Origin: Bugula neritina
Lineage: Eukaryota > Animalia > Bryozoa
Assembly (NCBI GenBank): GCA_964035545.1
Contig: OZ037773.1
Coordinates: forward strand, 3,129,751 to 3,193,750
Direction: 5' to 3'
DNA length: 64,000 bases
The position numbers and the translations under genes are program-made. Below, piece by piece: positions 1 through 64,000 of this stretch (within the stretch, counting starts at the first letter, position 1; each line of letters begins with the position of its first letter). Below the pieces are notes generated by a model. The model was not told where the DNA came from, did not search any database, and worked only from the letters and a program-made list of their open reading frames with translations.

Positions 1-400
1 AGAATACTTTAGTTGCAAATATTTTAAATGATTTTTCTTGCAACGATTGTGCGTCCTTACCGCATATGGATTTACATACGTGAATTATCTAAAAATTGCG
101 ACAGCAATAAAACCCATTCCCGCATATGTATCACAAAGATTTATAAATGTATATATTGTTTGTAATACTCAATATTCAACCTTGATTAGAAAATTCTAAC
201 AAGAAAAAAATATCAGCAATGAATGAGTCAATGCAATTTCTATATACAGAGGAAACATTTGCATAATACTATGAACTGAACTTTGATAATTATTATAAAT
301 TATTTTCATTTAAGCGATTAAGCAATGCCACTTTATATATAACATAATATAAATTTCTATATTCTGGAGTGCAGGTCTTACTTTTGTTTTTATTCAACAG

Positions 401-2655
401 TGGCTCCAACTGGTATATCACTCAATAAACCAGAAACTATCATAGAAGGAGAAGAGTTTACTTTTGATTGTAACTCTACAGGAGCAGATCCTGTGTCAGT
501 CTATGAATACAGTGAGTATTTTTGAGTTCATCACATATTATTTATTCTACAAAATAAGTTAAGTCTAAAACAATACAGTACGTTGCAATATTAGATTGTA
601 ATTTGATAAAATCAGTAATCCGTTTATACCAAGTAAAGAAAGATAAGTTTTGAAATATTCAACATTTAAAAAGTTGAAGCCAACAATTGTTTTGATTTTC
701 AGATTCTAACTACAGCAGCTATCTAATGATTAGAAATGTACTAGCTATAGTACAATTTTAACTATTATAAATAGTTCTATATATAGTATCAAATCCTTTG
801 TTATATGAGCTGTGCTAGCATATATTAAATAACATGCATATGACTGCCTAGAGTGCAATGATATATATTGACTTATTTTTATATTTCAGAAGTAAATGGT
901 AACACAGTGGCTGGCAGATATACTCCTACTGAGACAGACAGAGCTGGACTAACTTTATCCTGTACAGATAAAGAACATTCTAACTGGAAGGGAGGGAATA
1001 CTGAACAAACTGTTACTATCACACCACAGTGTGAGTATCATCAAAACCACACTACTCGTTTGCACAAGTTTGTAAATAAGTTATGCAGCCTAAACTACAT
1101 TTGGTGAAGTTAAACAACTATAAACGAGTCTACAATTTTTACTTTGTAGATTTAGCTAGAAAACATGATGAAATTAATATAATCATAAAAGAGTTTAACT
1201 CTGGACAATCTGATGCTAAACTGGATTGTAGCCAACATGTAGATGCTAACCCACCACTCTACAGCTTCACTTGGATATATAATGGACATTTCACCAGAGA
1301 AACATCTAATGAGCTGCCTTTAGGTTCTCAAGCAGATGGTGTCACAGAAACAGCCTCATGTACAGCTGAAAATGGTCTACGTATGAATTTATATAATCAG
1401 CTATATTACAATTTAGGAGTATGCTAAGTTCACAATATTTAGATAGTTTCCTTATAAAAGTTACATCATCTCATTTCATCAAGAGAAGCTTATTTTCGAC
1501 AAAACATTTTTACCAAAAGTTCGTTTCTATTGTTAGCTATCAATGATTGCGCAGTTAGTTTAACAAGTGAGCTGCGTTCACCTCACTCATGACTTTATTC
1601 ACATAATTTTCAATTTATTGACATTTTGATTGTTCAACTACTGTAGTTAGCTTTATGGAGCAAAATTACTGCATTATAACTCAAACTAACTCTTTGTTAT
1701 TCTCATCCTTTTGCATTTTGTTTGTTTTCTGTAGCAAGAGCTATTATTATATTGTGGGCTATAAAATGGACCAGTTCTGTCACACCACCAAGCACAACGT
1801 CAACAATCATTAACAAAGCTCCTATGAGTGGGGGAATTGCTGGTGGCTGTCTGCTGCTTATCATCACAGCTGGAGTAGCATTCTATCTGGGAAAATTGAG
1901 AGGTAATACAGAATTAAAGTTATCTGTAATGACACGGACGTTTTACTGAAAATATGCCACATAATTTTTAGTCAAACTTCCTATGCTCGATATCTAATTT
2001 GAATGCTGGGTGAACTATATAAAGCAAACTTAAAAAAGAGAATGAATTCTAGTTGATCTTCATTCAAACAAATAAAATTTGGTAGAAAGCTTTAAAAGTA
2101 CTTCTTATGACTGAAGAATGTTATTATAAGTGACATTTATATATAGGGTAGATTGATAAGAGAAGAAAATTATCTTTTTATCATTAGTTTAAATTTTTAC
2201 TGATAAACGGTAGTAATTTAAATTTTACATGAATTATTCAAATGCAAATGCAAAATGAGCATATCTTTAATCTTTAAGGAATCAGAACACAAGCCGTCAT
2301 TAGGACTGATAACTCCCAATACGCAAAGATGTCTTTCGCTAAGACCGATAACTCTGCATACGCAAATATGTCTGTCACTAGAAAAGATAATCACAACTAT
2401 GACACACTTGATATTTCTCAAACACACCAAGTCAGTCAGTCTCCAGCTAATGAGTCAAAAAGTATTACCAGGAAAGATGATTTATCATATGTAGAAATGT
2501 CAGTCACTAAGAAACATGTTGACAAGTATGACTCAGTTGATATTTCACAACCACAAGCAGTGAGTCAGTCTGGAACTAGCCTTGTAGACTCAGATGGCCA
2601 TGTGGGACCTGCTCAGAAGATGTATGCTAACATTGAACTTAAAATTCTTTGTTGA
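401..2655 (+). CDS. Ig-superfamily-like type I receptor 'A', 3' part (5' exons lie before the window)
   Basis: Phase-1 exons 401-511, 890-1030, 1150-1380, 1735-1902 and 2279-2655, each flanked by AG/GT, splice in one frame. They encode a C2-like domain (FTFDC..GADP..YEYKVNG..LTLSC), an I-like domain ([25 protein letters not shown]), a Ser/Thr stalk, a TM (GGIAGGCLLLIITAGVAFYL) and a tail with YAKM, YANM, YDTL, YVEM, YDSV, YANI. Confidence 0.85.
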
Positions 2656-4613
2656 GTATATATTCTTTGTGTGAGTGATAATTGAAGGTATTTTATGCAT
2701 GCATGTTAGGTTTGATGTAGTATAAAATACGTACTAACACAATATTATTTCAATACTGTTAGGCATATTTGTAAACCCTTTTCTTTAAAAACTTTTTCTT
2801 TATCAAACAATTTATTCAGCAAAGAACAAAGTCTAATGTTTTGAAAAAAAAATTTGCTTCAATATTTCTACAATATAGCTAGTTTTCTAATAAATAATTA
2901 TAAAACTTTTGTTGTCACAAAGAAAAGAAACAGGTAAGGAAATTGTACACTTTTAGTCTAAGATTGGGCACTGATTGATTGTGAATTTTTTAAAAAATAA
3001 TTAGTGCATGTAAAGAAATTTGGTTGCTTCTTATAAGAAATTCATACCCAAATTTAAATATTTGCTATGTTTGTTCAGTTTCTGATGATTATATATAAAG
3101 CACATAACATATTAAAATAAATATTATATATTATAACAAAAAAATAGTTTATTTGTTTTGACCTTGACCTTACTAGGAAAATTTAGCTAATTGCTCAAAT
3201 TTTATCGAAATAGAAAAATGAATTATTTTTCATGCACTATAAGCCTCTGTATTTGGATGTCATTATATATTCTTATAATAGTAATAAGTATTATAATATT
3301 ATAATAGTGCAGGGTGTACTTTAATATATAATAGATAACCTCTCATTACATGTAGGGGCCGGCCTAATGTAATGTTCCTGTAAAGTATACATGTATGTAG
3401 TTCCTTTTAAAATTATAGCAGAACCATTTATTTTTAGCCTACTCTGTTATTTCATGACTTCATAATGTTATAGAATAAAAAAGCTAATGCAAATCAATTA
3501 ATGATGAAAAGTTTAGACCATCTGGAATAATATGTCATGGCTTCTCAAATACATTTCTGTTTAACTTAAGGCAGCAGTTTATGTGTAAATGCACGGTTTC
3601 AACAATGTTTTAAACAAACATTGTTGCAAAAATAACTTAAAAACTTACTTTAGGCACTGCGATACATATTGAAAACATTACACATTAGAGAGATTGTTGC
3701 ATTTGAGAACAAAAAGTTGGCTGCACTGTTCATCTAGCTCATGTTTTCTTTTCAGAAAGGCTGTCTCTTTCTCATGCAGTTTTACTCATTCAACTGATTC
3801 ATACTGTTCTAGTATATATTATATTTCCTATAACCTCTTCTGCAATTCAAATTCTTTTAGAGATCTGAATGAATTCTTGACCCAACTAATAAGTTTTCAG
3901 AAATATCTTAGCAGATGATAGTAAAAGCAACCACGTTGCAGCTGGGTGATTTTATTTAATTTAGTACACACTCGAAATCTCCAGTTTTTAGCTATTTTTT
4001 CCAATTTAGCTGCTAATATATATTGGTTTTTGCATAAAACTAATAGTATATCAATAGATACAACTAAATAGTCAAGGTTATTTTTCATTTTGCTCAATTT
4101 CCCTTGTTTTTCCTAATTATTTAGCTAATTTGGATTTGCAGACCGTTATGGTTTTTTCGTAACGGTCGCACATAGCCCTATATAATATTAAGTGCATATG
4201 ACAATGATGTGGCTTTAATGTTAGGGAATTCCCTCCCAGCCTTTTCTGTTATGTATAATGAGAATCAGCACATAAATATACCATGTATAGTAAATTTCAA
4301 TGAATTTTGAGCAAACTTTAATGTTGGGTCATAATTTGCTGGTGTGTACTAAATGAAGTAAACTGACTCAGCTCTGATATTCTACCATACGATCCTCCCA
4401 AACTAACCACGACCACTACTTCCTCTTCTGCTCTTTTGAAAAACTATCCACCACCTCTATATCAATTTACTGTTACTGTAACCAATACGGCATTCATACT
4501 TTCTGTGTATATTTCAAATTTATGTTTCCTGCTGATATCACTTACCCAAAGAAAGTCACGCACTTCTGCAGTAAGATCTATCTGACCATCTTGCTATTCT
4601 ACTCTATACAGCT

Positions 4614-5582
<969 letters not shown>

Positions 5583-5637
5583 TAAATACTCTATTTTTCG
5601 AAATATTGAGTTCTTTTGATTCATTTTTAATTATAGA

Positions 5638-5668
<31 letters not shown>

Positions 5669-6731
5669 CTGCTCTATAACTATAGTGTATAACAATCATC
5701 AGCATTGTAGATATTAATTTCCACTAACTAGTGAGGAGACTTTATATTTCAATAATTCATAACCAATTCTGATCTTATACTTATAAAACTTTATAATAAG
5801 AATATAATACAATATTTATTGTATAATATATTTGTTGAATAATGTTCTCTTATACTTCTAATTGATATAATTATGTTACATAATATAATATATGCACTCA
5901 GTTAATTTGCATGTGTTGTGCCTTTATAGCTATTACGATTATATATTGCATCGCTTCAATGTTATATAAGTACTTCCTTATGTACTGTTATTCATGTAAT
6001 TCTCGCCGTATTAAAGTGATCACTTAAAACTTTATCATAATATATCTTAAGAACTTATTGACTTGTGATAATGTATAGCAAAATACATATTCCCCTTTAA
6101 CAGATTGAGAAATACTTTTGCAAAAACCAAAAACTCCCTATGCATAATCAAGCACCCATGCATGCAGTTTAATTTTTTTGGAGCATACAAAAATGCGCTG
6201 CCAAACTACCTTAAGTAACTATGCAATAAAGTATATTTATGACAGATTTTTAGAACAATTTTGAAGATGCTCATAATTGTGAATTATTAGTAGTGTAAGT
6301 TGTGTATATTTACTGCTGCTTTATAATAATGCTAACCACGCAACTGCTATTTCATTGCACACCCAGATATAAATAGTTATATATGCTGCAGTGTTAGTAA
6401 AATTTTTCAGTTCATTTTCAAGTCACAACAGATGTTTGTTTTACAAAATTTACAATAAAAAATCTTGTAGGTGCTTCAATTTTATTTTCTAAACTTTTTG
6501 ACTGAAGTTCCTTTCCTTAAAAAAAATGCCTATACGGAATAATATAAATGTTTCAACTTAAGTGAAATATTGTGTAATATAATGAACTTTAACATTTTGA
6601 AAAGAGCCATCTTTTCTTTCACAGTGTACTGCAGTTCCTAATATTATAATTCATAAACATATACTAGCTGTAACTATTAAGCAACACGGAAGTTGAAAAT
6701 GTCTACACAACCATTACATTTTATAGTGCAA

Positions 6732-6797
6732 GTGTGCGTGCGTAGGCGTGCGTGCGCGCGCGAGTGCGTGTGTGTGTGTCTTTGTGTGTGTGTGTGC
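6732..6797. repeat. Mixed (GT)n/(GC)n alternating purine-pyrimidine tract
   Basis: gtgtgcgtgcgtaggcgtgcgtgcgcgcgcgagtgcgtgtgtgtg... Confidence 0.85.
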
Positions 6798-7201
6798 CTG
6801 TGAATTTTATTTTTAGCTCAACCAACTACAGCTTTTCGAATACTTTCAAACCAGAAAGAGACGCAATTGGATTACATTGCCACATCAACTAATTGATTGA
6901 AATTGATGTTTAGATATTAATTTGTTTCAACATGAGTTTTGCCTAGTTTACTATAAAACAATAATAGTCTATTTTGAAAAATACATTTAGCAGTTAGATG
7001 TGTTTGGTTAGCCCCAACCCATAAATAACGAAGGTAATCTTTCGAGTTATAAGCCCATGAGAGTCTTTTGTAAGCATATGACAATGAATGAAGATTAATA
7101 AAAGTATTGTGACCATATTTAAAACTTCATTATAGGCTATTGACCAATCGAATATAGTTGTTATGTAGTACTGCAGGGTAAATATTTGATGGAAACATGG
7201 A

Positions 7202-7281
7202 TATATAAGTGCTTCAACATGAACTTATACTACAGTGGTAGCTAGATTCAGACAGGTGGTCTCTTTGCTACACAACTACAA
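7202..7281 (+). promoter_or_regulatory. Putative TATA box and non-coding first exon of the defensin gene
   Basis: TATATAAG at ~7202, a donor AA|GTAAG at 7281/7282 and an acceptor TTTTATAG at 7720, just before the ATG exon. Confidence 0.4.
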
Positions 7282-7733
7282 GTAAGCTTGAAATATTTGA
7301 AAGAGCACTTTTTAAATTTATTGTAAATATATAATATTATTATATAGAATTTAAAATCGAGTAGCAATGTATAATGGGTTTAAACTGTTTTATGCCAGTT
7401 TATTGGCTTTTTTAAAGTAATAAATTTAAATAAACTATAGTTTATCAATCAAAATCAGTGTAAATATTTCTTTTTAAAATTTATGTAAACATACCTACAT
7501 GTAAAATGCAAATAGAAACAAAATCAAATTTTAATAAAAAAATTGGAAAAAATATATTATAGTAGCTAGGCTACACTGCAATATTTATTTGAATAAATTG
7601 AAAAAAAAATTGATAGATCATATTTTAAAACCAACAGTCATATACATGTAGATATTGTACACTCTGTATTTACAGTCATGTTTTTGCCATGTAATTAATA
7701 TTTAACTTTAACTTTTATAGAAACAAATTCGCT

Positions 7734-8232
7734 ATGAAGTTTGCTGTACTCATCTTTGTAATAATGGCCATCAGTTTATCAGGTAAGTTAATTATTAATG
7801 TGGACTACTTATAACATGAAAAAAAAACTAAATAATATTTACATTTACTATAGCTTGTTTTCTGTGATATGGATAATAATACACATTATATTGCATATTT
7901 ATTTACCTTCACATAACTCTAAACTCTAACTTTAGCCTAGAAAATACAATTACTGTGACATATAAAGTGTTTATATGCTATGCATATTTTCATGCATTAT
8001 ATAACTACAGTAGTGCTCTAATGAAAAAAATATGCAGCAATCTACAAATGAGCGTATTGTTTTTATCAAATTGATTAATATAATATATTTATTAGCTGCT
8101 GATTTGCCTGTTGGAAAAAGGTGTTCAGCTATAAGAGGTCCAATTTGCAAGGCGAAATGTGACTTAAGAGGTTATGTCAAGTACAGATGTTTACCAAAAT
8201 ACAGATGCATTTGCTGGATGCGTAAAGGCTAA
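7734..8232 (+). CDS. Invertebrate CS-alpha-beta defensin precursor, 61 aa (exons 7734-7782 and 8096-8232)
   Basis: MKFAVLIFVIMAISLSA-ADLPVGKR-CSAIRGPICKAKCDLRGYVKYRCLPKYRCICWMRKG: signal peptide, phase-1 intron (G|GTAAGT...TAG|), KR cleavage site, C-x7-C-x3-C-x9-C-x5-C-x-C, 10 basic versus 1 acidic residue, terminal Gly. Confidence 0.88.
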
Positions 8233-11200
8233 GTCACTTCTACTAGTGAATAAGCAGTAAAACAACTATTCTATGCTGCTCACTACATGGTACTGAGTTT
8301 TTAGTCAACAAACCTTTTGATAAATAAGTTATTTACACCCATGCAAGTTTTTTTATAATTATATACATGTAAAATATGTTTTAAAATTCCAACTTTGTGC
8401 TTTTAAATTTTTACTTTCTATATATAATAAAAAAACAGATTCTTTGAAAGGAAGACCTTTTGGTAAATTTACTGGATGCTGTACGAAATTATTATAATAA
8501 TTTAATAGTTAATAGATTTTAAGTGATTTTAATAAATTTCATTAACGTGTAAAATCTGAAGAGCAATTAAGTTGAACTCTAGTGTTTTTGACTGTAAATC
8601 AATGAAAAAATTTGTGAAAAATTCAATTGCGATCAGAAATTTTATAGAGTCTGAGACTTTTGTAAACAAACCAAAAGTATATAGTTCTAAATATCTGTTT
8701 TAAATTAAAATTTTTATGATGAGTATATTTAACAATCAACACTGCACAGCAGCAATACTACCAACCACAAACTAGACAATATACATAATATGTTTTTATG
8801 TTCTTTTGTTGTGGCAAATTCACGTGTATTATACTTTAAATTTTACTATATTTACATCACAAGAGAGTGCTAAAAGACTATCACAGTTTCGGTTGATCTC
8901 TATACTAATGCACTACCATATGCGTATAAATCTATACAACATAATATTACATATGCTGTGTCACATTGTTTGACCTCATTGTTATTAGATATAATGTAAA
9001 CAGGACACAAAGGTGACAAAATGATAACTATATTATTGTGAATGATTACAGTGATTATTTGATAATTTCATCATGCTATAAAAGATAGATTTCAAATTAA
9101 TCTGTGACTTCTATTTTTTACAGATTAATTACTATATAGACAGTGTAGCAACTCCATGTGTATATCAATCCTTACAAGCATGAATGTATCTTAACAATTC
9201 TCATACTATTTCTCACTCAATTTCTCACATTTCTCATTATAATATCCTTTTATAAATGTCCAATTAGAACAAGATTTATGCCAAAACACATTTAAAGTTA
9301 AGTTCATAAATTTACAATCATTGCGTATAATTACAGCAAAAAACAGTAACACTATATAATAGCTGGGTATTTCTAAAATTTGAGACAACTAAAATACTTC
9401 AAACAAAATAAATGCTGCAATGAATTGGAAAAAAATTCACTAAATATCTAGTGATTTTTTTTCAAGAAAATTCACTCTGATTTTGAAAAGCATTAATAAG
9501 AAACTTTTAAAAAATATATCAAAAACACCAAGAGTTTGGAGAAAACAGCATTCCTTATTATTTCACAATACATGAACGCTTTATCGACAAGTTATTCATC
9601 AGAATAATACTTTATACTTTTTTTCAATTCTAAAAAACCCTGAGGTAAAAAAATTATAGTAGCCTATAATAAACTACTCTAGTACTTTTAGTAAAGTTTA
9701 TATAATAGTGTCTAAGAAAAGTTTGATTGTCAAATATATTAGTAAAAGTAAATATATGTAAATAACTTTAATGTTTAGTTTCGGCATAAAGTACAAATTA
9801 ATTTTTGAAAAACTGCTTTACTATAGTTGATGATTTTTTGCCTTGTAATAAGAACTTATTGCAACATTTTTGACCAGAAAAATGATAATCGCACAAGCAT
9901 GTTCAAATTTTAATGCAAGAAAGCATTTATCACTTCATTTGACTGCATACTCAATTTTTGGCAAGAAATTTATATCCAAAAAAATAGTTTTTAGATAATT
10001 TTTCTACAATTTTAAATAAATTTTTGGGTGTACTAAACTTAACTTTAGATTAAAAGATTTCAAAAGCTTAGACAGAGACTAATTGGCTGAAAAATCTAAA
10101 CATTTTCAAACTTGGTGTTTTGCCAAAAATTAAAATCTGAACTCATTGGTTATATATAAAATGATTTCTAGCAATTTTCTTAATTTTTTAAACTGCCAAT
10201 GAGTTCTAAAGTCCTTTAGCAGAGGTGCAATAAACGCAACATTTTAATGATACAATAAATGGAGTGAGTTTACTAATTTAACTCTGTATTATATACATAC
10301 ATGAACAAGGTAAGAAAAACACTGCATGCAGCTCGATGTCCTGTAAGACATTAACTGTTGTATTCTAAGATGTTTTCTATACTGCAAGTTGATCAAGTTG
10401 GATGAATTTAATATATAACAATAAAAATCTCATTCGTCTGACACAGCTGCATTGTCTTGTGTTTTATAAGTGCATTACCCACATTATCAAAAATACAATA
10501 CTGCACTATTTACCATTTCCTGTTTATCTAGCAATCTATCAACATTATATGTTGCTATAATATGGTTTATCACAAGCTCATAGTCAAATTACATGACTTG
10601 ACAATATCCTAAAGCAATGAACCTCCCCCACAATGTGCATTCTACATATATAAAGATTATCAAGAATTATTTTTTATAAATCATTTGGCAAAGCTTTGAC
10701 ATTATTCCTAATTTAATGGCAATTTTTTGAGATTTAATTGTAGGCAACAAACTAGATAAAGATTAGGAACTGTTAGATTAATAATTATTATTTATTAAGG
10801 AGAATAAATATTTTGCATAGTATATTTTTACCAGCTGCATTTGTGGAAGTTAAATTTTACAAATATCGAAATTTAGCAGCTGTTGTGAGATAATTTGCAG
10901 AAACCGATGGTGCACATTTTCTGCACATGTGTAGGAAAATAGTCATCAAAGTCTATATATGACCGCAATTATAAGGCCTGGGCTTTCTACTTAACATTTG
11001 ATTATTGATGACACAATGCTGCCATTTAACTATTTTTTTGTTCTTGTCACATATAACCAGAAACATATATATGCTGATAAATTTACAAAATCATCTTCTT
11101 GATTTTTGTATTTTTTAAAATAAAACAAATGCAATGCATTCATGACAAGTTTATAAGTGTTTTTTTTAAATATGTAGTTTTTTGAAATTCATAATTTTGA

Positions 11201-11704
11201 AGCTATAAATAAAATTTTATGCATTGGTTTTTAGAGATTGGTTTTTTTGTTGATTATTCTAACCATTTTTATAAAAATATGTTTGAGCTTTTATAGAGTT
11301 ACATCAATTGTTAGTTCGTTTGCTGCTGACATTGCATTAGGCAAGCTGAAAATTAGAATAAAAGCAATTATACTAATATATTATATAAAGAGTTAAATTT
11401 GCTTTTATATTCACATCGTTCAATTTACGTAATAATAATTCGTAATGAAATCAATCAAAGCAATGTCACCAATTAAAGTGGTGAAATATTTTCAACAGAA
11501 TTTTACATTAAAACCTGTTGGAGGTTTTTACCAATTATATATAACTTGCATATCAAGTACTGCATTGAATATAATTTGCTAGCCATAACAATATACTATG
11601 CTGAAAAAATAGTATACTTATACCTTACACTAGTGCAATGTAACAAACTTGCTGAGATATTCTTATTCTATACCATTGTTAACAGTTTTAAGAACAGAGG
11701 CTAG

Positions 11705-11848
11705 CTATCGTATAAACTTCCTAATTTAAGAGACCGTTGCATAAGAAATTGCAAATTTGTAGGATACTCTGGTTATAAATTCTTTGGAGGTGCCTGTAAA
11801 TGTAGAGGAGAAAACAGATCTCTATTTACTGATTATCATGTACTGTAA
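11705..11848 (+). CDS. 4-Cys defensin-like exon, copy 1 (gene model unresolved; may be a pseudogene)
   Basis: LSYKLPNLRDRCIRNCKFVGYSGYKFFGGACKCRGENRSLFTDYHVL*: CxxxC..GY..CxC core. It is preceded in frame by TAG (an acceptor or a stop), and I could not join a clean signal-peptide exon. Confidence 0.55.
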   Translation, partial: LSYKLPNLRDRCIRNCKFVGYSGYKFFGGACKCRGENRSLFTDYHVL

Positions 11849-14800
11849 ATTTGTTGAATAAGAACATCGGATATATAGCCATCAATCTTCAATTAACATT
11901 TTCTTTATTATAATAATATGATGTCATATATTATTTTATTCTAGAAAAAATATAGAAATTATGTGATAAGTAACTTTGTTTGTAATCTTCATGTTTCTTA
12001 AACTACAACAAGTGTTTTGTTTTTTTATCATTATTTGTGATTTTGTTGTTGGTGAAATAATTTATGCACAGTTCATGTGGAAAATGCTTTAATTATTTTT
12101 TTAAGTGTTGTTAATTAGAAAGATGTACTAGTTTTCTTTAAAAAGCTGTATGAAGTATTTTGATATTGACACACATGCACGCAAGTTTAAAATGTTTATC
12201 AAATAAATTTATTATACAGCTTAAACTTTGATTAAAACAAATACTCTAGTTCAAATTTTTTGAAACATTAGCTAATAGTTTTTATTATATAGAACAGCAA
12301 TTGCATGCATCCTATAGCATACCAAGCACTAATTGGTTTAGCATGACAGTATATAAATATTCAAGTACTAAAATGCAAATATATAACAAATATTTTTATT
12401 TTTTGTTTTATATTTATTATAATAGATAATAGTGGTGTTTTTTGTATTCTATCAACTGCCTGACTGTGTATGTGCTATGATCATGCTTCATGTACTTCAA
12501 CCTCTTTCTGCTCATGCACTTTTCACAAAAACTGTTATATCTCGTGCAAAATCAATGTAATATGCTGTGATCGTTCTTTCATTAAACATTTTCATAGCTA
12601 TATAATAATTATTGAAATATAACCAAATTTTCAAGTAGAATTATTATTAGTTATAGCAATTTAAAATATATATAGTTGGAGATCCTAAACTAAAATATTT
12701 AAATGCAGTGTTGAGCAAGGCCTCGTCACAAAAAAGAGTTTTGGTATGGATTTAGAATAGATGGTTTAGTAAAGCTTACACATTTATTAATTTTTCTAAA
12801 TCATAAAAACAACAACCAAAATAATGTAAATAATGTAATGTACTATATTTACGTCACAAGACAGTGCTAAAAGACTATCACAGGTTCGGTTAATTGATCT
12901 CTATACTAACGCACTACCATGCGTATAAGTCTATACAACATAATATTACATATGCTGTGTCACATTGTTTGACCTCATTGTTATTAGATATAATGTAAAA
13001 GGGACACAGAGGTGACAAAATGATAACTATATTATTGTGAATGATTACGCGTAGTGGTTATTTGATAATTGTATCATGCTATAGGAGATAGATTCCAAAA
13101 TAATTCATGACTTCCATTTTTGCCAGATTAATTACTATATATAAACAGTGTAGCGACTCCATGTGTATATCAATCCTTGCAAGCATGAATGTATCTTAAC
13201 AATTCTCATACTATTTCTCACTCAATTTTTCACATTTCTCATTATAATATCCTTTTATAAATGTCCAATTAGAACAAGATTTATGCCAAAACACATTGCA
13301 AGTTAAGTTCATGAATTTACAATCATTGCGTATACTTACAGCAAAAAATACTAATAATTGGGTAATTCTAAAATTTGAGACAACTAAAATGCTTCAAACA
13401 AAATAAATGCTGCAATAAATTGGAAAAAAAATCACTAGATATCTAGTGATTTTTTTTTCAGTTTATTGCAGCATTTATATAAGCGCTATTTTTTAATCAA
13501 GAAAATTCACTCTGATTTTGAAAAGCATTAATAAGAAACTTTTAAAAAATATATCAAAAACACCAAGAGTTTGGAGAAAACAGCATTCCTTATTATTTCA
13601 CAATACATGAACGCTTTATCGACGAGTTATTTATCCGATTAATCTTTTATTATACTTTTTGCCAATTCTAAAAAACCTTGAGGTAAAAAAATTATAGTAT
13701 AGCCTATAATAAACTACTCTGGTACTTTTAGTAAAGTTTATATAATAGCATCTGGAAAAGGTTTGATTGCCAAATATATTAGTATTAGAGTAAATATATG
13801 TAAATAACTTGAATGTTTAGTTTCAACATAACTTACAAATTACTTTTTGAAAAATTGCTTTACTATAGTTGATGATTTCTTGCCTTGTAATAAGAACTTA
13901 TTGCATCATTTTTTGACCAGAAAAATGATAATCACACAAGCATGTTCAAATTTTAATGCAAGAAAGCATTTATCACTTCATTTGACTGCATACTCAATTT
14001 TTGGCAAGAAATTTATATCAAAAATAAAATAGTTTTTAGATAATTTTTCTACAATTTTAAATAAATTTTTGGGTGTACTAAACTTAACTTTAGATTAAAA
14101 TATTTCAAAAGCTTAGACAGAGACTAATTGGCTAAAAAATCTAAACATCTTCAAACTTGGTGTTTTGCCAAAAATTAAAATCTGAGCTCATTGATTATAT
14201 ATAAAATGATTTCTAGCATTTTTCTTTATTTTTTCAAACTGCCAATGAGTTCTAAAGTCCTTTAGCAGAGGTGCGATAAACGCAACATTTTAATGATACA
14301 ATAAATTGAGTGAGTCAACTAATTTAACTCTGTATTATATACATACATGAACAAGGTAAGAAAAACACTGTTGTATTCTAAGATGTTTTCTATACTGCAA
14401 GTTGATCGAGTTGGATGACTTGAATATATATAACAATGAAAATCTCATTCATCTCACAAAACTGCATTGTCTTGTGTTTTATAAGTGCATTACCCACAAT
14501 ATCAAAAATATAATAATGCACTATTTACCATTTCCTGTTTATCTAGCAATCTATCAAAATTATATGTTACTATAATATGGTTTATTACAAGCTCATAGTC
14601 AAATTACATGACTTGACAATATCCTAAAGCAATGAACCTCCCCCACAATGTGCATTCTACATATATGAAGATTATCAGTTGATAGTCTGCAGAAAATATT
14701 TTTTATAAATCATTTAGCAAAGCTTTGACATTATTTAACTTAATGGTATGTTTTTGAGATTTAATTGAAGGCAACAAACTGGATAAAGATTAGGAAATGT

Positions 14801-16244
14801 TAGATTAATAATTATTTCCTATTGATTGAAGTTATTAGCCAATCAACTTTAAGCTGCATGCAATACCCTAGGGAACTATAGAAAACATATATATAACTAC
14901 AGTCTATATATAGTGTCTACCTGAAAAGGTCTATAATATATTAACTGCAGCTACATGTGTACATTAACTGACAATTTTTAAACATTTGAATGGTAACATA
15001 TTTGTTTTTACTGATGAGCACACCTATCACTGGTAGTTTCCATAGTATTCTTTGCACCGATATTTGTAGTTTATTAAGTATTTATATCAATGTTAGTTTG
15101 TATTTGTTAGTGACTATATATAGCTAACATATTATTTGCTTAATTCAATTATGTTTGCTTACATAGGAAAGTATAATATTGAATGCGGTATCATCCAAAG
15201 TTGCACAATTGAACACAGCAAAAGAATATATAATATAAAGTTTTGTTTTTATTTATATTTTTATACTTATATATAGCATAAATCAAACTGATCTAACATT
15301 TATAGGAACAAAAAGAATAAAATATGAATACTCTTTTTTTTCTTTTTAATTACCATGATTATCTTTCTGTACATTGGGTGAGTTGAATATAATCATATTA
15401 GGTAAATTATTTGTAAAACTTCTTTTCATATTTAGTATTACACATGCAGTAATATATATTCAAAAACATTTTGGAAACAATTGTCAATATTACTTGTATT
15501 TATAATATTGTATACTTATAACTGACTATAATACAATGGACATATCATACGCTGCAAAAATTATAATAATATTTCTTATAAAGGAGCTTGAATAAATATT
15601 CTGCATGTGGAAGCTCCATATTACAAATATTAAAATTTAGCAGCTGTTGTGAAATAATTTCCAGAAACCGATGGTGCACATTTTTTGCACATGTGTAGGA
15701 AAATAGTCATCAAATTTGATACATGACTGCACTGATTTAAGGCCTGCGCTTTCTATTTAACATTTAATTATTGATGACACAATGCTGTTAGTTAACTATT
15801 ATTTTGTTCTTGTAACATATAACCAGAAACATATATATGCTGATATTTATAAAATCATCTTGATTTTTATATTTTTCACAATAAAACAAATGCAATGCAT
15901 TCATGGCAAGTTTATAAGTGTCATTTTTAAATACGTAGCTTTTTGAAATTCACAATTTTAAAACTATAAAAAATTTTTTATAAAATGTTTGAGCTTTTAT
16001 AGAGTTACTTCAATTATTAGTTCATTTGCTGCTGACATTGCATTAGGCAAGCTGAAAATTAAAATAAAAGCAATTATACCAATATGTTATATATAAAGTG
16101 TTAAATTTGCTTTCATATTCACATCAATAAAAGCTCAAAAATTTTATAAAAATGGTTAAAATAATCAACAAAAAAACCAATCTCTAAAAACCCATGCATA
16201 AGATTTTATTTATAGCTTCAAAATTATGAATTTCAAAAAGCTAT

Positions 16245-17816
<1,572 letters not shown>

Positions 17817-20800
17817 TTAATAAACTACAAATATCGGTGCAAAGAATACTATGAAAACTACCAGTGATAGGTGGGCTCATCAGTAAAAACAAATATGTTA
17901 CCATTCAAATGCTTAACAAATGTCAGTTAATGTACACATGTAGATGCAGTTAATATATTATATATACCTCTTCAGGTAGACACTATATATAGACTGTAGT
18001 TATATATATGTTTTCTATAGTTCCCTAGGGTATTGCATGCAGCTTGAAGCTGATTGGCTAATAACTTCAGTCATTAGGAAATAATTATTAATCTAACATT
18101 TTCTAACCTTTATCTAGTTTGTTGCCTTCAATTAAATCTCAAAAAAATAATAAGTTAGGAATAATGTCAAAGCTTTGCTAAATGATTTATAAAAAATATT
18201 TCTTGCAGACTATCAATTGATAATCTTTATATACGTAAAAGATTAGGCTATTGTCAAGTCATGTAATTTGACTATGAGCTTGTAATAAACCATATTATAG
18301 CAACATATAATGTTGATAGATTGCTAGATAAACAGGAAGTGGTAAATAGTGCAATATTATATTTTTGATATTGTGGGTAATGCACTTATAAAACACAAGA
18401 CAATGCAGCTGTGTGAGATGAATGAGATTTTTATGGTTATATATTCAAGTCATCTAACTCGATCAACTTGCAGTATAAAAAACATCTTAGAATACAACAG
18501 TTAATGTCTTACAAGACACCGAGCTCCATGCAGTGTTTTTCTTATCTTGTTCATGTATGTATATAATACAGAGTTAAATTAGTAAACTTACTCCATTTAT
18601 TGTATCATTAAAATGTTGCGTTTATTGCACCTTTGCTAAAGGACTTTAGAACTCATCGGCTGTTAAAAAAAATTGCTATAGAAATCATTTTATATATAAT
18701 GAGTTCAAATTTTAATTTTTATCAAAACACCAAGTTTGAAAATGTTAAGATTTATTAGCCAATTATAGTCTCTGTCTAAGCATTTGAAATCCTTTAATCT
18801 AAAGTAAAAGTTTAGTGACGTACCAAAAAATTTATTTAATCTTGTAGAAAAAGTATCTAAAAACTATTTTTTTGATAAATTTATTGCCAAAAATTGAGTA
18901 TGCAGTCAAATGAAATAATAAATGCTCTCTTGCATCAAAATTTGAACATGCTTGTGCAATCATCATTTTGCTAGTCAAAAATGTTGCAATAAGTTCTTAT
19001 TACAAGGCAAAAAATCATCAATCATAGTAAAGCAGTTTTTCAAAAAGTAATTTGTCCTTTATGCCGAAACATTAAAGTTATTTACATATATTTACTCTAA
19101 TACTAATATATTTGGTAATCAAACTTTTCCCAGACCCTATTGTATAAACTTTACTAAAAGTACCAGAGTAGTTTATTATAGACTACTATAATTTGTTCAC
19201 CTCAAGTTTTTTTAGAATTGGCAGAAAGTATGAAAGATGAATCGGATGAATAACTCGTCGATAAAGCGTTCATGTATTGTGAAATAATAAGGAATGCTAT
19301 TTTCTCTAAACTCTTGGTGTTTTTGATATTTTTTTTAAAAGTTTCTTATTAGTTTCTTTTTATTTAAAAATAGCGCTTATATAAATGATGCAAAAGATTG
19401 TAATAAAAAACAAGAGATATTTAGTGAATTTTTTTCCAATTTATTGCAGCATTTATTTTGTTTGAAGTATTTTAGTTGTCTCAAATTTTGGAAATACCCA
19501 ATTATTAGTATTTTTTGCTGTAAGTATACGCAATGATTGTAAATTCATGAACTTAACTTGCAATGTGTTTTGGCATAAATCTTGTTCTAATTGGACATTT
19601 ATAAAAGGATATTATAATTAGAAATGTGAGAAATTGAGTGAGAAATAGTATGAGAATTGTTAAGATACATTCATGCTTGCAAGGATTGATATACACATGG
19701 AGTCGCTACACTGTCTATATATAGTAATTAATCTGGCAAAAATGGAAGTCATGGATTATCTTGGAATCTATCTCCTATAGCATGATACAATTATCAAATA
19801 ACCACTACGCGTAATCATTCACAATAATATAGTTATCATTTTGTCACCTCTGTGTCCCTTTTACATTATATCTAATAACAATGAGGTCAAACAATGTGAC
19901 ACAGCATATGTAATATTATGTTGTATAGACTTATACGCATGGTAGTGCGTTAGTATAGAGATCAACCAAAACTGTGATAGTCTTTTAGCACTGTCTTGTG
20001 ATGTAAATATAGTACATTACATTATTTACATTATTTTGGTTGTTGTTTTTATGATTTAAAAAAATTAATAAATGTGTAAGCTTCACTAAACCATCTATTC
20101 TAAATCCATACCAAAACTCTTTTTTGTGACGAGGCCTTGCTCAACACTGCATTTAAATATTTTAGTTTAGGATCTCCAACTATATATATTTTAAATTGCT
20201 ATAACTAATAATAATTCTACTTAAAAATTTGGTTATATTTCAATAATTATTATATAGCTATAATGAAAATGTTTAATAAAAAAACGATCACAGCACATTA
20301 CATTGATTTTGCACGAGATATAACAGTTTTTGTGAAAAGTGCATGAGCAGAAAGAGGTTGAAGTACATGAAGCATGACCATAGCACATACACAGTCAGGC
20401 AGTTTATAAAATACAAAAAACACCGCTATATTATCCATTACAATTAATATAAAACAAAAACTAAAAATATTTGTTATATATTTGCATTTTAGTACTTGAA
20501 TATTTATATACTGTCATGCTAAACCAATTAGTGCTTGGTATATGCTATAGGATGCATGCAATTGCTGTTATATATAATAAAAACTATTAGCTAATGTTTC
20601 AAAAGATTTAAGCTCTATAATAAATTCATTTGATAAACATTTTAAATTTACGTGTGTGTCAAAATCAAATTAATTCATACATGCAGCTTTTTACAGAAAA
20701 TTAGTACATTTTTTTAATTAACAACACTAAAAATATAATTAAAACATTTTCCACATGAACTGTGCGTAAACAATAAAGTCACAAATAATAGTAAGAAAGC

Positions 20801-20994
20801 AAAATATCTGTTGTATTTTAAATGTACCACTTGTTGTATTTTAAAAAACATGAAGATTACAAACAAAGTTACTTATCACATAATTTCTATTTTTTTTCTA
20901 GAATAAAATAATAATATGACATCATATTATTATAATAAAGAAAATGTTAATTGAAGAGTGATGGCTATATATCCGATGTTCTTATTCAACAAAT

Positions 20995-21138
20995 TTACAG
21001 AAAATGATAATCAGTAAATAGAGATCTGTTTTCTCCTCTACATTTACAGGCACTTCCAAAGAATTTATAACTGGAGTATCCTACAAATTTGCAATTTCTT
21101 CTGCAACGGTCTCTTAAATTAGGAAGTTTATACGATAG
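20995..21138 (-). CDS. 4-Cys defensin-like exon, copy 2 (inverted)
   Basis: LSYKLPNLRDRCRRNCKFVGYSSYKFFGSACKCRGENRSLFTDYHFL*. Confidence 0.5.
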   Translation of the reverse strand, partial: LSYKLPNLRDRCRRNCKFVGYSSYKFFGSACKCRGENRSLFTDYHFL

Positions 21139-21823
21139 CTAGCCTCTGTTCTTGAAACTGTTAACAATTGTATAGAATAAGAATGCCTCAACAAGTTTGT
21201 TACATTGCACTAATGTAGGATATAAGTATACTATTTTACAGCATATAGTATATTATTATAGCTAGCAAATTATATTCAAAGCAGTACTTGATATGCAAGT
21301 TATATAAAATTGGTAAAAACCTTTAACAGGTTTTAATGTAAAACTCAGTTGAAAATATTTCACCTCTTTAATTGACGACATTGCTTTGATTGATTTCATT
21401 ACGAGACATTATTACGTAAATTGAACAATTATAGAGTTACTTAGATTATTAGTTCATTTGCTGCTGACATTGCATTAAGCAAGCTAATATTTAGAATAAA
21501 AGCAATTATACTAATATGTTATATAAAGTGTTAAATTTGCTTTCATATTCACATTGTTCAATTTACGTAATAATAATTTGTAATGAAATCAATCAAAGCA
21601 ATGTCATCAAATTTTACATTAAAACCTGTTGGAGGTTTTTACCAATTATATAATAACTTGCATATCAAGTACTGCTTTGAATATAATTTGCTAGCTATAA
21701 TAATATACCATAATATGCTGAAAAAATAGTATACTTATACCTTGCACTATAGTGAAATGTAACAAACTTGCTGAGATATTCTTATTCTATACCATTGTTA
21801 ACAGTTTTAAGAACAGAGGCTAG

Positions 21824-21967
21824 CTATCGTATAAACTTCCTAATTTAAGAGACCGTTGCATAAGGAATTGTAAATTTGTAGGATACTCTGGTTACAAATT
21901 CTTTGGAGGTGCCTATAAATGTAGAGGAGAAAACAGATCTCCATTTACTGGTTATCATGTGCTGTAA
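21824..21967 (+). pseudogene. 4-Cys defensin-like exon, copy 3, with Cys->Tyr in the CxC motif
   Basis: LSYKLPNLRDRCIRNCKFVGYSGYKFFGGAYKCRGENRSPFTGYHVL*; TGT->TAT. Confidence 0.5.
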
Positions 21968-22757
21968 ACTTATTGAATAAGAACATCGGATATATAGCCA
22001 TCACTCTTCAATTAACATTTTCTTTATTATATTAATATGATGTCATATTATTATTTTATTCTAGAAAAAATATATAAATTATGTGATAAGTAACTTTGTT
22101 TGTAATCTTCATGTTTTTTTAAAATACAAGTGGTACATTTATAATACAACAAGTGTTTTTTTTCTTAATATTACCGGTATTTGTGATTTTGTTGTTAGTA
22201 AAGTAATTTATGCACAGTTTATGTGGAAAATGCTTTAATTATCTGTGTTTATATAGTGTTAATAATTAGAAAGATGTACTAATTTTGCAAAAAGCTGCAT
22301 GTATGAATTATTTTGATATTGACACACATGCACGTAAGTTTAAAATGTTTATCGAATAAATTTATTATACAGCTTAAACTTTGATTAAAACAAATATTCT
22401 AGTTCAAATTTTTTGAAACATTAGCTAATAGTTTTTATTATATATAACAGCAATTGCATGCATCCTATAGCATACCAAGCACTAATTGGTTTAGCATGAC
22501 AATATATAAATATTCAAGTACTAAAATGCAAATATAATAAATATTTTTAGTTTTTGTTTTATATTAATTGTAATGGATAATATAGCGGTGTTTTTTGTAT
22601 TTTATAAATTGCTTGACTGTGTATGTGCTATGGTCATGCTTCATGTACTTCAACCTCTTTCTGCTCACTTTTCACAAAAACTGTTGTACCTCGTGCAAAA
22701 TCAATGTAATATGCTGTGATCGTTTTTTTATTGAACATTTTCATTATAGCTATATAA

Positions 22758-22838
<81 letters not shown>

Positions 22839-23741
22839 CCAAATTTCCAAGTAGAATTATTATTAGTTATAGCAATTTGAACTATATATATTATAGTTTG
22901 AAATCGTAAGCTAAAATATTTAAATGCAGTGTTGAGCAAGGTCTCGTCACAAAAAGGGCTTTGGTATGGATTTAGAATAGATGGTTTATAATGACGCTCA
23001 CACATTTATTAATTTTTCTAAATCATAAAAACTACAACCGAAATAATATATACAATATAATGTGTCAAAGCTTGTATAATACAAATAAAACTTGTAAAAA
23101 TATCATAGCAGACATCAAGATAATATTAGAAGATAAAAGCAGTAAATTCTCTCATAAAAGCATCATGCGGTAAAAAAATAGAAAATAGTAATAGAAGACA
23201 ATACATCTGTTTTCCTGACAAGCTAGTCATTTTTAAGCATAAACCTAGCTTTCTAAACAACTTTAAGTCACTTAAATTAAAACACGACTTAGGTTATATG
23301 AGTGGCTGCTCTAATGTTGTAAGAGTTTCTATCCTACCTTAAATACCAGCTGTCAATCATAAAAAGTAACTAAATCTAAGATAAGTAACAATCATATATT
23401 ATAGTCTGCTGATTATGGGAACACTTGTGATGACTTTACAAAGGAAAATAAATTAGTTCATAGCTGTTAACGCCCTTAATTAGAAGCTAACTTTAACTAA
23501 GGTGGTGGCTAAAATAAGACTCATATCTTTATTTAGTAGTTGTTTTTTGCAGAAAACATTAAATTACTTAAATCAATATAATCATCATTAAAATCTAAAA
23601 ATTAAAGTTCAACAATTTCCAGTGGTGTTTGCAACAATAAAGGCCATAATTATATTAACTCTTTGTTTAATTCTTTACATAATTTTTTTATTTCACAATT
23701 CAAATTTCTTTTAAATCACTGCTTGTGTTTTTATTAAACAG

Positions 23742-24635
23742 TAATTCTGACTATAGTGAATCTAAATGAGTCATACCTAAAGCTCTCATGGAAGAAGAGT
23801 TTACTTTTAATGGTATATAACTCTACAGGATCAGATCCTGTGTATATAGTTGCATCAAAACAGAAAGCGTTAGAATACTACATACTTGCATATTGATACT
23901 ACTTTAAGAGTTATCCATGACAAACGCAATAAAATGAATTAAAACTGTTAACTGCATGAAATCTAATTTTTTATATTAGGGCACTTCCAGGTTTTTTTTA
24001 AATAAATTAATTTAAGCATGATTTTGATATGAAAAATGAAGATTCTGAAATAGCCTTTAAAAATATGAATGATACTTTTTCTTGCAATGTATGAATCCAT
24101 CTATAATATATAGAAGTTGGAAATTTATCTATTACATCTTTTAATTAACTAAAAAGTAGATCTCCATTTCCGGCAATTAACTTGCATGTCAAAAAATATA
24201 AATGTTTGATTATGTACAAAAGCTCATTTTTAACTTGCAGTGGCTGGAAAGTATACTTCTACTAAGACAGACAGAGATGGACTAATTTTATCTTGTACAG
24301 ATACAGAACATTTTAACTGGAAGGATGGAAATACTGAACAAACTACTCTCATCACCGTGTGAGAGTTATGAACATTCATGCACATGAGAATTTGTTTATA
24401 CTGTTTATACATCTTTCAGATTTGGCAAAAGCGGGTCTTTTTCGAAAGCCAGTTGTCAACCCTGGAAAATCTGATGTTAAACTAGAGTGTAGTCAACTTG
24501 TGGATGCTAATCCACCACCCTCTACCTTCACTTGGACATTTAATGGAATTGTGACTACAGAAACATCTAATAAGCTGACTTTGAGTTCTCAGACAGATGA
24601 TGTAACAGAAATAGCTTTGCGTACAGCTGAAAATT
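23742..24635 (+). pseudogene. Degenerate Ig-receptor fragment (C2 half-exons and I-like exon)
   Basis: Remnants at ~23742-23845 (EEEFTF..NSTGSDPV, Cys lost, frameshift), 24241-24358 (VAGKYT..LSCTDTEHFNWK) and 24420-24635 ([26 protein letters not shown], second Cys->Arg). No TM or tail exon follows. Confidence 0.8.
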
Positions 24636-26447
24636 TTACGAGTATAAAGCATTCTAACTTGCAGAAAAGAAACTGTTATACCATGCATCATAACATGCAG
24701 TGTGGGTATTATGATTTAGGTTGGGAGAAAAATTATTTGAGATGTCTTCGAAGCTGAAATGAGGTCTTCAGGTTCAACGAGTTCCTTCTAACGTAATACG
24801 CCATAGAGTAAGATGATCGGAAGACAGGATGTATTCTAAGTTTCTGACGTGAAAATTGTTGGAAAAGCAAACTAGGTAATGCTGGAAGTGGTAGTACCAT
24901 ATCCTCTCACTACAATATTATATATCCATGTAATTGTATATTAATTTTTATTTCATATATTACTGTTATATATGCATTGTTGTATGTTTACTTTATTCAT
25001 TTATGATGTTGCATCTATAGGCTGGCTTAAAGCTATTTAAATACCATCTTATGCTATTACGCTATTATATTTTCAATTGGACATTGATTGAATTACAAAT
25101 ACATTATGCATTGAACCTGTGAGCTATACTAACTAAATCATGCATGCATGTAAAGAAACAGAACCTTATTTATCAGTGTCTGTAATAAACATATACACCT
25201 AGATTACTATAGTATATGGGAACTCTATTGCGCATGATTAGTCATAGTATCTAGAACATATAACTGTTGTAATCATAAATTCCAAAATATACTAGAAACA
25301 GCTATTGAAAACATAGCTTGTAAGGGCCATTGATATGAACTATGTGATGCAATGTGTGCTATTTGGCAAGAAACGTGTTATAAATATCAGATACAAGTGT
25401 TATATAATATTCGTTTATAGCTGAACAATATATGTATGAAACATATGTGCATATTTCATCATATCATTTTGTATATTTTAATGTTGGAACTTCAACCTGC
25501 AATGAGTTAAACTCTAAAGCTAGAAATTGGCTAAAATGTAAAAAATGATAAAAATTATGTTGTAATTATAATGTGGAAAGTTAAATTAAATGTACTGTAT
25601 ATATGATATAGTAACTTTCTTCAAGTTTTGATATATAATTATATATTATATAAGACATTATATGATCTAAACTTAGAGAGTTGAAGGATGAAGTATCTTT
25701 TTTAATGAAGACAATGCATTCTTTTGTTGCTCCTGTGCTTTATAAAATTATATGAAAATAACATAATAATAAATGACAACTATTTAAATTAGGCAAACAA
25801 AATTGTTTGTTTTATGCAAATATAACTTTGGATCAGTCATAATTTTTCATTTACTTTCATATGAATATGCAGGGCAAACAGAATTGTTACACTGCATACA
25901 AATATCAGATACTATGATTTAGCTCAATCATATACTGTAAATCAAACAGGAAAAGCTATATGAATCTCATTTAGAATAGGAATGTTTAAAGATGCCAAGA
26001 TTAAGATATATAATACATGTTTTGTAGCTGTAAATAATCATACTCACCTTGATTGTGACATCTGATCCATCTATTATGGGACTGGAAATTACTTGCATAC
26101 AGATAACAAAGTTTGCAATATGAAAGTTAGATGCATGTTTTGCCTGGAGCAGAGCAAATTAAACCATGCAGCTGGTATAGAGGTATGCATGAGAATTTTT
26201 TTTTAACTAGTGTTGCACATAACCTTCTAAATTATTGCACTAACAATGTTGGTTAACAGCTATAGTTGTGAAATTTTATTTAACCATAATGTTTCTATTT
26301 TCAATTTTGGTAGAAAACAAACTCGTGATAAAGTTCTTAATTCTTCTAGACTATGTTCAGACTTTGTTACACCTGTTTAATACATGTAGTAGTTTTTAAT
26401 ATAACCAAATAAAGAAATATATATATACATGTAAAAAAAAATATATA

Positions 26448-26512
<65 letters not shown>

Positions 26513-26515
<3 letters not shown>

Positions 26516-26781
26516 AATCTGTGGACAGCAGCTGTTTCGGGATTTGTCCCCTCATCAGCACAGAACAGAGTACCATGGCCCACACCTTCGCAATAGTAAA
26601 ACTTATAGTTTTACTAAAGCATATTTAAAAGGTGTGTAAACTCAAGCCAGAGTGCTCAAGTGACTCTAGGGGTCACCTAGGAGTCACGAGCATTGCAAAA
26701 TGCTAGCAGCTTGAGTTTGTGACCATGGTGAGAGTGCTCAATCATTTAATGTCATTGCTGAGCATTAAATGAGAGCGTAAT
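26513..26781 (-). mobile_element. Monomer of the 272-bp hammerhead retrozyme
   Basis: Same sequence as the 16311 unit with several substitutions; the hammerhead cores are retained; flanked by (TA)n. Confidence 0.9.
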
Positions 26782-28133
26782 ATATATATATATACATATA
26801 TATATTATGCTGGGGACCAGAGCATCAGTAGTTTTCAAATTGCTTTATTTCAAATTTTCTGGATCACTATACAATCAAGTCACAATTTAGTTATCACAGG
26901 CTATATACATATTTTGTAGCGTACGTATATAAATAAGTTATTTAACATATTGTGGTTTTTCACTGAATATAACTTCAGTTTTATGCCTTCAAGGGCCACA
27001 AAATGTAGGCTGGGAACCTCATCTGGCCTTGGGACTGCTTCTTGAACAGCCCTGCATTATACTAATTTTTCATGCATAGGCCTATATGTTGGTATAATTG
27101 TCTTGATTGTGTATTTTTGTTGATCCTGATACACCAACTCAAGCTGCTGTCTTGTTGAGAAGGGTAGTTGTGAGTGTTTATGTAAGTGTAAGTTTGTTTG
27201 CATAAATAGTATAATCATAAATTTATGCTGATATTAGCTCTTATAGCTGCAGTGGTAGATGTATATACTATACTATAGGTCCATTTACAGATGTGCCCGA
27301 CAGCAACAATCATTGTGGAGCCTGTTTTGGCAATAGCAAATTTGAAAATATTAGAATGCACATGCAGAGCTAAATATGGTCAAAACTAAACCATGCCTCT
27401 AAAGTATATTAACATAATTGGAAGTTTTTTATTTGTTGTCGTGAACATCTGCACAAGTAGAAATCAATGTGCATGTATTCTGTTATGGTTTTGTGAGTAG
27501 GACAGTTGAGGAAATTCAATAGAGTGTATACAAAACTACATCTTACATAAACTGCATTTTTAAAGCGTAGCATAATGAGAGTAAGTTTTTGATTAACTAC
27601 TGTAAACATTTGAACAATTTTATCATTAAATATTATTATTAATAACGCCTTTAGTTGATGCTGCCTTGTTTTATAACAACTAAAAACAATATATTTTTGA
27701 CAAATTTGGTTGCCAGTGTTAGACGCAATGTAGTTGAATGCTTTGGGTTCCAAAATGAGTGTTGAATACAAAACCATCACAGTACTGCATGCCTACATTG
27801 TAAGTTCATAAATTTATACTTAATTAGTTATATAATGCTGGTGGATAATAGTATAAAGTACAAAGTAAAATTAATCTAAGTTAATGTATTGAAAAAGTAA
27901 ACCTCTCTTAACAGCATTATGCTTATACTATCTTGGCTTTTCAATTTTGCTGAAATTGATGTATCATAATAGTAATACTAATAAGTGAATCTTCTGAGCT
28001 ATACCTCTGATTTTGACATGGTCAATAAACTAATTTTATATATTTTATATTTGTCTGATGCTATATCATGGTACAATGTATATACACTGTTTTTTCATTT
28101 AAATAGTGCAGCTGTTTGTTTTACAAGGCTTAC

Positions 28134-31100
28134 TTTTTGTTTTTGTAGAAATAACTTCTAAAAAAGTACTCTTATCATCTCCTCTTTCAAATCCTCTACA
28201 GTAAAGCTTCCTTCCAAGTGTTGAATCAGTTATAGTGAATTGAACAGAAAGAGTGAATCCTTCCGGTCTGCCCACTGAGTTACAGTCTGCATTACTGACT
28301 CCAGGTCCTTCTATTCCAGAGACAGCATTATTGTCTGAAAATAATGAATTAGCAACCAACGCATTTTCACTTTCACTACTTGGAATACATCCAGTTCTGT
28401 AGATTTTGCTATCTCCATCAGCTTCATATCGTAACTGTAAGGTTCTCAGATCAGTATAACCAGATGCTTCACATGTGAAAGTTATCTTCTCATCTTTATA
28501 GAACTCTGGTGAAGTTGTAGTACTGTATTCTATCTCTGTAGACGGTTGTGCTATATAAACATAATGCTTCAAGTTACACATGTAATATTTTTAAAATAGA
28601 GACAGTTACTTTCAAAAGTTTACCCGTGACTTCAAACAAAAATGTTAAAGAGGGAATTTCTCCCACACTTCTTCCTTCAAATCCTCTACAGCAGAGCTTC
28701 CATTCGATTGTTGGATCAGTTACACTGGGTTGTACAGAAAGAGTTGATCCTTCCAGTCTACCCATTGAATTACATTCTGCATGACTGACTCTAGGTCCTT
28801 TTATTTCAGAAACAGCATTAATGTCTGGAGGTAATGAAGCAACCCATACCGTTTCATTTTCACCACTTGGAATACATCCAGTTCTGTAGATTTTGCTGTC
28901 TCCATCAGCTTCATATCGTAACTGTAAGGTTATCAGATTAGTATAACCAGACGCTTCACATGTGAAAGCTATCTTCTCATCTTTATAGAAATCTTGTGTA
29001 GTTGTTGTACTGTAGTCTAGCTGTCTCTGTAGAGCATGCTTGTGCTATATGCAGATATGTTATATAATACTTCAAGATACACATATATTACTCTTAAAAT
29101 AGAAACAGTTACTTTTAAGAGTTGACTTTTAACTTCAAACAAAGTTGCTAAAGAGCTTTCTCCCACGGCTCCTCCTTCAAATCCTCTACAGTAGAACTTT
29201 CCTCTGAGTGTTGGATCAGTTATAGTGAGTTGTACAGAAAGAGTGAATCCTTCAGGTTTACCAACTGAGTTACAGTATGCATGACTAACTCCAGACCCTT
29301 CTATTTCAGAGACAGCACTGATGTCTGAAAATAATGAATTAGCAACCAACGCATTTGCACTTTCACTACTTGAAATACATCCAGTTCTGTAGATTTTGCT
29401 GTCTCCATCAGCTTCATACCGTAACTGGAAGGATCTCAGATCAGTACAACCAGATGCTTCACATGTGAAAGTTATCTTCTCATCTTTATAGAACTCTGGT
29501 GAAGTTGTAGTACTGTATTCTATCTCTGTAGAAGGTTGTGCTATATAAACATAATACTTCAAGTTACACATATAATATTTTTAAAATAGAGACAGTTACT
29601 TTCAAAAGTTTACCCGTGACTTCAAACAAAAATGTTAAAGAGGGAATTTCTCCCACACCTCTTCCTTCAAATCCTCTACAGCAGAGCTTCCATTCGATTG
29701 TTGGATCAGTTACACTGGGTTGTACAGAAAGAGTTGATCCTTCCGGTCTACCCACTGAATTACACTCTGCATGACTGACTCCTGGTCCTTTTATTTCAGA
29801 AACAGCATTAATGTCTGGAGATAATGAAGCAACCCATACCTTTTCACTTTCACTACTTGAAATACATCCAGTGCTGTAGACTTTGCTGTCTCCATCAGCT
29901 TCATACCGTAACTGTAAGGTTATCAGATCAGTATAACCAGATGCTTCACATGTGAAAGTTATCTTCTCATCTTTATAGAAATCTGGAGAAGTTGTAGAAC
30001 TGTAGTCTATCTCTGTAGATGGTTGAGCTATATAGACATATTATATAGTACTTCAAGTTACACATATAATACTTTTAAAATAGAAACAGTTACTTTTAAA
30101 AGTTTACCTTTGACTTCAAACAAAAATTGTTAAAGAGAGAATTTCTCGCACACCTCCTCCTTCAAATCCTCTACAGTAGAGCTTCCCTCTGATTGTTGAA
30201 TCAGTTATAGTGAGTTGTACAGAAAGAGTGAACCCTTCCGATCTACCAACTGAGTTACACTCTGCATGACTGACTCCTGGTCTTTCTATTCCAGAGACAA
30301 TGTATTGATGTCTAGAAATAATGGAGCAACTCATACCTTTTCACTTTCACTACTTGGAATACATCTAGATCTGTAGATTTTGCTGTCTCCATCAGCTTCA
30401 TATCGTAACTGGAAAGATCTCAGATCAGTAAAACCAGATGCTTCACATGTGAAAGTTATCTTCTCATCTTTATAGAAACCTGGAGAAGTTGTAGTACTGT
30501 ATTCTATCTCTGTAGACGGTTGTGCTATATAAACACAATACTTCAAGTTACACATATAATATTTTTAAAATAGAGACAGTTACTTTCAAAAGTTTACCCG
30601 TGACTTCAAACAAAAATGTTAAAGAGGGAATTTCTCCCACACTTCTTCCTTCAAATCCTCTACAGCAGAGCTTCCATTCGATTGTTGGATCAGTTACACT
30701 GGGTTGTACAAAAAGAGTTGATCCTTCCAGTCTACCCATTGAATTACATTCTGCATGACTGACTCTAGGTCCTTTTATTTCAGAAACAGCATTAATGTCT
30801 GGAGGTAATGAAGCAACCCATACCTTTTCACTTTCACTACTTGGAATACATCCAGTTCTGTAGATTTTGCTGTCTCTATCAGCTTCAGATTGCAACTGTA
30901 AGGATATTAGATCAGTACAACCAGATGCTTCACATGTGAAAGTTATCTTTTCATCTTTATAAAAATCTGGTGAAGTTGTAGAACTGTAGTCTATCTCTGT
31001 AGACGGTTGTGCTATATAAACATATTATATAATACTTCAAGTTACACATATAATATTTTTAAAATAGAGACAGTTACTTTTAAAAGTTTACCCATGACTT

Positions 31101-32005
31101 TAAACAAAAATGTTAAAGAGGGAATTTCTCCCACACCTCTTCCTTCAAATCTTCTACAGCAGAGCTTCCATTTAATTGTTGGATCAGTTACAGTGAGTTG
31201 TACAGAAAGAGTGAATCCTTCCGGTCTACCCACTGAATTACACTCTGCATGACTGACTCCTGGTCCTTTTATTTCAGAAACAGCATTAATGTCTGGAGAT
31301 AATGAAGCAACCCATACCCTTTCATTTTCACCACTTGCATGGAATACATCCAGTGCTGTAGATTGTACTGTCTCCATCAGCTTCATATCGTAACTGTAAG
31401 GTTATCAGATTAGTATAACCAGATGCTTCACGTGTGAAAGTTATCTTTTCATCTTTATAAAAATCTGGAGAAGTTGGAAAGTACTGTAGTCTATCTCTGT
31501 AGATGGTTGAGCTATATAGACATATTATATAGTACTTCAAGCTACACATATAATACTTTTAAAATAGAAACAGTTACTTTTAAAAGTTTACAATTGACTT
31601 CAAACAAAAATTGTTAAAGAGAGAATTTTTCCCACACCTGCTCCTTCAAATCCTCTACAGTAGAGCTTCCATCTGATTGTTGGATCAGTTACAGTGAGTT
31701 GTACAGAAAGAGTGAATCCTTCCGATCTGCCAACTGAGTTACAGTATGCATGACTGACTCCTGGTCCTTCTATTCCGGAAACAGCATTGATGTCTGGAAA
31801 TAATGAAGCAACCCATACCTTTCATTTTCACTACTTGGAATACATCCAGCTCTGTAGATTGTACTGTCTCCATCAGCTTCATAATGTAACTGTAAGGTTT
31901 TCAGATCAGTATAACCAGATGCTTCACATGTGAAAGTTATCTTCTCATCTTTATAGAAATCTGGTGAAGTTATAGCCCTGTAGTCTATCTCTGTAGATGG
32001 TTGTG
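28134..32005 (-). other. Tandem array of eight V-like Ig exons separated by 73-82 nt introns
   Basis: Exons 5'->3': 31592-32005 (frameshift), 31092-31511 (frameshifts, Cys->Arg), 30598-31011 (open), 30108-30524 (stop), 29614-30027 (open), 29127-29540 (open), 28624-29044 (+7 nt frameshift), 28134-28550 (open). All begin AG|xAQPSTEI and end at a GT. Confidence 0.9.
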
Positions 32006-32259
32006 CTGCGTGGAGATATATCAATGTAATACTTTAATTGTTACACAATACCTCTAATGCTGTGTACCAATATAAACAGTCAAAATAGTTCACCTACATG
32101 TAAAAAAATTATGTGAAAACGATAATATGATGTGTGCAAATTGTATGTGCCAAATGTTAATAATTCTATAGACCTTAAATTAATGTATATCATCACTAGA
32201 TTGTAAGACATGGTGATGAACGGTAAATGATATGGACCAGTTAAAGAACAAATTTTATT

Positions 32260-32345
32260 TGATGTATTGATAGATAAGTAAATCAGACAACACTGGAAGA
32301 ATTCTTGCAGTACGTTTGTCTGATTTACTTTAGTAGCAGCATCAT
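32260..32345 (-). pseudogene. Disrupted signal-peptide exon upstream of the V array
   Basis: ATG ATG CTG CTA CTA AAG TAA; homologous to the intact leader at 46617-46680 but carrying an inverted-duplication insert and lacking the GT donor. Confidence 0.7.
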
Positions 32346-32696
32346 CTCACTGCAATGATATTATATAAGCAGTTGTATATATTTTATACTATATATATAA
32401 ATATTTTGTTTTAATGCTAGTTTTAACTAATTTTTAATGATGAATAATATATTATATGCAATAATAACATATATATATAACAAAAAATATAATAAAAAAG
32501 TATTACATTAAAATATATATGTTGCTGTGTAGTTTTTTTCTGCTGTTGCGTGATCGCTAAAATTAGAAATCAATTACAATTGTAAGCTTTCCCTTTATTA
32601 TGTAAGAATATTATTATGCAGTTTCAATTCCGATAATTTTAGATGAACTTCAAAAATTTAAATAAGTTAGGTAAAATTGCATAAATTCAAATTAGG

Positions 32697-32806
<110 letters not shown>

Positions 32807-35800
32807 TTGCTGTTGTCATGCCTGGAGATGTGTATATCGTGGGATATATTAATTTCTTAATAAATAAAACAGAAGTTTCAAATTCTTCTTTAATTTAAGG
32901 TTTTTTATCATGCATTTCTATATTATAGAAAACATGATGTATAGAATACAATATGGTTACATATAAGACATTATGGCCATAATATATATAGAGAAAGCAG
33001 AATGATCATATATATGTTATAAAAGGCAATCTGACCATATATGTATATAGAAGATGCAATATATGATTGTATTTATATATAATACACTAATAGTTTCATT
33101 TATGGGTACAATATGATCATCTTATTATATATAGAGAAATGTTATAATTATCCAATATAAAATACAACAATGGTAAAGTATATTAAAAGGTATATTTTAA
33201 TATATTAAAATGTTTTTTATGTTATATTAAAAATATATATTATATTTTATATAATATATATTTTTAATATATATTATATAATATAATTTTATTATTAAAA
33301 ATATATATTATTATATAATATATATTTTTAATATATATTATATAATAATAATAATTTTAATATATATATATAAAATATATACATATATTAAAAATATTAT
33401 GTTATATTAAAATTAAATATTTATATATTTACATAGGTAAAGTATATTAAACCGATTACCCTAGGTAATGTAGATACTATAATTCACCAGTGAATTAAAA
33501 ATCTAACAGCTTGTATGAAGATTTCTTATGGGAATTCTGAGAGAACATAACTTCTACATCTTGACTTTAGAACTCCCAGTCTATACACTCTTGTATAATG
33601 CAGCACATGTATTACCAGTATATATAGTAAAGAAGAAAGCAATTATAACAGATTCTCTTGATAATTATGAGACACTCTAAGCATATAAAATAACTTTTAA
33701 AACAGTGGTATGTTATATGTATAATTATATATTATATTTTAATATCAATGATAATATCTGTATTTGTTATGCATATTGATATAATATTAGAGTGCATTTA
33801 TAGCTTGTGGGTTTTTTATTATAGCATATGACTATATTACATTGTTTTAAAAATGAGAACTGCAATAGTTATAAATTCTCTGATTTCTGTATACAATTAT
33901 ACAAGCTTCAACAGATATAAAAACCTGTATAATTTATATGCACAGTGTTGTCTGTATAAGTATTGTATCATTCACTCCACTACAATAACAATACTAAAGT
34001 TCTAATATTCAATGCATGCAGTAGCTTGTTTTGTTTGTGGATAGTTGTTTATTCATATGAATTTATTTTCTAGTTTATTTATACAAGAATAACCAAAAAA
34101 ATGTGACGCTATATAATATATTGTATTCATTATGTGCATACATGTATAAAAATAAGTTATATTTTGTGTAGCTAACTTGAATATTTCATAAGTGCTTAAT
34201 ATATAGGCAAAATGTTAGTAGTATAGCTGTATATACTTAAGGTATAGGTATGCATGTATAAGTTTCAATTATTGACAATATGCATACTAATCAGCAATTA
34301 TTAATAATATTGATAGGAATAACAAGACTTTCTGATCGACTACTTAGTCACAAGTCATTCCTATTGCTCTCTCCAGACTATGGCTTCATGTTTACATAGA
34401 AGTTGATGTGATTGGTATCTCATAACCATCCTGATCTTCTGACTGGGAGACTCTAATCTGATTCATACTATGTTTTTGGGAGTTGTCAATACACTCATAG
34501 CTATGGTCTTCAGTTCCAGTGACTGACAACTCCTCATATGTAGAAGGAACTGTGGTAGTTGGAGTCTGTGGCATTTTTCCTTAAAATAAGTTTATTTATA
34601 TTTTGAACATTAATAGAATAAGAAGTGACTTAACTTCGGTGTCACTATAGTAGAAACTATTAAGCAGTGGTTCTATGTTAAAGCTAGGTAAAGGAACACT
34701 GTTATAGTATAAAATCACCAAAAGAAGTCTAAGAGCAATGCTTTGTTAAGTATATAAAATTTGGCTCCTGATTAGCCAAGAAAACACTAAAATATTATAA
34801 ATTAGTTATAAACTTGTGAGTAATATGATTGAGCATGTTTCTACAGTATTACATAATTCATGCAATAAAGTCGCTATGAGTTAGCAGTTTATTCAAATTA
34901 TGTAATCTAAATTAATTGTATTACAAAATTCTAATACAGGCTGCTGTTATGAATAGATGCTGCTAATCAAAGACTGTCTAAGGTTGTTTACTGACTTTAT
35001 TATAGTCCACAAAAATACGCATTTATGAAGTGTATATGTAACATAATGTTCACCTTTTGACTTTCTTTTGTTATAGATGGCAACTACGACTACAGTTATT
35101 AACACTCCACTCAGAGTACCAACGAACCCTCCTATCAAGGCTCCATTATTAACTGGCTTCCTTGTAGATGTAGTGGTAGAAGTTGTAGTAGGCAGCAATG
35201 AGGATATGTTGGCAGCATTATCCCATGCTATATTCCACTTTATGGTAACTGAATTTGCTGAAACACATTAAAAATTCAAGTACTTTTTCCGAGAATATTC
35301 TTTTGATAAAACACTCGTACAATTATAATTGTTTAGCATTATAATTAGCTAGTATTGCTTTATAATTATTTCAAAATAATTATAAGACAATACTAGCTGT
35401 GATCCAATTATAAAAACGTAGGAAAATTATTACAATTGAGGCAATGACTATAAAGCACATGATAAATATTTTAAATTTAATTACATACATAAACCATTTT
35501 CAGGCGTACATTCAACTGTTTCTGTTACACCATTTGTTTGAGAGCTCAAAGCTAGCTCATTAGATAGTTCTATCATTAGTACTCCATTGTATTTCCAAAA
35601 AAAGGCAGAAGGTGTTGGGTTAGCATCCACATATTGGCTACAATCTAATTTAACATCATGTTGTAGAGGGTTAAACTTTTTCACAATTGGATTTTGAACA
35701 CCAGGTTTTCTAGTCAAGTCTACAAAACGTAAGCATATCAGTTTTGACGTTATTAAATATACCAGGGGTTTTACATTTAAAATATGAACGTGAGTTTGCG

Positions 35801-36083
35801 TATAAATGTACGGAAAGTGAAGGGCTAATGATACTCACATGGTGATTTGATGGTAGCAGTTTGTTCAGTGTTTTCTCCCTTCCAGTTAGAATGTTCTGTA
35901 TCTGTAGAAGATAATGTTAGTCCAGCTCTATAAACTTAACATTATTACAACACAATGTAAGTTTAACCTTACAATATTTTTTGCAATATGGCAACATTGT
36001 TAAGCAATGTTCTACTGTTTATACGTATTTTTAAATAACTGGATGCATATATCACAGTAACACAGAGACAGAATGTTTTATAT

Positions 36084-38151
36084 GGCCTCGACCGAGGAGC
36101 AGGCTCTTGAGGGCGTCACCCAACATTCTGTTGTTCCGCTCGGCGACTCCGTTCCCTTGCGGGTGATATGGGGTGGTCCGACTCTGGTTCACCTCCCATA
36201 TCCGGCAGAGGTCTCCCATGAGCTGGGACTGGAACTGGGCACCCTGGTCTGTATGTATCTATTCAGGTGACCCGAGGTAGCAGAATACATTTTGCTCCAG
36301 GGCCTGGGCCACCGTGCGGGCCGATGCGTCTGGAATAGCCAGAGCATCTGCCTACCGGGTGAAGTAGTCCGTGAGCACCAGTATCCAGGTGTTCCCTCTG
36401 GCATAGGCATAGGCCCAACGAGGTCTACCGCCACTACTTGCCACAGTCGACCAGCGTATAGCCAGCGTCGACCATTGGTTTCCGTGGGGCGGCGATGCTT
36501 ACTAGCTTGGCAGATCTCGCACTGCCGTACCCGCAGTCGTACATCCCGAGTCATTCCGGGCCAATACCAACGCAGCCGCATGCACCTGATGACCCGACTG
36601 GCTTCAGCATGAGCCTGTTTATGGGTGTCCCAAATCAGTTCCCGTCGGAGGGCGCGTGGACAGATGACGCGGTCCCTCTCCTGCTGACGGTTGTCTGCGG
36701 CTAACGTCATCATCGGAAGACCATCTAGACTGACCTTGAGGGAATCTCAGCAACAACAGAAAAGTTGGACCTCCCTGCCGCTGCTGTTCCTCGCTAGGTT
36801 GTCAGCCCTCCTTCTTGGCCCGGAATATGTCCGCTACTGCCCCTGGTAGCGTCTCCTGGAGTCGGCACAGATCCTTGACATTCTGGTACAGAGTGGGGTT
36901 AGCACGAAGTGCCTGGATGTCCTCAGAGTGGGTTTCGGTCCGAAGATGGCCGTGCTCCCACTGATAGACGGCGCCCTCCCCTAACTCCGTTTCCACGTCA
37001 AGGCGAGCGGGTCCCCTGTCCGGTCTCTATATGCAGGCATTGCTTGCAGTCCTCTACCGGCCGACGATTCATGCCGTCGGCGTTCCCGTGCTTCCAGCCA
37101 GCACGGTGCTCTATCCGGTAAGAGAACGCGGCAAATATCTCCAGCCAACGAGCTACCTGGCTTGAGGGCTCCGCACGTTTACACAGCCATATCAGTGACG
37201 CATGGTCTGTTCGCAATCGGAACGTTCTCCCATACAGATATGGTCGAAAGTGCTTGACCGCCTTGACTACTGCTAGGAGCTCCTTCCTAGTGGTGCAATA
37301 GTTCTTCTCGGCAGCCGCGAGAGTCTTGCTATAGTAAGCTACAACCACCTCACTTCCACCCTGGACTTGGGACAGAACAGCTCCCACATTGTGGTCACTG
37401 GCGTCTGTGTCCAGGATGTACTCCTTGGCTGGGTCAGGATACGCCAGAATTGGCGCCTCCATTAGCCGTTGCTTGAGGTGGTCAAACGCCTGCTGCTCCT
37501 CCTGTGCCCACTGCTACCGGACCCCCTTGGCAGTCAGCCGATTTAACGGCTGAGCCATCCCTGCAAAGCCAGGTTTGTACTGCCGGTAGTGCCCTACTAG
37601 GCCCAGGAATGCACGCAACTCAGGGAGATCGCGGGGGACAGCCCACTTCTTCACAGCCTGTACTTTCTCTGAGTCAGTAGCGACCCTATCACGGCCAACA
37701 ACGTGGCCCAGGTACGTAACCTTCGGCTGTAAGAGTGCACACTTGAAAGGCTTCAGCTTCAGTCCAGCTGCCCGAAGACGGTCAAAGACCTCCCGCAGAC
37801 GACTGACATGAGTCGCAAAGTTGGGAGATTACAATGACGTCGTCCAGATAGATCAGAAGGGTCTTCCAGTGTAAACCACTGAAGACCTGCTCCATGAGTT
37901 GTTGGAAAGTTGCCGGGGCAGACGTAAGCTCGAATGGCAGTACTTTTCACTTTCAGAGCCCATCACGAGTAATGAATGCTGCTTTGTCCTGAGCATCAGG
38001 GCTGAGGGGCACTTGTCAGTATCCGCTAAGTAGATCCAAAGTACTAAAGTACTTGCTACCCGCGAGGGCATCCAGAGACTTATCTATCCGTGGGAGAGGG
38101 TAGGCGTCCTGGATGGTAACGCTGTTGAGTTTGCGTTAGTCCAACACAGAA
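36084..38151 (-). mobile_element. pol: Degenerate Ty3/Gypsy pol fragment (RT, RNase H, integrase)
   Basis: DAYPLPRID, IYLDDVI, YLGHVVG, APILAYPD..ILDTDASD..GAVLSQ..YCTTRKELLAVV..LRTDH, H..AH..WYWPGM..CEICQ and TTPYHPQGNGVAERNNR; many frameshifts; GC-rich; no LTR seen. Confidence 0.92.
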
Positions 38152-38467
38152 CTCAGATTAGTATAACCAGATGCTTCAAATGTGAAAGTTATCTTCTCAT
38201 CTTTATGGAAATCTGGTGAACTTGTAGTACTGTAGCCTATCTCTGTAGAAGGCTGTGCTGGAGATATATTATAATACTCTAAGTTACGCACTACTTTATA
38301 TTACTTGTAATTATTTTCTATTTGAAGGAGCCGATATCACCTTGCTGTAGCGTTATGTTTGATAGACACAGAAAGATGGTAAGATGCTGCAAAAACAGAG
38401 TGCTGCAGAAAGCTGCCATCAAGCCTCAAGCATATGTAGAACAGTCATTGTAAAATCTACCGACTAC

Positions 38468-38863
<396 letters not shown>

Positions 38864-40259
38864 ACAATACCAATATAATTATGCTGTTGAAGGTAAATTA
38901 TTTCGTGATTTTAAAATATTTGCATTGTGTTATCAGATTCAATAAAAAAAACTATTGCAAACGCTAGTTGGTAAATATTGATAACCTTCTACACATCCTA
39001 CAAAAAGAGTTTTAAATCTAGAGCCGGAAAATTATGAAACAATATATTATATAATAAGGCAATCAGCATATAAATTGCTACCTATAGCAATGAGCACTGA
39101 TTTGCTATAATACTGCTTGCCAATATATACAACCATTATAATGTATACAAATTATAATTATATTAAATTGTAATAATATAGATCGAGTATAGAACAATTG
39201 TTACCTGCAGCGTAGATAGATAAGCAGACCAAACAATACAGGAAGTGGTAGTAGCACATCATCTCACTATAACATAGTACACATAGTAATTACAATTTTA
39301 CAATAATTTCATAGTTTATGATATTTTTTCATTTTATTTAAATATTTTAAGTTAGTTTTGAATATCATTCCCTTCATTTAGTTTTTTAACTGCTGATTGC
39401 TAACATCATAATTCAAGTATATAACTTAACTCTATATTCTATCAATAAATTATATTCACAATACAAATAACGGTTGCAGCAAAAAAGTTCCCAGTGTAAT
39501 TTACTATTCTAACTACTCTAACTTAAGAGTCATATGTATATTTGTCAATTCTGAAGTTTTCAAAAACACTAATTTCTATAAATAGATTTTTCTCTAGCAG
39601 TGAATTTGCGGTAAATATACAAAACTAATTGTACGTGAATGCAGGGAGGATATAACTTCTATTACCTTCAGTTTATTTCTGCATACATATATTATCAGTA
39701 TGTGACAAGTATTTATTAATTGCCATTGTTAAATTGAAGTGTGTCAACTAAACTACTTCCAACTATAGAACTGATGCTGTTATAAGCACATATATGGTTT
39801 TATAACAATAATTAGCAACAAGTTCAATATAAGATCGCTCATAGAGACTTTACTTATAGGTAACATTGTAGTATGTTGAATAAATTGAATTTTTTTTAAT
39901 CCAAAAGACGATTCTATATTTCTTTGTATCCTAATGTTGAAACGAAATAGTACAGTATATTCAATAAAGAAATCTCAGGAAGCGATATTATATTAGGGTA
40001 TAGGGGCACACGGGTGTATTTTAGCAAACGAAAATATGCACCACAAGTAAAAAAAGTTTTTACTGTACATAATTATGCCCATGTCAGATTACAGTCAAAA
40101 CCCAACTGTGAACGCGTTTTTGAGACTGAGCGTTGCACTCTGTGACGTCACAACTGTCTGATTTCTGAACGCCACTGTCAATTTTTTATGATGCATTCAG
40201 CATTTGATATGTCAAATGCTTAATTTTTGCGCTTAGTGATCATTCATTTACTGACTTGA

Positions 40260-43200
40260 TTAGGAGGATTAACTGGGGCGCGCGCGCCCATCGTTCATAG
40301 CTTCTAACCGGTTTACTTTCCTCCGCAGTGAGAATAAACCCTTCGTACACTGCTGCAATCGCCTGTGTAGCCGATGGACTTTATCCTCATGAGTGCAGGA
40401 TTGGGAAAAAATGTTGCAGGGAGGGAGGTAAAATTGGTTGGGCGAGGAATGGTATGTGGAGTTTAGGGGAAAGTGCTGATGAGTCGGGAAGTAGTGTTGG
40501 AGGATCGTGAGGTAGGGTTAGTGCTAGAGGGTTGGGAGTTAATGGTTGACGTTCAGGAGATAGTACTGGAAAGTCGAGAGGGTCGGGGTCTTTTCCGTAT
40601 TAGGGAAACTTGAGTGGGGTCCAGCACAGGGTTGTTGTTTACTCTGACCAGCACAACCTAAAGAGGTTGGGTGGCTACTGGCTGGCTGGCTGTCGTGAAT
40701 TCCTTGACATCTGTGTCCTCTCTCACTAGGGACACGTCAAAAACCCCTGGATGAGAGCTGCTCGCTTGCGGGGTCCCCGAGGTGGGGCATGATGAGGTCG
40801 CGGAACTCCGGGAATGTGGTTTCATCAACCACAAATGTCCTACCCACTTGGCAATGAGCTATGCGCTGGTGGCGCAGCACATAGTCCCGCTGGTAGGAGT
40901 ACTCCCCACACTGGCAAAAGACATTGGCATAGTGTTAGGGGCAAGAACCCTCAGTCGCCGAACAATGGAAAAAAAATTTTCTGCATTGGCGACACTTGAG
41001 ATTGCCCGTTTCACCACGCGCTCTGCCAATTCAGAGCCAGGCTTCTTTTGTGATTCAGTGTTGATAGGTGGCCACCATTTTAGGCAGCCTCCATCCATGG
41101 ACGTTTTTGCCAATCTGTACCGCTCCGCCGTCCAAGATAACCTGCTCTTTCTTCGCAGGTAGTTGTACTTCTTTGGGTTTTGAAATAGGCTCCACTAGAG
41201 TGACAGGATGTTGCTCATCAAGTTTGGGGGAATCCTACAGGCCGGTGGCAGCTGAACCAGGGTTTCTAGTGAAAAAGGGGCCGAGCTGACTCGCCCCGGT
41301 TTCAGTAAAGTCTGTCAGATTATCTGGAACAGTAAAGACAGGCTGTGACTGTCCGATTGTACTACTGCCGAAATTTGGCATTTGCCTATACAGTGCTCTA
41401 ACAGCCAGAATTTCAGGTAAATTTAAGATTGCTGCCAACCCCATGTCCTGATTCGACAAGTTGTCCAAGGAAGATTCGTCTCCTAATTTCATGTGGAATT
41501 CTATAAGTAGGGTGGTTTCAACCCAATTGATTAAAGAAGATTGATTAAAAGTTGGGCTAAACTCCGAGAATGGAGAGTCAAGTCTTAAAAAAATACCTGA
41601 CTGATCGTGGTTGTCCGACGTTTCTGGTAAAGTTATTCCCATTTTATATTGTTGAGGAGTTGAAATTGTGCGTCTCTTTGCGACTGAAGTAAGAGTTAAA
41701 ATGATTAAACCTTGTGGCGTCAGATTTTCATATGACAACCCTTCGGTCACATGCTCGGTCAGTTTCTCTGACGATCTTCAGTAGGGTAACTTTACATGTT
41801 GGACCTCTTCCAATTTTTGGCCCGCGTTTTCAACTCTCTCAAGAGAACCTTTCCATCTTATGAGGCGTTTGTCCACGTGAAGGTCAAAGTATATACCTGT
41901 ACCAAGTGCACAACTCTTTGGTAGGGGTGTTCCCATGTACCCCACGTAGTAATCAGCCAGATATCCTGAGAATTTCCTGCTTTTTTGCTGTCTCTCCAAG
42001 TTGATAGACACTGGTGCATCAGCTTTTCTGGTGGTTTTGGCAAAGGGAGGTGTTTCACCATTGTTCTCTCCAGTCGTGGAGACATCTTCTACCTCTGGGG
42101 CCGCTGAGATTGGCCCTGGGGCTAGCTGACCTAAGGATCTAGAAGAAAGAGGAGGGTCAGGTGTTTTGTCAGGTGTACTGTCAGGCTCATCAGGATCACA
42201 AACAATTATTTCCCACTCTCTAGGTCAGGCTACCCATCCTCTGGACATGGGCCAACAGGTTGGCTCCAGGAGCGGGGATGCTTGGCCTGTAGCCTCCGGG
42301 CTACTATAGTATAGTTTTAACCGTTGCTCGTTCTGAACCAAAATTTTTGTCTTGAGTGTTTCATGCAATATGTGTGGTTGGGTAAGACCTCCACTAGACA
42401 GGAGGGCCCCATGAACTTGGGCTGCAGTTTAGCCAACTGTCTGCAACGCCTACGGTAGCTAACCATTCATACCCAGTATCCTACATGTATAAGGGGAGTT
42501 CTTCTGAGTCCTCCGTTCTCACTCTCCACTGTTTTTTTCAGAGAGCATTGTAAACCTCCTCCATAGTATTTATCAACTTCCCTACATACTCGTGTACTGG
42601 GGACTTGGGTGCTAGAACGTAGTAGTTTAGGTGTTCTGGAACCCGGGTCTCTCGATCAAGCATCAAGAGGTTTGAGGTCTCCTGTGTGCTAGAGTGTAAT
42701 GTGCTACAGTAGGCCCCCATGATTTGAGACAACACCACATCCTTTTCCTCTTGACTCCGGCCTAAGATCAGGCTTCTGAGGGCGTCACCTAACATACGAT
42801 TGTTCCTTTCCACAACTCCGTTCTCTTGCGTGTGGTATGGGGTAGTCTGATTATGGTTCACCCCCGTATCTGGCAAAGGTCTTCCATTAGTTAAGACTAG
42901 AACTAGGCACCCTGGTCAAAGTGGGTCTGTTCGAGTAGTCCAAAGCAGCAGAACACACTCTGATCCAAAGCTCGAGCCACTGTAGGAGCTGATGCATATG
43001 TGATATCCAAGGCAACTGCCCAACGAGTGAAGTGGTCCGTGGGCACCAGTATCCAGTTGTTCCTTTGGCGAATAACAGCATTGGTCTGACTAGGTCAAAT
43101 ACTACTACCTGCCACGGTCGACCAGCGTACAGCTAACGCCGACCGGTGGTTTACTTAGGGCGGCCATGCTTGCTAGCCTGACAGACCTCGCACTGCCGCA

Positions 43201-44320
43201 TCCGCAGTTGCACATCTCGAGTCAATCCGGGCCGGTACCAATAAAGCTGTAGACACCTGATGACCCGAATGGCTCCAGAATAGGCCTGTTTATGGGTGTC
43301 TGACATCAACTCCTATCAGAGAGTGTGTGGACATACGACGTGTTCCTTTTTCTGGTGACGGTTGCCTGCTGCCAATGGTATAGTAAGAAGGCCATCTGAG
43401 TTAACCTTGAGAGAATCTCAGCTGCGACAGAAATGTCGGAACTCGACATTACACTGCTGCTTCTGCTTTCCAGTAAGTCGGTGACCCTTCTTCTTAAACC
43501 AGAATATGTCAGCTACTGCCCCTGATAGTGTCTCCTGGAGCCGGTACAATTTCTTGACGTTTTGGTACAAAGTGGAGTTGGCCCGGAGAGCATTGACGGT
43601 GTCTGATTGGGTTTCGAGTCGAAAATGACCATCCTCCCAACTATTGACGTCACTGCCCCAACTTTTCCTTTACGTCCAGGTGAGCGAGTCTCCCCCTCTC
43701 GTCTCTCAATGTGCCAGCGCTGCTTACAGTCCTCCCCGGGCCGGCAGCTCATGTCATCAGCATTCCCATGCTTTTTCCCAGCACAGTGTTCTATTCGGTA
43801 AAAAACTCAACAAGGATCTCCAGCCAGTGAGCTACCTAACTGGAAGGCTTAGCACGTTTGCACAGCTATATCATTGATGTATGGTCAGTTCTCAACCTGT
43901 ATGCTCTTCTATACAGATATGGCCGGAAGTGCTTGATTGCTTTGACTACTGCTAGGAGCTCTTTTCTGATGGTGCAGTAGCTTTTCTCAGCACTCGACAG
44001 AGTCTTGCTGTAGTAAGCCATTACCACCTCTGTTCCACTCTGGACCTGGTGCAGGACAGCCCCCACACTGTGGTCACTAGTGTCAGTGTCCAAGATGTAC
44101 TTTTCAGATGTGTCAAAATACGCCAAGATAGGCACCTCCATTAGCCAATTCTTGAGGTGGTCGAAGGCCTGCTGCTCCTCCTGTGTCCACTGCCATCAAA
44201 CTCCCTTGGCGGTTAGCCAATTCAAAGGCTGAGCCACTCCTGCAAGCCCTTGTATATACTGCCTATAGTACCCTACCAGGCTCAGGAATGCCGGCAAATC
44301 AAAGAGGTCTGGGGGGGGAC
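40260..44320 (-). mobile_element. pol: Second degenerate Ty3/Gypsy fragment (RNase H, integrase, extended 3' region)
   Basis: VPILAYFD..ILDTDTSD..RKELLAVVKAIKHFRPYL, TTPYHTQENGVVERNNRMLGDAL and the pol-end motif RKFSGYLADYYV. It is related to, but diverged from, 36084-38151, and lies in a ~4.6-kb insert (~39995-44590) absent from the paralogous upstream regions. Confidence 0.85.
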
Positions 44321-46089
44321 AGTTTATAGTTCAGTTTCAACTGTGGTCTGACAGCTTTGAAATTTCGTAATTTGCTAAACATGTAAAATGTGTTTGTTTG
44401 TAATTTGTAGCACTAAAGAAAAATGGGTTTGCTAAATAAGCCAGCCAATTAAATAATTATGACAGAAAATATTCGAACTTGTTGTTCAGCAATCTCAACG
44501 CATGAACTTCGTGTACAGTATGCACACATTTTTTACTTGAGCTGCAAATTTTTGTTTGGGAAAATATGCAAGCTGTGGCTTCATGCTTAGACTTTTGATT
44601 GCTTGGGCTATCTAAACAAATAGCATGTGCGTGACTCCTTCACTAGAAGTTTCACACATGCTTTAATAACACTAGTTGTTATCACACATGCTTTCCGGCA
44701 AACTGCCTTAAAAAGTTTGATTAATCTGTAAATACTATAACCAATCTTTTTATAAATTGTAGGCTGTTTATAATTTTTTATATAACCCACATAGTTTTTT
44801 TCTTATCACTTCAGCTCTACAAGAAGTACTAAATCTATATAGATTGTTAGATATGATAAAGCAGCATTCAGTGAAATAAAGCTCCGCCACAAAGCCGTAT
44901 ATATTATAGTATTTGTAGTATTTTATGTACTTACATATATATTCACCAGATTTGGTATTGAAACAGTAAAATTTGGAGGTAAAGTAGTTGGCTACAAGAG
45001 TCAGTATAACTCATCTTTATAACAAACTTATCAACTGTGAACTGTATAATGAATCTACCGTTTTAGTACCACATAGTGTAGTTACTATAATATATACTTT
45101 TTGGTTTGGATACTATTATATAATAATAATTATTCCTACTATAATTAGTAGTGTTTTATACTCACAATGTTTCTTGTCAACTTAGTATCAATTTGCTGAC
45201 CTTTGACTTACATCACATATTCTAAAGCTGTATGAGAAACATAATATCTGCTGCTTGGGGCTATAAAGAGAAATTTAATTTCAATATCCCATCTTTAAAC
45301 GCAACCCACATTCTTATACACTTATAGTAGAGTGAAAACTAGTCTTTGCTAAAACTAAACAAATTAATACAATGGCATGAGACTATCAAAACTATCCTGA
45401 AGTTTCTATTGGCTATAATCAGAGTGTATTGTTAACTGAACAATGTACATATTGAATAGACATACTTAACTTCCTTGTTGCTTGGCTATATACAGTGTTA
45501 GCTAGTATTTACAGAATAGTACTAACTACTGTACACTTTAAAAGAATGGATAACTCTGATAACTATGCATATTATAATACGTTCACTGCAACAAATTAGG
45601 GAATTAGTCTGTCTTGGCCTAAAAGTTGTTAAATCATTTGCAATATCACTTTTCATAAAGTGATGAATCTTAGAACAAATGTTGGTAAGTGTTTTTATAA
45701 AAGCATGAAATAGTTTATGGTATTATATATGTAATGTAATAGGTATATGCGCAGTTAAAATGTTCTTGGTAAACAACATTGGAAAACAACTTGATCCTAG
45801 TTTATTAATAGTTATTGTTAGATTCTGCAGGACTGTTTTAAGAAGTGCAACTTTGAAACCATTGAGTGTGCAGCTATAGAAGGTGAAATAACAACAATCT
45901 TTAAACAAGCTTAGGCTATATTGATGCGAATATATGTACAAAGAATTTTGATTTTTCCATAAAAATTTTTTTTGAGTAAAATGCACTTTTTAGACATCAT
46001 GACAAATCCATGAGCCTATTAAGAGTTGAATGATAAGGTTACAGGTTATGATAGATATTCTCACGTATACAACATATTAGGTTTTTGTA

Positions 46090-46680
46090 TCAGTTACAGT
46101 GAGTTGTACAGAAAGAGTGAACCCTTCTGGTTGGAATTACATTCTGCATGACTGACTCCAGTTCCTTTTATTCCAGAGACAGCAATAATGTCTGGAAATA
46201 ATGAAGCAACCCATACCTTTCACTTTCACTACCTGGAATACATCCAGTGCTGTAGATTGTACTGTCTCCATTACCTTCAGATCGTAACCGTAAAAATCTC
46301 AGATTAGTATAACCAGATGCTTCACCTGTGAAAGTTATCTTCTCATCTTTATAGTAATCTGGGGAAGTTCTAGTACTGTAGTCTATCTCTGTTATAGATG
46401 GCTGTCCTGGAGATATCTTATAATACTTCAATTGTTACACAATACCTCTAATACTGTGCACCGATGTATTTTCAAAATAGTTCGCCTATAACATGTAAAA
46501 AAAAATTTATGCAAAAAGGATAATTATATAGACCTTATTGTATACCTGTTACCTGATTTCAAGACATGGTAACAGGTAACGGTAAATGATATGGACCAAT
46601 TAAAAGCAAGTTTTACTTGATGTATTGGTAGATAAGTAGATTAGACAACACTGCGCAAGAAGTAGTAGCATCTCGATCAT
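46090..46680 (-). pseudogene. Leader exon plus a truncated, frameshifted V-like exon
   Basis: Leader 46617-46680 (MIEMLLLLAQCCLIYLSTNTS). V exon 46406 to ~46090 has Cys->Gly, the same -1 frameshift (ERYGLLHYFQT) as 31592-32005, and a truncation at a duplication junction. Confidence 0.82.
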
Positions 46681-47687
46681 CTCCCTGCATGCAATAATAC
46701 TATAAGCATGCAGTAGTATATATATTTTTTGCACTATATATATACTAATATATTGTTTTAATACAAGTTTTAACCTATTTTCAATGATGAATATATGCAG
46801 CAAGCACCTATAACAAAATCAATACTATAATAAAAAATTCCTATGTTGTATCATTATAAATATGTTGTAGTTTTTTCAGCTGTTGCATGATTGCTACGAA
46901 ATTAAAAATCAATGGGATATAAATTTATTAATAAATTCACTAAGAGTCTCATTCTTCCTTAATTTTAAGAGTTTTATCTTTTATATAAATTATAGAAGAC
47001 ATGATAATGTATATAGAAGACAATATGATTCTATATAAAAACAATATGATTCTATATTATCAGATGCTGCATGTGAGCATATAATATAATGATCAACATG
47101 TTAAAACAGCGGTATTATTATATGCACTTTTGAAACAGCGGTGTTATATGTATATATATTTTATTATTACCCAGCGCATCACCGTTAATATCTGTATTTG
47201 TTATGCACGGACCTATAATTTAGAGTATGTTTCACTCGTGGGTTTTTTATTATAGCATATGGCTATATTACATTGTTATAAAATTGAGAACTTTAATAAG
47301 TATAAATTATCTAATTTCTGTATACAATTATACAAGTTTTAACAGGTATAAAAACCTGTATATATGCACGCTGCTGTCTGTATAAGTATTGCATCACTCA
47401 CTCCACTACAATAACAATGAAATGATTCCCCTTTTTTTTTCAAAAATAACAATCACAAGAATAACTAACTATAAGATTTTGAATATTCAATGCATGCAGT
47501 AGCTTGTTTTATTTGTGGACAATTGCTGATTCATATGAATATATTTTCTAGTTTATTTATACAAGAATAACCAAAGAAGTGTGAGATTATATAATTTATT
47601 TATTATGTTGTGCATACATGTATAAAAAAAAGTATATTTTGTATACTTGAATATTTCATAAATGCTCAATAGATAGGCTATATAGTG

Positions 47688-47987
<300 letters not shown>

Positions 47988-48133
47988 GGTATAGGTCTGT
48001 TTGTGTTTGTTTTATACACATTAAACATATGCATACTAATCAGCAATCATTAATAATATTGCAAAGAAAAACACATTATTTTGATCGATTACTTGTAGTC
48101 ACAAGTCATCTTCATTCCTTTTCCTCCCCCAGA

Positions 48134-51100
48134 CTATGGCTTCATGTTGACATAAATTGATGTGATTGGTATCTCATAACCATCCTGATCTTCTGAATGG
48201 GAGACTCTAATCTGATTCATGCCATATCTTTGGGAGTTGTCAATACACTCATAGTTATGGTCTGCAGTTCTAGTGACTGACAACTCCTCATATGTAGAGG
48301 GAACTATGGTAGTTGGAGTCTGTGGTGTTTTTCCTTAACAGAAGATTATTAATATATGATGAATATTATAGTTAGTTAGTTGATCATATATATATCACTA
48401 TTAGGAACTAAGTAGAAGCTAAGTAGAAATGGTTGATTGAGTATATAATGTCTCCTAATTGCCAATGAAACACTAAACTAAAATTCAAAAACTTGTGGGT
48501 CTTAGTTCAATTATTGTAAGATAGTTTTATAATAAGCTACTGTATATTAGCATATTTAAACAGTATGACATATATATGCACAAAAGTGTCCATCAGTTTG
48601 AAATATATTGAAGTATTGAATTTAAATTAAGTTTATTGCAAAATTAGAATCCAAGCTGTTGTTATGACTGCATACTGCCAATCACAAGCTGCTGAGCTGT
48701 TTGCTGACTTTAATATAGTTTATTAAAGTATGTGTTTTACAAGTGTACGTAGCATATAACATTTACCTTTTGACTTTCGTATGTAGATGGCAACTGCAAC
48801 TGTAATAGTTATCAACACTCCACTCAGAGTACCAATGATCCCCCCTATTAGACCTCCATTATTCAATAGTTTCTTCGTAGATGTAGCTGGCAGCGTTGTG
48901 GATATTGTGGCAGCATCATCCCATGTTATGTTCCACTTTATGGCAACTGTCTTTGCTGAAACACATTAAAAAATTGAATCCTTGTTTAGAGAAATGTACT
49001 CGAGTACAAGCTTTCATGCAAAATAATTATAAATCACTGTTATAGCTGTTATCCAATTGCAAGAATGTAGTAAATTTATTACAACTAAGGCAATAGCTGA
49101 ACACAAATGATAAATATTTTCTATTAAAGCACATACATAAACCATTTTCAGCTGTACATGAAGCTGTTTCTGTCACACCATTCTTTTGAGAACCCAGAGT
49201 CAGCTCATTAGATGTTTCTGTTGACACAACTCCATTATATGTCCAAGTGAAGGTAGAGGGTGGTGGGTTAGCATCCACATGTTGGCTACACTCTAGTTTA
49301 GCATCAGATTGTTCAGGGTTGAACTCTTTCACAATTGGATCTTGAACACCAGGTTTTGTAGCCAAGTCTACAGAACATAAACATATTATCAGTCTTAAGG
49401 TAAAAAGGTATACCAATGAATTTATAATAATATGTGAATATACATTTCCGTATGCATATGCTTATAACACTCACACTGTGGTGTGATGGTAGCAGTTTGT
49501 ACAGTGTTTCCTCCTCTCCACTTAGAATGTTCTGTATCTGCACAGGATAAAGTTAGTTCAGCTCTGTCTGTCTCAGTAGGAGTATATCTGCCAGCCACAG
49601 TGTTACCATTTACTTCTGAATATTAAAATATATTTGCTCGTGTCAAGCAATGATACTGAAGAACAACAAAGTATCTGCTCCTATGTTCACAAACTTATCA
49701 GTATTACAGCATAACCTCATGAGTTTTATGATCTTATAATCACATTCGCAAGATGACAACATTGCTAAGCAATATATGTTCTACCGTATTAATTAAATTA
49801 TTAAAAAAGTTTGTAAGTTCCAAAGAAGTTAAGTCTAAATTTATAAAAACTCAATTTTATCCTTATAATGACATTCACGTTAAGATTACACAATTAGACA
49901 CAAAATTTTGTAACTTCCCAAGGAGTTGAGTCTATATTTATAAAAATAGCGGCTCTAGAAAGTTAACTTTATTTTTAGATTAAATTGACACCCAAAACTA
50001 TGAACCTAAAAATAATTGTTTTTATTTTTTAAAGTAAAAAGACTGAAAACTAATTACACTCATTTAGTATTATTAGAAAATTGTCTTTCTGTCACAGTCA
50101 CACACAAATGTAATTTTATTTTGAAGTACAGCAAATATCTTCTGCTTTTTACAATGCAAAGAAAACTATATAATTTATAGCTTATAACTAGATAGAAAAT
50201 TATGGAACACTTTTTTCAATTTTATTTATAGTTAAACAGTTCTATAATACTCACTGTATTCATAGACTGACACAGGATCTGCTCCTGTAGAGTTACAATC
50301 AAAACTGAACTCTTCTCTTTCTATGATAGTTGCTGGTTTATTGAGTGATATACCAGTCGGAGCCACTGTTGAATAAAAATGTAAGTAATAATTTAAATTT
50401 AATGCATGCCTCCCGGAAATAAACGAGATATACTCCAAAATCATAGTTTGATGGTTAAAACTATAACAAAAGTCAACGCTGTTAATTTTAATTTTAGCCA
50501 TGGAAAAACATAAACTAGTTATGAAAATGTCATATACATGTAAAGCATTTGTATAAAATACTATAAAGCATAGATATAGTTTTGTTTAGGGCCTAATTAT
50601 ATACTCGGAAAATATTTATGATGCATACGAAATAAGCATCAGTGGGGAGCAGCCGTGGTCTAGGGGTTAAAGGGTTTGCCTAGTAAACACGAAGGTCATG
50701 GGTTCGAGCCCTGACAAAGGCCATTGGTGATGTTAGGAAGAGCATCCAGTCATAATTGCTCCTGTGCCTCATTTAAATAAGTCCTTAGCCCGCTTTAACA
50801 AAAACCCTTTCTATCAGGGGTTTCTCACAGGGATAGCGACTATAATAAACTTGCGTGAGTTTTTTTTATATACCAAATAAGCGTCAGTATTGTCATCAAC
50901 CATCACCTATAATACCATATATGGCAACAGTTGAATTCCACAATAGAAGTAAGCTGCGTTCTACAGAGCTCTACTGAAGTTAGCTAAAGTGACATCAGAA
51001 GACAATCAGTCATCATAATATTGAAACGGAATAATTAATTTTAAGAATTTACCTTTGACTTCCATTGAAACTTCTGAGGAGAGATATTCTCCCACACCTC

Positions 51101-51859
51101 CTCCTTCAAACCCTCTACAGTAGAATTTCCCTCTGAGTGATGAATCAGTTGCAGTGAGTTGTACAGAAAGAGCAAATCCTTCAGGTTTACCAACTGAGTT
51201 ACAGTCTGCATGGTTGACTCCAGGTCCTTCTATTCCAGAGACAGTAGTAATATTTGGTGTTGATACACTAATCCATACTGTGTCATCCTCAGGATTTGGA
51301 ACACATCCACTTTGATAAATTGTACTGTCTCCATCAGCTTCATATCGTAACTGTAAAGTTCTCAGATCAGTATAACCAGATGCTTCACATGTGAAAGTTA
51401 TCTTCTCATCTTTATAGAAATCTGGTGAAGTTGTAGTACTGTAGTCTATCTCTGTAGATGGCTGTGCTGAAGATGCAAGATAATATGTAATACTGCAAGT
51501 TGCACACTACCATTATAATAGTGTGTATACCAATTTATATAACGCCTAAACGAAAAATTAAAGAATATAATAAATGTTGATTACTATAATAATTAATTTA
51601 AGATGCATATATGCAGTCATGAAGTTCATCTCTGTTATAGATTCCTGTGCTGTAAATAAATTATAGACGTCCAGTTTGCACAATACCTTTATCCCTGTAT
51701 ATATGGCTGTACTAGAAAAACCTTATATGGAACATGGAAGCAATATATAATTATTACATTATATAATATAGTTATAAAGCATTATATAGAACAATTGTTA
51801 CCTGCAACGTGGATAGATAAGCAGACCAGACAATACAGGAAGTGGTAGTAGCACATCAT
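48134..51859 (-). CDS. Ig-superfamily-like type I receptor 'D', 447 aa, with an ITAM-like tail
   Basis: Exons 51802-51859, 51053-51466, 50255-50365, 49475-49615, 49137-49367, 48767-48955 and 48134-48333 total 1344 nt, are all GT-AG phase 1 and contain no internal stop. [26 protein letters not shown]; tail [31 protein letters not shown]. Confidence 0.88.
50645..50867 (+). mobile_element. tRNA-derived SINE in an intron of receptor D
   Basis: A box TGGTCTAGGGG, B box GGTTCGAGCCC, T-rich tail, target-site duplication aaataagc(a/g)tcagt; absent from the paralogous intron at ~61030. Confidence 0.85.
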
Positions 51860-52933
51860 CTCACTACAATATAGCATTAGGTTTTTTATTCTTTTTATAT
51901 TTTATAACAGTATTTAATGTTGTATAGAAGTTTAGGTTATTTATACTGATGTATCTAATAAAACTGTGTAAAATTGATTCTATGTTATTATGCTATATTT
52001 TCAGTTTCCGATTGAAATTAGAGTATATTAATTTAAGTACAATCCAAGTCTATTATAGTTTATGGGTAAGTCGCAATACAAATAGGTGCTGTTTAAACCA
52101 AAAATTTCAGAGCAAACGTTACTAATATCCTAAACGCCGTAGCGTAAAAGTCATATGCATAGGTTCTAGCTCTCTAAAGTTTCTCAAAGGTAAACTAATT
52201 CTTATAAATATATCCCTTTCTAGCAGTAAAGACACATGCATTACATGCATGAAATAATTTGTATATGAATGCAGAGAGAATATAACTATGACATCTTCAG
52301 TTTATTTCCACATACACCATTTATCAATATATAACATTTAAGAATTGCCATTATGAATTTTAAGTGTCAACTAAAATGTTTTCTACTAAATAACTGAAAC
52401 CTTTAGCATACAATAATATAGCATTATATAAGCAATAGTCAAAAGCAAGTCCAATATTACTACTCCAGGAACTATACTATAACCTGTACAATGTGGTATA
52501 TTATGTGGTATATATAATATGATTTCATTATCTACAAAAAATTTCGTGTTTTTCTTTGTATTGAATTATCTTACGACTGAATAGTATTCAATGAAGAAAT
52601 CTTAGTCAGTGATACTATGTTAAACTTTTTATGGTGCTTAGGGTATCTAAACAAGAGCCATGTGTAACATTTTTTAAGTAGAAATTTGAGCAATACTCTA
52701 ATAACATGCATATGGAATTATTAGCATGTGCTGCATGTCAGTCAACCTACCTTAGAAACTTTGATTACTCTGTCAGTACTAACCAAGTCTACTAGAAATT
52801 ATATGTATTGCGTTATACTTGCATATTTTTTTCCTAATATTATCTCTGCTCTATAAAATAGTAAAGCTACGGGCTTTATAGATATGATAAAGCAGCATGT
52901 GCTTTTAAATAAAGCTCTGTTGTATACGTATAA

Positions 52934-53172
52934 TACTTGTATAGTACTTGTATAGTGCTTGTAATATGCTTGTATAGTGCTTGTATAGTGCTTGTATAGT
53001 GCTTGTATAGTGCTTGTATAGTGCTTGTATAGTGCTTGTATAGTGCTTGTATAGTGCTTGTATAGTGCTTGTATAGTGCTTGTATAGTGCTTGTATAGTG
53101 CTTGTATAGTGCTTGTATAGTACTTGTATATAGTACTTGTATATAGTACTTGTATATAGTACTTGTATATAG
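52934..53172. repeat. 11-bp minisatellite (tgcttgtatag)n, ~20 copies
   Basis: Direct reading; the paralogous site at ~62950 has a single tacttgtata unit. Confidence 0.93.
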
Positions 53173-54449
53173 TGTTTGATACTTACATAAATTTGCCAGA
53201 TTTGTATTGAACCATGCAGTAACAGTTGGCAGTAAAGAAGTCAGTTTCAGTATAACTAGTCCCTATCAAACCTATCAACTCAATAATAAATTGACACTAA
53301 CTATAATGTCATGGAGAGTTACTACTGAATACTTCCTGGTTCTCATACTAATTCACAATTATAGTTGACAATATAACAGGAAAATCTAATAGCTCTTATC
53401 TTATTAACTAATAAGCTTATTAATGTAGCATATGAAATGAGAATAACTGTTTTGTGGAATACATTACCAGCTGTTATAATGACAGGGTTCATATATTATT
53501 AATATACATTGTATAAGTAATATAGCTATTATAGTAGCAGTTGTAAACTATGCTTCCTTTTCGTTACTGTACACAATCACCATAGGCTTTATATAATAAG
53601 ATTGTATAGTTGTTGCAAACCCTAGTTGTTATTTGAATTAATTTTCCTTACAGTGAAACTAGTATTACACCACATACCACAAGCACCACTTCATATAACA
53701 TGAGCAGAATGCTGTTTTTGGAGTGTCAACATTTGGAAGTTATCTGTTCACTGATGGAAGCAACAAGTATTTTAATATCAGTAAACTAGTTGATATTCTA
53801 AGCTATAATATGATAACTCAATATATCTTGTTTATGTGTTGGCTTCTCCTACTCATTGGATTCACTCTTTGTTTAATATATGAAGCAAAACAATATTATG
53901 GTAAAAAAAGTGCTCATAATCCTATTTATAACAATTAGCTGTCGCATTTAAGTCCTCATATATAGCTATTTATAAATATGATATTATTTAGTTATATTTT
54001 ATTATCGATATACTATATATAACATAAATTCATATAATTTGTACAAAATATCAATGTTCAACATGTCATGTCTAGTATAATAATATGATATATCATGTCA
54101 TTATATAATGTGTTAATACATAACAATATATGACATACAAGTATATAACATACCAGTATAATTATCAACTATTCCTACTATAATAGATAGTATTTTATAC
54201 GAACGTTGTTTCTTGTCAATTCAGTAAAACATACTAAGAAACAAGATTTATTAACCTTGATTACACTATTTTAGTGTCAATTTGCTGACTTTTAACTTAC
54301 ATCACATATTCCAAAGTTTTCTGTGAAACATAATATCTGCTGCTTGGGGCTATAAAAAGAAATTCAATTTTAATAACTCATTTTTAAAGCATAACTCACA
54401 TTCCTATACACTTATGTAGTATAGAGTGAGAACTAGTCTTTACTAAAAC

Positions 54450-54572
54450 ATCATCCAGTCATAATTGCCCCTGTGCCTTATTTAAAAAAAAATCCTTAGC
54501 TTTAACAAAAACCCTTCTACCAGGGGTTTCTCACAGGGATATAATGCCTATAAACTTGAGTGAGTTTTTTTA
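54450..54572 (+). mobile_element. 5'-truncated copy of the SINE
   Basis: catccagtcataattgc...ggggtttctcacagggat...aaacttgagtgagtttttt matches the SINE 3' half. Confidence 0.8.
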
Positions 54573-55695
54573 TATATATGTAAATGAATATGGAGATGGT
54601 GGATATAGTTTTTAAGAGAGGAGAATATGGGGCAGAGATAAATTCTATTTGTCAATTTCAATGACTCATTTTTTAAAGCATAACCCACATTCCTATAAAC
54701 TTATATTATAGTAGAGTGAGAACTAGTCTTTACTAAAACTAAACAATACACTAACACAAGACTATCAATTATGTCTTGAAGTTTTTATTGGCTATAATCA
54801 GTGTGCATTGCTTGTCTATGTTAAGTAATCAATATACATATTGAATACACATACTCAGCTTTCTTGTTGCTTAACTATAGCTAGTATTTGTGAAATTATA
54901 CTAAGAACTATTGTACACTGAGAAAGGAAGCATAACTCCAATAAATATTGCAAAGAATAAGGGGAACAGTCTGTGTAGGGCCTATAGGCATATAACTTGT
55001 AGTCGAGTAAGTTTTTGCAAAAACATTTTCATAAAGTAAAACATTAATGAAAACATATAGTGGTGAATTTTCATGATATAATGAGATATTTAATAAAAGT
55101 ATGCAACATATAAACAGTTAAATTTTTTTGGTGAACAATAATAAAAATAAGAGTAGCTTGATTTTAGATTAATAATAATTGATGCTAGACTCTGCGAGGT
55201 TATTTTAAGAAATGTATTTTTAAAAGCCTTAGTCTAAGCTTTGTAAATGCTTAAGTATGCTTAAATATTTTTAATGAGTAAAAAAGATGCCTTTTATTAT
55301 ACATCATGACAAATCAGTAAGTCCATGGAGCTAGTGTGATAGAGTTACAGTAGGTGATGAAAGATATTATCACTTGTACAAGTTTATGAGGTTCTGCAAT
55401 GAAATATGATTATATAATACTTAAAACTATAATAGAGCATAACTCAAACACAACTGAGTATGTATTGCATTCTGGAGTTTGACTTGAAAAAAGCTGATAA
55501 AGCATCATCTGTTATATAATTATTTCAAAAGTATTATCATATGATTATTATAAATTAAATGAGTTGATTGTCAGATGTCACTTGGTGTAAGAGTGACTTT
55601 GTTTGGATGAGTGATATTATCAGCTGGGAAAATAAATTTAAAATAAAAAAGAGGTACAAGCCTTATATCAGTAACAGTATATAAGTAAATGAATA

Positions 55696-55913
55696 GGGAG
55701 CAGCTGTGGTCTAGGGGTTAGAGCGTTTGCCTTGTGAACCCAAGGTTATGGGGTCGAGCTCGGACAAAGGCCATTGGTGATGTTAGGAAGAGCATCCAGT
55801 CATAATTGCTCCTGTGCCTTATATATTTAAAAAAATCCTTAGCTTTCACAAAAACCCTTTTGTCCTGGGGTTTCTCACAGGGATAATGACTATAAACTTG
55901 CGTGAGTATTTTT
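55696..55913 (+). mobile_element. tRNA-derived SINE, full copy
   Basis: Same family as 50645; flanked by the duplication tataagtaaat(g/a)aata. Confidence 0.85.
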
Positions 55914-56798
55914 ATATATAAGTAAATAAATATGGAGATGGTGGATATAGTTTTGAAGAGAGGAGAATATGGGGCAGAGATAAATTCTATTTGTCATAAA
56001 TAAGTTAAGATTGGGTGCATGATAAACTTTGGGTTTTCGAACTGAAAAGAACTTCTATCAAACTATTATATTCTAATTGGTATTATACTTCTAAAGATTT
56101 TATTACATAACCAACTTTATATATATAATTTAGAAACTATCGGATATCATACAATGAGTCATTACATAGATATAGAATAATAACTACTAAATTATTAGGC
56201 ATTTAATTATCTTAAAACAGTTCTTTTCAGCTGATGATGTCTGTCATGTTTGCTTTCTGAGTATTTCTAAAAAGTGTGTATCCGCAATACAAGTTATTGG
56301 GATAATGTGACAACCTGAATAAAAGCTTAAAATGAGTTCAAAACAAATGCTACAATTGAATAAATACATGGAAAATTTCCTACAAAAGAATCTAATAAAA
56401 GCAAGCTAGCATCGAAGCCAAATTTATACTAAATTTGATTATATCAGTTATATATATATCATTATAATGTATGTGTTACTGTCCTATATAATGTTTATAT
56501 TAACGTACAATAAACAACATATTCAATATACAGCTGCACATGAGTGTAGCAAAATTTGGTAAATTGAAAGTAAAACAGTTTGAAGATATGACATGCCTGC
56601 ATATGTTAGAACTGACTCAACGTTGTTCTGCCTATAATATTTACCAAATATTTAATTTCTTGTTGAATATAAAAGTTCCCATTATTGTTGCCTACAATTC
56701 ATAGTAATAGTATTAAAATATTTCATTGCAGTTAATAAAAATATATTAATGGAAAACATTTATAATAATATAGTGCTGGCTACAGTAATAATGTTTAT

Positions 56799-58035
56799 CT
56801 AGCTTTTGATGTTGACATAAGTTTGTCCAGAGTGTGCCTCATAGTTATCTGTATTATCTGTTTGTCTTTGAGATACATCAAGTGAGTCATAGTTGTGATC
56901 ATCTATTCTAGTGGCACGCATCTCTGTGTATGTGGAGTTATCAGTCTTAGCAGCGGACATATCTGTGTATGGGGAGTTATCAGTCCTAGTGACAGACATA
57001 TCTGTGTATGGGGAGTTATCAGTCCTAGTAGTAGACATCTCTGTGTATGGGGAGTTATCAGTTCTAGTGACAGACATTTCTATGTATGGGGAATTATCAG
57101 TCTTGGTGACAGACAACTCTGTGTACAGGGAGTTATCATTCCTAGTGACAGATAACTCTGTGTATGGGGAGTTGTCAGTCCCAGTTCCAGCCTGTGACCT
57201 AATTCCTTAAAGAAAACAAGACAAGCCAGTTTTATTTTGCAACAACTTTTTGGATTGCGACTTCAAGTGTGATTGTTATATATATAAATATAGTGAAATC
57301 ATTATTTCATTCCACAATTTTATCAACCAATAACACCTTTTAGTTTTCCAAGATGAAATGCTACTCCAGCTGTGATGATAAGTAATAGACAACCACCAGC
57401 TAATCCTCCTCCCAGAGCAGCTTTGTCTATGCTCGCACATGGTGGTCTTTCAGAAAGAGTCGTGATTGGGATTGTGCTTGGTAGAATGATAGAACTATCC
57501 CACTTTATTTTCCATGTAATAATAACCGATTTAGCTGCATAATAAAGAACAATGTTGCTAATAAAGCAGATCTTTCAATAACACTATTAAAAATTTCCGA
57601 TAACAAATAGTCTCTGATCTTCATAATTAATACCATAGTTAAGTTAACTCTCTAATAAACTGAATGACATGATTATTGAAAATAAGGTGCCAAACTTTAA
57701 AGTAAGTGCATGCATTAGTTGTCACCTAGAGTGGTGAAATTTAAATAATTTCTTACATAAACCATTTCCAGCTGCGCATGAAACTGTGTCTGTTAAACCA
57801 TCTGTTTGAGAATTCAGACCCAGCTCATCAGCTGATCCTATGATCAAAGCTTCATTATATGTCCAAGTGAAGGTTGAGAGTGGTGGATTAGCATCTACAT
57901 GTTGACTACACTTTAGTTTAACATCAGATTGACCTGGGTTGTACTCTTTCGTGATTGGATCTTGAACACCTGGTTTTCTAGCCAAATCTGCAGTGCACCA
58001 ATATGAAAATGTTGAAATTAATAAGTATATCAGGC

Positions 58036-58104
<69 letters not shown>

Positions 58105-61100
58105 TGATCTTTAATTTCATTTACTTGTACTAAAAGTGAAGGGTCTATATGACACTCACACTGTGGTGTGATAGTAACATTTCTTTCAGTGTTTCCTCCC
58201 TTCCAGTTAGAATGTTCTCTATCTGTACAGGATAAACTTAGTCTAACTCTGTTTGCCTCAGCAGGAGTATACTTTCCAGCCACTGTGTTCCCATTCACTT
58301 CTGTACATGAATATATATGTTTAAGTCAAACATCAACATTGGTTAGAAGAATATCAAAAAAAAAGTATTTGGTTCTAAGTTTAAAACTTTCTCAACATAA
58401 CGACATAATATGACCCTAATATGTCACTATTATATATAAGCATTTACAAGATGACAACATTGTTCAATAATGCTATATCCTGTATACACCTATTTGTATT
58501 CTCAGCTTTCTGCTACATAAATAAAGAATCTACAATCATGCATTAGTTTTATTCAGTAAGATGGAGTGAGTCGGAAAAAATAAGTATGAATCCTATTTGC
58601 ATATATATAGAACTATACTCACTGTATTCATAGACTGACACAGGATCTGCTCCTGTAGATTTACAATCAAAGGTAAACTCTTCTCCTTCTATGATAGTTT
58701 CTGGTACATTTAGAAATATATCAGTTGGAGCAGCTGTTGAATGAAAATAAGACATGCAAAATATATTTTAAGTTGAGGAGTCAAATAAAGTAAGAGCACT
58801 TGCTAATACTTTAACTTAATGTCTTGGCTTATATGTGATATAGATATGAAAAATGTCAAGTGAGATAGAAGCATTCAAAACATTATACTTTTCTCCTTCT
58901 GTAATAGTTTTTGATTTCCTGAGGTTAATAAGCTGCAACCACAGTTTTAATAGAAACGCATTCATAAACTGAAAATAAACATTCGGTTTACAGAAATATT
59001 TCCAATAAAGTTGTTTTACTCATTAAAGTTCTTAATTTTTAATTAAAATACACAAAAATCTAACTAACATGGCAGCATGCTAAATGCTTAAAAATAAAAC
59101 TTATTTAAACTATTATGGTAGCAATTGGATCCCACAGCATATATAGAGATGAATGACATGTTTTAAAAGCTGAAGTTCATTGAAGTTGCATCTAAAAATT
59201 ATGGTCTGCCAACATAATATTGAAATACAAAGATTCACTTTAAAGAGGTTACCTTTCACTTCCATTGAAACTTTTGAGGAAAGAATTTCTCCCACGCCTC
59301 CTCCTTCGAATCCTCTACAGTAGAACTTCCCTTTGAGTGTTGAATCAGTTATAGTAAGTTGTACAGAAAGAATGAACCTTTCAGGTTTACCAACTGAGTT
59401 ACAGTATGCATCACTGACTCCAGGTCCTTCTATTCCAGAGACAGTAATAATATCTGGAGTTGATGAACCCTCCCACACTGCGTCATACTCAATACTAGCA
59501 GCACATCCACTTCTGTAGATTGTACTGTCTCCATCAGCTTCATAATGTAACCGTAAGGTTATCAGATCAGTATAACCAGATGCTTCACATGTGAAAGTTA
59601 TCTTCTCGTCTTTATAGAAATCTGGTGAGCTTGTAGTACTGTAGTCTATCTCTGTAGATGGCTGTGCTATATATAGATGTATAGTAACAGCCCAGGTTAC
59701 AAAATACATCTAATACTGTGTGCCAATATATATATAGTCAAAAACGTCTGGTTGTAAAAAATTACTTAACGAATAATAACAAAAGTGTATACAAACTGCA
59801 TATACCAAATTTTGAGAATATGAACCAATTGTAAACCAATTGCACTCCATTAAAGGACATGACAGTGAGAATAAAATATTTAACAAGCAGTCTTTACTTA
59901 TTCCTACTTATTCATACTTATTCATATCTTAACTTTTTCATATGAATGTTCATAACACTAACACTGTGGTATAATAGCAGCAGTTCGTTCAGTGTTTCCT
60001 CCCTTCCAGTTAGAATGTTCTGTATCCGAACAGGATAAAGTTAGTCCAGCTCTGTCTGTCTCAGTAGGAGTATACTTACCAGCCACTGTGTTACCATTTA
60101 CTTCTGAATATTAAAACATATCTGTTTTTGCCAAGTTATGATGGTAAAGAACAACAGATGATCTGTTCCTATATGTTTATAAACTTATCAATATTACAAC
60201 ACAACCTCATAATTTTTATTATACTCCTATATATAATCCCATTATAGCAATATGACTTGTAAATTGCTATAAGCAATGCTCTACCAGTTACACAAAATTT
60301 TGAAACTTCTCAAAGAGTTAAGTCTAACTTTGTAAAAATAACAACTCTAAAAACTTAACTCTTTTTTTAGAAGAAGCTGACACCTAAAACTCTAGATTTA
60401 CAAATAACTGTTTTAAATTTATAAAATAAAAAGTATGAAAAATAATTACACTCATGTAGTATTATTAGATAATTGTATTTATATATGTCACAGTCACATA
60501 CAAACGTAATTTATTTCATATTACATGTAGCAAATATTTTATGATTTTTACTATATGCAAAGAAAAGCTATTAATTTATAGTTTACTAGGTAGAAAGTCA
60601 TGGAACACATGTTTGAATTTTAATTAATTAAACACTTCTATATATATACTCACTGTATTCATAGACTGACACAGGATCTGCTCCTGTAGAGTTACAATCA
60701 AAAGTGAATTCTTCTCCTTCTATGATATTTTCTGGTTTATTGAGTGATATACCAGTTGGAGCCACTGTTGAATAAAATCGCAAATATTAATTTAAATTTA
60801 ATGCATGCCTCCCAGAAATTAACGGGATATATAATCCAAAATTTAATTTGAGAGTATAGAACTATATAGCAAAAATCAATGCTGAAATTTTTAATTTCAC
60901 CCATGAAATTACACACATTAATTAGCTATGAAAGTGTCAAATATAGCATTATTATAAAATGCTAAGCAGATAGTTTTGTTTAGGACCTATAATAGTAATA
61001 TACTCGAAAAATATTTATGGTGCATACTGAGTAAATTTTAGTGATGCCATCAACCATCACCTATCATGGCAATAGATGAATAGAAGTTTAATCTGTGTTG

Positions 61101-61820
61101 TATAATATAGAGCTTTACTAAAGTTAGTTACAGTGAAACAAAAAAGACAACCAGTTATGCTATAATAATTTTGAAATAGAATAATTTATTTTTAAGATAT
61201 TACCTTTGACTTCCATTGAAACTTCTGAAGAAAGAATTTCTCCCACACCTCCTTCAAATCCTCTACAGTAGAACTTTCCTTTGAGTGATGAATCAGTTAT
61301 AGTGAGTTGTACAGAAAGAGTGAACCCTTCAGGTTTACCAACTGAGTTACAGTATGCATTACTGACTTCAGGTCCTTCTATTCCAGAGACAGTAATAATA
61401 TCTGGAGATGGTGCACTTTCCCATACTGTGTCATCCTCAGCACTTCTACTACATCCACTTCTGTAGACTGTACTGTCTCTGTCAGCTTCATATCGTAGCT
61501 GTAAGGATCTCAGATTAGTATAACCAGATGCTTCACATGTGAAAATTATCTTCTCATCTTTATAAAAATCTGGTGAAGTTGTAGTACTGTAGTCTATCTC
61601 TGTAGATGGTTGTGCTATAAGAAAAATATATAACATATAAAACTCTAAGATCCCCAATATGTACGTACTTTATGATACTGTGCACCAATATATTTTGCAA
61701 TCCTTAAAGTTCTGTGTATCCAAATTATATATAATATAGTTGAAGCATAAAACAATTGTTACCTGTAGTGTAGATAGATATATAGACCAGACAATACAGG
61801 AAGTGGTAGTAGCACATCAT
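56799..61820 (-). CDS. Ig-superfamily-like type I receptor 'E', 740 aa: SP-V-C2-V-C2-I-TM-tyrosine-repeat tail
   Basis: Exons 61763-61820, 61204-61614, 60654-60764, 59963-60103, 59253-59666, 58623-58733, 58160-58300, 57757-57987, 57337-57534 and 56799-57205 total 2223 nt, are all phase 1 and are open. Confidence 0.85.
56907..57179 (-). repeat. Coding 39-bp minisatellite, 7 copies of TDNSPYT(E/D)(L/M)SVTR
   Basis: Seen directly in the tail exon of receptor E. Confidence 0.93.
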
Positions 61821-64000
61821 CTCACTACAATATAGCATATAGTTTTTTATTGTTTTTTTATTTTATAATAATATTTAATATTGTCAAGAAGTTTATGTTT
61901 ATGTTTATGTACGTCTAAAATGCACTTAAACGTATATAAAGCTGTGTATAAATGATATTATGTTATTATGCTATGTTTTCAGTTTAATCCGATTGCTTTA
62001 AGATTTTGATCCAAGTATAGCCTAAATTTATAGTCTTTGAGTCAGTCGAAATACATATAAGTACTGATTCAACTAAGAATTTCAGAGCAGACTTTACTAT
62101 CTTAACTCAGTTTTTCATTGAACACTTTAATAGTCATATGCATAGGTTCTTGCTTTCTAAAGTTTTTTTTAAAGGTTAACTAAATCTTATAAATACATAT
62201 CCTTTTTAGCAGTGAAAACACAGTACATACATAAAATGAGTTGTACAGAGAATATAAAGAATATATAGCTCTTACACCTTCAGTTTATTCTTGCATACAT
62301 GTGGATTGTAACCACTATCAGTACAATGTATAAGAATTGTCATTATTAAGTTTAAGTGTCAACTAAAATTCTTTCTATACTAAATAACTAAAACTTTTAG
62401 CATACAATAATACAGCATTATATAAGCAATAGTCAAAAGCAAGTCCAATATTACTACTCCAGGAACTATACTATAACCTGTACAATGTGGTATATTATGT
62501 GGTATATGTATATAGTATGACTTCATTCCACACAAAAAAAAAAAAAATCGTTTTTTTATATTGTAATAATATAGTGAAAAAAATAATATTCAATGAAGAA
62601 ATCTCAGTCAGTGATACTCCGTTGGACTTTATATGATGCTTGGGCTATCTAAACAAAAAACATGTGTAACATTCCTTAAGTAGAAGTTTGAGCAATACTC
62701 TAAAAACACATGGAATTATTAGCACGCTGTCATGCATGCAGTCAACTATAGCTGCCTTAAAAACTTTGATTACCCTGTGAATACTAACCATACAAGTCTA
62801 ATATAAGTTGTATGTATTGTGTTATACTTAGATAGTTTGTCCTTAATGTTAACTATCTACTGCATAAAATAGTAAAGCTGTGGAGGTTATAAATAGGATA
62901 AAGCAGCATGTGCTTTGAAATAAAGCCCTATTGTATAGTATAGTATTATAGTACTTGTATATATGTGTTTAATACTTACATAAATTTGTCTGATTTGTAT
63001 TGAGGCATGTATAGTAACAATTGGCAGTAAAATAGTCAATTTCAAATACCCGGATAACTTATAGTCCTCATCAAACTTATCAAGTCAATAATAAATCAAC
63101 ATTAATAATGTCATAGAGAGGTACTACTGAATACTTCCTGGTTCTCATACCAATTCATAATTATAGTTGACAATATAACAGGAACATATAATAGCTCTTA
63201 TCTTATTAACTAATAGGCTTGTAGCATTGAATGAGAATAACCTCTTTGTAGAATATTCATCACCAGCAAGTATAATATGACAGTTAGAGTTCATATATTA
63301 TTATACATTGTATAAGTAATATATGTAGCTATTAGTAGCAGTTGTGAATTATTTTTCCTTTTCGTTACTGATGTACACAATCACCATAGGCTTTATAATA
63401 AGATTGTATAGTTGTTGCAAACCATGGTTGTTATTTGAATTTATTTCAACTATATATCGTAAAACTAGTATTACAGCGCATACCACAAGCACCACTTCAT
63501 ATGTAACATAAGCTAAATGCTGTTTCGAGGATGTGAACATTGGAAGTTATCTGTTCACTGATGAAAGCAACAAGTTTTATTTATCATCAGTAATTAGCTA
63601 GTCTAAAATCTTAGCTATAATAACTCTACATATTTATTGTATGTGTTGAGTTCTCCTAGTCAGTTGATTTACTCTTTACTTAAAATATCTATCAGAATAA
63701 TATTATGATAATATATATTTTTAATTCTATAATTTATTTTTGCATTCAAGTCCTCCATAAGTTATAACTATTTTACTATTATATATTACATCATCATGTT
63801 TTATTTTCAATGTATAGCATATTCATGTATATAAAATATATCAGTTTATATAGCGTATATCAATAATTGAATATAACATCTCAATATAAAACATCCCAAT
63901 GTATATATAACATATCAATGTATTACATATCAAATTATTATAACATAATTATTATATTAGTATTCATACATGCTAATCCTCCCACTGTCCTAACACTTTC

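Follow-up and report, generated by a model that had tools for sequence, protein, structure and literature searches.

The eight V-set-like exons at positions 28134–32005 of the window (the whole stretch of Bugula neritina DNA that was analysed, 64,000 nucleotides) are most likely an expansion, from two exons to eight, of a small gene whose parts were a leader, Va (the first V exon), an 80-nt intron and Vb (the terminal V exon, which ends in a stop codon of its own). The resulting tandem array is probably without function at present. Most likely it is an ordinary array of pseudo-exons, a few features of which are unexplained, rather than a working generator of diversity.

Array anatomy and V-set fold

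Tandem Repeats Finder (TRF) reported a single array (28179–32007; period 487, 7.8 copies, 85% matches, score 5528), and the features of the locus are listed in Table 1. A preliminary description of this DNA, based on the letters alone, had proposed eight phase-1 exons of ~414 nt at a period of ~490 bp with introns of 73–82 nt, and this was borne out on the minus strand. All eight exons measure 414–421 nt and are phase 1 in and phase 1 out, with AG before and GT after each (8/8 for both) and a length divisible by three in 7/8. The donors are GTAAAC in six exons, GTCAAC in E6 and GTAAGC in E8. In order, the introns are 80, 80, 73, 80, 73, 82 and 73 nt long, a length sufficient for serial splicing. 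The exons previously listed as open (at 30598, 29614, 29127 and 28134) are the same four that are open in the alignment, E3, E5, E6 and E8; the broken ones are E1, E2, E4 and E7, including the first two as had been stated. The +1 indel of E1 is common to E4, and a cryptic 25-nt mini-intron (GTATGG...CAG) that might have rescued the frameshifts of these two exons was rejected, being too short and failing to restore the phase. Plus-strand antisense ORFs of 78–81 aa are also present and were judged a by-product of the duplicated sequence. Searches with Rfam at gathering thresholds returned zero RNA families within the window.

Table 1 Features of the array locus and its neighbours (window positions)
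Feature	Position	Strand	Description
Eight-exon V-set-like array	28134–32005	-	seven short introns; TRF, with borders from alignment of all copies
E1	31592–32005	-	414 nt, broken: -1/+1 indels, three stops in the shifted part
E2	31092–31511	-	420 nt, broken: +2/+4 indels, first Cys to Arg; A-type
E3	30598–31011	-	414 nt, open; A-type; 17/68 near-invariant family positions deviate
E4	30108–30524	-	417 nt, broken: TGA at a Trp codon, +2/+1 indels; B-type
E5	29614–30027	-	414 nt, open; A-type; 14/68 deviations
E6	29127–29540	-	414 nt, open; B-type; weak donor GTCAAC
E7	28624–29044	-	421 nt, broken: +3/+4 insertions near 5' end; A-type
E8	28134–28550	-	417 nt, open; terminal-type exon
E8 read-through beyond nominal donor	28099–28133	-	11 codons then TAA (stop 28099–28101)
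Downstream flank of array	27455–28098	-	homologous to L002 flank and L043 flank
Dead leader exon of array	32253–32345	-	ATG at 32345, stop at codon 7, donor GT to AT
Gene C, upstream of array, dead	34461–39262	-	leader 39205–39262, C2-like exon 35487–35765, tail exon 34461–34544
p46, E1 paralogue, downstream of gene D	46001–46406	-	broken, 3' end missing
p46 leader	46617–46680	-	still open

The absence of a recognisable C2, transmembrane or tail exon downstream, noted previously, was upheld by tblastx on the minus strand of 23000–28140, which found no C2, stalk or tail exon. The array does not, however, look like the remains of a V–C2–TM–tail receptor: E8 is a terminal-type exon, and its 3' end, unlike that of the other array exons, is common to the last exon of two-exon loci, as is its in-frame stop. 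The 49-nt island after E8 is 92–98% conserved among three loci, against ~80% in the flanks.

The label "V-like" stood by fold and failed by sequence profile. An AF2 model of an intact family exon, V59 (59254–59664), made with a 29-row family alignment, reached a pLDDT of 91.0 and a pTM of 0.87. The top 50 Foldseek matches to this model were all V domains (VHH, VH, CD8 alpha and TCR V-beta), and VIA-align gave Z scores of 10.7–12.1 with an rmsd of 2.5–2.9 Å over 113–117 of ~116–120 residues. By this model of V59, the domain is a true V-set Ig fold. A Pfam-A hmmscan (E up to 10) with the two longest array ORFs, containing E8 and E6, returned zero families. The B–F cysteine pair, C26 and C116, is invariant in 29 family sequences and is predicted to be joined by a disulfide; a second invariant pair, C54/C88, is atypical. 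In word-index and HMMER profile searches, the only public relatives were unnamed metagenome fragments and distant proteins of Bugula neritina and Watersipora subatra, with no array-type protein fragment except the partial P0027. Metagenome scans by protein and by intron pattern gave zero matches, a result of little weight given that records near the source genome were left out. The family is most likely a lineage-restricted V-set IgSF in a bryozoan receptor cluster.

Related loci and the dead leader

The array is not the orphan it had been taken for, since a homologous two-exon locus, a truncated copy (p46) and further contigs were found. The two-exon locus, L002 (C9:3235000–3244999), lies ~80 kb away. 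To either side of the array the window and L002 are colinear, yet L002 holds only two exons. Window positions 35929–32167 match L002 9538–5931, E1 and E2 match 5934–4961, and E7 and E8 with their flank (29083–27455) match 5879–4252; the 3' flank of E8 is common only to the array locus of the window and L002. The small leader–Va–Vb gene is also present in contigs labelled with a Bugula neritina mitogenome accession, and it recurs, with two exons and again disabled, in L043 and L044, contigs of a related host. Every copy of this small gene is disabled. A single clade (bootstrap 88) unites the array exons with p46 and pL2a and leaves out all of the intact exons (23/23); the members of that clade outside the array are broken without exception. 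A search of sequencing runs gave no RNA run that contains the stretch, and the matching contigs are all DNA-like, with introns and flanks covered. Splice-like joints seen in them were rejected as splicing evidence: they are short-sided, have a likeness of 90%, and paralogues, for example an L002-type exon, account for them best.

The leader upstream of the array had been called dead, and its stop and lost donor are accompanied by an inverted-copy insertion of ~28 nt at 32301–32330. The insertion and the GT-to-AT donor change of the window recur, identical in kind, at L002; the p46 leader is open. Short-read contigs of X1 are identical to the assembly over 27721–28120, 28091–28317, 28922–29198 and 31942–32600, and differ once over 30461–30642. 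The identical stretches include the 5' lesions of E7 (28922–29198) and the dead leader (31942–32600), indicating that these lesions are not assembly errors. Because the leader lesions are common to L002, the death of the leader would have preceded the growth from two exons to eight, an order of events read from shared lesions. The flanks have diverged by 13–18%, corresponding to ~0.06–0.075 substitutions per site per lineage since leader death. Of the three readings offered in the preliminary description, a decayed multi-V gene fits best, although not one that decayed "recently", given that the leader appears to have died before the expansion.

The ancestor was probably a small gene 3' of a receptor gene. 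A leader encoding a signal peptide would have been followed by the first V exon and, after ~80 nt of intron, by the terminal V exon with the stop, and the product was likely a secreted protein of two V domains. A templated insertion bringing a stop, together with loss of the splice donor, would have destroyed the leader, after which the locus was presumably duplicated. In the window copy, unequal crossing-over with shifting breakpoints would then have turned the exon pair into eight exons. These would later have gathered frameshifts and one nonsense codon and lost framework residues, while now and then receiving conversion tracts from intact paralogues. The four exons still open are probably so simply through lesions having been too few so far to strike each exon.

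Decay, conversion and alternative readings

Conservation was scored at 68 near-invariant columns, defined as at least 95% conserved across 23 intact exons. The intact exons deviate at 0–5 of these columns (mean 1.2), and the open array exons E3, E5, E6 and E8 at 17, 14, 9 and 13, with changes that include F99S, L105P, Y117C and W65L. Phylogenetically independent pairs were used to estimate dN/dS, which was 0.72 for the array and not significantly under 1 (p=0.059), and 0.53 for intact sister pairs (p=1e-6); the difference between array and intact pairs was not significant (Fisher p=0.20). A ratio near 1 had been named earlier as a mark of ordinary decay. The young A-type pairs (0.84) approach it, as does the pair E1/E4 (0.96); the pair E6/E8 gives 0.53. 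Private changes in E3, E5 and E7 (17 nonsynonymous, 7 synonymous) are compatible both with neutrality and with the intact ratio.

Lesions per exon from E1 to E8 number 2, 2, 0, 3, 0, 0, 2 and 0. A Poisson distribution of mean 1.1 describes these counts (p ~0.2 in a dispersion test), so that four open exons require no exon-specific selection, and in the orthologous pairs E1/pL2a and E2/pL2b the number of lesions is about that expected from divergence. Other features fit simple drift less well. Only 1 nonsense substitution was seen against 6–8 expected (138 differences, four independent pairs; P 0.003–0.013). The shortage is partly due to the pair E6/E8. Introns are less diverged than the adjoining exons (7.8% against 12.5%; matched blocks p 0.02–0.10). 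Neutral drift since leader death is estimated to bring 2–4 disabling lesions per exon, and the probability that three lineages (A-type, E6 and E8) stayed open by drift is ~1e-4 to 1e-2, strongly dependent on the indel rate. The nonsense shortage, the conserved introns, the E8 island and the open lineages could reflect either a reticulate history, with mosaic duplication units and imported tracts, or residual function.

If function remains, the locus might still be productive, although this is unlikely. Another leader, for example that of gene C, would be joined to one to four open exons, with the broken ones skipped and translation ending at the E8 stop. What would result, equally unlikely, is a set of secreted proteins differing in how many V domains they contain, by a cassette-type choice and not by Dscam-like mutual exclusion. 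The gene C leader, proposed earlier as a distant leader, does prove to be an undamaged signal-peptide exon; its GT donor is in phase 1, the phase needed by every array acceptor. The kept AG/GT borders and exon lengths, the rarity of nonsense codons relative to neutral drift, the better conservation of introns and E8 island than of exons, and a stop in E8 that makes a further exon unnecessary are all in keeping with such use. Gene C itself is nevertheless wrecked, its V exon being interrupted at ~38145 by a GC-rich retrotransposon, and its leader lies 7–11 kb from the array acceptors with the remaining gene C exons and the tail exon in between. The open exons have lost core near-invariant residues, the E6 donor is GTCAAC, the young A-type copies have a dN/dS near 1, all sister loci are dead, and the public array-type protein fragments amount to one partial sequence. 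Nor was selector/docking pairing found: an inverted-repeat scan of 27400–32600 yielded only AT-rich or exon-internal pairs and no site pairing with all introns, a scan that weak or gapped pairings could escape.

Taken jointly, the propositions that a foreign leader (such as 39205–39262 of gene C) yields variable-V secreted proteins ending at the E8 stop, or that the exons serve as somatic donors for neighbouring receptors, are distinctly improbable. Were either true, the nonsense shortage, conserved introns and terminal island would be signs of selection and not of reticulate history, and a link to self/non-self discrimination in a colonial animal would be possible. The array would then offer a rare example among invertebrates of V-domain diversification by cassettes, and would bear on a long-standing question, the origin of allorecognition or immune diversity outside vertebrates.

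There is a slight chance that other haplotypes or individuals still carry a live gene, and that the assembly represents a null, expanded allele of a presence/absence and copy-number polymorphism of the sort that immune-type clusters typically show. Samples X6 and X7, from the same organism and study, contain almost no exact array words and have zero depth over the array introns and upstream flank, with the exon parts 90–95% covered by paralogues, and birth-and-death dynamics are seen in the cluster. However, the leader lesions are old and common to L002, the related-host locus is broken as well, and Logan contigs lose rare or low-coverage sequence, so the blanks in X6 and X7 may not mean absence.

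It is very unlikely that the array is a donor reservoir comparable to chicken pseudo-V genes, its leaderless V segments being copied by germline or somatic conversion into neighbouring functional V exons. The segments are leaderless, lie 19–33 kb from the functional V genes in the same orientation and have open frames in half of cases. Conversion, which was judged by 23 diagnostic sites and private-state counts, does take place between array and intact exons: a tract of ~70–90 nt in E6 (alignment columns 276–344) differs at 2/69 positions from V61 and at 7–8/69 from its array siblings. The private states of E6 there equal the intact-family majority, indicating that the tract passed from an intact V exon into E6, opposite to the direction expected of a donor, and it is the sole tract detectable. 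Array-type states at the diagnostic sites occur in the 23 intact V exons, those of genes D and E included, as scattered singles and never as runs, apart from one exon with two such states ~40 columns apart; V51, V59 and V61 have none. Genome-wide BLAST of array-specific segments found no non-array locus above 85–87% identity, and the would-be donor frameworks are degraded. In the germline, no conversion tract from the array into D or E was thus detected, one of the outcomes that the preliminary description had jointly linked to an ordinary decaying pseudogene. In a Sawyer-type longest-run permutation test, nominally significant runs fell chiefly within the 5' part that is conserved family-wide, and the test was discarded, rate heterogeneity being a confounder.

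Wrong expansion or mis-joining of the repeat during assembly is scarcely credible: tandem repeats of ~490 bp mis-assemble readily, but the units here are 5–20% apart from each other, differences that are easily resolved, and the X1 contigs match unit-specific stretches exactly, save for the one difference.

A non-functional pseudo-exon array remains the preferred reading. As such, it illustrates the churning of an undescribed V-set receptor family of bryozoans by tandem duplication at the exon level, by unequal crossing-over and by gene conversion. Annotation of the cluster should treat none of the eight exons as a gene, nor the array as a diversification machine, absent RNA evidence.

Comparison with known systems

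In Dscam, the clusters are flanked by constitutive exons within a live gene, every variant is intact, and docking/selector RNA pairing enforces a single choice. The array resembles the clusters of Dscam1 in its tandem Ig-domain exons of equal length and the same phase. It differs from them in having no live leader, no constitutive downstream exon and no docking/selector complementarity, and four of its exons are broken; Dscam-like exon choice, one of the uses suggested earlier, therefore lacks structural support.

With the chicken psiV-lambda and psiVH segments, the array shares tandem leaderless V segments near functional V genes, some of them open. Chicken pseudo-V donors keep their framework residues, and their donation of tracts has been demonstrated. 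In the array, by contrast, frameworks are degraded and half of the exons broken; the germline shows no donated tract, and the only tract runs the other way, so the donor role put forward previously lacks support.

The amphioxus VCBPs, which are secreted two-V-domain proteins, also carry a chitin-binding domain and have V domains that can be recognised from sequence. The putative ancestral product of the bryozoan gene is similar in having a signal peptide, two V-type domains and no transmembrane segment. Unlike the VCBPs, it would carry a short Cys-containing tail alone after the second V domain, and it is predicted from sequence.

The Alr family of the Hydractinia allorecognition complex comprises clustered single-pass receptors with an N-terminal V-set fold missed by profile HMMs, tyrosine motifs in the cytoplasmic tails, and many partial duplicates and pseudogenes among live genes (PMC9546547). 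The bryozoan cluster belongs to another phylum, and a sequence relation to Alr is undetectable; in place of whole-gene duplication as in Hydractinia, a single dead gene contains one exon type repeated eight times, with introns of ~80 nt. The two clusters are nevertheless alike in a V-set fold missed by profiles, in tyrosine motifs in the tails and in pseudogenes lying among live genes.

Organization of the exon array

Tandem Repeats Finder detects one array at 28179-32007 (period 487, 7.8 copies, 85% matches) in a window (G000:C9:3129751-3193750) that is AT-rich (~30% GC). Alignment of all copies of the repeat unit was used to derive the borders of eight V-like exons, E1 to E8, and the exon coordinates, counts and open or broken calls of the preliminary description all proved correct in this alignment. 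Each exon (414-421 nt) is preceded by AG, followed by GT and in phase 1 at both ends, with seven intervening introns (I1 to I7) of 73-82 nt; the E6 donor reads GTCAAC. The lesions of E7 and the region upstream of the array are matched exactly by contigs of a short-read run, which also span introns and flanks, indicating that the contigs are DNA. Almost none of the exact words of the array is present in two further samples of the organism, which hints at polymorphism. Plus-strand antisense ORFs of 78-81 aa (28548-28784, 29538-29774, 30522-30758 and 31007-31252), each covering an intron together with the 3' portion of the exon before it, probably arose incidentally through duplication.

Features of the array and of its minus-strand neighbours (window positions)
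Feature	Position	Strand	Description
Gene E	leader 61752-61826; C2 57755-57997; tail 56853-57116	-	V1, split Ig, V2 and split Ig between leader and C2
Gene D	leader 51788-51865; V 51053-51466; C2 49135-49377; tail 48227-48298	-	Ig halves between V and C2; stalk between C2 and tail
p46 leader	46617-46680	-	still open
p46	46001-46406	-	orphan broken V exon, after gene D
Gene C	leader 39205-39262; C2-like exon 35487-35765; tail 34461-34544	-	leader intact; followed by the array
Leader remnant	32253-32345	-	between gene C tail and E1
E1	31592-32005	-	broken: -1/+1
E2	31092-31511	-	broken: +2/+4 and Cys to Arg
E3	30598-31011	-	open
E4	30108-30524	-	broken: TGA and +2/+1
E5	29614-30027	-	open
E6	29127-29540	-	open
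E7	28624-29044	-	broken: +3/+4
E8	28134-28550	-	open

The V exon of gene C is interrupted at ~38145 by a GC-rich retrotransposon. Two such pieces, at 36000-38150 and 42500-44350, are 46-56% GC (genome ~30%) and 75% alike, one insertion being that which truncates the exon; they contain RNase H and integrase-like ORFs (36189-36713, 36998-37462 and 42538-42876). A near-perfect (AG)197 microsatellite (38468-38860) occupies the leader-V intron of gene C, ~210 nt 5' of the truncated exon on the minus strand. Converging on the array is a plus-strand gene (24240-24634) with an Ig-half exon and a C2-like exon whose second Cys is replaced (ALRTAEN vs ASCTAEN); as no tail exon was detected, it is probably another pseudogene. 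A 272-bp tandem repeat (16308-17682, ~5 copies, 99.5% identity) has a solitary copy ~9 kb away (26509-26782, 95% identity) and is flanked by a large inverted duplication, 8844-15087 / 17807-22773, with 88-89% identity in 2-3.7-kb pieces. No Rfam family was found in the entire window at gathering thresholds.

Ancestry and growth of the array

The leader upstream of the array, previously described as dead, is indeed so: codon 7 is a stop, ~28 nt have been inserted and the donor GT has become AT. The inserted sequence duplicates the 3' part of the same leader in inverted orientation; the two form a perfect 15-nt inverted repeat (32276-32330), and the event looks templated, of hairpin type. The same insertion and donor loss are found in the leader of L002 (C9:3235000-3244999), a paralogous locus ~80 kb away, indicating that leader death preceded the split between the two loci, whose non-coding flanks are 13-18% different. 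L002 is colinear with the window on either side of the array and has only two V exons (pL2a and pL2b) with a short intron between. These align to E1 and E2, and also to E7 and E8 with 680 nt of downstream flank, a flank found genome-wide only in the window and L002. This two-exon version, at 4954-5839 of the locus (G000:C9:3239954-3240839), has the same dead leader and terminal flank, both exons broken, and a C-type receptor gene upstream, as in the window. Colinearity of 31677-35929 with 46082-49565 identifies E1 as a paralogue of p46.

No family exon was found on the minus strand past E8, in agreement with the earlier observation that no C2, TM or tail exon follows the array. E8 has an atypical 3' end and a 33-nt read-through to TAA (28099-28101), shared with the terminal exons of L002 and of a two-exon gene on contigs of a related host (L043/L044; 79-87% identical to the window). 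The window, L002 and L043 share 92-98% identity over a 49-nt island extending past the nominal E8 donor through this TAA (28085-28133), within exon body and flank that are 74-83% identical; the island may be a 3'-end signal or may code for a short C-terminal tail with a Cys. The L002 layout and the three E8-type terminal exons indicate an ancestor consisting of a leader, a first V exon (Va), an ~80-nt intron and a terminal V exon (Vb). This gene lacked its own C2, TM and tail exons, and its product would have been a secreted two-V protein.

Every copy of the two-exon lineage is disabled. pL2a contains TAG, pL2b four indels and two nonsense codons, and p46 several indels and a truncation, while L043 Va is open in a shifted frame only and L043 Vb has two stops. 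A +2 insertion recurs at the same spot (after CAGTAC) in E2 (~31480), pL2b and L043 Va, and the same Tyr codon has become TAG in pL2a as well as in L043 Vb, which points either to a hotspot or to conversion having spread the lesions. A maximum-likelihood tree places the array exons with p46 and pL2a in one clade (bootstrap 88), apart from 23/23 intact exons.

The array units are mosaic. The 3' halves of E3/E5/E7, introns I3/I5/I7 and the first ~190 nt of E4/E6/E8 diverge by ~1-4%, the other parts by 7-16%; E1-I1-E2 resembles E4-I4-E5, and E1 and E4 have in common a +1 lesion close to the 3' end. The mosaic pattern and the common lesion indicate successive rounds of unequal crossing-over at shifting breakpoints; some of these, at least, postdate exon breakage and leader death. 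In the proposed order of events, the leader would have died first and the two-exon gene would then have expanded to eight exons by unequal crossing-over. The suggestion of a decayed multi-V gene is therefore retained for the decay and amended for the source, a two-V gene expanded after leader death.

Probable decay and possible residual use

For 68 positions with at least 95% conservation across 23 intact exons, the number of deviations is 0-5 per intact exon (mean 1.2) and 17, 14, 9 and 13 in the open array exons E3, E5, E6 and E8; beta-strand core residues are among those altered, as is the one preceding the F-strand Cys. In independent pairs, dN/dS was 0.72 for the array (p=0.059 vs 1), 0.84 for the young A-type pairs (A-type exons: E2, E3, E5 and E7) and 0.96 for the pair E1-E4. 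The value for intact sister pairs was 0.53, and the difference from the array was non-significant (p=0.20) because functional copies of this domain also evolve fast. The lesion counts of E1 to E8 (2, 2, 0, 3, 0, 0, 2 and 0) are consistent with a Poisson distribution, so that half of the exons being intact requires no special explanation. The lesion load of the orthologous pairs E1/pL2a and E2/pL2b is about that expected from divergence. We consider it fairly probable that the array represents leaderless pseudo-exons, expanded within a dead two-V gene lineage, in a rapidly evolving and hitherto undescribed cluster of bryozoan V-set receptors.

Readings in which the array is still used are, taken jointly, unlikely. 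Residual function could lie behind several departures from neutral decay. One nonsense substitution was observed against 6-8 expected over 138 pairwise differences (P 0.003-0.013), a shortage that loses significance without E6-E8. Introns diverge less than the adjoining exons (7.8% vs 12.5% mean pairwise, 28551-31591), the opposite of a constrained coding gene. By a rough estimate, three separate lineages remaining open since leader death is improbable under neutral drift. These departures, together with conservation of the 49-nt island, are attributed mostly to reticulate history, since part of the exon divergence (Va vs Vb, and the terminal end of E8) predates leader death and some was imported.

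Cassette splicing, in which open array exons are joined to a distant leader, might also occur: that of gene C is intact, and its phase fits every array exon. Dscam-like exon choice is not supported by the structure, since no docking/selector complementarity was found for the array introns and, invertebrate introns of 73-82 nt being long enough for ordinary serial splicing, nothing enforces mutual exclusion.

The proposal that the array donates sequence to functional V exons finds no support in the germline. At 23 diagnostic sites, where the intact-exon majority state differs from the array majority, array-type states in intact exons are scattered single sites (one exon has two, ~40 columns apart) and are absent from V51, V59 and V61, the intact V exons of adjoining genes; genome-wide BLAST with array-specific segments found nothing above 85-87% identity outside the lineage. 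In alignment columns 276-344, E6 differs from V61 at 2/69 positions and from its array siblings at 7-8/69, and its private states match the intact-family majority in 4 cases vs ~0.6 expected. Exchange thus exists, with the array as acceptor in the sole visible case.

The V domain and its family

The same exon type is intact in the adjoining receptor genes at 61204-61614, 59253-59666 and 51053-51466, and at least 77 six-frame matches occur in the 216-Mb assembly, nearly all on contig C9. No Pfam match was obtained in the array ORFs. Four cysteines are invariant in a family alignment of 29 sequences. An AlphaFold2 model of V59 (pLDDT 91, pTM 0.87) superposes on complete V domains of VHH, VH, CD8 alpha and TCR V-beta (Foldseek probability 1.0; VIA-align Z 10.7-12.1, rmsd 2.5-2.9 A over 113-117 residues), so that the V-like label is upheld by predicted fold. 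Among 1.84 billion representatives, a profile search gave 45 matches, mostly single-exon metagenome ORFs; the only named distant matches outside vertebrate Ig proteins were from Bugula neritina and Watersipora subatra. The closest relatives sit on JGI contigs labelled AY690838, the accession of the B. neritina mitochondrial genome, which indicates a bryozoan source, B. neritina or a near relative. A literature search returned no description of such a V-set family in bryozoans, and the nearest described analogue is the Alr family of Hydractinia (PMC9546547).

Follow-up and report, generated by a model that had tools for sequence, protein, structure and literature searches.

The window, by which we mean the whole 64-kb stretch of Bugula neritina DNA analysed here, carries 13 copies of a V-like exon, all on the minus strand. 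They were recovered by blastn and tblastn with the E1 exon as query, exactly the number given in the preliminary description, whose quoted peptides are also all present as written. The exon is 411–414 nt long, has AG at its acceptor site and GT at its donor site, and lies between two phase-1 introns. The copies, together with the exons of genes D and E, lie as follows:

61763..61820, minus strand: 58-nt leader (signal-peptide) exon of gene E, ending in phase 1 at GTAAC
61204..61614, minus strand: V-like exon E1, 137 codons, phase 1/1, the first domain exon of gene E
59952..60771, minus strand: Ig2 of the E1 module, two exons at about 60771–60649 and 60101–59961
59253..59666, minus strand: V-like exon E2, the second V exon of gene E, without a leader of its own and preceded by the Ig2 exons of E1
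57725..58740, minus strand: exons of the E2 module for Ig2 (two) and Ig3 (gene model)
57335..57421, minus strand: transmembrane segment of gene E (gene model)
56802..57182, minus strand: gene E cytoplasmic tail, in which SPYT[ED]M units recur (39-bp repeat), closing with YVNI
51802..51859, minus strand: leader exon of gene D, homologous to that of gene E
51053..51466, minus strand: V-like exon of gene D (blastn/tblastn copy)
48140..50372, minus strand: Ig2, Ig3, transmembrane (TM) and tail exons of gene D (gene model)
46086..46405, minus strand: partial V pseudo-exon, with a 1-nt deletion common to this copy and A1
38149..38257, minus strand: V-exon stub, in which V homology stops after 109 nt, adjoining an LTR-retrotransposon insertion
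28181..32005, minus strand: orphan tandem array A1–A8 of eight V-like exons, unit about 493 bp

A family of predicted receptors and an orphan exon array

Read from the gene models, the family encodes type-I receptors built from a leader, the V-like domain, Ig2 (in two exons), Ig3, a TM segment and a tail with YxxM/YxN-type Tyr motifs. The V-like domain is predicted to be the membrane-distal, N-terminal domain of these receptors, and the tail may signal through SH2 proteins. All ectodomain exons are fast-evolving (omega 0.44–0.57), and the family as a whole is therefore weakly constrained.

The array has a TRF period of 487 with 7.8 copies and is organised as a two-unit higher-order repeat of 985 bp. 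Splice sites are retained, half of the units are disrupted, and the minus strand has no constant exons 3' of the array. Only A3, A5 and A6 of the eight units are intact: A1 carries a 1-nt deletion, A2 has insertions of +2 and +4 and a change of Cys26 to Arg, A4 has a TGA and a 2-nt insertion, A7 begins with 7 extra nt, and A8 is missing its 3' end. Trp64 (residues are numbered from the Q of QPSTEI as 1) is kept family-wide and lost in A6 and A8. Variation among the array copies stems mainly from decay and gene conversion, not from selection, and inside the array alone residues 55–72, the segment treated below, are not the most variable part. The array variants that had been quoted as evidence of hypervariability do exist, but they come largely from broken or Trp64-less copies.

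Of the region's 31-mers, 3% occur in two other runs under the same organism label; these runs match only its exon-like parts, at an identity of at least 93%, which is the sole hint of the strong allelic polymorphism that an allorecognition locus would show. We considered their contigs as transcripts and rejected this, since exon-like parts alone, with 4–6% mismatches and intron-like loose ends, point to paralogous or allelic DNA.

The V-like domain: fold, cysteines and relatives

The AlphaFold (AF2) model of the E1 V domain (pLDDT 90.6, pTM 0.86) shows, by DSSP, the order A, B, C, C', C'', helix, E, F, G. Its top Foldseek matches are all V-set domains (VHH, CD8a, TCR V; TM 0.55–0.61), and an exhaustive structure search returned TCR V, scFv, CD8, nectin-3 D1 and MPZ with Z of 10.6–8.8 over 105–117 residues and an rmsd of 2.7–3.4; the Atlas neighbours of the domain are CD200-, PD-1- and nectin-like V-sets. 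Three V copies matched no Pfam family at E ≤ 1, hence neither V-set, ig nor I-set, and the A'-B region bears a weak, sub-threshold resemblance to an antibody light-chain FR1 profile (E 0.007). Judged by the modelled structure, the repeated exon encodes a non-canonical V-set Ig domain.

The preliminary description had spoken of an atypical V domain with four Cys and without the strand-C Trp, and both details hold in the V-set model. The cysteines are at 26, 54, 88 and 116; strand C (34–43) contains no Trp in any copy and has a near-invariant Leu39 instead, the conserved Trp sitting at 64 in C''. Cys26 falls in the middle of strand B (21–29) and Cys116 in the middle of strand F (111–120), both are conserved family-wide, and in the model they would form the canonical B-F 'pin' bond. 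Cys54 lies at the end of strand C' and Cys88 in the short helix before strand E, and these two probably pair as a second disulfide. A weak HMMER alignment had suggested Cys88 as the canonical F-strand Cys, an assignment we rejected because the high-confidence model puts Cys116 in strand F. In the tyrosine-corner region, Phe114 occupies the position Cys-2, Tyr115 directly precedes Cys116, and a conserved Asp107 lies 9, not 6, residues before the Cys. The 17 V-domain sequences compared, which reach down to 23% identity and include two Watersipora proteins, all carry C26, C54 and C88, and at least 90% of them have C116, W64 and L39.

An exhaustive profile search with the V-like domain gave 37 matches among 1.84 billion representatives, with no cnidarian proteins among them. 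The true relatives are short contig ORFs and two Watersipora subatra proteins, XP_067939872 and XP_067939839, which have V-like, Ig_3 and TM parts; the JGI contigs with relatives carry the name of AY690838, the Bugula neritina mitogenome. To judge by these matches, the receptor family is apparently confined to bryozoans. Chance was taken to explain the long matches P0035 (YDG repeats) and P0039 (ankyrin, Wolbachia cluster), and also P0048, which has no Ig-like family match; P0043 and P0044 were set aside likewise, their matched stretches being 28 and 33 residues in long proteins. Unnamed mollusc clusters from an ESM Atlas feature search were also rejected: their recognition fell below the trust threshold, and the true relatives are bryozoan.

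Variation and selection around residues 55–72

Variability was assessed in 15 intact copies, seven from the window and eight from Bugula-associated metagenome contigs. The extra DNA copies were collected protein by protein, and neither a protein-pattern scan nor an exact DNA pattern found further copies in the metagenome contigs. The claim that the roughly 18 aa after the second Cys differ in most copies was confirmed: no other 18-residue window in the domain varies as much as residues 55–72 (p = 0.002 in a permutation test on the maximum window). The stretch had been placed between a second Cys pair, and it does begin at the C'-C'' (CDR2-equivalent) position, right after Cys54. In the D and E genes it maps to:

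61397..61450, minus strand: variable segment of E1, residues 55–72 (SRSAEDDTVWESAPSPDI)
59449..59502, minus strand: variable segment of E2, residues 55–72
51249..51302, minus strand: variable segment of D, residues 55–72

The mean pairwise amino-acid difference is 0.51 in the segment versus 0.28 elsewhere for the 15 intact copies, and 0.52 versus 0.13 when only E1, E2 and D are compared; the segment is 'hypervariable' in the sense that it varies 1.8 to 4 times as much as other parts of the domain. The least variable blocks are residues 13–30 and 91–96, and even within the segment E59, D61, W64, P70 and I72 are conserved. Codons 55 and 58 encode 5–6 amino acids each, yet their third base is T in 15/15 copies.

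Taken as a unit, the segment has an omega of 0.83–0.96 by maximum likelihood (ML) and 1.1–1.5 by the Nei-Gojobori method (NG86), indistinguishable from 1 (p 0.53–0.67), and its dN is 2.5–5.7 times that of the rest of the domain. Keeping one omega throughout and letting residues 55–72 evolve 1.63-fold faster overall gives an almost equally good fit, and this model is not rejected (p 0.14). For the whole loop between Cys54 and Cys88 (residues 55–87), omega is 0.92–1.05 versus 0.47–0.48 elsewhere (p 0.005–0.008), with a synonymous multiplier of 0.74–0.87 (n.s.), that is, not raised. The preliminary description had inferred diversifying selection on the segment and had itself named, as evidence to the contrary, a dN/dS ≤ 1 or an equally raised synonymous divergence. 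Because the segment omega is not significantly above 1, the first of these is what we find at segment level, whereas the second is not seen (synonymous multiplier for residues 55–72, 1.17, n.s.).

What survives of that inference is a class of codons with omega above 1, which includes 55 and 56. Using our own codon-model code, which reproduces the iqtree2 GY+F3X4 likelihood, we obtained M1a/M2a LRTs of 16.5 (15 sequences), 21.0 (11 non-array sequences) and 19–27 (third-position and protein trees); a purely neutral/purifying model was rejected whichever data set or tree we used (p from 3e-4 to 2e-6). The M7/M8 comparison on a codon alignment, proposed beforehand as a check, was significant (LRT 24.5, computed with scaled M1a branch lengths), as was M8a/M8 (12.7). 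The site models assign an omega of about 3 to some 6–9% of codons, and the signal persists when any of three alternative trees is used and when the recombining array copies are left out. Sites 49, 55 and 56 head the candidates, with posteriors of 0.95–1.0 throughout, these being NEB values from 11–15 paralogous exons of possibly two species. A FEL-type test gave p 0.003–0.006 for site 49 and 0.007–0.014 for site 55, single-site values that would lose significance once corrected for about 136 codons. Three of the nine candidate sites fall inside the segment, 55 and 56 included, and the top ones there are only its first residues; those outside are 36 and 40 (strand C), 49 (C' start), 89 (next to Cys88), 110 and 127, the signal being weaker at 36, 40 and 89. 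Sites 49 and 55–56 lie at opposite ends of strand C' and form no obviously compact patch.

One could read the same data as a neutral, permissive C'-C''-D loop that drifts at omega of about 1 in a duplicating, partly pseudogenised family, the calls above 1 being noise or a paralog artefact; were the loop merely unconstrained in this way, we would be looking at an ordinary fast-evolving paralog family. Segment and loop values between 0.83 and 1.05, never significantly above 1, fit such drift, as does a variable patch in the equivalent region of Ig3 of the D/E genes, a domain with an omega of 0.57. So do the broken half of the array copies, the absence of Trp64 from A6 and A8, and the lack of expression evidence for the family, no sequencing run being recorded as RNA. 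Yet M1a, which already includes a neutral class, is rejected everywhere at the p values given above, and M8a is rejected too. In the same copies, moreover, strong purifying selection acts on the flanking codons and on E59, D61, W64 and P70, and at codons 55 and 58 positions 1–2 vary while the third stays fixed. On balance, we regard neutral drift as rather unlikely.

A gene-conversion mosaic, in which the flanks are homogenised among tandem copies while the centre escapes or is swapped as a block, would give the centre a hypervariable look and could also inflate the site tests. Such exchange is visible when the array copies are included (PHI p < 0.0005), and the array is a young two-unit higher-order repeat; pS is 0.05–0.13 in residues 17–33 and 71–95 versus about 0.2–0.3 elsewhere, and in contigs of other runs the central 38 nt are different and lie between flanks that are E1-like and E2-like. 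Against a mosaic as the source of the signal, the 10 non-array copies (L002 also left out) show no recombination (PHI p 0.39), the 11-sequence non-array set, which is nearly the same, gives a stronger M2a signal, and the loop's synonymous rate is not raised. We regard conversion as a very improbable account of the pattern.

A candidate recognition surface and comparison with known receptors

We lean, if modestly, towards a lineage-restricted V-type receptor with a relaxed Cys54-Cys88 loop and a few codons selected to change, together offering a candidate recognition surface, a reading that builds on the fold class, conserved residues, rate pattern and site-model signal documented above. The Cys54-Cys88 pair would enclose a C'-C''-D excursion built round the almost invariant Trp64, and the loop of residues 55–87 is the least constrained part of the ectodomain at a normal synonymous rate. 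A few codons would then be driven to change, namely 49 at the start of C', 55 and 56 right after Cys54, and more weakly 36, 40 and 89. The selected residues probably lie on the exposed C/C'/C'C'' side, where they may contact a microbial or conspecific ligand, and the fast-changing loop could plausibly serve as a recognition surface.

The Bryozoa are a colonial phylum in which colonies fuse with or reject each other and larvae recognise their kin. Our literature search turned up no paper on how recognition works at the molecular level in bryozoans, and lineage-restricted V-type receptors with predicted signalling tails would be candidate genes for it. With the fastest-evolving, partly positively selected part at a CDR2-like position and a putative extra disulfide, the domain offers specific residues to test. 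That the cluster is a bryozoan complex for self/non-self recognition (allorecognition or larval kin recognition) or for immune recognition, having arisen convergently with the Hydractinia ARC, with specificity carried by the C/C'/CDR2-like side of the four-Cys V domain and the array acting as conversion donors or an alternative V cassette, is a long shot.

Vertebrate V-sets (TCR V, CD8, nectin D1, CD200, PD-1) share with the bryozoan domain the fold, the strand order with C'/C'', and the Cys in B and F, the latter with an aromatic residue at −2, with Z of 9–10.6 over about 110 residues. The bryozoan domain differs in having neither a strand-C Trp nor a Pfam V-set match, in an identity of 6–13%, in a turn before F that is 3 residues longer, in a D region that forms an irregular stretch with a 7-residue helix, and in the candidate second disulfide Cys54-Cys88. 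CD28/CTLA-4-type receptors are single-domain dimers that have a V-set with a second intradomain disulfide from C' to D and a YxxM tail motif. Cys54-Cys88 and the SPYT[ED]M and YVN[IM] tail of the bryozoan receptors resemble this arrangement, a likeness we treat as a lead only, the structure search showing no rank-order preference for CD28/CTLA-4-type receptors and the sequences none either. Amphioxus VCBP, snail FREP and Botryllus fester/FuHC are likewise lineage-specific multigene or polymorphic IgSF systems whose N-terminal Ig domain carries a variable patch; their architectures differ, with chitin-binding or fibrinogen domains and secreted forms, and our sequence searches detected no homology to them.

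In the Hydractinia Alr family, predicted structure makes the N-terminal domain a V-set that Pfam mostly fails to detect; both canonical cysteines, and usually the Trp, are absent from this domain 1, many models, like that of the bryozoan domain, have a short extra helix after C'', and an allorecognition role has been demonstrated for Alr1/2 (Huene et al. 2022, PMC9546547). The bryozoan family resembles Alr in being a cluster of lineage-restricted type-I receptor genes of the IgSF, again in a colonial invertebrate, with lower Ig domains, Tyr-motif tails, many pseudogenes and a Pfam-missed V-set N-terminal domain. Unlike Alr, the bryozoan domain retains the B-F cysteines (Cys26, Cys116) and adds a second pair and Trp64 in C''. 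The exhaustive profile search revealed no Alr homology, only bryozoan or contig-fragment relatives and chance matches such as bacterial repeat proteins. After Hydractinia Alr, the bryozoan family is a further case of V-set domains that sequence profiles miss, and such domains bear on the age and spread of V-type recognition domains.

V exons and the receptor genes that carry them

The window is animal DNA, AT-rich (GC 26-33%) apart from a GC-rich retrotransposon, and with the E1 exon as query we found one exon, encoding a V-like immunoglobulin domain, present 13 times, every copy on the minus strand.

V-exon copies in the window (blastn and tblastn; array by TRF)
61614-61204, minus: V exon E1
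59666-59253, minus: V exon E2
51466-51053, minus: V exon D
46405-46086, minus: partial V copy
38257-38149, minus: V-exon stub, 109 nt
32005-28181, minus: eight tandem units, A1-A8 (TRF period 487, 7.8 copies)

Copies are preceded by AG and followed by GT, with both introns in phase 1, the usual layout for Ig-domain exons. Six (E1, E2, D, A3, A5 and A6) are fully intact. In A8 the 3' end is missing, A1 and the partial copy at 46 kb have a 1-nt deletion in common, A2 carries insertions of +2 and +4 and has Cys26 replaced by Arg, A4 combines a TGA with a 2-nt insertion, and the start of A7 carries 7 extra bases; Trp64 is lost in A6 and A8. Every peptide quoted in the preliminary description was recovered from these copies. 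The stub at 38 kb adjoins an (AG)197 microsatellite (38468-38860).

Judged from gene structures obtained by tblastn with neighbouring exons and inspection of flanks, the V exons belong to predicted type-I receptor genes.

Leader exons and transmembrane (TM) segments of genes D and E
51859-51802, minus: gene D leader
48857-48780, minus: gene D TM
61820-61763, minus: gene E leader (single)
57421-57335, minus: gene E TM

Gene D runs leader, V, Ig2 (two exons), Ig3, TM and tail, and its Ig3 has a weak Pfam Ig_3 match. Gene E runs leader, V(E1), Ig2, V(E2), Ig2, Ig3, TM and tail, so that in this gene (56802-61820, minus) one leader exon serves two tandem V-Ig2 modules. All exon ends checked, those of leader, V and Ig2b, fall in phase 1, and V(E1)-Ig2-V(E2) is therefore in frame, which makes five-domain and single-V products both possible; the ectodomain could be V-Ig2-V-Ig2-Ig3, or the V exons could be used as alternatives. 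The Ig2b donor of the E1 module is GTTAGT, with a stop codon just within the intron.

The gene E tail repeats SPYT[ED]M units and then ends in YVNI. Tails at 56802-57182 and 48140-48298 (minus) contain an in-frame 39-bp repeat corresponding to these units, plus a terminal YVNI or YVNM; these motifs resemble PI3K/Grb2-type SH2 docking motifs more than they do classical ITIM/ITAM spacing.

A third receptor gene is interrupted by a GC-rich Ty3/gypsy-like element, possibly two nested copies, at ~36000-44200 (GC 46-56%), with minus-strand RT, RNase H and integrase-like ORFs. On the plus strand, a receptor gene with Ig2, Ig3 and tail enters at the window start (394-2559), and around 24.3 kb (24240-24634) there are isolated Ig2b/Ig3 fragments. 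Receptor exons thus occupy both strands, and the cluster includes inverted members.

A non-canonical V-set domain and its relatives

Pfam returned no match for the V-like domain in the three copies scanned. A confident AlphaFold2 model built on an alignment of 19 family sequences (pLDDT 90.6, pTM 0.86) has strands at 5-10, 21-29, 34-43, 49-56, 64-66, 98-105, 111-120 and 124-135 and a helix at 85-91 (residues counted from the Q of QPSTEI). Every top Foldseek match in the PDB was a V-set domain; an exhaustive VIA search aligned 105-117 residues to TCR V, scFv, CD8, nectin-3 D1 and MPZ (Z 10.6-8.8), and a shape search of the ESM Atlas returned V-sets like CD200, PD-1 and nectin. In the model, Cys26 falls in strand B, Cys116 in strand F, Cys54 at the end of C' and Cys88 in the helix before strand E, from which we infer a Cys54-Cys88 disulfide; Trp is absent from strand C.

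We searched 1.84 billion representatives exhaustively with the family profile and obtained 37 matches in all, among which the true relatives were short ORFs on contigs, plus two RefSeq proteins of Watersipora subatra that contain V-like, Ig_3 and TM parts. In this wider family, at 23-38% identity, every sequence has C26, C54 and C88, and at least 90% keep C116, Trp64 and Leu39. Together, the structure matches, profile search and conserved residues identify the predicted fold as a non-canonical V-set, apparently bryozoan-restricted, in which a second Cys pair is present and C'' carries a conserved Trp. The sole sequence-level hint of Ig ancestry that we saw is a sub-threshold resemblance (best E 0.007) of profile positions 12-39 (A'-B region, S-x-P-x-F-Y-x-x-E-x-I-T-F-T-C-x-A-S-G) to antibody light-chain framework 1.

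Homologous ORFs occur in JGI samples whose contigs carry the name of AY690838, which we take to be the Bugula neritina mitochondrial genome; six mitogenome papers on bryozoans and lophophorates cite the accession, most often the one describing that genome. These contigs have the same V, Ig2, Ig3 order as the window genes. At 86-90% identity, their V exons match E1 as closely as the paralogs within the window do, and the window probably derives from a Bugula-like cheilostome bryozoan.

Of described systems, the Hydractinia Alr family comes nearest: it likewise comprises clustered IgSF receptors whose first domain is a V-set invisible to profiles, with an additional helix following C'', and it too has tyrosine-motif tails and pseudogenes. 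Both cysteines, kept in the bryozoan V domain, are missing from Alr domain 1, and the profile search detected no homology between the two. We came across no publication on IgSF receptors of bryozoans.

Variability and selection between Cys54 and Cys88

The preliminary description had singled out the ~18 residues after the second Cys, here 55-72, as a hypervariable, CDR-like segment, and the variability is borne out: in a set of 15 intact exons, 7 of them in the window and 8 on Bugula-associated contigs, 55-72 exceeds every other 18-residue window (permutation p 0.002 for the maximum window), with a mean pairwise difference of 0.51 vs 0.28 elsewhere (0.52 vs 0.13 for E1, E2 and D alone). From the end of C' the segment runs through the C'-C'' loop, equivalent in position to CDR2, and C'' to a stretch beyond, and it conserves E59, D61, W64, P70 and I72; codons 55 and 58 encode 5-6 amino acids each with a constant third base.

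Selection was assessed on a set of 11-15 paralogous exons that may come from two species, with GY94-F3x4 likelihood code written here that matches the iqtree2 likelihood on the same tree (-2794.28). By Nei-Gojobori, dN/dS is 1.1 in the segment (1.5 for E1, E2 and D) and 0.33-0.61 in the rest, with segment dS raised only ~1.3-1.4-fold. The ML partition for 55-72 gives omega 0.83-0.96, not different from 1, with a synonymous multiplier of 1.17 (n.s.), and a model of the same omega at a faster rate was not rejected (p 0.14). For the whole loop, residues 55-87, omega is 0.92-1.05 vs 0.47-0.48 for the rest (p 0.005-0.008), with no rise in synonymous rate (0.74-0.87, n.s.); in sliding windows, pN/pS is at least ~0.9 over residues 41-95 and 0.1-0.4 toward both ends. 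No part of the domain is less constrained than this loop between the second pair of cysteines, and its excess change is non-synonymous.

The diversifying selection proposed for this putative ligand-binding surface holds for a few codons with omega above 1, but the block as a whole behaves as neutral sequence. M1a/M2a gave an LRT of 16.5 (p 2.6e-4; omega 3.4 at 6% of codons), M7/M8 24.5 and M8a/M8 12.7; for the 11 non-array sequences (L002, one of the codon set, included), M1a/M2a gave 21.0 (p 2.7e-5), or 26.6 and 19.1 on third-position and protein trees. Sites 49, 55 and 56 had posteriors (NEB, not BEB) of 0.95-1.0 in all runs, with weaker candidates at 36, 40, 58, 89, 98, 110 and 127; in a FEL-type per-site test, site 49 reached p 0.003-0.006 and site 55 reached p 0.007-0.014. 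Positive selection is detectable at a handful of codons only. Two of these sites come immediately after Cys54, one candidate comes after Cys88 and the rest lie on strands C and C', a pattern compatible with a putative recognition surface on the C/C'/C'C'' side of the V domain.

All ectodomain exons evolve fast (omega 0.49 for V, 0.44 and 0.48 for the two Ig2 exons, 0.57 for Ig3), and the segment's dN (0.36-0.44 for E1, E2 and D) is the ectodomain maximum. Ig3 (57755-57985, 49135-49365, 35487-35717, 1152-1382) has its own variable patch after a conserved W-x-Y-N, e.g. [36 protein letters not shown], and its overall dN exceeds that of the V-domain framework.

The orphan array and coverage of the locus

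Downstream of the eight-unit array, tblastn with neighbouring exons found no constant exons on the same strand within the window. The PHI recombination test was significant with array copies in the set; the 10 non-array copies, with L002 also excluded, gave no recombination signal (p 0.39). Variation among the array copies owes more to decay and gene conversion than to selection. The array (28181-32005, minus) is a higher-order repeat of two units (~985 bp), with spacers of 76-80 nt and AG/GT splice sites retained, and A1 and the pseudo-exon at 46405-46086 also have ~570 nt of upstream flank in common (76% identity).

No RNA run turned up among the sequencing runs. Over 58400-61800, one of three sequencing runs (X1-X3) spans the entire stretch. 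The two others, labelled as the same organism, contain only 3% of the stretch's 31-mers and cover only exon-like parts at >=93% identity, which could reflect deep haplotype divergence, presence/absence at the locus, a cryptic sister species or a different library type; their contigs look like paralogous or allelic DNA, not transcripts.

Follow-up and report, generated by a model that had tools for sequence, protein, structure and literature searches.

Does the 39-bp tandem repeat at the end of a receptor-like gene of Bugula neritina encode a series of phosphotyrosine docking sites, and could the number of its units set how strongly the receptor signals? We addressed this for gene E, which lies on the minus strand of the 64-kb stretch of DNA analysed here (the window, C9:3129751-3193750; coordinates given without a chromosome are positions in the window). 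The window is AT-rich (26-37% GC over most of its length) and holds many microsatellites.

Gene E encodes a membrane receptor of the immunoglobulin superfamily

Gene E has 10 exons, all on the minus strand, separated by nine introns that are all GT-AG and phase 1; the exons total 2223 nt (741 codons) and give a spliced protein of 740 aa. The leader exon (61763..61820; ATG at 61820 plus 19 codons, phase-1 donor, repeat family D19) lies in a stretch that is likewise conserved in front of gene D and of gene C. It is followed by a duplicated upstream module of three exons, V' (61204..61614, 83% identical to V), Ia' (60654..60764) and Ib' (59963..60103), and by the module V (59253..59666, 414 nt), Ia (58623..58733, 111 nt) and Ib (58160..58300, 141 nt), in which V is a V-set Ig-like exon and Ia and Ib are the first and second halves of a split Ig-like domain. 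The membrane-proximal Ig-like exon I2 (57757..57987, 231 nt) and a stalk and transmembrane (TM) exon (57337..57534, 198 nt) come next, the latter with homologous exons upstream of every paralogue tail; V, Ia, Ib, I2 and the TM exon are all phase 1-1. The stalk is Thr/Pro-rich and leads into a 20-residue hydrophobic segment without a charged residue and then the basic HLGKLK. The domain order of the protein is a leader, two modules of a V-set plus a split Ig-like domain, an Ig-like domain, a TM helix and a tail of ~135 aa.

The preliminary description of this locus had assumed that the tail exon is spliced to the TM exon, and the sequence supports this. The intervening intron (57206..57336, minus strand, 131 nt, GT-AG, phase 1, by reading of the sequence) carries an in-frame TGA four codons in; the TM exon ends in ...AAA G|GT, the tail acceptor reads ...tctttaag|GA, and the two exons join in phase 1 as ...GKLK-G-IRSQ.... 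The same TM-tail junction was found independently in B. neritina, in the gene models KAF6038701.1 and EB796_020209, two gene predictions that cover the TM and tail exons only. Computation shows gene E to encode an immunoglobulin-superfamily receptor with type I membrane topology, and 56799-57205 to be its last coding exon.

Sequence searches were run exon by exon, not on the joined protein. Pfam gave no match in any ectodomain exon, and PDB sequence and profile searches with the gene E exons gave only non-significant Ig matches, while a protein atlas search returned Ig leads; those for I2 are weak (PDB E = 0.08-0.24 to CD22 and nectin, plus atlas matches). A GluR_Homer-bdg Pfam match in the tail was sub-threshold and composition-driven, and we rejected it. 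For the V exon, an AF2 model built with eight close paralogues was unusable (pLDDT 44.5), and one built with a 44-sequence alignment of V-like exons of the same genome (27-86% identity) reached a pLDDT of 93.9 and a pTM of 0.89. Foldseek with the V exon model returned at least 359 PDB matches at E <= 1e-3, and all the matches listed were antibody, nanobody, TCR or CD8 V domains. The V exon family conserves the canonical cysteine pair (C27/C117) together with a second pair (C55/C89). Exon V of the gene E ectodomain is predicted from these models to fold as an Ig V-set domain.

The tail exon is an array of 13-residue units, each with one tyrosine

The terminal coding exon (56799..57205, minus strand, phase-1 acceptor) encodes 135 residues, the first Gly codon being divided by the intron; its frame is open from 57203 to a TAG stop at 56801-56799. 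TRF detected in it a 39-bp in-frame tandem repeat at 56908..57185 (period 39 bp, 7.1 copies, 82% matches, score 360), and a second repeat search recovered the same array as family D9. A 39-bp period falls within the ~10-100 bp of a VNTR unit, although an allelic VNTR is putative here, as the copy-number variation is known between paralogues of one assembly. Three of the six frames, two of them antisense, are open across the repeat, so that openness by itself cannot set the coding frame. It is set by the splice phase, by a non-repeat C-terminus through which the frame runs on and which is conserved in all paralogues, by excess diversity at third codon positions and by a dN/dS below 1.

Translated in this frame, a short basic, Gly-rich lead-in precedes seven units of 13 aa that have a single tyrosine each and read, in order, SPYTEL, SLYTEL, SPYIEM, SPYTEM, SPYTDM, SPYTDM and STYTEM, that is, two S-x-Y-x-x-L units and then five YxxM units in a D-N-S-x-Y-x-[E/D]-[L/M] context. 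Unit 7 is followed by a degenerate eighth unit (HNYDSL), ~20 residues and a final QTYVNIKS-stop. The whole tail has ten tyrosines (7% Tyr) and 77% polar or small residues, and is polar and without a folded domain. The motif list, the 13-aa period and the coordinates given for this tail by the preliminary description agreed exactly with the minus-strand translation and with TRF, and the motif classes that it had named are present by textbook consensus (two S-x-Y-x-x-L, five YxxM and one YxN).

Unit number varies among the paralogues of one cluster, and unit type depends on position

A search of the 216-Mb assembly placed the tail family in only one cluster of 165 kb (C9 3.08-3.25 Mb). Among its eleven tails, eight have 2-8 canonical units (8, 7, 7, 5, 4, 4, 3 and 2) and three, those of genes C and D and of a third gene, have one, so that the repeat number differs between paralogues (1-8 units) much as had been claimed. 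The single unit that had been noted in C and in D is STYEEL in both: the gene D tail exon (48134..48334, minus strand, TM exon near 48842) continues with HNYECI, YEIP and YVNM, and the gene C tail exon (34392..34580, minus strand, TM exon near 35138) with HSYECI, its C-terminal YxN being lost. For gene A (2278..2655, plus strand, TM exon 1737-1901), a count of three units had been given, which is approximately right: the tail has two canonical YxxM units, an HNY unit (HNYDTL), a diverged second module (YVEM, DKYDSV) and a terminal YANI.

Seven of the eight multi-unit tails share one layout, namely two S-x-Y-x-x-[LIV] motifs, 1-6 YxxM motifs (five in E), an H-N-Y-x-x-L and a C-terminal Y-x-N, and both tails of a separate B. 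neritina draft follow it as well. The preliminary description had spoken of single L/M changes. These are not scattered: the last residue of the motif follows from the place of the unit in the array, and the arrangement is conserved. In five paralogues and both draft tails, L closes units 1 and 2 and M the later units, while three further tails of this assembly depart from this order.

Compared across five paralogues, units 1, 2, 3 and the last are most similar to the unit in the corresponding position of another paralogue, and interior units to those beside them in the same gene (for example, 38/39 nt within paralogue L003). The edge units being orthologous by position and the interior units gene-specific, the array is old at its edges and has expanded or contracted in the middle. 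The V-like exons extend beyond this cluster: at least 69 were found, with additional clusters both elsewhere on C9 and on other chromosomes, and the V-like loci inspected in the other C9 clusters have TM exons and no tyrosine-repeat tail within ~3.6 kb.

The tail motifs resemble docking sites for SH2 proteins

In signalling receptors and adaptors, SxYxxL is an ITIM-like motif, YxxM a p85-type and YxN a Grb2-type site, and a Ser after YxxM is also found in IRS-1. In gene E, [S/I/V/L]-x-Y-x-x-[I/V/L] is matched by SPYTEL and SLYTEL, a pair conserved in seven of the eight multi-unit paralogues and in both B. neritina draft tails, and, as expected of ITIM receptors, the protein is of type I with an Ig-fold ectodomain. 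The cytoplasmic segment also contains the YxxM (at least one) on which PI3K docking depends. A likeness to an ITAM, which had been proposed from two YxxL/I about 9 aa apart, stands for the loose consensus Yxx[IL]x(6-9)Yxx[LI], with one match in E (YTEL-x9-YTEL) and matches in most paralogues; it fails for the strict form Yxx[L/I]-x(6-8)-Yxx[L/I], which has no match in the gene E tail because the 13-aa period forces a 9-residue spacer. The loose form is the ITAM rule that was applied to the Hydractinia Alr proteins (PMC9546547).

The genome encodes candidate readers of these motifs. An SHP-like gene with collinear SH2-SH2-PTP domains lies at C3 23.740-23.749 Mb, a Syk-like gene (SH2-SH2-tyrosine kinase) at C7 14.371-14.378 Mb and a p85 inter-SH2 domain match above the Pfam cut-off on C1; there are also several SH2-kinase genes, and PID/PTB genes at at least four loci. 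We regard it as reasonably probable that the tail is a multivalent phosphotyrosine docking scaffold, the valency of which is changed by repeat gain and loss. Under this mechanism, ligand engagement would lead Src-type kinases to phosphorylate the tail tyrosines and make the tail a multivalent docking scaffold. The fixed membrane-proximal S-x-Y-x-x-L pair would recruit a tandem-SH2 protein (the SHP-like phosphatase or, less well fitted, the Syk-like kinase), the variable YxxM run the p85 subunit of PI3K, and the C-terminal YxN a Grb2-type adaptor, these partners being assigned by applying vertebrate SH2 consensus rules for short, degenerate motifs to a bryozoan. Unequal exchange or slippage within the array would produce the 1-8 units per paralogue, and unit number would set docking valency and, through it, output strength, leaving the ectodomain untouched; in this way, the strength of signalling may evolve as repeats are gained and lost.

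Three features of the units sit less easily with docking: all the motifs double as YxxPhi sorting signals, an NxxY PTB motif would account at least equally well for the invariant Asn at -3, and Pro at -1 is atypical for Src-family substrates. The units might instead be sorting or engulfment signals, combining NxxY for PTB adaptors of the Dab2/ARH/GULP/Numb type with YxxPhi for AP-2 mu2, so that more units would mean faster endocytosis or phagocytic uptake; such a role could coexist with reading by SH2 proteins. Over the 40 canonical units, Asn stands at -3 in all 40 and Asp at -4 in 38, and D-N-x-x-Y is the register of the LDL-receptor-type signal. The residue at +3 is hydrophobic in all units except one (M 25, L 10, I 3, V 1, R 1), which completes the N at -3 and hydrophobic +3 of an NxxY/YxxPhi signal, and the PID/PTB loci could supply its readers. 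The motif is, however, N-S-P-Y and not N-P-x-Y, the strict form failing because Pro is at -1 and not at -2, and 7-8 copies are more than a sorting signal usually needs. SH2 selectivity would moreover lead one to expect that L and M are divided by position and that the C-terminal YxN is conserved, and both features favour SH2 readers; AP-2 treats L, M and I alike. We consider it unlikely that the units serve sorting in place of docking.

Draper, CED-1 and MEGF10 resemble gene E in having an N-x-x-Y-type PTB site along with YxxL/I sites, the latter read by a Syk-family kinase (Shark). They differ in their EGF-repeat ectodomain, in the single-copy nature of their motifs and in having NPxY instead of NSPY.

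Constraint on the units makes a tolerated minisatellite improbable

The repeat could also be a coding minisatellite that a disordered tail tolerates and that has no role of its own; only an ancestral single unit, the HNY motif and YxN would then matter, and the likeness of the units would reflect recent expansion and homogenisation. In favour of this, genes C and D work with a single unit, the interior units differ from gene to gene and are near-identical within a gene, the genome has many 39-bp minisatellites, and three of the six frames are open across the array. Against it, units 1, 2, 3 and the last are orthologous by position in five paralogues and are therefore old, and the codons of the key residues carry synonymous and almost no replacement changes: Tyr is kept in 39 of the 40 canonical units (TAC 36, TAT 3) and the invariant Asn is written in two ways (AAC 30, AAT 10). 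Ser at -2 is kept in 38 of 40, while the linker, +1 and +2 positions are changed in 5-16 of the 40. Nucleotide diversity at codon positions 1/2/3 is 0.143/0.170/0.256 (permutation p = 0.02).

The dN/dS ratios agree with this. We obtained 0.31 for the gene E tail against that of L002 (dS 0.21). Four-unit tails gave 0.59 and 0.48 for the two pairs within this genome and, for the pairs between the two genomes, 0.25-0.41 at a dS of 0.22-0.42, all of them below 1; ratios of 0.3-0.6 in these tails point to moderate constraint only. Across 12 aligned tails that are only 33-49% identical, the S-x-Y of the last unit and the H-x-Y are kept in all 12, only one lacks the C-terminal Y-x-N, and none of the ten repeat arrays that were read contains a frameshift or a stop. 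This pattern is consistent with selection on short linear motifs within a disordered tail. Conservation among units can be mimicked by recent repeat expansion and gene conversion. Taken together, a repeat that is tolerated and without function appears improbable to us.

In a cluster that duplicates rapidly, gene E could be a newly arisen pseudogene, or its tail exon could go unused; such a lack of expression is very improbable, for although the cluster does hold broken copies (a V-like exon at 31090-31512 with three stops, and other copies with stops), gene E has ten open exons, canonical phase-1 splice sites, a total length divisible by three and a tail under purifying selection.

Database searches found relatives of the tail only in Bugula neritina

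A search with the tail found one true relative among 1.84 billion representative proteins and two among 5.8 billion proteins. The two are the B. neritina hypothetical proteins KAF6038701.1 and EB796_020209, each with a TM exon and a tail of four units; the remaining matches in the representative library were unrelated repetitive proteins and were set aside. A sponge PH-domain protein with PYTDMSG repeats looks convergent. No 1:1 orthologue of gene E could be called in the separate B. neritina draft, because the draft contigs have only 78-88% nucleotide identity to the cluster, introns included.

Weaker matches to the tail in the genome, on C1, C2, C3, C5 and C9 10.6 Mb, were considered as possible relatives of the tail or as a minisatellite from which it arose, and were rejected as unrelated repeats, most with a 39-bp period. 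At the best rotation, 16-22 of 39 positions were identical, against a 99th percentile of 21 for the null, and their likeness to the tail arises through shared periodicity only.

The receptor and its tail compared with known systems

Gene E finds its nearest analogues in the vertebrate multi-ITIM receptors and the Hydractinia Alr family, and its repeat principle finds them in the EPIYA segments of CagA and the coding VNTR of DRD4. Vertebrate multi-ITIM receptors of the immunoglobulin superfamily (KIR2DL, LILRB, CD22, PECAM-1 and SIRP-alpha) share with gene E an Ig ectodomain, an uncharged TM helix and a long tail with at least two [S/I/V/L]xYxx[L/V/I] sites, and YTEL is also present in a KIR ITIM. 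Their tyrosine motifs are of unique sequence, not a minisatellite, and common descent with gene E is putative; we know of none among them with a run of five or six YxxM. CD22 combines ITIMs with a Grb2 site (PMC5302901), a combination that the tail motifs of gene E resemble.

The Hydractinia Alr family (PMC9546547) resembles the bryozoan cluster in being a clustered family of a colonial marine invertebrate with one domain per exon, and resembles gene E in its type I topology and in V-set-like domains that sequence searches miss and that are nonetheless Ig-folded. Alr tails also contain ITAM or ITIM motifs by the same consensus, with Syk and SHP homologues present (PMC9546547). The differences are that Hydractinia belongs to another phylum, the tail searches for gene E having returned only Bugula proteins, and that Alr tails are diverse and not described as in-frame tandem repeats; an allorecognition role for the bryozoan genes is putative. 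Literature searches found no described recognition receptors for Bryozoa, a colonial phylum, and this family would add Bryozoa to the few invertebrates with V-set receptors bearing ITIM/ITAM-like tails.

A bolder proposal is that the C9 3.08-3.25 Mb cluster is the bryozoan counterpart of the KIR/LILR or Alr complex, encoding self/non-self or immune V-set receptors in which the tail minisatellite is a true VNTR. We think this quite unlikely. If it were so, the number of YxxM motifs behind a fixed inhibitory-type pair would vary among alleles as well as paralogues and act as a heritable, fast-evolving dial between inhibition and activation, and the V-like genes without this type of tail in the other C9 clusters would be differently wired partners.

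Receptors with tyrosine-motif tails are well known, and bacterial effectors such as CagA provide most known cases of tails built from a minisatellite with one docking motif per unit. The EPIYA repeats of Helicobacter CagA, like Chlamydia Tarp, are tandem coding repeats with one phosphotyrosine motif per unit, as in gene E, and strains differ in copy number, with which SH2 binding scales (to SHP2 for CagA). These proteins differ from gene E in being injected effectors that mimic host substrates, with unrelated unit sequences. Human DRD4 offers another in-frame coding minisatellite in an intracellular receptor segment, the exon-3 48-bp VNTR, with a variable number of units that contribute one short linear motif apiece. 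It differs in lying in the third loop of a GPCR, in its proline-rich SH3-type motifs and in its documented allelic variation, the bryozoan variation being among paralogues only. To our knowledge, there is no example of a minisatellite-built docking tail in an animal's own receptor, and the literature searched contained neither a bryozoan precedent nor a description of a minisatellite-built ITIM or receptor tail. Should the units be real docking sites, the cluster would provide a natural experiment on motif valency versus signalling output, and repeat gain and loss would be a route by which receptor families could rewire fast without altered ligand binding.

For the YxxM run, the closest likeness is to IRS-1 (YMxMS), CD19, CD28/ICOS and DAP10 (YINM), which also carry YxxM, often several and often followed by Ser. 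YxxM sites of the IRS-1/CD19 type dock the p85 SH2 domains, and their number sets PI3K recruitment. IRS and Gab proteins differ from gene E in being cytosolic adaptors with PH/PTB domains, and their sites are not exact tandem repeats. The tail of gene D ends in YVNM, which corresponds to a combined p85/Grb2 type of site.

Receptor tail of gene E: possible truncation, V-type relatives of the gene and probable convergence

The intron separating the transmembrane and tail exons of gene E, an immunoglobulin-superfamily-type receptor gene on the minus strand, spans 57206-57336 and carries an in-frame TGA four codons in; were this intron retained, the receptor tail would therefore be cut to about 10 residues and lack any tyrosine motif. 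The exon order of V, split-Ig, Ig and transmembrane exons was also observed in additional V-type gene clusters of the host genome assembly, located at 0.03-1.09 Mb and 4.13-4.20 Mb of contig C9 and at loci L040-L044, with V identities of 48-81%. A tyrosine-repeat tail was not recognisable within about 3.6 kb in these cluster genes, which could represent differently wired partners. Within the window, a 487-bp tandem array of a V-like exon (28179-32007, minus-strand frames, about 7.8 copies) was positioned downstream of tail C, the tail exon of the neighbouring paralogue gene C; its copies were mixed, part open and part broken (the copy at 31090-31512, for example, has three stops), and the array has neither a transmembrane exon nor a tail exon of its own close by. 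Beyond Bryozoa, the sponge protein P0010 (Oscarella pearsei, EukProt), which resembles a PH-domain adaptor, contained at least six PYTDMSG-type sites sharing their core with the bryozoan YxxM units, probably reflecting convergent use of a p85-type motif.

Antisense frames, 39-bp periodicity and small contigs

The plus strand of the tail repeat (56895-57210) contained two open antisense frames of 86 and 99 aa, most likely a by-product of a repeat unit free of stops. All six loci L014, L015, L017, L019, L021 and L022 (contigs C1, C2, C3, C5 and C9 of the host assembly) were minisatellites with a 39-bp period, a sample biased by the periodicity of the query itself, and were rejected as kin of the tail unit because their sequences are unrelated. 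Kinase and phosphatase matches on small contigs of the assembly (such as C33, C105, C176, C66, C10 and C201) were intronless and interrupted by TAA and TAG only, never by TGA, which suggests that the assembly includes contigs of an epibiont or contaminant whose genetic code is of the ciliate type.

Other repeats and composition of the window

Around 15-18 kb, a set of long inverted repeats (9133-22123, up to 612 nt, 88-98% complementary) made up an extensive duplication that resembles a palindrome. A 272-bp tandem repeat at 16308-17682 (5.1 copies, 99% identity) was flanked by long (AT)n tracts, and a single diverged copy was located about 9 kb away at 26508-26807. GC-rich islands at 36000-38000 and 40000-44000 (GC 0.47-0.56 versus approximately 0.29 in the surroundings) contained ORFs on both strands and 300-nt repeats of families D17 and D18 spaced 6.7 kb, and a perfect (AG)197 tract occupied 38468-38860.
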